This document shows positions 1 through 32,039 of a stretch of DNA of 32,039 bases, piece after piece. The notes under the pieces are model-generated. The model was not told where the DNA came from. It worked only from the letters and a program-made list of their open reading frames with translations, and did no database searches. Source of the stretch: Candidatus Binatia bacterium. Lineage in GTDB: Bacteria; Desulfobacterota; Binatia; HRBIN30. The stretch is from contig JBBRSP010000047.1 in NCBI GenBank assembly GCA_038245295.1, forward strand, positions 1 to 32,039, in the 5' to 3' direction. How positions within the stretch are numbered: position 1 is the stretch's first letter; each line of letters begins with the position of its first letter. The translations under genes were made by a program, and so were the position numbers.

Positions 1-1
1 C

Positions 2-610
2 ATCGATCCGACCACCTATGTGCGCACCTGGAAGCTGTGGCTTGATCGCGTCGTGCCGAGCTTTGCCATGGAGATCGTGTCGCAGGATTGGGAGAAGGAC
101 TATCAAGGTGTGCTGCCGCGCTACGACGAGCTCGGGGTGCGGGAGCTGATTGTCTTCGATCCTTGGTACGACGAGCACCACGACGGTGTGCGCTGGCAGG
201 TGTTCCGCCGGGTGGGCAAGCGCGGCCTGGTGCGGGTCGAGGCGAGCAAAAAGGATCGCGTCGGATCGAAGGTCCTCGGTTGCTGGCTACGCAGCGTCGG
301 TGAAGGGCGCAACACACGCGTACGCATCGCCACGGGCGCAAACGGAAGCGAGTTGTTTCCGACGGCCGAAGAGATGGCCGATGCTGAGCGCGCCGCCAAG
401 GAGTACGAGCGCGAAGCTAAGGAACGAGAGCGCGCCGCCAAGGAGCAGGAGTGCGCTGCCAAGGAGCAGGAGTGCGCTGCCAAGGAACAAGAGCGCGTCG
501 CCAAGGAGCAGGAGTGCGCTGCCAAGGAAGCGGCCTTGGCGAGGATCAGTATCCTCGAGGCTGAGCTGGAGTCTCTGCGTCACCCCGCAGAGCGCCGCCG
601 CCGGCGCTGA
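2..610 (+). CDS. Uma2/DUF820-family PD-(D/E)XK nuclease-like protein, 5'-truncated by the window, with C-terminal heptad coiled-coil repeats
   Basis: Frame is open back to the window start (IDPTTYVRTWKLW). Motifs PSFAMEIVSQDWEKDY and RYDELGVRELIVFDP match the Uma2 pattern (P..a.EvvS ... Y...Gv.Ey..fDP). The tail is (ERAAKEQ)-like repeats. Confidence 0.8.
   Translation: MDPTTYVRTWKLWLDRVVPSFAMEIVSQDWEKDYQGVLPRYDELGVRELIVFDPWYDEHHDGVRWQVFRRVGKRGLVRVEASKKDRVGSKVLGCWLRSVGEGRNTRVRIATGANGSELFPTAEEMADAERAAKEYEREAKERERAAKEQECAAKEQECAAKEQERVAKEQECAAKEAALARISILEAELESLRHPAERRRRR
386..532 (+). repeat. 7 x 21-bp in-frame tandem repeat (GAGYGCGCYGCCAAGGARCAG-like) encoding E(R/C)AAKEQ heptads
   Basis: Read directly. 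Units start at 386, 407, 428, 449, 470, 491 and 512. Confidence 0.95.
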
Positions 611-707
611 CCTGGGGCCTGCCCGAACGCGGGCGGGGGCACGGGCAGGGGCTCGCGCGAGGGAGCTAACGACACGACCGTTTCGGCGCGGTCACGCCCG
701 ACGCTTC

Positions 708-1442
708 TTAGAAACCGATCTTGCGCATTACGGCGCGCGGCAGCAGGCGGATGACCAGCATCACCCAACGCCAGATGCCGGGGGCGTAGACCACTGGTGT
801 GCCGCGCTCGATCGCCTTCATGACTGTGCGGGCTACTTCGTCTGGCTCGCCGGCGAATGGTGGCGGCTTGAGTCCTGCCGTCATGCCGGTCTTCACGAAG
901 CCGGGTTTCACGGTGATGGTGCGTAAGCCCTGGCTGCGGAATTTGTGATCCAGTCCTTCGAGGTAGTGCGATAGGCCGGCTTTCGCCGCGCCATAGAGCA
1001 ACACCGGCTTGCGGCCGCGCTCGCCGGCTACGGAACTGAAGACGCACAACGTTCCACCGCCGCGCTCCAGCAGTCGCACGCGGGCGGCTTCGCAGAACAA
1101 CACGGTGTTGGTGAAGTCTGCTGTCAGCAGGTCGCGTGTGTATTGCCAATCGGCTTCGAGGGCTTCCTGCGTGGCGAATAGTCCGGCGCTCAAGACGACG
1201 GTATCGAAGCCGCCGAGGAACGTGTCGGCCTCGCCGAGGGCTTGAGCAAAGGTCGCGCTATCGCTGAGGTCGCAGAAGCCGACGCCGACCGGCGGCGCGC
1301 CGGTGATCTCGAGGTCACGCGCGCAACGTTTGAGATCGTCGAGATCGCGTCCCAGCAGAAACAGCTGCGCCCCACGCTGCGCCATCTCGCGTGCCAGGGC
1401 GCGTCCCATGCCTTTGCTGGCACCGAGAAGTACTGCCTTCAT
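708..1442 (-). CDS. Short-chain dehydrogenase, DprE2-like (polyprenylphosphoryl-2-keto-pentofuranose reductase family)
   Basis: MKAVLLGASKGMG Rossmann motif, FSSVAGERGR, YGAAK catalytic YxxxK, TVKPGFVKTGMT and C-terminal W..VM.VIR.LP. Start overlaps the DprE1-like stop (ATGA, 1439-1442). Confidence 0.8.
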   Translation of the reverse strand: MKAVLLGASKGMGRALAREMAQRGAQLFLLGRDLDDLKRCARDLEITGAPPVGVGFCDLSDSATFAQALGEADTFLGGFDTVVLSAGLFATQEALEADWQYTRDLLTADFTNTVLFCEAARVRLLERGGGTLCVFSSVAGERGRKPVLLYGAAKAGLSHYLEGLDHKFRSQGLRTITVKPGFVKTGMTAGLKPPPFAGEPDEVARTVMKAIERGTPVVYAPGIWRWVMLVIRLLPRAVMRKIGF

Positions 1443-2797
1443 GGTTTGTCCCCCAACAATCGTACCGACTGCGCGCTGCGCAGCGTGTGCTGCGGGTCCC
1501 ACTTGTCGCGTACCGCGGTGAACGCGTCGAGACGCGTCTCCATGGCGCGGAAGTGCTCCGGACGCGTGAACGCGTCCTTGGCGAGGTAGATCCGCCCACC
1601 CGCCGCCATCACGACTTCGTTCAGCGCATCCACAAGCGCCTGTGTGCGCTCGTTGACCGGGACATCAATGGCATACGAAACACCGGCGCGCGGGAACGAC
1701 AACATTCCCTTGCCCTCGGGGCCACAGTCTTTGATCACCGTCAGAACCACCGGGGCTCGGTGCGCGCGCAGCACCTCGAGAAATCGATGGTGCGCCGCCA
1801 TTCCGGCATCCGTCGGCAGAACACATTGATACTGCGTGAAGCCGCGCCGTCCGTAGAAGTTGTTCCAATTGCGCAGGACGTCGAGCGGATAGAAGTTCGA
1901 CTCCGGCGACACGATGCCTGAACCGGGGCGACTGACGTTGTACACGAGCAGATTGAACAGGCGCAGCATCCACGGCCGCATCGCCCAACTGGGAAAGATC
2001 GGCGGCACGGAAATCGGGGCGCGGAATTTCGGCGGCTCCGGCGGCGCTTCGTTTGGTTCGGCCCAGCGCGCTTTCATCAACAAGCCGCGGCCCATGCCCG
2101 GCCCGGAGATGAGCAGGTCCGACCAGGTGACGGTAAACGGCCAATCCTTGCCGGCACGCTCGAGGGCGTTGAGCAATTCCTCCAGCGAAGCGAGCTTCTC
2201 GGTCTCCTGCCACATCCACGGCGATGGAATGCGTCGCATGCGGAATTCGACTTCGAGGATGTGTCCGGTCAGCCCCATCCCGCCAATCGTGGCGCGGAAG
2301 AGCTCGGGCTCGTTTTGGTCGGAGCATTCGATGATGCGGCCGTCGGCGACACGTAGGCGCAAGGCCGTAACGTGTTCGCCGAAACATCCGGCCGAGTGAT
2401 GCATCTTGCCGTGTACATCGGCGGCAACCATGCCGCCCAGGGTGACGAAGTGGGTGCCCGGCGTCACCGGCGTGAACCAGCAGCGCGACAGGAAGGTGCG
2501 ATTGATACGCCACAAAGGACAGCCCGCCTCGGCGCGCAGCAGCCCCGTCGACTCGTCGAACGACAGGAAGCGGTCGGCCAACGGCGTTGCCGCGACGACC
2601 GCGGACTTGGCTGACGGTAGCGAGGCATCGCCATACGAGCGGCCGAGTCCGCGGGTCAGGCTGACGCCCTTTGTAATCGCCTCGAGATCTTCACCCGAGC
2701 GCTCGACGCCTTCGATGATCGGATAGTTGCCCCAGCCGGCGATGGGTGCGCCTACCGCCGCCGGCTTCGTCGGTGTGTCCTTCGTTCTGTCGTTCAC
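1439..2797 (-). CDS. FAD-binding oxidoreductase, DprE1-like (polyprenylphosphoryl-ribose 2'-oxidase family)
   Basis: GWG, RGLGRSYGDA, PVTPGTHFVTLGGMVAADVHGK, FRATIGGMGLTG, FYPLD..W..YG..GFTQYQ, LSFP and GGRIYLAKD are the DprE1 motif series. Confidence 0.88.
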   Translation of the reverse strand: MNDRTKDTPTKPAAVGAPIAGWGNYPIIEGVERSGEDLEAITKGVSLTRGLGRSYGDASLPSAKSAVVAATPLADRFLSFDESTGLLRAEAGCPLWRINRTFLSRCWFTPVTPGTHFVTLGGMVAADVHGKMHHSAGCFGEHVTALRLRVADGRIIECSDQNEPELFRATIGGMGLTGHILEVEFRMRRIPSPWMWQETEKLASLEELLNALERAGKDWPFTVTWSDLLISGPGMGRGLLMKARWAEPNEAPPEPPKFRAPISVPPIFPSWAMRPWMLRLFNLLVYNVSRPGSGIVSPESNFYPLDVLRNWNNFYGRRGFTQYQCVLPTDAGMAAHHRFLEVLRAHRAPVVLTVIKDCGPEGKGMLSFPRAGVSYAIDVPVNERTQALVDALNEVVMAAGGRIYLAKDAFTRPEHFRAMETRLDAFTAVRDKWDPQHTLRSAQSVRLLGDKP

Positions 2798-3729
2798 GGC
2801 TCTTCCTGCCTAGCCAGTTGCAGCGCTCGTTCAACCGTGGGGATGCCGTCGCGGCCGCCGAGCCTGCCGCATTTGAGGGCGGCCGCCGCCGCCGCGAAGC
2901 GCAAGGTCGCCGGAGCCTCCCAGCCTTGCAATAGTCCGTAGATGCAACCGGCGTGGAAGGCATCGCCGGCGCCGGTGCTGTCGACGACCGGCACGCGGTA
3001 CGCCGGCACGTAGTGCTCGACCCCGTCGACAATGGCAAAGGCGCCGCCGGTGCCGAGTGTGACACACGTGAACCACGGTCCACGTTTTGCCGTCGCGCGT
3101 AGGGCTCGTTGCACGTCGGTGATTCCGGTGAGGCGACCGGGAAAGTCGGCGCCGACAATCAATACGTCCGTCAGCGCCAGCAGCTGCTCGATGCCTTCGG
3201 AAGGGTTGTCGATATCCAGAACCGTCCACGTGCCGGCGCGGCGCGCGCACTCAGCCGCCGCCACGGCGCGCGGGATGTCGACGGCGTCCATGAGGAGAAC
3301 CTTGGCGCGCGGCAACAGGTCGAGGGGCAATTCACCGACAGTGAGATGCAACGCCGGTTGCTTCTGCGACATCACCGAACGCTCGCCGGTTACTTCATCG
3401 ACGAGGATCACCGAGACCTGCTGCTCCACATTCGGGCGTCGCACACAGCTGGCGATATCAACCCCTTCGAGCGCCAGGGCGCGGCGAACCAGTTCAGCGC
3501 CGGGGTCGTCGCCGAGCGCCGCCGCGTATGCCGTGGCGCAACCCCAGCGCTGCAAGGCGACGAGCGCCGTGGGCACCTGACCACCGGGCTGCACAGAATA
3601 CGTCGACAGATCCTGTTTCGAGTCGAGGCGCGGCAGACGGCGCACGACACACAGATGGTCGACGCTACTCTGGCCGATGCCGGCAACGTCGATGGCGCGG
3701 TCCTTCCTCAGGCGGGTACGCATGTTCAT
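2794..3729 (-). CDS. PfkB/ribokinase-family carbohydrate kinase
   Basis: N-terminal G...VD, PGG..TA, VTLGTGG and the C-terminal signature VVDSTGAGDAFHAG. Confidence 0.9.
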   Translation of the reverse strand: MNMRTRLRKDRAIDVAGIGQSSVDHLCVVRRLPRLDSKQDLSTYSVQPGGQVPTALVALQRWGCATAYAAALGDDPGAELVRRALALEGVDIASCVRRPNVEQQVSVILVDEVTGERSVMSQKQPALHLTVGELPLDLLPRAKVLLMDAVDIPRAVAAAECARRAGTWTVLDIDNPSEGIEQLLALTDVLIVGADFPGRLTGITDVQRALRATAKRGPWFTCVTLGTGGAFAIVDGVEHYVPAYRVPVVDSTGAGDAFHAGCIYGLLQGWEAPATLRFAAAAAALKCGRLGGRDGIPTVERALQLARQEEP

Positions 3730-4399
3730 CCTTGATCGACGAACCCGATCACCGGGACGTCCAGCGTCGGGCGCTGTTTGCCGGTGCTTTGGAGTCGGAC
3801 GGCAGCCTGGAAGTGGCCGTAGGGCGCATCGTGGCGGATACGCAGGTGAAGACGTTGAGCGGTGGTGCCGCGCGCCGCCGGCCGCACTTGTGCTTCGACG
3901 AACGGATTGTCCGTCGACGCGATACGTACACTCAGGCCGGGCTGCGACAGAAGTTTGGCGTCGAGCACGGCGTCCTGGCCTCGTCGCAGGTGGCCAAGGT
4001 ACATCGATGGCGGGACGACGGCGACCTCGGCGTCGACACGGCCGCGCAAGGCGAGGTTCAGTGTGCGTTGGGTCGGATCGTTGGTGAACACGGCGATCGA
4101 GCGCGTCACTGTGCCGGAGAGGTTGCAGGTGTCGAGCCCGACCTCGAATGTGGCGCTCTCACCAGGCAGAACCCGCGCCGCGGCTGGAGTGGCGCGGATT
4201 CCGCAGCCGCCGCCTGCGAAGTCGAGTTGCAGCGGTAGGCCGCCGGCGTTTCTGACTTCGAAGCGACGACTGACCGCGTTGCAGGCGGCGATGATGCCGA
4301 AATCGGCAGTTGCGTTGCTTACGGCGGCGCGCGGTCCGATGGCGGGCGGCGACTCGGCGCACGCGCAAAGGCCCAGCGTCAGGACCAGGGTGATCAGCT

Positions 4400-4403
<4 letters not shown>
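3726..4403 (-). CDS. Exported or lipid-anchored Ig-like beta-sandwich protein (DUF1573-like)
   Basis: Signal peptide with lipobox-like LCAC. Pattern DFG...F.V.N.G..PL...CG......V.PGES....V..DT....G...R.I.V.TNDP matches DUF1573. Confidence 0.7.
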
Positions 4404-5200
<797 letters not shown>

Positions 5201-5553
5201 GGCGATCCTTTGGGTGCATTGGTCATTGTTTGCCGGCTGCGTAACTACGGGAGGCTGTCTGGCGAGTCAACGACTCGGCGCCCATTCAAACTCGTGAAAC
5301 TCGTCGAGATGCAGCTGATGCAGCGATCGCGAGTGGCAGATTGACCCATTCAGGATGCAAGTCGTGCCGATCGGTGCGGCCGACGCGGTTCTTGCCTTGA
5401 CTTGGCTAGGGGCATCCACTAACTCTCCTCCTCGTCGAGAGTGGTCTAGCTTCACAACGATCGAACCCGCCTGACGGTGGTGACCTGCTCTCGGTCGCGC
5501 AACTTCCCCAACCACGAATTACCGAACACGCATTCAGCAGAGAGGATTCACGT

Positions 5554-7173
5554 ATGGCCGACGAAGCCGTCGGAAAATCGGAGCAGCCCAGTAAACCCGC
5601 GGCCCACAAGGTTCGCCGCCGCCCAGCCGCCGAAGTCGAGCGTGCCAAGGCTGCCGCAGCCGCGGCTGCGGCAGAAGCGGGGGGCGAAACAGCTGTTGCA
5701 CCGGCGGCACCTGCCGAAGCGGCTGAGGCTGTCGAGGTACCGCGCCCGTCCCCGGCCCCTGCTCCTGCCGTGGCTGCGCCGCCCCCTGTTCCGGCGCCGG
5801 CTCCCTCCGCCGCGCCTGCTGCTGCTCCGGCGTCCAATGCCAACAAAGATCAACGGGACGGCAAGGACCAACGGGACAACAAGGACAACAAGGACAACAA
5901 AGACAGTAAGGACAATGAGATTGGCCTCAACCTCAAGCTTCTGAAAGAGAAGAAGATCAACGAGCTGGCCGCCATTGCCAAAAGCTTCAATGTTGAAGGC
6001 GCATCGAACATGCGCAAGCAGGAGCTCATTTTCGCAATCCTGGGGGCGCAGTCGGATCAAGCCGGCAACGTCTACGGTGAGGGCGTGATCGAGATCCTGC
6101 CCGACGGGTTCGGCTTCCTGCGGGCGCCTGATTACAACTACTTGCCCGGTCCGGACGACATCTATGTCTCGCCCAGCCAGATCCGTCGCTTCAACCTGCG
6201 TACCGGCGACGTTGTCTCGGGTCAGATCCGCCCTCCCAAAGAAGGCGAGCGTTACTTCGCACTTCTGAAGGTCGAAACGATCAACTACGAGGAGCCGGAA
6301 AAGGCGCGCGACAAGATCCTGTTCGACAATCTGACGCCGCTTTATCCGAACGATCAGCTCAGGCTGGAGCATGATCCGAACGAGTACACCGGACGCATCA
6401 TCGACCTGTTCACCCCGATCGGCAAAGGCACACGTGGCTTGATCGTCGCGCCGCCGCGCACCGGCAAGACGGTCATGCTGCAGAACATCGCCCGCGGCAT
6501 CGCCCGCAACCACAAGGAAGTGGTGCTGATTGTTCTGTTGATCGATGAACGACCGGAAGAAGTTACCGACATGCAGCGTTCGGTCGAAGGCGAAGTCATC
6601 AGCTCCACCTTTGACGAGCCGCCGACACGCCACGTGCAAGTCGCCGAGATGGTCATCGAGAAGGCCAAGCGCCTGGTCGAGCACGGACGCGACGTCGTCA
6701 TCCTGCTCGACTCGATCACCCGCCTGGCGCGCGCCTACAACACCGTCGTGCCGCCCAGCGGCAAGATCCTCTCCGGTGGTGTTGATTCCAACGCCCTGCA
6801 CAAGCCGAAGAAGTTCCTCGGCGCCGCCCGCAACATTGAAGACGGCGGCAGCTTGACCATCATGGGCACGGCGCTGATCGATACCGGTAGCCGCATGGAT
6901 GAAGTGATTTTCGAAGAGTTCAAGGCGACCGGCAACATGGAAATCCATCTGGATCGCCGGCTGGTCGACAAGCGCATCTTCCCGGCGATCGACATCAATC
7001 GATCGGGCACGCGTAAGGAAGAGCTCCTCCTCGGTAAGGAGAAGCTGGCGCGTGTGTGGATTCTGCGCAAGTTGCTGTCGCAGCTGAATCCGGTCGAGAC
7101 GATGGAGTTCATCGTCGACAAGCTCGAAGACAGCAAGACCAATCAGGATTTCCTGGATTCGATGAACTCGTAG
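5554..7173 (+). CDS. rho: Transcription termination factor Rho with a long low-complexity N-terminal extension
   Basis: [38 protein letters not shown] Walker [26 protein letters not shown] and [18 protein letters not shown] upstream. Confidence 0.99.
5845..5916 (+). repeat. In-frame 9-bp repeat tract (AAGGACAAC-like) encoding [24 protein letters not shown] in the Rho extension
   Basis: Read directly from the sequence and its translation. Confidence 0.9.
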
Positions 7174-7236
7174 AGTCAGTTGGTCATTTGGCCGAATGGC
7201 GAGGCGGCCGGCGAACTGAAACTTCTGTCCGGTAAC

Positions 7237-7265
7237 TTGTCACCCATTGCGTGGTTTTGTATGCA
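7237..7265 (+). promoter_or_regulatory. Possible sigma70 promoter for rpsB (TTGTCA-N17-TATGCA)
   Basis: Consensus-like -35 and exact 17-bp spacer, ending 45 bp upstream of the ATG. The -10 lacks its final T. Confidence 0.35.
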
Positions 7266-7310
7266 GGCAGTTCCGACGTTGAGATTTCACCCAGATAGAG
7301 AGAGGTTCGT

Positions 7311-8096
7311 ATGCCAGAAGTGAGTATGAAGCAGCTTCTAGAAGCCGGTGTGCACTTTGGTCACCAGACCAGCCGTTGGAACCCAAAGATGAAGCCCTAC
7401 ATCTTCGGCGCCCGTAACGGCATCTACATCATCGATCTGCAGCGCACCGTGAAGCTGTTCGAGACGGCGTACGCGTTCGTACGTGATCTCTCCGCCCGTG
7501 GCGGCTCACTTCTGTTCGTCGGCACCAAGAAGCAAGCGCAGGACGCGATCCGCGAAGAAGCAGAGCGTTGCGGCATGTTCTACGTCAATACGCGCTGGCT
7601 GGGCGGCACGCTGACCAATTTCCAGACCATCAAGGCAAGCATCGATCGCCTCAAGAAGTGCGAAGAGATGCTCGACGATCCGGCCATGGCGCAAGCCCTG
7701 ACCAAGCGTGAGTTGCTCAACATATCGCGTGAGAAGGACAAGCTCATGCAGTCGTTGGGCGGCATCAAGATGCTCAAGAAGCTGCCGGACGCGCTCTTCG
7801 TCATCGATCCGAAGAAGGAAGAGATCGCGGTCAGGGAAGCGAATAAGCTGCATATCCCGGTGGTCGCGGTGGTTGATACCAACTGCGATCCCGACGTCGT
7901 CGACCACAAGATTCCCGGCAATGACGACGCCATTCGTGCCATCCGCTTGTTCTGTGGCGCCATTGCCGACGCTGCCCTCGAGGGCAAGGCGATCAATGAA
8001 GAGCGCCAGCGCGGACAGGGCGTCGAAGCAGACGCCCCGGCCGAGAAAGTCGAAAAGGTCGAAGCCGAGCCGGTGTCCGAAGGAGCCATTGCATGA
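7311..8096 (+). CDS. rpsB: 30S ribosomal protein S2
   Basis: [48 protein letters not shown] and [11 protein letters not shown]. Confidence 0.99.
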
Positions 8097-8707
8097 GTGA
8101 GGTAAGTGCGACGTCGGTGCGCGATCTGCGCGACAAGACCGGCGCCGGAATGTTGGACTGCAAGAAGGCGTTGACCGATAGTGGTGGCGACGTCGACAAG
8201 GCGATTGTCATCCTTCGTGAGAAGGGCCTCGCCGCAGCGCAGAAGAAGTCAGCTCGTAACGCCAGCCAAGGCATGGTGGGCTCGTACATCCATGCCGGCG
8301 GCAAGATCGGCGTGCTGATCGAAGTGAACTGTGAAACCGACTTTGTGGCTCGCACCGATCTGTTTCAGGACATGGTGAAGGACCTGGCGATGCAAGTCGC
8401 CGCCGCCAACCCGCGGTTCGTGCGTCGCGAAGAAGTTCCTGCCGATCTGGTCGAAGCCGAACGCGCCATCTACCGAACCCAGGCCGCGGGCACCGGCAAG
8501 CCGGCGAACGTGATTGAGAAGATCGTTGATGGCAAGGTCGACAAGTTCTTTGCCGATGTCTGTCTACTCGAGCAGCCTTTTATCAAGGAGCCGGGCAAGA
8601 GTGTTGGCCAGTTGGTGACGGATTCGGTCGCACGCATTGGAGAGAACGTCGTGGTGCGCCGCTTCGCCCGCTTCCAACTCGGAGACGCGTCCGAACAGGC
8701 TGAATGA
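8093..8707 (+). CDS. tsf: Elongation factor Ts (short form)
   Basis: [16 protein letters not shown] and [14 protein letters not shown] overlap with rpsB. Confidence 0.99.
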
Positions 8708-8715
8708 GCGCCTAA

Positions 8716-9489
8716 GTGCCCGCCGCGAAACCCCGCTCTCGCTCCGCCAAGCCGCGTGCTGCCAAACGAGCCGCGCCTAAGGGGCTGCGTTACCAAAGAG
8801 TGTTGTTGAAGCTGAGCGGTGAGGCGCTAGCACCCGAGGGCGGCTACGGCATCGCTCCCGCCGTCCTGCAACGCATCGCTCTCGAAATCCGCGAAGTTCA
8901 TCTGCTCGGCTGCGAGCTGGCGATTGTCATCGGTGGAGGCAACATCTTCCGAGGCATCGCCGGCAGCGCCCGCGGGATGGACCGCGCCAGCGCCGACTAC
9001 ATGGGCATGCTGGGCACCGTCATCAATGCCCTTGCCCTCCAGGACGCTCTCGAACAATTGGGCGTCATGACGCGTGTTCTCTCGGCGATCGGCATGCAAC
9101 AGATCGCCGAGCCGTACATTCGCCGTCGCGCCACCCGACATCTCGAGAAGGCGCGCGTCGTCATCTTCGGTGCCGGTACCGGCAACCCGTTTTTCACAAC
9201 CGATACGGCAGCCAGTCTGCGCGCCGTCGAGATTGGCGCCGAGATCATCATGAAGGCGACCAACGTCGATGCCATCTACGACAAGGACCCAAAGAAGTTC
9301 CCGGGTGCCAAGCGCTTCACCAAGTTGAGCTACATCGAGTGCCTCAACCGGCACTTGAAAGTCATGGACTCAACTGCCATTTCCCTGTGCATGGACAACA
9401 ACTTACCGATCCTGGTGTTCGACCTGAATCGGCGCGGCAACATCAAGCGCGCCGTCCGGGGAGACTCGATCGGTACAATGGTGAATTGA
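8716..9489 (+). CDS. pyrH: UMP kinase
   Basis: [39 protein letters not shown] and VMDSTA. Basic N-terminal extension, so the exact start is uncertain. Confidence 0.98.
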
Positions 9490-9496
9490 GAGCACC

Positions 9497-10054
9497 ATGA
9501 CCGACGCGGTCATTGAAGACTTGAAACGCGAGTTGGATGAAACGGTTGTTGCGTTGCGGCACGAGCTGACGCGCGTGCGCACCGGGCGTGCGTCCGTTGG
9601 TCTGCTCGACGGCCTGACGATCGAGTATTACGGCGCCAAGAGTCCCCTCAATCAGGTAGCCAGTCTGTCGGCGCCGGAGCCGCGCATGCTGATCATCCAA
9701 CCGTTTGATCGCAGCGTTCTTGGCGATATCGAACGTGCGATTCACCAATCGGACCTCGGCCTGACGCCCGCCAATGACGGCAAGATCATCCGCGTGCCGA
9801 TTCCAGAGCTGACCGAAGAGCGCCGCAAGAACCTCGTCAAACACGTGCGCAAAATCGGTGAAGACTATCGCGTCTCGGGAAGAAACCACCGGCGCGATGC
9901 GATCGACCTCCTGAAGACTCTGGAAAAGGATAAAGAGATCACCGAGGATGATCTGCGTAAGGCGCAGGAGAAGGTCGAAGAGATGACCAAACACTGCATC
10001 GAACGCCTCGAGCAGGTGCTGAAAGCCAAAGAAGCCGACGTCATGGAGGTCTGA
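9497..10054 (+). CDS. frr: Ribosome recycling factor
   Basis: VRTGRA, YYG..SPLNQVA, DLGLTPANDG and PELTEERRK. Conserved position after pyrH. Confidence 0.98.
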   Translation: MTDAVIEDLKRELDETVVALRHELTRVRTGRASVGLLDGLTIEYYGAKSPLNQVASLSAPEPRMLIIQPFDRSVLGDIERAIHQSDLGLTPANDGKIIRVPIPELTEERRKNLVKHVRKIGEDYRVSGRNHRRDAIDLLKTLEKDKEITEDDLRKAQEKVEEMTKHCIERLEQVLKAKEADVMEV

Positions 10055-10059
10055 GTCGC

Positions 10060-10827
10060 GTGGCCAAGCCACCGTCGCCTGAGCTCGACCTCGAACGCCT
10101 TCCACAACACGTCGCCATCATCATGGATGGCAACGGCCGCTGGGCCAAACGACGTGGACTGAGCCGCGTCGAAGGTCACAAAACCGGTAAGGATTCGGTT
10201 CGTGCCGTCGTCGAATCGAGTCGCCGCATCGGCATCAAGTACCTGAGCCTCTTTGCGTTCTCCACGGAAAATTGGGAGCGCCCGCCTCGCGAAGTGAGCG
10301 CGCTCATGGGTCTGCTGCGCCGCTACCTGCTGAGCGAGCTGCGCAAGATGATGAAGAACGAGATCCGCTTGTTGGCGGCCGGCGATCTGAGCCGACTGCC
10401 AACCGGCGTGCGTGAGGATCTGCAGCGTACGATCCAGCAGACCGCTGGGAATCAGGGCATGACCGTCATCCTGTGCGTCAGTTACGGCGGCCGCGAAGAC
10501 ATCATTGCGGCGGCGCGAGCCTTGGCGCAAGAGGCGCGCGAGGGCAACCTCGATCCGCAGCAGATCGATAGCGCACTGTTCTCCAGCCGCCTCAGCACGG
10601 GCGGCATTCCGGATCCCGATTTGCTGATACGCACGAGCGGCGAGATGCGCATCTCCAACTTCTTCCTGTGGCAGGCCGCGTACTCGGAGATTTATGTGAC
10701 CGACACGTTGTGGCCGGACTTCCGCGAGCCCGAGTACTTCATGGCGCTGGCGGAGTACCAGCGCCGCGAACGCCGTTTCGGGCGCATCACCGATTCCGCC
10801 GAGGAGCAATTGCGTGCTGCGCGCTAG
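10060..10827 (+). CDS. uppS: Undecaprenyl (polyprenyl) diphosphate synthase
   Basis: PQHVAIIMDGNGRWA, FAFSTENWERP, YGGREDI and PDLLIRTSGEMRISNFFLWQAAYSE. Confidence 0.98.
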   Translation: MAKPPSPELDLERLPQHVAIIMDGNGRWAKRRGLSRVEGHKTGKDSVRAVVESSRRIGIKYLSLFAFSTENWERPPREVSALMGLLRRYLLSELRKMMKNEIRLLAAGDLSRLPTGVREDLQRTIQQTAGNQGMTVILCVSYGGREDIIAAARALAQEAREGNLDPQQIDSALFSSRLSTGGIPDPDLLIRTSGEMRISNFFLWQAAYSEIYVTDTLWPDFREPEYFMALAEYQRRERRFGRITDSAEEQLRAAR

Positions 10828-11608
10828 GCTGGTCACCGCGGCCGTTGCGATCCCTCTACTCATCCTGATCGTCTTTCAGGCCTCGCCGTGGCCAATCTCG
10901 ATCCTGATTCTGGCCATCGCGGCGGTCGGCATGGCGGAATTCGCCGGCATGGCGTTTCCCAATCAACGCTTCGAAAAACTCTTCACCGTCGTCGGCGGCA
11001 CGGCGATCGCCCTCGCCGCGGCCTTCCCGGCTCCGGCAATTCAGGCCACCCTCGCGGCTACGTTCATCGTTGGCCTCACCTGGGTTCTCGTGTCGCGTCC
11101 TGATTTTGAAAACGGCCTGCGCGATCTAGGGCTGGCTCTGGTCGGCATATTGTATGTTGGCTTTCTGTTGCCACACTTCATCTTGCTGCACGAGATTGGG
11201 CCACTCGGACCACGCTGGGTTTTTTGGGTCATCGCCATCGGCATGGCCGGCGACACATCCGGCTACTTCGTTGGCAAATCCTTCGGCCGCCATAAGCTGA
11301 TCCCGCATGTCAGCCCGGGCAAGACCGTCGAAGGCGCGGTCGGGATTCTTGCCGGGAGCTGTTTGATTGGCGTCCTGTTCAATTTCATTCTGCAGCTTGG
11401 CCTGACGCCCACGACGGCGCTGTTGCTCTCCGGTGTGATGGGGATCATCGGGCAAATCGGTGACCTGACCGAATCCGTGATCAAACGCGCCTTCGGCTCC
11501 AAGGAGTCGGGTTGGATCATCCCCGGCCACGGCGGCGTGCTCGATCGCATCGATAGTCTGCTTTTCCCCCTAGTATTTCTGTATTACCATCTTATGTTCG
11601 TGCGCTAA
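10814..11608 (+). CDS. cdsA: Phosphatidate cytidylyltransferase
   Basis: Polytopic membrane protein with SPGKTVEG and GDLTESVIKR....KESG.IIPGHGGVLDRIDS. Confidence 0.97.
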   Translation: MLRARLVTAAVAIPLLILIVFQASPWPISILILAIAAVGMAEFAGMAFPNQRFEKLFTVVGGTAIALAAAFPAPAIQATLAATFIVGLTWVLVSRPDFENGLRDLGLALVGILYVGFLLPHFILLHEIGPLGPRWVFWVIAIGMAGDTSGYFVGKSFGRHKLIPHVSPGKTVEGAVGILAGSCLIGVLFNFILQLGLTPTTALLLSGVMGIIGQIGDLTESVIKRAFGSKESGWIIPGHGGVLDRIDSLLFPLVFLYYHLMFVR

Positions 11609-11633
11609 CCAATCGCGCGCAGATGGAGTCGAT

Positions 11634-12704
11634 ATGTTTATCCTCGCGTCTATTCTCGTCCTTGGATTCTTGATCGTTTTTCACGAGCTCGGGCACTTCT
11701 TGGTCGCCAAACGTGTCGGCGTAGGTGTTCTCAAGTTCTCCGTCGGCTTCGGCCCGACACTCTTCGGCCGCAAGATCGGCAACACCGAGTATGTGATCAG
11801 CGCCATCCCGCTCGGTGGCTTCGTCAAGATGGTTGGCGAAGATCCCGACGAAGAGCTCACCGACAACGATCGAAAAGTAGCTTTCCAGACACAGGCGCTG
11901 TGGAAGCGCCTTGCCATCGTGCTCGCCGGACCAGCGGCCAATCTGCTGCTCGCCTTCCTGGTATTTTCCTTCGTGTTTGCCGCCTTCGGCGCCCGCGTTC
12001 CCACGGAAGTTGCCAAAGTCGGTGGTGTGACAGAAGGCATGCCCGCTGCGGCGGCCGGCTTGCAAGCCGGCGACGTGATCACCTCGATCAACAGCAAGCC
12101 GATTGAAAAGTGGGAGCAACTTTCGGAAGCCATTCGCGCCAGCGAGGGCAAGCCGGTGACGTTGAACGTGCAGCGCGCCGGAAGCGCGGTCCAGATCGAA
12201 GTGACACCGCAGGCGCAACCTGACAAGACCATCTTTGGCGAGACCGTCGGCACCGCCTACCTGATCGGCGTCGAACGCGGCATGGAGATCCAAAACGTCG
12301 GCGTGATCACCGCCCTCAGCATGGGAGTCTCGCAGACCGTTTCGTGGTCCGAAATCCTGCTCACCGGCGTCGGCAAGATGCTCCAGGGCAAGGTGTCCGC
12401 CAAGGAAATCGGCGGGCCGATCCAGATCGTCAAGGAAGCCGGCAAACAAGCGCGCGCCGGCTGGGAAAATCTTCTTTACTTCATGGCCGTCATCAGCGTG
12501 AATCTCGGCGTTCTCAATCTGCTGCCCATCCCCGTTCTGGATGGCGGACATCTGGTCTTCTTCGCCTTCGAAGCCGTCTTGCGCCGCCCGCTCGATCTGC
12601 GTCACCGCGAGATCGCCCAACAGTTCGGTTTCGTGGTGCTGGTTTGCCTGATGGTGTTTGCCTTCTACAATGACATCACGCGCCTGATCCAAGGCTGGGG
12701 CTGA
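11634..12704 (+). CDS. rseP: Intramembrane metalloprotease RseP (one PDZ domain)
   Basis: HELGH, FSVGFG, IPLGGFVKM, AGPAAN, a PDZ segment (PAAAAGLQAGD) and NLLPIPVLDGG. Confidence 0.97.
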   Translation: MFILASILVLGFLIVFHELGHFLVAKRVGVGVLKFSVGFGPTLFGRKIGNTEYVISAIPLGGFVKMVGEDPDEELTDNDRKVAFQTQALWKRLAIVLAGPAANLLLAFLVFSFVFAAFGARVPTEVAKVGGVTEGMPAAAAGLQAGDVITSINSKPIEKWEQLSEAIRASEGKPVTLNVQRAGSAVQIEVTPQAQPDKTIFGETVGTAYLIGVERGMEIQNVGVITALSMGVSQTVSWSEILLTGVGKMLQGKVSAKEIGGPIQIVKEAGKQARAGWENLLYFMAVISVNLGVLNLLPIPVLDGGHLVFFAFEAVLRRPLDLRHREIAQQFGFVVLVCLMVFAFYNDITRLIQGWG

Positions 12705-12737
12705 CCGGGGTTTGCCGAGCCAGGCGGGTCGGAACTC

Positions 12738-12755
12738 CGCAGGCTAAAGCCTGCG
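12738..12755. repeat. REP-type palindrome CGCAGGC-TAAA-GCCTGCG
   Basis: Perfect 7-bp stem with the same core as the copies at 22801 and 23757. Confidence 0.8.
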
Positions 12756-12808
12756 ACGTGTGTGCAGCGACTTTTGACGTGGCAACCGCAGGTGATGGAG
12801 AAAACCCC

Positions 12809-13345
12809 GTGGTGACACTCGAACCCGCAACCCGCGCCGACGGGGTCCTGCTCGCCAACCTTCTCGAGCTCTACAGCCACGACATGAGCGAGATCTTCGC
12901 CGTTGAAGTGGGCGCCGACGGCCGCTTCGGTTACTCGAAGTTGCCGCTCTACTTCTCACAACCCGAGCAACGCTTTCCATTCTTGATTCGCCGCGACGGT
13001 GAGGTGGCCGGATTTGCTCTCGCCATGCGCGGCTCACCTGCCAGCGACGATCCGCAGTCTCTCGATGTCGCCGAGTTCTTTGTGCTGCGCCGCTTGCGCC
13101 GTTTCGGTGTTGGCCGCGAGGCAGCCCGCCTTCTATGGGACAGAATCCGGGGAACTTGGTTCGTGCGTGTCTCGATCGGCAACCGCGCCGGCATTCCATT
13201 CTGGGAATCGGTCATCGACGAGTACAGCGCCGGCGCCTACTCGCAGCGTGAACAGCCTGGTGGAGAGCATCCCTGGCGGGTGTTCTCGTTCGAGAGTCCT
13301 GGAGCCAGCCCGCCGCGCTTGGGTCCAAGTCCTCTCAAGGAGTGA
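12809..13345 (+). CDS. GNAT-family N-acetyltransferase
   Basis: LANLLELYSHDMSE, AGFAL, VAEFFVLRRLRRFGVGREAA (acetyl-CoA motif A) and N..G..FW. GTG start chosen from the GGAG RBS; the ORF extends back to 12758. Confidence 0.85.
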   Translation: MVTLEPATRADGVLLANLLELYSHDMSEIFAVEVGADGRFGYSKLPLYFSQPEQRFPFLIRRDGEVAGFALAMRGSPASDDPQSLDVAEFFVLRRLRRFGVGREAARLLWDRIRGTWFVRVSIGNRAGIPFWESVIDEYSAGAYSQREQPGGEHPWRVFSFESPGASPPRLGPSPLKE

Positions 13346-13383
13346 ACGTCTGGCCGGGCGCGGCGCCAAGGCCGCAGTCCCTT

Positions 13384-14856
13384 TCAGTCGGGCTGTCGGA
13401 GCTCATAGACCGCCATCTGCATCCCGAAGTCGACGCGCTGGGCCGCGTGGTTTTCGATCCATTCGTGGATCGCGGCGCCTTCCGGAAACAGATAGGCGTA
13501 GTGGGTCCACAACACCCGCACCGGCCACCGCGTCGCCACGGCCGCGTCGAGGTCCTTCAGCGCGAAGAAACGCCACTCCTGTCGCACCGCGGTAGGTGCG
13601 TAGAACTTGATATACGGTCCGCCGTTCAGCAGCACCACAACATCCCCTGGGCGGATTGTTTTCTCGAGATACTCGCCGGCGCCGCGCCAGTCCTCGCGCG
13701 GAGAGCGATAGTAGGCGGGCAACTGCGGAATCGCCGTTGCCAAGAGACCGAGCGTGAGACAAGCACTGGCCAAGGTGGCGACCGGCAGGTCGCGGCGTGG
13801 TGACAGACGCTCGACGACAGCCACAGCGGCGCGCGCCGTGGCTTCTACTCCGGCTGCAACGAGCAGGAGGTATGGCGGCAAGATGAACAGCACCTGGCGC
13901 ACGTTGAAGAAGTAATGCACGAGCTGATCCGACAACACGACGAGCGGCAAGGTGGCACCGACCCAGAGCGCCAGCATAAGGCCTAGTGCGCTGTCGCGCC
14001 GGGTACAGATCCCCAACCCGATCAACGCGAAGGCGAACCACAACGGCCAATACTTCGGATTGCCGCCGCTCAAGGTGGTCAGGGTTTCGCGCACCAGCTC
14101 CCAGGTAAACGGCGGCGGCTCGATCGCCGGACGGTTGCCGACTTCGTAGCGTACGGCGAACAAGACCCACGGCACGAAGCCGACGCCGCCGACGAGCGCC
14201 GCGATCGTGAATCGTAGGAAGCGCTGGTAAGCGGGCGTGCGTGCGCGCGACCGAGAGAGCGACTGTCCCAGCGCGTAGACGCCATGAAAGGCGGCGAGCA
14301 GCACGGTGTAGTAGTGCGTGTAGAGGCCGGCGACGAGGCACAGCGAGTATCGCATCCACAGCCCTGTGCGATTGCGCTCCGAGGCGACCAGGAAACACTC
14401 GGTCGCGATCAGCGTCAGCAGCACGAACGAGGCATAGAAACGTAGCTCCTGCGAGTACCAGATATGAAAGCTGCTGAACGTCAGAAGCAGCGCGGCGATG
14501 ATGCCGGTCTCCGCCGACACGAGGCGCCGGCCCAGCCGCGCCAACCAGTATACCGACAATGTTCCCCACAACGCCGGCGGCAGCCGCAGCACCCATTCAC
14601 TGTGCGACAGCCGCACCATCACGCTGGTGATCAGATAGTCGAGCGGCGCCGCGCCGTGGTGCGCCTCGACGCCGGCAAGAATAGCGCGCAAAGAAGTTTC
14701 CGCCGCCACCGCCGCCTGCGCCACTTCATCGAACCACAAACTGCGCGACCCGAGACGATACAACCGCAACGCCGCAGCGATGGTCAGGATGGATCCCAGC
14801 ACCCAGCGGCTGTCGGCCGCGGCTGATGGCGGCGGGCGGTGAATCGGTGCGGACAT
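13384..14856 (-). CDS. GT-C superfamily membrane glycosyltransferase (PMT/ArnT-like)
   Basis: LRLYRLG.RSLWFDE, H..PL.Y, SEWVLRLP..L.G, HIWYSQELRFYA and LYTHYY, with many TM segments. Start at MSAPIH follows an AGGGGG RBS. Confidence 0.85.
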   Translation of the reverse strand: MSAPIHRPPPSAAADSRWVLGSILTIAAALRLYRLGSRSLWFDEVAQAAVAAETSLRAILAGVEAHHGAAPLDYLITSVMVRLSHSEWVLRLPPALWGTLSVYWLARLGRRLVSAETGIIAALLLTFSSFHIWYSQELRFYASFVLLTLIATECFLVASERNRTGLWMRYSLCLVAGLYTHYYTVLLAAFHGVYALGQSLSRSRARTPAYQRFLRFTIAALVGGVGFVPWVLFAVRYEVGNRPAIEPPPFTWELVRETLTTLSGGNPKYWPLWFAFALIGLGICTRRDSALGLMLALWVGATLPLVVLSDQLVHYFFNVRQVLFILPPYLLLVAAGVEATARAAVAVVERLSPRRDLPVATLASACLTLGLLATAIPQLPAYYRSPREDWRGAGEYLEKTIRPGDVVVLLNGGPYIKFYAPTAVRQEWRFFALKDLDAAVATRWPVRVLWTHYAYLFPEGAAIHEWIENHAAQRVDFGMQMAVYELRQPD

Positions 14857-14939
14857 CCCCCTGTCAGTATCAGCGGTCGGTCGACTTGCGCCAGCCCGAC
14901 GGCGCTCCGGAGGGCTTTGCACGGCAATTCAGATGCGAG

Positions 14940-15100
14940 GCCTTCGAGACGCCGCCAAACATCCTTCGAGACGGCACCAGAAGAAAGGTGCCTCCTCAGG
15001 AGGCGGCTCCTCAGGCCGAACGGTTAGATAGTTGCGCTCTAAGCTAAATTTCCGCTCGCTCTGAGGAGGCCGCATCGTTTCAGCGGCCGTCTCGAAGGGC
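14940..15100. repeat. Composite palindromic element (CCTTCGAGACG...CTCCTCAGG ... CTGAGGAG...CGTCTCGAAGG) with a second arm nested in the left arm
   Basis: CCTTCGAGACG at 14941 and 14963, CTCCTCAGG twice, and an inverted arm CTGAGGAGGCCGC...GCGGCCGTCTCGAAGG at 15061-15098. Confidence 0.8.
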
Positions 15101-15361
15101 ATTCTCGAATTGGCGTGCAACGCCGCTCGGGGGCGCCGCGCCGACGCCCCGCGCTCGAGATTCACGCACACGTCCTGGGCGGGCCGAGGCTATCGCAAAG
15201 TACAACCTGACTCCCAGTGGAAATCCAGCAACACGTCTTAGCTATGCAGTGATTCCAAAAGGTACGACCATTTACGTCGGCCGAGTTTGGGGCGGCAATG
15301 CCATTCAGATTTTCACTCCACAGCCGGAGAGAGTCATCTTCCTCGGATCGAGGTCCTTGCC

Positions 15362-15799
15362 ATGACCAACTCGTTGATTCCGATTGCGATCGCCATGATC
15401 CCTATCGTTGACGATCGCCCCCAACGCGTTCCAGTCGGAGGCTGGCCGCACCTTCGTGCTACGTTGCTCAAGGTACTCGTCGGCCCGTACGAGTATGTCT
15501 CCGCGACGGCGCGAATTGATGGGCCACCGTTAGATGCTCGGCTCTTTGCCGATCCTCTGGCCTGCCTACCCACCTCTGTGCTTGAGGAGCCGGTTCGGTT
15601 CCTACTCCTAACGCCTCCTCTCGTTGCCGGAGAGGGTCCGTATTTGCCGGAAGACCTTATTGGGAGAATCCATGGGCGAGACGGATGGAAGGCATGGATA
15701 TCCGGCTGTGGTTCTCTCCAGGATCTACCGGAGAGCGCATCGGACGTGCGTCCGCCAGAAGTCCTGCTGCTCGGACTCGGTGTGGTCCGCGCCCAGTGA
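15362..15799 (+). CDS. Hypothetical protein
   Basis: GAGG upstream of the ATG and co-oriented with the downstream genes. No motif recognised. Confidence 0.45.
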   Translation: MTNSLIPIAIAMIPIVDDRPQRVPVGGWPHLRATLLKVLVGPYEYVSATARIDGPPLDARLFADPLACLPTSVLEEPVRFLLLTPPLVAGEGPYLPEDLIGRIHGRDGWKAWISGCGSLQDLPESASDVRPPEVLLLGLGVVRAQ

Positions 15800-15865
15800 C
15801 GGCGGGACTGAGCTTGCCGTGTGCCCGCCTATACGCAGTTCAACTGGTGTTGTCGGAGGTGAACC

Positions 15866-16267
15866 ATGAAAAGTAGGATCGTCTTCGTCTGGCTTGTATT
15901 GCAAATTTCAGGCTCAATCGCCTATCCGCAAACGGCTCGAATTGAGCGCGCCAACCTTCATGGCGGCGGCTGGAAGAGCGACGGGAAGTCCCAGCGAGCG
16001 GCTCAAAGATGGACGCTCGACGTGAAGCGCGCCGCCGATGACACGGTTAGCGGGCGAGTCATTCTTGCGGATTCACCGCTAGCTTCGGCGGGTAACGTCA
16101 GGGGCCATATTGTCGGCACCAATTTCAGCGGCTCGGTAACGGACGACGATGGCAACCTGGTCGCCAAGCTCGCCGGCCGTGTCAGCAAGCAAGGAATCGA
16201 CGGCACGTACACCGACCGCACTGGGGAAACCGGCGAATGGCACTGGGAAGGCGCGCTGCCCGAGTGA
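15866..16267 (+). CDS. Hypothetical secreted beta-rich protein
   Basis: GGAGGTG RBS, signal peptide MKSRIVFVWLVLQISGSIA, and alternating beta-strand pattern with G-x-W/Y motifs. Confidence 0.75.
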   Translation: MKSRIVFVWLVLQISGSIAYPQTARIERANLHGGGWKSDGKSQRAAQRWTLDVKRAADDTVSGRVILADSPLASAGNVRGHIVGTNFSGSVTDDDGNLVAKLAGRVSKQGIDGTYTDRTGETGEWHWEGALPE

Positions 16268-16328
16268 TCTACGCCATCGGTCATTGCCCTGTTTGGTTGT
16301 GAATCCGCGCGGCGCTGAGGGGAGCATC

Positions 16329-18230
16329 ATGAAGAATGAAGCGTTACGCCTCTGGACAGTTCTCTTCGTTGGCATGCTCACCTGCGGCAGGGCGAACGGT
16401 CAGCCCATCCGCGGCAGTGGGCAGAACCCGGCAACGGATCGGTTCGGCTGCCAGCATCTCTGGTACGTCACCAACCCGGGCAACCCGCTCGATCGGCACG
16501 GTCTCGTTAGCTATCGCCAGACGTGCGTTGATGGCGACCCGGCTTGCGACTTCGACCCGACGCCCGGTGTGTGCGGTTTCCAAGCGTCGCTGTGCTTCAA
16601 CAACGCCGAACCATCGCTGCCGCGCTGCAGGCCTGGAGGCCTGGGATCGCTTGCTGTCAGCTGGCCAAATCCGGCGCGCTTGCACGAGCCTACTCTGGCT
16701 GCCGCGGCAACAGCGAATGTCGCCGCGATTGAATTCGTGTCGCAGCACCTGCTCGATCCGCTCAACGCAGGTGCGGGCTTCGTTACTTCGTTGCCGCTGG
16801 CGCCGGCGCAGCGCAACTTCTGCGGTGCGCCGTTTCTTCTGCGCCTTCCGGTGCAACTGTCGAACCTGCGGCCGACGCGGACGCGCATGACCATACGCAC
16901 ACGCTCACTGGACGCCGCCTCACCTCCGAACGCCGACCGGGCACAGTTGCGACTGACGTGCATCGCCGCCGTACCGCACCCGACACTGATTCCAACGTCG
17001 ACCCGAACGTCGACCGAAACCCCTACCGTCACCGTCACGCCCACCGTTACGCCGACACCGTCATCGACGCCGAGCCCGACGTCGACGCCAACCGGAACTG
17101 ACACGCCGACGCCGACGCCAACCAGGACACCGAGCACCTGTGGCAACGGTATGGTCGAAGCCGGCGAAGCCTGCGACGACGGCGGGATTTGCACCGGTGG
17201 CAGCAACGCCGGCACGATTTGCACCGACGAATCGCAGTGTGCGGGAGCCGGTGTATGCGACGGCGGCAATCACTTCGGGCGCGTCTGCGCCGATGACGCC
17301 GACTGCCCGGACGCCGCCTGCATTCGCTGCCGTCCGATCGGTGGCGACGGCTGTGCCGCCAACTGCACCGCCGAGCATGATGTGACGATGAACCTCGTGC
17401 CCGGGGGCATCTATGGGTTCGGGTTCGCGCCCGGCACGAGCGGCGCGGTACTACACGGCGACGTTCTTACCGTGCCGTTGTTGGTGTCGGGAAGCATGGC
17501 TCTGACCATGGGCGACGCTCGAAGCGATGGTCTGGTCCCGTTTGTTGTCCGCGCCAGCAGTGTACAGCTTCCGAAGATCCCCGTTTCAACACTGGCCTGC
17601 GGATGTATTCGCGCTGTTGCCTACCAGACGTGTGGAGGTAGCGTGTTTGAATCGGATGGCAGCGAGTCGCCCTCATGCACCTCCGGTTTCCTTGGTGAGG
17701 TGAGTTGTCCTGCCGACAGGCCGTGTGCACCGGTGCATGGTTCCGGCAACGCCGCCGCCGGTGTTGTTGGCTGCGGTACCGCTGGGCTTCGTGGTGTCGA
17801 TGCGCTTCTCGACATAGATGCCGGCGGCCAGTTGATGACACCAGGACCGCTGCAGGCATCGCTGAGTGGGGTCGGCGCACCCGGGTCTGTGGTTGCCCTT
17901 CTGACGCTTGCCGAGGGCCTGCACATTGGCAGTTGCCCGACGTCCTTCTGCGGCTCGTCCGATCTCGTGGAAGAGCGCGGTCAACCCGCCACCTTCCCAT
18001 GGACAACCGGGCAAACCGCCGCGATCGTGCGCAACGCCAACGGGATGGACGGGTTCGATATCGTCGACCCGAATACCGCCGATATCTACTCGATTTCAGG
18101 CCAGCCACTCAGCTGCGGCGGACTCGCGAGCAACAATCTGAGCGGCTTATCGCTGGTTGCCGCGTGGCCGCAGTTGGGCACAGCGACGCTCGGGGATCTG
18201 GTCATCACCACGGGCTTCAAGGCGCAGTAG
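16329..18230 (+). CDS. Secreted multi-domain Cys-rich protein with a Pro/Thr linker and a myxobacterial-type disulfide repeat
   Basis: GGAG RBS and signal peptide. CVDGDPACDFD...C.F...LCFN domain, (TP)n linker, CGNGMVEAGEACDDG...GDGCAANC repeat, and a Cys/Gly-rich C-terminal domain. Confidence 0.85.
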   Translation: MKNEALRLWTVLFVGMLTCGRANGQPIRGSGQNPATDRFGCQHLWYVTNPGNPLDRHGLVSYRQTCVDGDPACDFDPTPGVCGFQASLCFNNAEPSLPRCRPGGLGSLAVSWPNPARLHEPTLAAAATANVAAIEFVSQHLLDPLNAGAGFVTSLPLAPAQRNFCGAPFLLRLPVQLSNLRPTRTRMTIRTRSLDAASPPNADRAQLRLTCIAAVPHPTLIPTSTRTSTETPTVTVTPTVTPTPSSTPSPTSTPTGTDTPTPTPTRTPSTCGNGMVEAGEACDDGGICTGGSNAGTICTDESQCAGAGVCDGGNHFGRVCADDADCPDAACIRCRPIGGDGCAANCTAEHDVTMNLVPGGIYGFGFAPGTSGAVLHGDVLTVPLLVSGSMALTMGDARSDGLVPFVVRASSVQLPKIPVSTLACGCIRAVAYQTCGGSVFESDGSESPSCTSGFLGEVSCPADRPCAPVHGSGNAAAGVVGCGTAGLRGVDALLDIDAGGQLMTPGPLQASLSGVGAPGSVVALLTLAEGLHIGSCPTSFCGSSDLVEERGQPATFPWTTGQTAAIVRNANGMDGFDIVDPNTADIYSISGQPLSCGGLASNNLSGLSLVAAWPQLGTATLGDLVITTGFKAQ

Positions 18231-18261
18231 GGAACTGAGGCCTCCCGTCTCATCCGGGGCA

Positions 18262-18361
18262 TGTCGAATCCCCCCCCCGCGCCCCCGCCCCCGCCTGCGT
18301 TGGTCGCGATGCAAGCCGAAGCGCAGGGGCACGGGCACGGGCGAAGGCGGGGGATTCGACA
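18262..18361. repeat. ~100-bp imperfect hairpin of 6-bp GC repeats with perfect 13-bp outer arms
   Basis: TGTCGAATCCCCC at 18262 is inverted as GGGGGATTCGACA ending at 18361. Inner CCCGCC units face GGGCAC units. Confidence 0.75.
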
Positions 18362-18440
18362 CCCTCCCTGCTGCCGCCTGTGCCCCTGGCATCAATCCAC
18401 CACCGTTGCCGACCGCCGGCGCCTATGCGATCTCCCCCCG

Positions 18441-19121
18441 GTGCGTATTCTCGGAATCGACACCGCCACCTGGTGCGCCGCCGTGGGTTTGTGGGAAGAC
18501 GGCCGCGTCGTGGCTGACCAGAAGCAGCAGACCACCGGCAACCACGCCGTCGCCTTGCTCGGGATGATCGATTCCGTGCTGAACAGTGCCGGTTGGGGTG
18601 TCGAATCCCTGTCGGCGATTGGTGTTGCTGCCGGGCCAGGGTCGTTCACGGGCTTGCGGGTCGGGTTGAGCACAGCCAAGGGCTTGGCCTTTGCTCGAAA
18701 CATTGACCTCGTCGCCGTGCCGACACTCACCGCCTTGGCCGCCACGGTGCAACAATCGTACGACCGCGTTACGCCGATCCTCGATGCCCGCAAAGATGAG
18801 CTCTATGCCGCCAGCTTTCGCGTCATCGACGGTCGACTGACTGCCGACCTCGACGCCTGTCTGATCACTCCCGCGCGTCTTTTCGAGAGATTGCCCGCCC
18901 CGGGCGCCGTGCTGGGGGATGCGTTGCTGCGGTATACCGAGTCATTTGCCGAAGCCTGGGGTGGCCGGGCCGATTTGTTGCCGTTCGAGACCCATGGTCC
19001 GCGCGGCAGCACGGTCGCCCGACTTGCGGCGGAGCGCCTGGCCCAGGGGCCGGCCGACCCCCTGGCCGCCATTGAGCCGTTCTATATTCGTCAATCAGAG
19101 GCCGAAACGAAGCGGGCCTAA
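18441..19121 (+). CDS. tsaB: tRNA t6A biosynthesis protein TsaB
   Basis: RILGIDTAT, H...L...I, GPGSFTGLRVG....KGLA, VPTL and LDARKDELY. C-terminal P.Y.R.SEAE. Confidence 0.95.
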   Translation: MRILGIDTATWCAAVGLWEDGRVVADQKQQTTGNHAVALLGMIDSVLNSAGWGVESLSAIGVAAGPGSFTGLRVGLSTAKGLAFARNIDLVAVPTLTALAATVQQSYDRVTPILDARKDELYAASFRVIDGRLTADLDACLITPARLFERLPAPGAVLGDALLRYTESFAEAWGGRADLLPFETHGPRGSTVARLAAERLAQGPADPLAAIEPFYIRQSEAETKRA

Positions 19122-19198
19122 TGGCCTGAAATCCTTGTAGGGCCATCGGCCCTGGGCTAAGTCAGGGCGACGGAACTCTAGTTCGGAGAGCGAGAATT

Positions 19199-19435
19199 AT
19201 GGAAAGAAAAGACGAAGAGCTGATCAAGACGCTTATCGGGCAGGATGCGGACCTCAAGCAATTTTACGAGGAGCACCTGACCCTGGAGCGCCAACTCAAC
19301 GAACTGAACAAGCGCGGCCACCTCACCCCGGAACAAGAGGTGGAGCGCAAACAGCTGCAAAAGACCAAATTGGCGGGCATGGATCGCATCATGAAGATCC
19401 TCGACCGCCACCGTGGTCCCGACGCGACCGCCTGA
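19199..19435 (+). CDS. YdcH/DUF465-family small coiled-coil protein
   Basis: L...Y.EH..LE..L.....R.HLTPE...E.K.L.K.KL...D.I pattern. Typical position after tsaB. Confidence 0.85.
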   Translation: MERKDEELIKTLIGQDADLKQFYEEHLTLERQLNELNKRGHLTPEQEVERKQLQKTKLAGMDRIMKILDRHRGPDATA

Positions 19436-19509
19436 GGGCGGCGCGCCACACCTATTCAACCCACACGTCCGCGCCACGGCGCGGGACGTCGATCTGCAAC
19501 GAGAGACCT

Positions 19510-20028
19510 GTGCGACGACATACAATATCAGTGCTGGTGGAGAACGAGTTCGGAGTTTTGTCGCGCGTCGCCGGCTTATTCAGCGCTCGCGCCTACAATA
19601 TCGAGAGCCTGACCGTGGCCGAGACGCTCGACGCGACTGTGTCGCGCATCACGATCGTCACGCGTGGCGATGATCGCGTCGTCGGCCAGATCGAGAAGCA
19701 GCTCAACAAGCTCATCGGGGTGATCGAGGTCACCGATTTCGAAGGCAGCGCCCACGTCGAGCGCGAAATGGCGTTGATCAAGGTCAATGCCGCCGAGAAT
19801 ACTCGCGCCGAAGTGATGAACATCGTCGATATCTTTCGCGGCAAGGTGATCGATGTCGGCCCGCGCAGCTTCATTATCGAAGCTACGGGTGACGACGGGA
19901 AGATTCGCGCCATTCTCGAGCTGCTCAAGCCGATCGGAATTCTAGAAATCGTTCGCACCGGCAAGGTGGCCATGCATCGCGGCATGCGCCAACTCGGAAT
20001 TGAAGAAGGGAAAGAAGACAAGCCATGA
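19510..20028 (+). CDS. ilvN: Acetolactate synthase small regulatory subunit
   Basis: [51 protein letters not shown] and EIVRTG. Confidence 0.97.
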
Positions 20029-21044
20029 TGAAAGTGTACAGCGAGTCAGACGCCGACCTAAGCTTCCTCAAGGGTAAGAAGGTCGCCGTTCTCGGTTACG
20101 GCAGCCAGGGCCACGCCCACGCGCAGAACCTGCGTGACAGCGGCATCGAAGTTGCCGTCGGGCTCAAACGCGGCGGCTCCTCGTGGCCCAAGGCGGAAGG
20201 CGCCGGCTTCAAGGTCATGGAAACAGCCGACGCCGCCAAGTGGGGCGACATTGTCATGGTCCTGGTTCCCGACGAGCTTGCCGGCGACATCTACGAGAGC
20301 GACATCGCGCCCGGCCTCAAGGACGGCAAATACCTGGCCTGGGGCCACGGCTTCAACATTCATTTCAAGAAGGTCGTGCCGGCTCCCGGTATCAACGTCT
20401 TCATGGTGGCGCCAAAGGGCCCCGGACATCTGGTGCGCGGCGAGTACAGCAAGGGCCGCGGCGTCCCGTGTCTGCTGGCCGTCTATCAGGACCCGAGCGG
20501 CGACACGCACAAAGTCGGTCTCGCTTATGCCAAGGCGATCGGCGGAACCCGTGCCGGCGTCCTCGAGACGACGTTCAAGGACGAGACCGAGACCGATTTG
20601 TTCGGCGAGCAGTCCGTTCTCTGCGGCGGCCTCACCGAGCTGATTCGCGCCGGTTACGAAACGCTGGTCGATGCCGGTTACCCGCCCGAGATGGCATACT
20701 TCGAGTGCCTGCACGAAGTGAAGCTCATCGTCGACCTGATCTACGAAGGCGGCATCGCCAACATGCGCTACTCGATCAGCAACACGGCCGAATACGGCGA
20801 CATGACGCGCGGCCCGAAGTTGGTCACCGATCAAACGCGCGCCGCGATGAAGCAGATCCTCACCGACATCCAGAGCGGCAAGTTCGCCGACGAGTGGATC
20901 ACCGAATACCGCTGCGGCATGCCGCACTTCAAAGAGCTGCGCAAAGAAGCGGCCAACCACCCGATCGAGAAGGTCGGCGATCGGCTGCGCGGCCTTATGC
21001 CGTGGCTCGGCAGCAATCGGTTGGTCGACAAGGACAAGAACTAA
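20025..21044 (+). CDS. ilvC: Ketol-acid reductoisomerase
   Basis: [40 protein letters not shown] and [20 protein letters not shown]. Confidence 0.99.
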
Positions 21045-21050
21045 AGCGGA

Positions 21051-21129
21051 GTTGAGAGCCCAGAGTTGACAGTCGAGAGTTGAAGGCGGAACCGCCAACA
21101 CTCTCGACCCTAGACTCTCGACTCTAAAC
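21051..21129. repeat. Inverted array of 7-bp repeats (GTYGAGA x5 / TCTCGAC x4) around a GGCGG-AA-CCGCC hairpin
   Basis: GTTGAGA GCCCAGA GTTGACA GTCGAGA GTTGAA, then TCTCGAC CCTAGAC TCTCGAC TCTAAAC. Confidence 0.75.
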
Positions 21130-21135
21130 TACCCC

Positions 21136-21768
21136 ATGCGCTTCGCCTCCGAAGGCTACCGCCACATGGCCACCAGTCTCGTGCTGGTGCTGGTTCTGTA
21201 CTGGGCCGCCGGCGCCAGCGGTGGCTTCGTCGGGCTCGTTCTGGCCGCTCTGGTCATCAACTTCTTCCGCGACCCGGAACGTCAGGTGCCCCCCGACCCC
21301 CAAGCCATTGTCTCGCCTGCCGATGGCAAGGTCATCAAGGTCGAGAAGATCCAAGACGATCGATTCCTCAACGGCCCGGCAACCATGATCAGTATCTTCA
21401 TGTCGCCGCTCGACGTGCACATCAACCGCATCCCGTGGAGCGGTCGGGTCGTCGATGTCCGTTACAATCCCGGCAAATACCTGCGCGCCTTTGCCGATAA
21501 GGCGTCGCTCGACAACGAGCAGACCGCGGTGGTGATGGAAGACGCGCAGCAGCGGCGGTTCGCCTTCGTTCAGATCGCCGGCTTTATCGCGCGACGAATT
21601 ATCTGCCGACTCAAACCCGGGATGGAAGTAGAGCGTGGCTCGCGATACGGCATGATCATGTTCGGTTCGCGCGCCGATATCTTCTTGCCGCCCGAGGCGG
21701 TGGTCAGTGTGAAGCTCGGAGATCGCACCCAGGCGGCGCAAACCATCCTAGCCCGGTGGCCGGCATGA
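21136..21768 (+). CDS. psd: Phosphatidylserine decarboxylase proenzyme
   Basis: FFRDPER, SPADGKV, SIFMSPLDVHINR, QIAGFIARRI and the FGSR self-cleavage motif. Confidence 0.96.
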   Translation: MRFASEGYRHMATSLVLVLVLYWAAGASGGFVGLVLAALVINFFRDPERQVPPDPQAIVSPADGKVIKVEKIQDDRFLNGPATMISIFMSPLDVHINRIPWSGRVVDVRYNPGKYLRAFADKASLDNEQTAVVMEDAQQRRFAFVQIAGFIARRIICRLKPGMEVERGSRYGMIMFGSRADIFLPPEAVVSVKLGDRTQAAQTILARWPA

Positions 21769-22577
21769 GTGAGCCCATCAAGAAGCCGGCCGTCATGTTC
21801 CCGGTCGACGGCGGTTCACCGCTGCGCAAGGGCGTCTACCTGCTGCCCAACTTGATTACGACGGCCGGACTCTTCTCCGGGTTTTACTCCGTCATCTGCA
21901 GCCTGCATGGCGACTTCGCGCGCGCCGCCGTGGCCATCCTCGCCGCCAATATCTTCGACGCCCTTGATGGGCGCATCGCGCGTGCGACCAAGACGACGAG
22001 TCGCTTCGGTATAGAGTACGACTCACTCGCCGACCTCGTCGCGTTCGGCGTGGCGCCGGGCATTCTCGTCTATTGCTGGGCCCTCGAACCGTGGGGTACC
22101 TGGGGCTGGCTGGCGGCTTCGCTTTTCGTGACCTGCGGTGCACTGCGACTGGCGCGCTTCAATGTTCAAGTCGACTCCACCGAGAAGCGTCACTTCATCG
22201 GACTGCCGATTCCCGCCGCCGCCGAGGTGATCGCGTCGGTCGTGCTGCTGTCATCGCGCTTCGGCGGCGAAGGGCCGACCGAGAAACATCTGCTGCTGCT
22301 GCTCATCACGTATGCGCTGGCCGGCTTGATGGTCAGCAACATCAAGTATTTCAGTTTCAAAGAAGGCGAGCTCTACCGACGCCAGCCGTTCGGCGTCCTG
22401 ATTGCCGTCATCGTCGTCCTCAAGCTGCTCATCGCCGAGCCGCAGATCATGCTCTTCGCCGGCTTCCTGCTGTTCGCCCTGTCCGGACCTTTCCGCCTCG
22501 TTTTTGTACTCGGGAAGAGGTTTTGGAAGCTGCGTCATCGCAACCGGCAACACCCGCCGCGCGCCGAAGCGGCATAG
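21765..22577 (+). CDS. pssA: CDP-diacylglycerol--serine O-phosphatidyltransferase
   Basis: LLPNLIT, FDALDGRIAR....TS.FG.EYDSLADLVAFGVAPG, LRLARFN and FIGLPIPAAA. ATGA overlap with psd. Confidence 0.96.
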   Translation: MSEPIKKPAVMFPVDGGSPLRKGVYLLPNLITTAGLFSGFYSVICSLHGDFARAAVAILAANIFDALDGRIARATKTTSRFGIEYDSLADLVAFGVAPGILVYCWALEPWGTWGWLAASLFVTCGALRLARFNVQVDSTEKRHFIGLPIPAAAEVIASVVLLSSRFGGEGPTEKHLLLLLITYALAGLMVSNIKYFSFKEGELYRRQPFGVLIAVIVVLKLLIAEPQIMLFAGFLLFALSGPFRLVFVLGKRFWKLRHRNRQHPPRAEAA

Positions 22578-22605
22578 GCGGCGAAGCCGCCAGCGCCGGC
22601 TAAAC

Positions 22606-22754
22606 GAGGCTGTCTCAAGACCTGCTGAGCCGGCTTCGACAGGCTCATGGTTCGACGAGCTCACCATGAGCGGGTGCTTGTTTGATTTTCAAAGACATTT
22701 TGTCCGCTCGCCCTGAGCCCGTCGAAGGGTGAGCCTATGTTTTGAGACAGCCTC
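22606..22754. mobile_element. 149-bp MITE with 13-bp terminal inverted repeats GAGGCTGTCTCAA/TTGAGACAGCCTC
   Basis: Perfect TIRs, no ORF, and a near-identical inverted copy at 31911-32039. Confidence 0.85.
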
Positions 22755-22824
22755 TGAAGCCTGCGCCTACCGGTTTCCAATTCGCCAGCGTATTCAGCGT
22801 GGTAGGCGCAGGCTTCAGCCTGCG
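22755..22824. repeat. Inverted pair of GTAG-type REPs (TGAAGCCTGCGCCTACC ... GGTAGGCGCAGGCTTCAGCCTGCG)
   Basis: 22755-22771 is the exact reverse complement of 22801-22817. The left REP is cut at its loop by the MITE. Confidence 0.85.
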
Positions 22825-22877
22825 GTGAGCTGAGCGCTGGCTGCTCGTCGAATCTACGTGCGAAAGCCCGCGTTATG

Positions 22878-22931
22878 CTCGTCGAAGGGTGAGCCTAAGT
22901 GCTGAGACAGCTTCTAAAAGCCTGCGGCTAC
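22878..22931. repeat. Degenerate MITE end followed by a REP half
   Basis: GTCGAAGGGTGAGCCTA...TGAGACAGC matches 22721-22751 and is followed by TAAAAGCCTGCGGCTAC. Confidence 0.75.
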
Positions 22932-22942
22932 CCATTCGAGAT

Positions 22943-23701
22943 CTACACCGCCTTGCGGCCGCCGAACACGGCCAGCTCGAATACCTTGAAGAAACAGTCG
23001 ACGTCGACGAAGCCGATGTCGCGTAGCCAGGCGCATTGGGTGTCGACCGGCGCCAGGATGTTGGCTGCCTTGTCTGGGCGCTGTACGAACTCGCGCCGTA
23101 GCTCCTCGCGTGACTTGCCGCTGCCCTTGCTCGCTTGAAAGGCGGTGATCGTGTCTACCATCAGCTCGTCGGCCATTGCTTCGACGCGTGGTGTTGCGGA
23201 CTCGACGTGTTCAACATTGACGAACATGCCACCCGGGGCGAGCAGCTCGAAGATCTCGCGGTAGAGGGCTTTCTTGCGGTCGTGTTCGAGATGGTGAATG
23301 GCGTAGCCCGAGACGATCAAGTCGATGGGCTCGCGGGTTTGCAGGGAGTCGGCCCAAGCCGGCGACGCGAGATCACCGACCGCAAAGATTGGCGTCGGCT
23401 TGAACGAGCCGAGACTGCGGCGCGCCTCGTCGAGCATGGCTTCGGAGAAATCAATCAAGACGGCCTGGGCGCCGGGGAAGCGCGACAAGACCGCATGCGC
23501 CAGGACGCCGCTGCCGCAACCAAGGTCGGCAAAACGCCGCACCGCGCCGAGCTGCGCCGCGACGACGCGCAGCATGATCTCCAATTGATCGGCGGCGTAG
23601 GGGACGCCGCCACGCACATCGTGGACGAAGGTATGCACCAGCTTCGGATCCTGCCACACGACATCTTGTCGCTGTTCCCGGGAATTCATGCGGTCCACCA
23701 T
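22943..23701 (-). CDS. Class I SAM-dependent methyltransferase (CmoA-like fold family)
   Basis: DLGCGSG, IDFSEAML, DLIVSGYAIHHL and LAPGGMFVN. Start is 23701 or 23689. Confidence 0.9.
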   Translation of the reverse strand: MVDRMNSREQRQDVVWQDPKLVHTFVHDVRGGVPYAADQLEIMLRVVAAQLGAVRRFADLGCGSGVLAHAVLSRFPGAQAVLIDFSEAMLDEARRSLGSFKPTPIFAVGDLASPAWADSLQTREPIDLIVSGYAIHHLEHDRKKALYREIFELLAPGGMFVNVEHVESATPRVEAMADELMVDTITAFQASKGSGKSREELRREFVQRPDKAANILAPVDTQCAWLRDIGFVDVDCFFKVFELAVFGGRKAV

Positions 23702-23756
23702 GGTTCGATGCCGCCCCGTCGGTCAACCGACGAGTTCGCACGAATGTCAGAGGGAC

Positions 23757-23780
23757 GGTAGGCGCAGGCTTCAGCCTGCG
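23757..23780 (+). repeat. GTAG-type REP GGTAGGCGCAGGCTTCAGCCTGCG
   Basis: Identical to 22801-22824. Confidence 0.88.
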
Positions 23781-23845
23781 AAGAGCTCCGACGCGAATCG
23801 GAGGGCGACGCCTAAGCCCCAGCCTAAGCCTGTGAGCGCAGCGAA

Positions 23846-24595
23846 CTAGAGATACGCCCCACCATTCGGACTGATCACCTGCCCGGTCACAAACCCGGCC
23901 TCCTCCGACGCCAGATAGGCACAAGCCGCCGCGATATCCTCGGGGCGGCCGACGCGTTTGACCGGCATCTTCTGCGCCAGTTGCTCGACCACACTGTCGG
24001 GCATCCCCGAGGCGCGCAGCATCGGTGTATCGATCAGGCCGGGAGCGACGGCGTTGACGGTGATGCCATCCGCAGCGAGCTCGTGCGCCAAGGCCTTGGT
24101 GAAACCGATGATGCCACCCTTGGCCGAAGCATAGTGCAGCAGGCCCGAGCCGCCGCCGTTCATGCCGGCCACCGACGTAATGTTGATGATGCGGCCCCAG
24201 CGCGCCGCGATCATCCCGTCGGCTACCGCCTTGGCACAGTGGAAGACACCCTTGAGGTGCACCGAGATCATCTCGTCGAAGATCGCCTCACTCATCATAG
24301 CGAATGGCACCAGCGTGCAGATGCCGGCGCTGCAAACGAGGATTTGAGGTGCACCGAGCTTCAAGGTTGCTCTGGCAGCGGCAGCCTGAACCGACGCGGC
24401 GTTTGTCACGTCGACCTCGATTGCCTCAGCGCGGCCGCCGGCGGCGATGATCTCCGCCGCGACCGACTGCGCCCCGGCGAGGTTGCGATCGACGACGGCG
24501 ACCGCCGCACCATCCTGCGCCAGTCGAAGCGCCACACCGCGGCCGATCCCCGAGGCACCGCCGGAAATGAATGCCGTCTTGTTCTGCAACTTCAT
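23846..24595 (-). CDS. FabG-like short-chain dehydrogenase/reductase
   Basis: MKLQNKTAFISGGASGIG, GRIINITSVAG, YASAK, ITVNAVAPGLIDT and FVTGQVISPNGG. TGATG overlap with the upstream small gene. Confidence 0.93.
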   Translation of the reverse strand: MKLQNKTAFISGGASGIGRGVALRLAQDGAAVAVVDRNLAGAQSVAAEIIAAGGRAEAIEVDVTNAASVQAAAARATLKLGAPQILVCSAGICTLVPFAMMSEAIFDEMISVHLKGVFHCAKAVADGMIAARWGRIINITSVAGMNGGGSGLLHYASAKGGIIGFTKALAHELAADGITVNAVAPGLIDTPMLRASGMPDSVVEQLAQKMPVKRVGRPEDIAAACAYLASEEAGFVTGQVISPNGGAYL

Positions 24596-24834
24596 CAGTG
24601 CACCCGTACGTGTCCTTCCAGTCCATTGTCCAGCCGCGCGTTCAACCGTTCCAGGCTGCGCACGGCGCGCAACGCCTCGTTGCGCGAGCTCAGTCCCGTC
24701 GCTACGACGGCGGCGGTATTGGCGTCGACAACTTCCCAACCTACCTCGCCGGTACGTCGCAGTCTTACTTCGCGCATGCGGTAGTTCGCCGAAGCCTGCT
24801 CATCGCTGAGAACGTCGCGACCGATCGCTTCCAT
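24595..24834 (-). CDS. Small hypothetical protein (79 aa)
   Basis: AGGAGA RBS, start 9 bp after the MurG-like stop, and stop overlapping the SDR start. Confidence 0.7.
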   Translation of the reverse strand: MEAIGRDVLSDEQASANYRMREVRLRRTGEVGWEVVDANTAAVVATGLSSRNEALRAVRSLERLNARLDNGLEGHVRVH

Positions 24835-24843
24835 GGGATTCTC

Positions 24844-25947
24844 CTACATCCGTCGTCGGTCTTGCGGAAGCAAAGATAGGCACATGGCGGCAACATGTTC
24901 CGCGGCATCCGTCGGGGCGCCGCGGCGCATCGCATCGGCAGCGCGTTGCCAGGCGCTCGCATCACGCAGGAGACCGGCGATGTGTTGCGCAACGTCTTCG
25001 CTGCGCCAGTCCGCTTCCGTGCTCCAACCACATCCCGTCAGACGCGCAAACTCGATCGCGTTGTGGCGCTGATGATCCTCCGAGGCCCAGCTCAGCGGCA
25101 CCATGTAGATCGGCAGGCCCGCATTGGAGCACTCGGCGGTCGTAATACCGGCGGCGCACAGCGCAAAATCGGCCCACGCCAAGGCCGCCGGCATCTCATC
25201 GGTCGCCGCTTCGACGTGGGCTGGGATTGCCGCTTGCTCATAGGCGGCGCGTACGGCGGCGACCGCATCGGCACTACCCGTCAGATGACGAACCTCGATC
25301 GACACGCCGAGATCGCGGATGCGCGTCGCCAGCTCGGCGCCGACGCGATTGAAGAAGGCCGATCCATACGAGCCGCCGGTGAAGAGGAGATGTGCCGGAG
25401 AATGCACGCCGACCCGCGTCGCGCCGACGGCCGCGAAGGCCGCACGCACGGGGATGCCGGTGACCTCGACGTTCCGAGTCGTGAAGAAGGCGCGTGTCGC
25501 CGCGTAGCTGACGGCGATGCGGTCGGCGAAACGCCCGAGCATTCGATTGGCGAGGCCGGGGTTGACGTTGCCCTCGTGGATCAGGATCGGCAGCCCCAAC
25601 CAGCGTGCCGCCAGCAAGCCGCCGGCGCTGGCATAACCACCGAATCCGACGACCGCCGCGATGTCGTCGCGTTGGAGGATGCGTCGTGCCGCCAATATGC
25701 CGCGGCTGAGGTTGGCCAGCGCCTTCACCTTGCCGCCGGCTCCGACGCGGAGATATGCCGAAGCAGGAATCGCCTCGACTCGGTACCCGGCGCGTCGCAG
25801 ATACGCTGTTGGCCCGTCCACCGCTTCGCCCAGGAAGAGAATGTCGAGCTGCGTATCCCGCCGTCGCAACACCTCTGCCACCGCCGCCGCGAGATACACA
25901 TGCCCCGCCGTCGTTCCGGCCAGCAGCGCGACGCCGCGCTTGTTCAT
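24844..25947 (-). CDS. MurG-like GT28 glycosyltransferase (divergent paralog)
   Basis: AGTTAGH, VVGFGGYAS, IHEGN..PGLANR, VTGIPVR, TGGSYGS, WAD..LCAAG.TTAE, P...EDHQRHNA: the MurG motif order with substitutions. No dcw genes nearby. Confidence 0.85.
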   Translation of the reverse strand: MNKRGVALLAGTTAGHVYLAAAVAEVLRRRDTQLDILFLGEAVDGPTAYLRRAGYRVEAIPASAYLRVGAGGKVKALANLSRGILAARRILQRDDIAAVVGFGGYASAGGLLAARWLGLPILIHEGNVNPGLANRMLGRFADRIAVSYAATRAFFTTRNVEVTGIPVRAAFAAVGATRVGVHSPAHLLFTGGSYGSAFFNRVGAELATRIRDLGVSIEVRHLTGSADAVAAVRAAYEQAAIPAHVEAATDEMPAALAWADFALCAAGITTAECSNAGLPIYMVPLSWASEDHQRHNAIEFARLTGCGWSTEADWRSEDVAQHIAGLLRDASAWQRAADAMRRGAPTDAAEHVAAMCLSLLPQDRRRM

Positions 25948-25966
25948 CGATCCCACCAGCGGATTC

Positions 25967-26046
25967 AAATCACCAAACGATCAAATGACCAAATGGCGAA
26001 ATAGACAAATGGCGAAATTGCGAAATGGCCAAATGCCCAAATGCCC
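25967..26046 (+). repeat. 10 x 8-bp degenerate tandem repeat (AAATGNCS-like) in the divergent promoter region
   Basis: AAATCACC AAACGATC AAATGACC AAATGGCG AAATAGAC AAATGGCG AAATTGCG AAATGGCC AAATGCCC AAATGCCC. Confidence 0.92.
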
Positions 26047-26094
26047 CTATCTCCCATTGAGGGCCCGGCTCTTGCGCGGTATCGGGAGACGCCG

Positions 26095-27369
26095 ATGAGT
26101 GCCCAGCCCAAGCGGGTCGCCGTCGTTGTCCTCGGCGATGTCGGTCGAAGCCCGCGCATGCAGTATCACGCCCAGGCGCTGGCGCAGGCCGGCGTGCAAG
26201 TCGACCTCATCGGCGCCGCCGGAAGCCCGCTCCCGGAGAGCATCATCGGCAACGCCGCAATCCATTCTCACCTCTTCGAACAGAGCCTGCGCGCGGCGCG
26301 TCACGCCTGGTCGCGGCCGCTGTTTGTCGCGTACTCGGGCCTGCGTGCCGTTCGCGAAATGTTCACCTTGGGGCTGACGCTGCTCTTCCGTATCCCCAAG
26401 CCCGACGCCATTCTCATTCAGAATCCACCGTCGATCCCCGTGTTGATGATTGCCTGGTGCGCCGCCCGGTTGCGTGGCGCAAAGTTGATCATCGACTGGC
26501 ACAACTACGGTTTTGCGATGCTCGCGCTGACCCTAGGGCCGCGTAATCCCCTCGTTGCTCTGGCGCGAGCCTACGAAATGTTCTTTGGCCGCCGCGCCGA
26601 CGCAAGCCTGTGTGTCTCTCGAGCGATGGCCGATGATCTGCGCGATCGCTGGGGTATCGAGGCGACGATTCTCTATGATCGCCCGGCGGCCCGTTTCCAG
26701 CCGACGTCCCCAGGCGAGCGATCGACCCTCCTCGACAAACTGGAAGGCGCGCTGGAAGGCTACGACCCCAATTCCGGGATGCGCCCGGTACTCATCGTCA
26801 GCAGCACCAGTTGGACAAAGGACGAGGACTTCTCGCTGCTGATCGAGGCGGCGCGCAGCTACGACCAGGCGGCGCGCCAGTACTCCGGGACGCTGCCGCG
26901 TCTCCTGTTCGTGATCACCGGACGTGGACCGCTGCGAGCGCACTACGAGGAAGAGTTGCGTGGCCTCGACCTGCACGTCGTGCATTTCGAGACCTTGTGG
27001 CTCGAGCCCGAAGACTATCCGCGCTTTCTTAGTATCGCCGACCTGGGCATCTGCCTGCATCGCTCGGCGAGCGGCGTCGACCTTCCCATGAAGGTTGCCG
27101 ATATGGTTGGTGCCGGCTTGCCGGTGTTGGCGTTGCATTACAGCGACTGCATCGAGGAGATGATCGTGCATGGTCGCACCGGCATGCTGTTCCAGTCGAG
27201 CCGCGAGCTGTTCGAACAGTTGGCCGAGATCGTGCGCGGCTTTCCGACGTCGGCAACCGAGCTGCAACGTTTGCGGCGCACGGTCGGCGCTGCCCGCGGC
27301 TACGCCTGGGACGCCGGTTGGCGCGACGAAGCGTGGCCGCTGCTGCAGAGACAGCTGGGCGACGAATGA
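26095..27369 (+). CDS. ALG1-like beta-1,4-mannosyltransferase (GT33-like)
   Basis: VVVLGDVGRSPRMQYHA, LIQNPPSIP, LIIDWHNYG, LYDRP, IVSSTSWTKDEDFSLL, ITGRGP, WLEPEDYP and ADLGICLHRSASGVDLPMKVADM closely match eukaryotic ALG1 as I recall it. GGAG RBS upstream. Confidence 0.9.
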   Translation: MSAQPKRVAVVVLGDVGRSPRMQYHAQALAQAGVQVDLIGAAGSPLPESIIGNAAIHSHLFEQSLRAARHAWSRPLFVAYSGLRAVREMFTLGLTLLFRIPKPDAILIQNPPSIPVLMIAWCAARLRGAKLIIDWHNYGFAMLALTLGPRNPLVALARAYEMFFGRRADASLCVSRAMADDLRDRWGIEATILYDRPAARFQPTSPGERSTLLDKLEGALEGYDPNSGMRPVLIVSSTSWTKDEDFSLLIEAARSYDQAARQYSGTLPRLLFVITGRGPLRAHYEEELRGLDLHVVHFETLWLEPEDYPRFLSIADLGICLHRSASGVDLPMKVADMVGAGLPVLALHYSDCIEEMIVHGRTGMLFQSSRELFEQLAEIVRGFPTSATELQRLRRTVGAARGYAWDAGWRDEAWPLLQRQLGDE

Positions 27370-29186
27370 GCGGTAACGCCGAGACCTCGATGCTCGCCGC
27401 GCTGCGGCAATGCGTCGAGCTTCTTCCTGCACCCAATCGGCGCCTGTGGCTGCTTTGTATTCCCCTTGCCGCGGTTGCCGCCGGATTGGAAGCGGCTGCC
27501 GCCGGCGGCGTGTTTGGCTTGGTGAGCGTGTTGACGGGTGGTGACGCCCGACATGTCCCGGTGCTCGGCAAAGCGTGGGCGCTAGTCTCCGCCAATGGCA
27601 CCCCGAGCGTCGCTGCCATGGCGGTCTTCCTCGCCGCTCTCTACGTCGTCAAGAATCTGGTGCTGGTCCTGCAAGTGTGGTTGCTGAGTCGCGCGACCAA
27701 TGATGCGTCGGTAGCGCTCTCGCGGCGCTTGCTGCGCGGCTTCTTGCACATGCCTCTATCGGCCCACCTGGAGCGGACGTCCGCCGACATCATCCATCAA
27801 GCCACCGAAGCGGTTGACATCGCTGTTCGCCAGTTTCTGTCGCCGCTCACCATGGCCGCGTCTGAGGTCCTCGTGCTGGCGGTGATCGCGCTCGTGCTTG
27901 TTCTTGCGTCGCCCGGCGCGGCACTCGCCGTCGTCATCGCTTTTGCGTTGATCCTTTTCCTGGTGATGCGTCTGGTGCGCCACTGGCTGCTCATCTGGGG
28001 CTCGCACGAACAGCACCGCCGCGCCGAGATGTTGTACATCTTGCAGCAAGCCTTCGAGGGTTTGCGCGAAGTGAAGCTGCGCGGTGGCGAACGCTTCTTC
28101 GAGGAGCGCTTCGCATCGCGTCATCGTATCCTGGTGCGCGCTCGGCACCGTTCCGGGACGCTCAACCAGGCATCGCGCCTGATCGTCGAGACGGCGTTCG
28201 TCGTCGGCACTCTGATTACGGTGATCGTCATCGACCACGTCTACGGCGCCACCAGTGTGGTTCTCCCGCTACTCGGCGTGTACGCCTACGCCGGCTTCCG
28301 AGTCATCCCGTCGATGAACCGCATTTTCCAGTACACGGGCATTGCCCGCTACGGCCAGCCTTCGGTTGCGCGCATGGCGGCGGATCTGCGCTCCGTCGAG
28401 GCCATCCAGGAGGGCGTCGCAAGCTCCGGAGCGAGCGCGGTGATTGAGCTCACACGAGCAATTTCGTTCGAGGACGTCAGCCATGTCTACCCGCAAGCGT
28501 CTCTGGCGGCGCTGAGTGGCATCAACCTTACCATTGAGCGCGGCCAGTCGATCGCCATCGTTGGACCGACGGGCTCCGGCAAGAGCACGCTGATCAACAT
28601 CCTCCTTGGTTTTGTCGAGCCGACGAGTGGTCGAGTGTCCGTGGACGGCGTGGATATCCGTCGCGGCTTGCGCTCGTGGCGCGGCAAGCTGGGTTACGTG
28701 CCGCAGTTGGTTTTTCTGCTCGACGACAGCTTGCGACGCAACATCGCGTTTGCCCAGGCGGATCAGGACATCGACGAAGAACGCGTGCGCCGCGCCGTTC
28801 ACGCGGCGCAGTTGGATGAAGTGATCGCCGCGCTTCCGAAGGGTCTAGATTCGGTGGTCGGCGAACGCGGTGCGCGCCTGTCGGGCGGCGAGCGCCAGCG
28901 GGTTGCCATCGCGCGGGCTCTTTATCCGGATCCGGAAGTGGTTGTCTTCGACGAGGCGACGTCGGCGTTGGACAGCGAGACCGAACGCGAACTGACGCGA
29001 GCCATCGACACCCTGCGCGGTTACAAGACGATCGTCATCATCACGCACCGAATGAACACCGCAAAACGGTGCAACCGCATCGTGGTGCTCGACCGCGGCC
29101 GCATCCACGGCGTTGGTACTTATGAAGAACTGCTCGCCGGCAACGCAGTGTTTCAGCGTCTCGCGGAAAGGAAGAGTGAAGAGTGA
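27366..29186 (+). CDS. Fused TMD-NBD ABC exporter, PglK/WlaB-like (glycan-locus type)
   Basis: About six TM helices, FRVIPSMNRI, Walker A GPTGSGKST, YVPQ, LSGGERQR, VVFDEATSALD and ITH. ATGA overlap with the ALG1-like gene. The ABC call is secure; the PglK subfamily call is inference. Confidence 0.85.
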   Translation: MSGNAETSMLAALRQCVELLPAPNRRLWLLCIPLAAVAAGLEAAAAGGVFGLVSVLTGGDARHVPVLGKAWALVSANGTPSVAAMAVFLAALYVVKNLVLVLQVWLLSRATNDASVALSRRLLRGFLHMPLSAHLERTSADIIHQATEAVDIAVRQFLSPLTMAASEVLVLAVIALVLVLASPGAALAVVIAFALILFLVMRLVRHWLLIWGSHEQHRRAEMLYILQQAFEGLREVKLRGGERFFEERFASRHRILVRARHRSGTLNQASRLIVETAFVVGTLITVIVIDHVYGATSVVLPLLGVYAYAGFRVIPSMNRIFQYTGIARYGQPSVARMAADLRSVEAIQEGVASSGASAVIELTRAISFEDVSHVYPQASLAALSGINLTIERGQSIAIVGPTGSGKSTLINILLGFVEPTSGRVSVDGVDIRRGLRSWRGKLGYVPQLVFLLDDSLRRNIAFAQADQDIDEERVRRAVHAAQLDEVIAALPKGLDSVVGERGARLSGGERQRVAIARALYPDPEVVVFDEATSALDSETERELTRAIDTLRGYKTIVIITHRMNTAKRCNRIVVLDRGRIHGVGTYEELLAGNAVFQRLAERKSEE

Positions 29187-29337
29187 CGGGACCCGAGGTC
29201 CTACCGGTTGGATCGTTGGACATGCAGCGCCACCGCGCTACGGCCGTTCGCGCATTCAGGGGGAATTCCAGAAACACGTGAACGATGCTGAGGAGATCGT
29301 TCTCACCGACCCGGCTCCTCTCTCCGTCTCATTCGAT

Positions 29338-29622
29338 TTACGACCTCGGACGTAGCCGCGCCGCCGCGTCGATGTAGATGGACGAGCGCGGGCCGATGGC
29401 GGAGATCTCAATGGCCGCACCGCGTTCGCGATAGACAATACGAATCCGCCCGACGCGGAGAGACTTCCAGCCGGCCAGCTCTTGCTTGAGATCCTTGCCG
29501 ATACTTGGATTGGCGCGCAGCTCGTCGAGCCCGCGCCGGATTCGCCGCTTCATGTCGGGATGCAGCGACCGAATCGCCGCCGCCACCGATGGCGGTAGGC
29601 GTAGAGGTTTGACGGCTGCCAC
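29338..29622 (-). CDS. Type II toxin, RelE/ParE family
   Basis: L..NP..GK.L..EL.G..SLRVG..RIVY.....I.I.AIG.R..IY. Lies 2 bp downstream of the antitoxin. Confidence 0.9.
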   Translation of the reverse strand: MAAVKPLRLPPSVAAAIRSLHPDMKRRIRRGLDELRANPSIGKDLKQELAGWKSLRVGRIRIVYRERGAAIEISAIGPRSSIYIDAAARLRPRS

Positions 29623-29624
29623 GG

Positions 29625-29921
29625 CTAGCGCGGCGATCGCTTGCGTGGCTTCTGTGCGACGAGCCTATCCAGGGCGGCCGTATCGTAGAGGGTGCCATGG
29701 CCCCGTTGTAGGGCGCGTTTGCCGCGCCGGATCTCACGCATGAGATCGTCGTCGGCGAGGATCTCCGTAGTTTCCTTCCAGCTCTCGAATTCCTCGTGGC
29801 TCACCAGCACCGCGGCAGCTCGGCCATTCCGCGTAATCGTGATCTCTTCGGATCGCGCTGCCACGTCGGCAACCAGCTCACTCAGGGTCGCTTTTGCCTC
29901 GGAGAGGGGAAGGATACGCAT
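29625..29921 (-). CDS. Type II antitoxin, Phd/YefM family
   Basis: LSEAKATLSELV..V....EEITITRNGRAAAVLVS.EEFESWKET.EIL. Confidence 0.93.
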   Translation of the reverse strand: MRILPLSEAKATLSELVADVAARSEEITITRNGRAAAVLVSHEEFESWKETTEILADDDLMREIRRGKRALQRGHGTLYDTAALDRLVAQKPRKRSPR

Positions 29922-29927
29922 GCCAGG

Positions 29928-29955
29928 GTCATAGTCCGAATTCAGACTAGATCAA
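29928..29955 (-). promoter_or_regulatory. Putative TA promoter (TTGATC-N16-TATGAC) with an overlapping 18-bp operator palindrome
   Basis: TAGTCCGAATTCAGACTA (29932-29949) is palindromic with one mismatched pair. The -10 lies 6 nt before the ATG and there is no RBS. Confidence 0.6.
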
Positions 29956-30121
29956 CCAGGGGGCGCACGCTTCGACTGCCCTCAATGAAGGCGTGCAAGG
30001 ATGTTGGTGGGGGGCCGAGTATTGCGTTCAACTGCAACTGTTCACCTTATGATTCCAGGCGATATGGTCGGAGTGGACCGAGTCGATCGTGTAGGAGTAA
30101 GGAGGGATAGGCGTATATGCG

Positions 30122-30472
30122 ATGAAACCAAAGAGCTCTGTGGAGCAGCCCGCATGGGATATCGTGCAACGCATCAGGCGGCTGCGTGAGGCTCGTTACC
30201 ACGTTGGCCTGGCGGCGCGGCGGTTCGGTCCTCGGAGCGCCTTCCGCCAGGTGACGGAGCGCAATCCGGAATTACGCGAGTTGCCGTCTGATCCTACGAA
30301 GCTGGACGCGGAAGAGCAGATTACCAAAGATCTGCTGCTTCAGATCTTTCGCAGCGGTCAGCTAGAGACCTACCCCGATAGTTTCTGGCGCCACCTCAGG
30401 TCGGCCGCCAACGAGCTGCGCGACGATGCACTCAAGCAATCGTTGTCGCGGCGCCGGCGCCGGGGAGATTGA
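30122..30472 (+). CDS. Hypothetical protein
   Basis: Helical-looking 116-aa ORF with purine-rich upstream sequence. No motif recognised. Confidence 0.5.
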   Translation: MKPKSSVEQPAWDIVQRIRRLREARYHVGLAARRFGPRSAFRQVTERNPELRELPSDPTKLDAEEQITKDLLLQIFRSGQLETYPDSFWRHLRSAANELRDDALKQSLSRRRRRGD

Positions 30473-30561
30473 CGACTCGCAAATGATAGTCAAAGGCGGA
30501 TCGGCGCATTCACCCGACCCCCGACGCGTCACGCCTGCCTTCCGTGCTAGCTGAGGTTTAG

Positions 30562-31182
30562 ATGGCAACACCACCGGACAAGATCTCCGCGCCAACCCTG
30601 AGCCACTACAACCGTTCCGCCCAGGGTTTCTGGGAGGGTACGCGCGATCACGACGTGCGACAGAACATCGAGGCGCTACTCACACGCATCGAGGTTCCGC
30701 CGCCGTTCGACATCCTCGACTTGGGCTGCGGCCCGGGACGCGATCTCAAGACATTCTCTGACCTGGGGCATCGCGCTGTAGGTGTCGACGGTGCGGAGCG
30801 TTTTGTGGAAATGGCGCGCGCGTACAGTGGCTGTGAGGTGTGGCACCAGGACTTCCTACAGCTCGACCTGCCGCCGCAGCGCTTCGACGGCATCTTCGCC
30901 AATGCTTCGTTGTTTCACGTGCCGACCGCCGATCTGCCGCGTGTGCTTGCGCAACTGCAGGCGACGCTGCGGCCTGGTGGTGTCCTCTTCAGCTCGAACC
31001 CGCGCGGCAACAACGAAGAGGGGTGGAACAACGGGCGCTACGGCGCCTACCACGATCTCGAAACCTGGCGCCGCTTCGTTACCGCCGCCGGCTTCGTCGA
31101 GCTCACCCACTACTACCGCCCACCGGGATTGCCGCGCGACCAGCAGCCGTGGCTGGCGAGCGTGTGGCGCCCGCTGAGCTGA
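30562..31182 (+). CDS. Class I SAM-dependent methyltransferase
   Basis: ILDLGCGPGRD, VGVDG, FDGIFANASLFHVP and LRPGGVLFSS. Confidence 0.92.
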   Translation: MATPPDKISAPTLSHYNRSAQGFWEGTRDHDVRQNIEALLTRIEVPPPFDILDLGCGPGRDLKTFSDLGHRAVGVDGAERFVEMARAYSGCEVWHQDFLQLDLPPQRFDGIFANASLFHVPTADLPRVLAQLQATLRPGGVLFSSNPRGNNEEGWNNGRYGAYHDLETWRRFVTAAGFVELTHYYRPPGLPRDQQPWLASVWRPLS

Positions 31183-31197
31183 GATGGTTCAGAAGGG

Positions 31198-31252
31198 GAT
31201 GGTGTCAGGGGGTTGGCTGTTAGGGGTCGTAACACCCAACACCATAACATCC
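31198..31252. repeat. Imperfect hairpin of short repeats between convergent genes (possible bidirectional terminator)
   Basis: GGTGTCAG/GGGGTTGG/CTGTTA face TAACACC/CAACACCA/TAACATCC. Confidence 0.45.
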
Positions 31253-31268
31253 TGCATCATCGGGATCG

Positions 31269-31712
31269 TCATCGGACGCCGTTGCGTACGATGAACACCG
31301 GGCAGGGCGCGTGCCGAAGCAGCTTTTCCGCTACGCTCGCCGTCAGGAGCGCCCCGACACCGGTACGCTCGCGTGTTGAGGTGACGATGAGGTCGACGTT
31401 GCGTCGCTTGGCAACCTCGATCAGGTGCTCGAGCGGATCACCGATCTCGACCTCCAGCTCACAACGGGCGTAGCCTTCCAACACCGCGTCACGTAGCGTC
31501 TCGAGCTCGTTTTGCGCCTTCTCCTTGATCTGGTCGAAACCCAGGAGGTGGCCATCTTCGTCCTTGAGCTGCTCTGTCTGGATGTGAATCGAATGGGCCA
31601 GTACGATCGTCGCATCGCACGTCTTGGCGAACCATAAGGCATACTCGGCGGCGGTCTGTGACCCTTCGGAGAAGTCGGTGGGACAAAGGATCGTTTTGAA
31701 CTCTCGTGGCAT
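31269..31712 (-). CDS. Universal stress protein (UspA family)
   Basis: FKTILCPTDFSEGS, GDP...L...A.....DLIV and SVAEKLLRHAPCPVFIV. AAGGAG RBS. Confidence 0.93.
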   Translation of the reverse strand: MPREFKTILCPTDFSEGSQTAAEYALWFAKTCDATIVLAHSIHIQTEQLKDEDGHLLGFDQIKEKAQNELETLRDAVLEGYARCELEVEIGDPLEHLIEVAKRRNVDLIVTSTRERTGVGALLTASVAEKLLRHAPCPVFIVRNGVR

Positions 31713-31910
31713 GAACGGTCTCCTTTCCTTCGCGGCTATCGAAGCACCTCGCTAGACGTCCTCGTCGCGCGGGCTCTCATCCAGCTGGGCCCCGCGACAT
31801 CCGCAACGGCAATGCACCCCCTCAGACACTGCTTTACGGTAGACGTCAACAGTCTGAAGGGCGTGTCGCCTTTGCACCCAAAGTCCGCCGGTGCCGGTCC
31901 GCAGGCTGAA

Positions 31911-32039
31911 GAGGCTGTCTCAAAACATAGGCTCACCCTTCGACGGGCTCAGGGCGAGCGGACAAAATGTCTTTGAAAATCAACCAAGCACCCGCTCAGG
32001 CTGAGCCTGTCGAAGCCGGCTCCGCAAGGTTTTGAGACA
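31911..32039. mobile_element. Second, inverted MITE copy cut by the window end and preceded by REP half CGCAGGC-TGAA
   Basis: The reverse complement aligns to 22611-22754. The window ends inside the TIR (TTGAGACA). Confidence 0.85.

Follow-up and report, generated by a model that had tools for sequence, protein, structure and literature searches.

A MurG paralog, an ALG1-type mannosyltransferase homolog and an ABC exporter encoded side by side in a Binatia bacterium probably assemble the initial sugars of the eukaryotic N-glycan core and flip them

The window, that is, the whole stretch of 32,039 nucleotides analysed here, contains a MurG-like gene of family GT28, an ALG1-like gene and a gene for a fused ABC exporter, all three as intact open reading frames (Table 1). 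This three-gene anatomy had been described in a sequence-only reading of the same DNA and was confirmed exactly by the limits in the list of open reading frames, by Pfam and by the sequence. The two glycosyltransferase genes are divergent and lie head-to-head, with a gap of 72 nt between the open reading frames or 147 nt between the likely starts. The ALG1-like gene ends in ...GAC GAA TGA and the exporter begins at the ATG at 27366 (N terminus MSGNAETS), so the ATGA overlap between them is real; judged from this overlap, the exporter is translationally coupled to the ALG1-type gene. Within the sequence of the divergent intergenic region, the octamer CAAATGRC is repeated in tandem at 25966-26045, with a period of 8 and 7.8-9.8 copies according to Tandem Repeats Finder. 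Across the genome, 12 sites carry at least three CAAATGRC units in tandem, and the array here is the longest.

Table 1. Positions in the window of the three genes and of the region between the divergent pair
Feature	Positions	Strand	Listed open reading frame	Remarks
GT28 (MurG-like) paralog	24844..25968	-	24844..25968, 374 aa	likely ATG start 25947, 367 aa
Intergenic region of the divergent glycosyltransferase pair	25948..26094	.		sequence and Tandem Repeats Finder
ALG1-type (GT33-like) beta-1,4-mannosyltransferase homolog	26095..27369	+	26041..27369, 442 aa	424 aa; likely ATG start 26095, that of the gene product on record; frame open from 26041
Fused ABC exporter, TMD-NBD half-transporter	27366..29186	+	27318..29186, 622 aa	606 aa; ABC_membrane and ABC_tran (Pfam)

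The first protein carries both PF03033 (E 7e-25) and PF04101 (E 6e-17) and is therefore GT28/MurG-like. In agreement with its earlier description as a divergent MurG, its match to the murG equivalog model TIGR01133 spans model positions 5-352 of 353 but reaches 199 bits, under the cut-off of 250.25; P. aeruginosa MurG 3s2u is matched at E 4.5e-36. A separate canonical murG, 29% identical to it, lies on contig C40 of the genome (312 bits, above the same cut-off) in a dcw cluster of the order murF-mraY-murD-ftsW-murG-murC, and the GT28 gene in the window is a paralog, not the sole murG. No hydrophobic segment was found in the paralog protein. It has the G-loop histidine (TAGH, compared to TGGH in MurG), GGY, hEaN (compared to EQN), HQxxNA and the donor-side TxxE block, while the Q of GSQG is lost; by this comparison, the paralog keeps MurG's catalytic and donor motifs. 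Two full-length MurG-model matches, one of 272-356 bits and one of 210-253 bits, were also obtained in five of five other genomes, and in a quick tree a branch with SH-aLRT 99 separated 52 of 53 cluster-linked GT28 copies from the canonical MurGs. Three Vicinamibacterales genomes have an ALG1-like gene and only one MurG-model match, indicating that the paralog is not obligatory. In the same-class genome G038, a single 611-aa open reading frame joins the paralog to a priming phosphoglycosyl transferase (Bac_transf), which places the paralog directly after the priming step, and in G128 and G130, both without STT3 at the ALG1-like locus, it adjoins the STT3 gene of the genome, away from the ALG1-like gene. 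Homology, retained motifs and gene linkage together suggest that the paralog may add the second beta-1,4-GlcNAc.

This step is performed by Alg13/14 in eukaryotes and by Agl24 in Crenarchaeota. Agl24 of Sulfolobus acidocaldarius is likewise reported to be a fused two-domain GT28-type protein without a TM helix, and the GGH-loop histidine is present in both, but Agl24 is ~16% identical to MurG (eLife 2022, PMC8993221), whereas the paralog lies clearly on the MurG side by its murG model score, its match to 3s2u and its identity to the MurG of its own genome. The difference suggests that a duplicate of bacterial MurG was recruited independently of Agl24, as judged from these comparisons and with Agl24 outside the tree.

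The second protein has GT4-type N and C domains (Pfam) and a GT-B fold in its AF2 model (pLDDT 81.5), and no TM segment was found in it. Its designation as ALG1-like is borne out by the many homologs named 'beta-1,4-mannosyltransferase' by JGI and by its nearest named Atlas clusters, which include the eukaryotic ALG1, 'chitobiosyldiphosphodolichol beta-mannosyltransferase' (scores 0.98-1.00). The protein keeps all invariant positions of the family alignment, whose conserved blocks are SPRMQYHA, DWHN, TSWTxDEDF and SSSGxDLPMK. According to a preprint by Xu et al. (bioRxiv 10.1101/2025.10.15.682550), bacterial ALG1 homologs produce Man-GlcNAc2-PP-lipid and can stand in for the yeast enzyme: yeast alg1 was complemented by those from Gammaproteobacteria, Polyangia and Binatia, beta-1,4-mannosyltransferase activity was found in three of five homologs, with those from Deltaproteobacteria and Methylomirabilota inactive, and the product of the three active ones was Man-GlcNAc2-PP-phytanyl, which human ALG2 extended. 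Mannose transfer to a chitobiosyl-PP-lipid, on which the earlier proposal depended, is thus reported for bacterial ALG1 homologs, one of them from Binatia. In vitro, according to the same preprint, these homologs require GlcNAc2-PP-lipid as the acceptor, which some enzyme must therefore supply.

The third protein is a fused half-transporter with hydrophobic segments. It scored 311.6 bits with MsbA (cut-off 602), 278 bits with HepA and 251.6 bits with PglK (cut-off 1000), all under the cut-offs, and the next-best exporter paralog in its own genome reached only 199 bits. Of the earlier label 'PglK-like flippase', the fused ABC exporter stands and is a conserved neighbour, whereas the likeness to PglK is an analogy only, MsbA being the best model. 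From its linkage, the exporter is a candidate flippase of a lipid-linked oligosaccharide.

The linkage itself recurs among relatives. From 171 relatives, the 80 best loci carrying an ALG1-like gene were compared, in genomes labelled Binatia, Methylomirabilota or Acidobacteriota. The GT28 paralog was present at 57 and an ABC exporter (ortholog threshold at least 250 bits) at 52, STT3 lay no more than 10 kb from the ALG1-like gene at 56, and WecA-type and ALG2-like genes were each nearby at 35, counts that are not independent since the genomes are kin and nearly all MAGs. GT28, STT3 and the ABC exporter occurred jointly at 33 of these 80 loci, and together with WecA at 17. In the subset of 42 loci that span 20 kb or more, GT28 was present at 31, ABC at 32 and STT3 at 30, with 12 having no STT3 within 10 kb. 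At 44 of the 57 loci holding it, the GT28 gene was divergent from the ALG1-like gene and no more than 500 nt upstream of it, an arrangement far beyond chance. STT3 identity was verified by Pfam at nine of nine sampled loci, and WecA and STT3 were adjacent at 14 of the 26 loci holding both.

A search of the genome for a WecA/Alg7-type primer and an oligosaccharyltransferase, as the sequence-only reading had suggested, located the two on contig C2, which is not the contig of the trio and where a WecA/Alg7-type gene is directly followed by an STT3 gene with an intact WWDYG motif. The primer is of WecA/MraY type (PF00953) with WecA as its best NCBIfam model (131 bits), and is 51% identical to the cluster-linked primer of locus L029; the STT3 matches the cluster-linked STT3 of locus L016 with 461 bits. 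In a sample of 121 genomes from the phylum, STT3 was detected over the cut-off in 19 and at E<=0.001 in 25, most of them without ALG1, and since it is not rare, its presence in the genome is weak evidence by itself. No ALG2-like gene was found in the genome, the best match having 75.5 bits compared to at least 319 for family members.

Taken together, we estimate a probability of roughly 70% that the trio and the C2 pair constitute a split bacterial N-glycosylation pathway with a glycan that starts like the eukaryotic one, the trio being the half for cytoplasmic assembly and flipping. The WecA/Alg7-type enzyme would form GlcNAc-PP-undecaprenol, to which the MurG paralog would add a second beta-1,4-GlcNAc, giving chitobiosyl-PP-undecaprenol. 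The ALG1-type enzyme would then add beta-1,4-mannose from GDP-mannose, an activity reported for its homologs (bioRxiv 10.1101/2025.10.15.682550), the ABC exporter would flip the trisaccharide-PP-lipid to the periplasmic face, and the C2 STT3 may transfer the glycan to asparagine. The lipid carrier is presumably undecaprenol because uppS is present in the window. With no ALG2-type gene found in the genome, the glycan is predicted to stop at a minimal Man-GlcNAc2 if it is not elongated by other enzymes. As far as computation goes, these results support the earlier interpretation that the three genes may make and export Man-beta1,4-GlcNAc2-PP-polyprenol, and the trio probably makes the initial part of the eukaryotic N-glycan core and flips it.

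It is also conceivable, if rather unlikely, that the trio makes and flips a Man-GlcNAc2-type oligosaccharide for a non-protein acceptor or an O-linking enzyme (through a WaaL/PglL-type Wzy_C ligase, or for a surface polysaccharide or lipooligosaccharide) and that the C2 STT3 serves another glycan. The ALG1-like gene, the primer-GT28 fusion and the ABC exporter of G038 (100% complete) lie next to a Wzy_C ligase and no STT3 was found in that genome, so the module can feed another transferase; STT3 was likewise not found in the ALG1-bearing G131, and the trio studied here is not adjacent to STT3, which in the phylum mostly occurs without ALG1. However, the window shows no Wzy_C gene next to the trio, the WecA-STT3 pair of this genome matches cluster-linked ones, and STT3 is not only close to the ALG1-like gene at most of the loci but was present elsewhere in nine of ten tested genomes whose ALG1-like locus had none, favoring transfer by STT3.

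We consider it improbable that the paralog adds another sugar or uses another acceptor, for example a variant of lipid I or a lipid of the diacylglycerol type, within a different envelope glycolipid pathway. Lipid glycosyltransferases such as MGDG synthases also belong to GT28, the phospholipid genes psd and pssA (Pfam) lie 2-3 kb from the trio in the window, three ALG1-bearing genomes have no paralog, and the G-loop and GSQG differ from those of MurG, but the donor-side blocks HQxxNA and TxxE are kept and, with the thresholds used, psd/pssA were beside the ALG1-like gene at 0 of 80 loci and an SDR gene at 4 of 80. The fusion to a polyprenyl-phosphate priming transferase in G038, the adjacency to STT3 in G128 and G130 and the acceptor requirement of ALG1 homologs (bioRxiv 10.1101/2025.10.15.682550) also favor the chitobiose-making role. 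Very improbable is a remnant of a pathway being lost here, with inactive or repurposed genes, given that the open reading frames, the invariant ALG1 columns, the ATGA coupling and the WWDYG of the C2 STT3 are all preserved, even though ALG2 was not found in the genome, the trio and the WecA-STT3 pair are on separate contigs, WWPNG replaces WWDYG in another STT3 on contig C12 and, among the 121 genomes sampled from the phylum, the ALG1-like gene was found in just 2.

The proposed N-glycosylation pathway shares its order, from a HexNAc-1-P primer to a second beta-1,4-GlcNAc and a beta-1,4-mannose, with the eukaryotic pathway for lipid-linked oligosaccharides (Alg7, Alg13/Alg14, Alg1, Alg2, STT3), as well as an ALG1-like protein whose nearest named relatives are eukaryotic ALG1, ALG2-like genes at related loci and a WWDYG STT3. 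It differs in that the second step is assigned to a fused MurG-type GT28 and not to split Alg14 and Alg13 (PF08660 was unmatched), that the ALG1-like protein lacks a membrane helix at its N terminus, that the flippase candidate is an ABC exporter and not RFT1, that ALG2 was not found in this genome, that the carrier is presumably undecaprenol and that STT3 is a single subunit. Similar to the Campylobacter pgl system (PglC, PglA/J/H/I, PglK, PglB), a primer, cytoplasmic GT-B transferases, an ABC-type flippase and STT3/PglB would act together, and the genes form one cluster in relatives of this genome. In contrast to pgl, the predicted start of the glycan is GlcNAc2-Man and not diNAcBac-GalNAc, and in this genome the primer is not of PglC type, the exporter falls under the PglK cut-off and the genes are split over two contigs.

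The mannosyltransferase activity of bacterial ALG1 homologs was already known from Xu et al. (bioRxiv 10.1101/2025.10.15.682550), whose homologs belong to the same family and lineages (Binatia, Methylomirabilota, Polyangia, Gammaproteobacteria). The main text of that preprint makes no mention of a gene cluster, operon, STT3 or synteny, and it describes neither the MurG paralog nor the ABC exporter, nor the WecA-type primer, nor the linkage of STT3 to bacterial ALG1. The occurrence of this trio in an uncultured soil-type bacterium bears on the origin of eukaryotic protein glycosylation.

The three genes of interest, a GT28 (MurG-like) gene, an ALG1-like gene and a fused ABC exporter, were found in the ORF list at the limits claimed from the sequence alone (listed below with their neighbors), and the head-to-head arrangement of the first two was borne out by the sequence. 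Likely starts lie at 25947 for the GT28 gene and at 26095 for the ALG1-like gene, the latter being the start of the recorded 424-aa product P0001, with a spacer of 147 nt between these divergent starts. The ATGA overlap described for the ALG1-like gene and the exporter was read directly in the sequence, the ATG at 27366 being overlapped by the ALG1-like stop TGA; the exporter is translationally coupled to the ALG1-like gene in this genome. A search for RNA evidence listed none for these three genes. Directly past the exporter, a toxin/antitoxin pair marks the end of the module. The divergent spacer also contains a tandem array of the octamer CAAATGRC in ~8–10 copies. Arrays of at least three units occur at 12 places genome-wide, the one in the spacer being the longest; it could act as a regulator site or belong to a dispersed repeat.

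Features of the window (contig C47), of contig C12 of the same genome (G000), and of two loci around ALG1-like genes in related genomes (L035, from a low-GC Gammaproteobacteria MAG; L089, G038:C44:248000-267900)
Location	Feature	Coordinates	Strand	Remarks
Window	rpsB-tsf-pyrH-frr-uppS-cdsA-rseP housekeeping run	7311-12704	+	
Window	uppS	10060-10827		maker of the presumed undecaprenyl carrier
Window	GT-C enzyme, PMT_2 family	13384-14922	-	weak match to Agl23 model
Window	693-aa ORF	16149-18230	+	no Pfam or NCBIfam match
Window	psd + pssA (phosphatidylserine decarboxylase / synthase)	21136-22577	+	mutually overlapping; Pfam, NCBIfam; pssA 145.9 bits on archaetidylserine synthase model vs 144.6 on bacterial pssA model
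Window	SAM methyltransferase	22943-23701	-	same strand as GT28 paralog, after it
Window	SDR (FabG-like)	23846-24739	-	same strand as GT28 paralog, after it
Window	GT28 paralog ORF	24844..25968	-	374 aa; PF03033 E 7e-25 + PF04101 E 6e-17 (Pfam)
Window	CAAATGRC tandem array	25966-26045		inside divergent spacer
Window	ALG1-like ORF	26041..27369	+	442 aa; GT4-type N and C domains (Pfam)
Window	Exporter ORF	27318..29186	+	622 aa; ABC_membrane + ABC_tran (Pfam)
Window	ParE-toxin / Phd-YefM antitoxin pair	29338-29921	-	directly past exporter
C12	Second STT3	69180-71792	-	also L008:9178-11793
L035	801-aa ORF	9995-12400	+	ALG1-like and ALG2-like modules in one ORF
L089	Bac_transf-GT28 fusion ORF	7242-9077	-	611 aa; between ALG1-like gene and exporter
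L089	ORF with Wzy_C ligase domain	1792-4344	+	850 aa; divergent, beside the G038 cluster

By its sequence, the ALG1-like protein is closer to eukaryotic ALG1 (GT33) than to other GT-B families of the GT4 type. Its family comprises 3295 proteins at E<=0.001 among 7999 scored, and many of the best 120 homologs are named 'beta-1,4-mannosyltransferase' by JGI. The family alignment conserves the blocks SPRMQYHA, DWHN, TSWTxDEDF and SSSGxDLPMK, which we take to be ALG1-like. In the ESM Atlas, a method of lead-level value, the named clusters closest to it were those of eukaryotic chitobiosyldiphosphodolichol beta-mannosyltransferase (0.98–1.00, with 204–236 of 256 features in common). An AlphaFold (AF2) model has a GT-B fold of two Rossmann-like domains (pLDDT 81.5, pTM 0.80) and was matched by Foldseek to the GT-B enzymes MshA, BshA, PimA and PglA at TM 0.6–0.7 and 13–17% identity; among solved structures it comes nearest to GT4 enzymes, for instance MshA, BshA and PimA, and PDB sequence searches for solved ALG1 relatives returned 0 matches both with the protein and with its family profile. 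Neither the ALG1-like protein nor the GT28 protein has a hydrophobic segment, and the exporter has several. An N-terminal membrane anchor, which is typical of eukaryotic ALG1 and does not define catalysis, was not found in the ALG1-like protein (19-residue Kyte-Doolittle maximum 1.37, below 1.6).

Human ALG1 matches 204 bacterial homologs by BLASTp at E 6e-22 to 1e-104, and homologs from Gammaproteobacteria, Polyangia and Binatia both rescued yeast alg1 and produced Man-GlcNAc2-PP-phytanyl; the Deltaproteobacteria and Methylomirabilota homologs were inactive in both tests (Xu et al., bioRxiv 10.1101/2025.10.15.682550). We regard the protein encoded here as a candidate beta-1,4-mannosyltransferase that would act from GDP-Man on GlcNAc2-PP-polyprenol, a step supported by these experiments on homologs.

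To see what accompanies such genes elsewhere, ALG1-like relatives were scanned at one genome per species, which gave 171, and the best 80 of the 171 were retained together with flanks of up to 10 kb. By their titles, the 80 loci come from Binatia/Binataceae, 'delta proteobacterium', Rokubacteria/Methylomirabilota, several Acidobacteriota orders, Polyangia, one Gammaproteobacteria MAG and a few others, and 79 of the 80 records are titled 'MAG' or 'uncultured'. Neighbors were called by tblastn with the window proteins and proteins of sampled loci at bit scores of 90 (GT28), 250 (ABC), 70 (STT3), 90 (WecA) and 200 (GT4); gene calls combine tblastn coordinates and Pfam and leave out spurious long ORFs of GC-rich loci (L010:8384-12316(-), L089:7731-10478(+)). 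The resulting counts describe a recurrent pattern rather than independent events; many of the contigs are short, and the genomes are related to one another.

The grouping of GT28 gene and exporter with the ALG1-like gene proved to recur: a GT28 paralog was near the ALG1-like gene in 57/80 loci (31/42 among loci of at least 20 kb) and an ABC exporter in 52/80 (32/42). An STT3 was present in 56/80 (30/42) and was confirmed by Pfam in 9 of the 9 loci sampled; a WecA-type gene and an ALG2-like GT4 each occurred in 35/80 (19/42) and a second GT4 type, GT4c, in 38/80 (26/42). GT28, STT3 and ABC genes were found together at 33 of the 80 loci, 17 of which also carried WecA, and only four of the 80 were without any of these four partners. 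Of the 57 loci with the paralog, 44 have it in divergent orientation and no more than 500 nt upstream of the ALG1-like gene. By Pfam, sets in L029 and L079 were complete, with primer, STT3, paralog, ALG1-like gene, exporter and a further GT4. Where one gene separated the ALG1-like gene from the exporter, it was ALG2-like in 17 of 18 loci, and the nearest named Atlas clusters of this gene were eukaryotic and bacterial ALG2. In L035, the fused ALG1-like and ALG2-like ORF is followed by a further GT4, exporter and GT28 paralog and then, on the opposite strand, by an STT3. The STT3s that go with the module are of two kinds: one of ~750–960 aa, AglB_core-like (PF22627), in Acidobacteriota/Rokubacteria loci (L044, L056, L062), and one of ~885–990 aa that carries the STT3-PglB core (PF21436) and occurs in Binatia-type loci (L016, L029).

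The partners are not always in one place. Among 10 genomes with an STT3-less 20-kb locus, nine have an STT3 elsewhere, and in two of these genomes (G128, G130) the GT28 paralog adjoins that STT3, apart from the ALG1-like gene. In the Binatia genome studied here (6.6 Mb, 96.6% complete) the module is likewise split, with the trio on C47, a contig that the window covers in full, and the remaining genes on another contig, C2. A genome-wide search for a WecA/Alg7-type primer and an STT3/PglB found an adjacent pair there: the genome's second PF00953 gene, whose best NCBIfam model is WecA (131 bits, under cut-off), is directly followed by an STT3 (PF02516 64.6–68.9 bits) with a PglB core domain and the sequence AWWDYGYW. 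The genome's other STT3 is on C12; it shares 32% identity with the C2 copy, has WWPNG for WWDYG and has LPS-core genes a few kb away, namely lpxK, a Kdo-kinase-family gene and a GT9 heptosyltransferase. A protein query detected no ALG2-type gene in the genome; the best tblastn match had 53.5 bits, and an HMM of 32 ALG2-like members reached at best 75.5 bits, compared to at least 319 for the members themselves. With the genome at 96.6%, absence of ALG2 is likely, short of proven.

The GT28 gene had been described as a divergent relative of murG, and it indeed matches the murG equivalog TIGR01133 end to end with 199 bits, under the cut-off of 250.25. Its best solved relatives are MurG structures (3s2u at E 4.5e-36). 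Since a separate canonical murG was found on contig C40, at 312 bits and in the dcw order murF-mraY-murD-ftsW-murG-murC, the window's gene is a paralog; it sits outside the dcw cluster, between the SDR gene and the ALG1-like gene. Two full-length MurG-model matches were present in all five other genomes checked. In a quick IQ-TREE analysis of 53 cluster-linked copies (51 of the 57 tblastn hits, kept by length and coverage, with our own copy and that of G038) and six canonical MurGs, a branch with an SH-aLRT of 99 separates 52 paralogs from the canonical MurGs. The remaining row, par_L051, has a long branch, groups with the canonical MurGs and is probably outside the paralog family. An alignment of the same 53 paralogs and six MurGs showed that the MurG motifs are kept, namely the G-loop His, the GGY loop, the HExN loop and the donor-side HQxxNA block, with paralog-specific changes of TGGH to TAGH, EQN to hEaN and GSQG to GSxG. 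The copy in this genome reads AGTTAGH, and the GGH-loop His is kept in at least 90% of the 53. An Alg14-type domain (PF08660) gave no match in the paralog at E<=0.01; only PF03033 and PF04101 were found.

For the paralog, a glycolipid role similar to that of MGDG synthase, prompted by the nearby psd and pssA, was rejected: psd, pssA and both methyltransferases were found at 0/80 ALG1-like loci (0/42 of at least 20 kb) and the SDR at 4/80 (1/42). The PMT_2 gene of the window was also beside 0/80 (0/42), with no tie to the module seen. Archaeal Agl24, likewise of the GT28 type, makes a chitobiose core and requires the GGH histidine (Meyer et al. 2022, PMC8993221); this His, essential in both Agl24 and MurG according to the same source, is present in the paralog. 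We infer that the paralog adds beta-1,4-GlcNAc to GlcNAc-PP-polyprenol because it is linked to ALG1 and STT3, because ALG1 requires a GlcNAc2 acceptor, and because a fusion of the paralog to a priming transferase exists. The fusion comes from a same-class genome, G038, where a Bac_transf primer (PglC/WbaP-type) and the GT28 paralog form a single ORF.

The exporter is a generic ABCB-type TMD-NBD half-transporter. Its resemblance to PglK is by analogy: in relatives, such a half-transporter is encoded with lipid-linked oligosaccharide glycosyltransferases and an oligosaccharyltransferase. The protein itself scored 251.6 bits on the PglK model against a cut-off of 1000, and was also under cut-off for MsbA (311.6 vs 602) and HepA (278 vs 725). 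A PDB sequence search with the exporter gave 277 matches with ABCB1/ABCB4 on top; it did not single out PglK or separate PglK-like from MsbA-like. From linkage and homology, the exporter would flip the polyprenyl-PP-oligosaccharide.

Several exceptions bear on how general the arrangement is. First, no STT3 was found in two related genomes, G038, which is 100% complete, and G131. Second, three Vicinamibacterales genomes (G133, G134, G136; loci L080, L085, L087) have the ALG1-like gene with a WecA-type gene, GT4 and exporter and only one MurG-model match, so that their acceptor must come from another enzyme or differ. Third, of 121 genomes sampled from the own phylum, two have the ALG1-like gene, and 19 have an STT3 that passes the cut-off (25 have one at E<=0.001). 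STT3 alone is therefore non-specific, and the module looks patchy in its own phylum, like a transferred unit.

We conclude that the trio, which the sequence-only reading had proposed to make and export Man-beta1,4-GlcNAc2-PP-polyprenol, is probably (at roughly 70%) that half of a eukaryote-type N-glycosylation pathway, here split and minimal, which assembles and flips the glycan. The chitobiose step by the paralog, the flipping and the transfer to Asn are predicted from linkage and homology. Together, primer, MurG paralog, ABC exporter and STT3 with ALG1 homologs form a recurrent module, a candidate pathway by which bacteria would N-glycosylate with a eukaryote-type core. More tentatively, and with the odds somewhat against the whole, several soil phyla (Binatia-type, Methylomirabilota, Acidobacteriota and others) may natively N-glycosylate with Man1-3GlcNAc2, using true ALG1/ALG2 orthologs, chitobiose made by a recruited MurG duplicate and a dedicated ABC flippase; the eukaryotic ALG1/ALG2 steps would then derive from this mobile module and not from an archaeal one, with the minimal Man-GlcNAc2 form in this genome.

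The system is of a known kind, that of STT3-dependent protein N-glycosylation, and its ALG1 part was anticipated by Xu et al. Previously, Alg1 had been suggested to be a eukaryotic innovation, with prokaryotic relatives that were not determinable (Lombard 2016, PMC4973528). Xu et al. reported that bacterial ALG1/ALG2 homologs are active and, in the main text, left their bacterial role unaddressed; a term search of that text found gene cluster, operon, STT3 and synteny all absent. Among the papers that our literature searches listed, none describes the cluster and, besides this preprint, none ties Binatia to oligosaccharyltransferase; for PglB/STT3 in Acidobacteria, Rokubacteria, Methylomirabilota and Binatota, the matches listed were only ecology.

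Gene context fills in the missing bacterial biology of the ALG1/ALG2 homologs, to which this window contributes a minimal, split version of the module without ALG2. If confirmed, the pathway would show that MurG entered chitobiose synthesis by a recruitment independent of Alg13/14 and Agl24, would provide a compact set of purely bacterial genes with which bacteria could make eukaryote-type N-glycan cores, and would make the origin of the cytosolic mannosylation steps of the ER pathway directly testable.

Follow-up and report, generated by a model that had tools for sequence, protein, structure and literature searches.

The window, a stretch of 32,039 nucleotides that makes up the whole of contig C47 of the source genome (G000; 6.63 Mb, 96.6% complete and 3.35% contaminated), contains a three-gene locus consisting of a MurG paralog gene, an ALG1 gene and an ABC transporter gene. 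The ALG1 gene (positions 26095–27369, forward strand) encodes P0001, a 424-residue homolog of the GT33 β-1,4-mannosyltransferase ALG1. Its reading frame is intact with no internal stops, and the six ALG1 motifs of the original prediction are all found in order, at residues 14, 109, 133, 236, 274 and 321. A putative Shine-Dalgarno-like GGGAGA sequence (26084–26089, forward strand) is located 5 nt 5′ of the ATG codon. The TGA stop codon shares an ATGA sequence (27366–27369) with the ATG codon of the following gene in a 4-nt overlap. The overlapping gene (27366–29186, forward strand) encodes a 606-residue ABC exporter of the MsbA/HepA/PglK type, which is proposed to flip a lipid-linked oligosaccharide. 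The MurG paralog gene (24844–25947, reverse strand) is transcribed divergently from ALG1 and encodes a 367-residue GT28 protein (Pfam PF03033 and PF04101), a candidate chitobiose-PP-lipid synthase that would take the role of ALG13/14. A 147-bp spacer (25948–26094, no strand assigned) separates the two divergent genes and, judging from its sequence, is the likely site of the promoters for both. A-rich, CAAATG-like short words are repeated within the spacer (25975–26046).

The locus resembles the rest of its genome. The GC3 value of the ALG1 gene (0.79) lies at the 69th percentile of the 3148 G000 genes of at least 250 aa, and the tetranucleotide distance of the three-gene locus lies at the 55th percentile of 324 G000 fragments. 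The ALG1 contig also contains the bacterial genes rpsB, uppS, ilvN, ilvC, rho, tsf and frr. A single Logan contig of 9104 nt covers positions 22825–31928 with zero differing letters at a depth of 12.1, similar to those of the flanking contigs (9.5–13.6); this comparison is a re-assembly check rather than an independent one, as the run may be the source of the window DNA. Short identical pieces of the window are present in two further Logan runs of the same study. The host-like composition and the unbroken contig, in which no chimera was seen, rule out contamination or a chimera as the source of the ALG1 gene. The original prediction had argued against contamination from a ribosome-binding site, host-like codons and the ABC gene overlap, and each of these features was observed. 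Elsewhere in the window, a dispersed repeat of ∼150–190 bp occurs at 22593–22932 and 31888–32039, with near-identical copies on many contigs, and the window contig terminates in one copy. A PMT_2 (GT-C) membrane glycosyltransferase is encoded 11 kb from ALG1 (13384–14802, reverse strand), and some ALG1 clusters of other genomes hold a different PMT-type gene.

P0001 shares 40–44% identity over nearly its whole length with six of seven named eukaryotic ALG1 proteins and 46% identity, in pieces, with the seventh. It matches a Basidiobolus protein with an E value of 1e-108, and its atlas neighbours (0.98) are annotated as chitobiosyldiphosphodolichol beta-mannosyltransferases. An ALG1 profile, built here from 104 homologs, gives at least 426 bits for the ALG1 proteins of 87 loci and at most 36 bits for other glycosyltransferases, of which GT4 enzymes align to ALG1 along only ∼150 C-terminal residues. 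This gap, together with a WcaI model score of 47 bits of 276 and weak Pfam GT4 matches, rules out a generic GT4 and places P0001 in GT33, as had been predicted. The gene at 26095–27369 is a real and native bacterial gene of the ALG1 family. The predicted structure of P0001 adopts a GT-B fold (pLDDT 95.7). The nearest solved structures are the GT4 enzymes MshA and BshA, with TM scores of ∼0.7 and sequence identities of 14–18%, and a sequence search of solved structures found no ALG1. Among the bacterial-side ALG1 homologs, four (P0125, P0116, P0197 and P0235) are 675–798 aa in length and may be fusions. The ALG1 of genome G038 (L033; G038:C17:205767–207033) is split across two frames by a sequencing error or in a broken gene.

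The first strand of P0001 begins at residue 7, and an N-terminal membrane helix is absent. The original prediction had contrasted this absence with the anchored yeast and human enzymes; the absence is confirmed, but it is not a bacterial peculiarity. By a hydropathy rule, the anchor is absent from 56 of 91 eukaryote-side sequences, present in 23 and uncallable in 12, in a set skewed to the best matches of an anchor-less query. Yeast Alg1 without its anchor is active in vitro, according to Yu et al. (10.1101/2023.12.27.573458), and the missing anchor of P0001 is therefore not regarded as a defect. Helix 74–99 of P0001 is amphipathic. Yu et al. (10.1101/2023.12.27.573458) tie residues Q136, H356, S358, M366, K367, Y383 and K112 to yeast Alg1 function. 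With positions matched through the motifs and their spacing, and not through an alignment with the yeast sequence, H356, S358, M366, K367 and Y383 correspond to P0001 H322, S324, M332, K333 and Y349 with a constant offset of 34, Q136 corresponds to Q109, and K112 corresponds to R84. H322, S324 and K333 are invariant in all 104 homolog rows, and Q109 is found in 103 of the 104. The yeast residue S354, which is not conserved according to the same study, corresponds to P0001 column 320, occupied by C or S.

The MurG paralog matches a solved MurG structure with an E value of 4e-36 and is distinct from the housekeeping enzyme. It scores 198.6 bits on TIGR01133, below the cut-off of 250.25, and the HEQN motif is changed to HEGN, with further substitutions at positions that never vary among the housekeeping copies. 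The catalytic His is kept, as is the Glu of HEQN. The housekeeping murG of G000 is located on contig C40 inside the division cluster. The sub-cut-off score, the position outside the division cluster and the changed motif columns rule out the window paralog as the housekeeping MurG. In a MurG tree of 48 rows, 27 of 29 ALG1-linked copies are grouped apart from 19 housekeeping-type copies; the other two (L137 and L148) branch on the housekeeping side. No match to Alg14 (PF08660) was found in G000. Three ALG1-positive genomes of genus g18 (G033, G027 and G037; loci L037, L038 and L040) contain wecA, STT3, ALG1 and the companion GT4 together with a single MurG and no Alg14 match, so that no candidate enzyme for the second-GlcNAc step was found in that genus.

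The ABC exporter falls below the cut-off of all curated models, including PglK (251.7 bits of 1000), and MsbA and HepA score above PglK. Its matches to solved structures are dominated by the ATPase domain and carry no information on PglK. For the membrane domain, close matches are found in 14 of 15 ALG1-positive genomes vs 1 of 26 ALG1-negative genomes. An 80-codon remnant that is 67% like the N-terminus of the window ABC gene lies within another polysaccharide locus of the same genome (G000:C2:316557–316799, reverse strand).

Gene co-occurrence was analysed in 41 genomes, comprising G000 and 40 relatives; because these genomes are kin rather than independent samples, no P value is given. ALG1 is present in 15 of them (G000 and 14 relatives). 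The STT3 family and the companion GT4 each occur in all 15 ALG1-positive genomes and in 3 of the 26 ALG1-negative genomes, the MurG paralog in 11 of 15 vs 1 of 26, and ALG2 in 7 of 15 vs none of 26. WecA-like genes are more widespread (25 of 41 genomes, including ones without ALG1). The order of the MurG paralog, ALG1 and ABC genes is kept in four loci (L030, L031, L107 and L109). In relatives, the trio is embedded in a longer cluster that also encodes a WecA-type transferase, an STT3-family oligosaccharyltransferase and either ALG2 or a different GT4, and the STT3 gene is often adjacent to or overlaps genes of the ALG1 cluster. STT3, MurG paralog, wecA, ALG1, ALG2 and ABC genes are all combined at a single locus in L001/L029 and in L102. 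The cluster of a Methylomirabilia locus (L007) is arranged in a different order, with ALG2 absent from the contig. Metagenomes yielded 80 ALG1 loci, 41 of which span at least 5 kb; by the profiles and thresholds defined here, 21 of the 41 contain a companion gene, and among the remaining 20 are purine operons of the acidobacterial type and contigs that look fungal.

In G000, the gene set is split: the MurG paralog, ALG1 and ABC genes are located on the window contig, and wecA and STT3 are located on contig C2. Two STT3-type genes (PF02516) are present, on C2 and C12. The C2 protein keeps the DYDSY, SDND, TVSE and WWDYG motifs. In the second (L044; G000:C12:69180–71924, reverse strand), WWPNG replaces WWDYG, and the protein is possibly non-catalytic or altered in specificity. 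Second STT3 copies elsewhere carry WWHDG or WWDNG. The STT3 proteins of the ALG1 clusters score at most 35 bits of 1300 on NF050801, and their match to solved AglB, STT3 and PglB structures is confined to the WWDYG region. A WecA-like gene (PF00953), which would supply the initiating HexNAc-1-P transferase, immediately precedes STT3 on C2, and a ManC-type N-terminal domain is encoded on C15 (TIGR01479, 281 bits, under the cut-off). ALG2 was not found in the 96.6% complete G000 genome, so the glycan of G000 may end at Man1GlcNAc2 or be lengthened in another way. Xu et al. (10.1101/2025.10.15.682550) name a GIGGAER-like and an EHFGxVPxE motif for ALG2, and both occur in the ALG2 proteins of relatives. 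The companion GT4 has an EHFG-type motif, its atlas neighbours are bacterial and archaeal GT4 enzymes, and no ALG11 Pfam match was obtained at E values up to 5; its match in G000 is weak (32%).

The spread of ALG1 is patchy. The gene occurs in 3 of 251 genomes of the host phylum, the other two in the same class, in 5 of 251 Acidobacteriota and in 5 of 121 genomes of the Methylomirabilia phylum. No ALG1 was found in viral contigs (0 of 68 pattern matches). An acidobacterial ALG1 clade resides in purine-catabolism operons (L003, L004, L005, L108, L141, L146, L160 and L174), mostly without glycosylation genes. The operon of L003, with ALG1 at ∼8000–9260, encodes xanthine dehydrogenase-like subunits, allantoinase, allantoicase, OHCU decarboxylase, HIU hydrolase and urate oxidase. 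In L005, ALG2 adjoins the acidobacterial ALG1. Among four acidobacterial genomes with such operons, two gave no STT3 match and two gave short, weak matches. ALG1 therefore does not always imply an N-glycosylation pathway.

Bacterial ALG1 has already been reported, and P0001 alone is a further member of the reported group. Xu et al. (2025; bioRxiv 10.1101/2025.10.15.682550) describe 204 homologs of ALG1 from bacteria and a single, doubtful one from archaea. According to their report, three of five bacterial ALG1 proteins, from Gammaproteobacteria, Polyangia and Binatia, are active, rescue yeast and make Man-GlcNAc2, and the other two, from Deltaproteobacteria and Methylomirabilota, are inactive on GlcNAc2-PP-phytanyl. 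The Binatia protein (BiALG1) rescued alg1-null yeast, and its Man-GlcNAc2 product was extended by human ALG2 (10.1101/2025.10.15.682550). The original prediction had presented P0001 as a eukaryotic-signature protein in a bacterium; the family holds, but the finding is less surprising than presented, given the 2025 preprint, which includes Binatia, and the 14 ALG1-positive genomes among 40 relatives. Kifer et al. (10.1101/2024.10.30.621208) list ALG1 matches in bacteria only, and Lombard (2016; PMC4973528) left the origin of ALG1 as unknown and possibly a eukaryotic invention. In its available text, the report of Xu et al. (10.1101/2025.10.15.682550) contains no ALG1 tree, gene context or mention of STT3/PglB, and no gene context or cluster of a bacterial ALG1 was found in print in the open-access literature. 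What is new is this context and, with it, the probable presence of a bacterial N-glycosylation system built on a eukaryote-type core. Three points go beyond the original prediction: that the neighbouring MurG is a divergent paralog, what kind of protein the ABC gene encodes, and that ALG1 is linked to an STT3-type oligosaccharyltransferase. The neighbouring genes suggest, in a form open to testing, what active ALG1 enzymes do in bacteria, which Xu et al. (10.1101/2025.10.15.682550) did not establish.

The favoured reading, which we judge probable, is a bacterial lipid-linked N-glycosylation pathway with a Man-β1,4-GlcNAc2 core in which ALG1 would perform one step. Family membership, key residues, gene order and co-occurrence are observations; the roles of the MurG paralog, ABC and STT3 proteins, the glycan and its protein targets are what we infer from them. 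The WecA-type enzyme encoded on C2 would generate GlcNAc-PP-undecaprenol, and the MurG paralog would add the second GlcNAc to yield a chitobiose-PP-lipid. ALG1, presumably held at the cell membrane's inner face by its amphipathic helix in place of a membrane anchor, would then move mannose from GDP-Man to GlcNAc2-PP-undecaprenol in a β-1,4 linkage. ALG2 or a related or companion GT4 may extend the glycan in some genomes. The overlapping ABC transporter would flip the lipid-linked glycan, and the STT3/PglB-type enzyme encoded on C2 would transfer it onto asparagines. On this gene content, these bacteria probably build the eukaryote-type glycan core themselves. Against the pathway stand the two inactive bacterial ALG1 proteins among the five assayed, the sub-cut-off scores of the ABC exporter, the g18 genomes without the paralog, the acidobacterial ALG1 copies in purine-catabolism operons, the split gene set of G000 in which ALG2 was not found, and a flat sequon count: N-x-S/T is not enriched in 267 secreted-like G000 proteins (546 seen vs 535 expected, in a count on this one genome).

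The flat count would also suit an unlikely alternative, in which ALG1, the MurG paralog and the ABC exporter supply, by synthesis and export, a lipid-linked Man-GlcNAc unit to an envelope polymer or a glycolipid, in the style of a teichoic-acid linker or an O-antigen, and STT3 does not use it on proteins. Envelope synthesis in general employs WecA, MurG-like and MsbA-like proteins, the window trio lies apart from STT3, and the remnant of the ABC gene sits in another polysaccharide locus. The constant presence of STT3 in the 15 ALG1-positive genomes, often adjacent to or overlapping the cluster, and the kept catalytic motifs of STT3 argue instead for transfer to protein.

A second, distinctly unlikely alternative retains the ALG1 fold and donor site of P0001 but assigns it a different acceptor, such as a GlcNAc-PP-lipid with one GlcNAc only, or some small molecule; the product would then not be the eukaryotic core. 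The inactivity of two of five bacterial homologs on GlcNAc2-PP-phytanyl, as reported, the lack of a second-GlcNAc candidate in the g18 genomes and the orphan acidobacterial ALG1 copies are in line with this idea. P0001, however, groups among the Binatia sequences, the class whose tested member is reported as active, keeps R84 and Q109 on the acceptor side and is encoded next to the MurG paralog, all of which argue against it.

The phylogeny of ALG1 divides into two sides. In a FastTree analysis of 187 rows, one branch (0.969) has 91 rows on one side, with all seven named eukaryotes among them, and 96 on the other, with every genome-labelled bacterium; 19 of the 20 clusters that were looked up on this second side lack an organism name, and archaeal members may be among them. 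The same split in a 72-row tree, from which the G038 row was left out (a split gene, mostly out of frame in the 187-row tree), has an SH-aLRT value of 94.5 and an aBayes value of 1 in the best tree of a non-converged search. It is recovered exactly in 22 of 75 bootstrap trees, with one to four rows moving in the others and P0001 never among them. The mean patristic distance is 1.66 on the bacterial side vs 1.57 on the eukaryote side, the latter biased to slow sequences, and the bacterial and eukaryotic groups are about equally deep. The rooting tests give conflicting or uninformative results: the MAD root falls on the bacteria/eukaryote split with an ambiguity of 0.996, and under a non-reversible model 16 roots inside eukaryotes rank first among 34 chosen roots, all within 6.6 log units, with an AU p value of 0.018 for the split root and values of up to 0.29 for several roots inside bacteria. 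The original prediction had offered an old eukaryotic transfer or a prokaryotic sister group; bacteria and eukaryotes lie on either side of one branch, and either origin may be right. It is very improbable that the gene came by a recent and isolated transfer from a eukaryote, or that it is a decaying or mis-assembled insert with no function: the patchy spread and the 16 best-ranked roots inside eukaryotes would fit it, but the host-like composition and unbroken contig, the conserved trio order in four other loci, a bacterial diversity as deep as that of the sampled eukaryotes and the absence of P0001 from the eukaryote side in all 75 bootstrap trees argue against it. Recent acquisition from a crown eukaryote is unlikely, and an ancient transfer may have gone in either direction. 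Xu et al. (10.1101/2025.10.15.682550) claim a bacterial origin of ALG1, which the present data neither confirm nor refute.

A wider form of the preferred pathway is evenly poised between right and wrong. It holds that Binatia and Methylomirabilia natively N-glycosylate with a eukaryotic core (Man1-3GlcNAc2), using true ALG1 and ALG2, a MurG paralog recruited to make chitobiose, an ABC protein as flippase and an STT3 group of their own, which would be a compact route to that core made up wholly of bacterial enzymes, and that they are a living candidate donor or early recipient of eukaryotic ALG1 and ALG2. If the pathway is true, it would give bacterial en bloc N-glycosylation a second type of glycan structure and be a case of MurG re-used for the ALG13/14 step, and it would provide a bacterial enzyme set for producing eukaryote-type glycoproteins in laboratory E. 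coli.

P0001 belongs to the same family as the bacterial homologs of Xu et al. (10.1101/2025.10.15.682550) and, by inference, to the same host class as their Binatia member; activity and yeast rescue are reported for those homologs, whereas P0001 is known from its sequence and gene context. Agl24 of Sulfolobus acidocaldarius (PMC8993221), a prokaryotic chitobiose-PP-lipid maker with a MurG-like fold, is a precedent for the proposed role of the MurG paralog. Agl24, however, is ∼16% identical to MurG and forms a separate family, whereas the paralog is a plain MurG derivative, so the chitobiose role would have arisen separately in the two. Eukaryotic ALG1 (CAZy GT33) has the motifs, key residues and GT-B fold in common with P0001 and differs in the N-terminal anchor, which the yeast and human enzymes contain and P0001 lacks. 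The eukaryotic system uses a dolichyl carrier, Alg13/14 for the chitobiose step and Rft1; here, the carrier is presumably undecaprenyl, with uppS in the window, and the MurG paralog and the ABC exporter are the proposed counterparts. The Campylobacter pgl locus combines PglB and PglK, ABC-type export and the sugar transferases PglC, PglA, PglJ, PglH and PglI. The system proposed here would resemble it in lipid-linked assembly, ABC-type export, a single-subunit STT3-family transferase and clustered genes, and differs in its ALG1/ALG2-type enzymes, WecA and MurG paralog and in its STT3 proteins, which form a far-diverged group.
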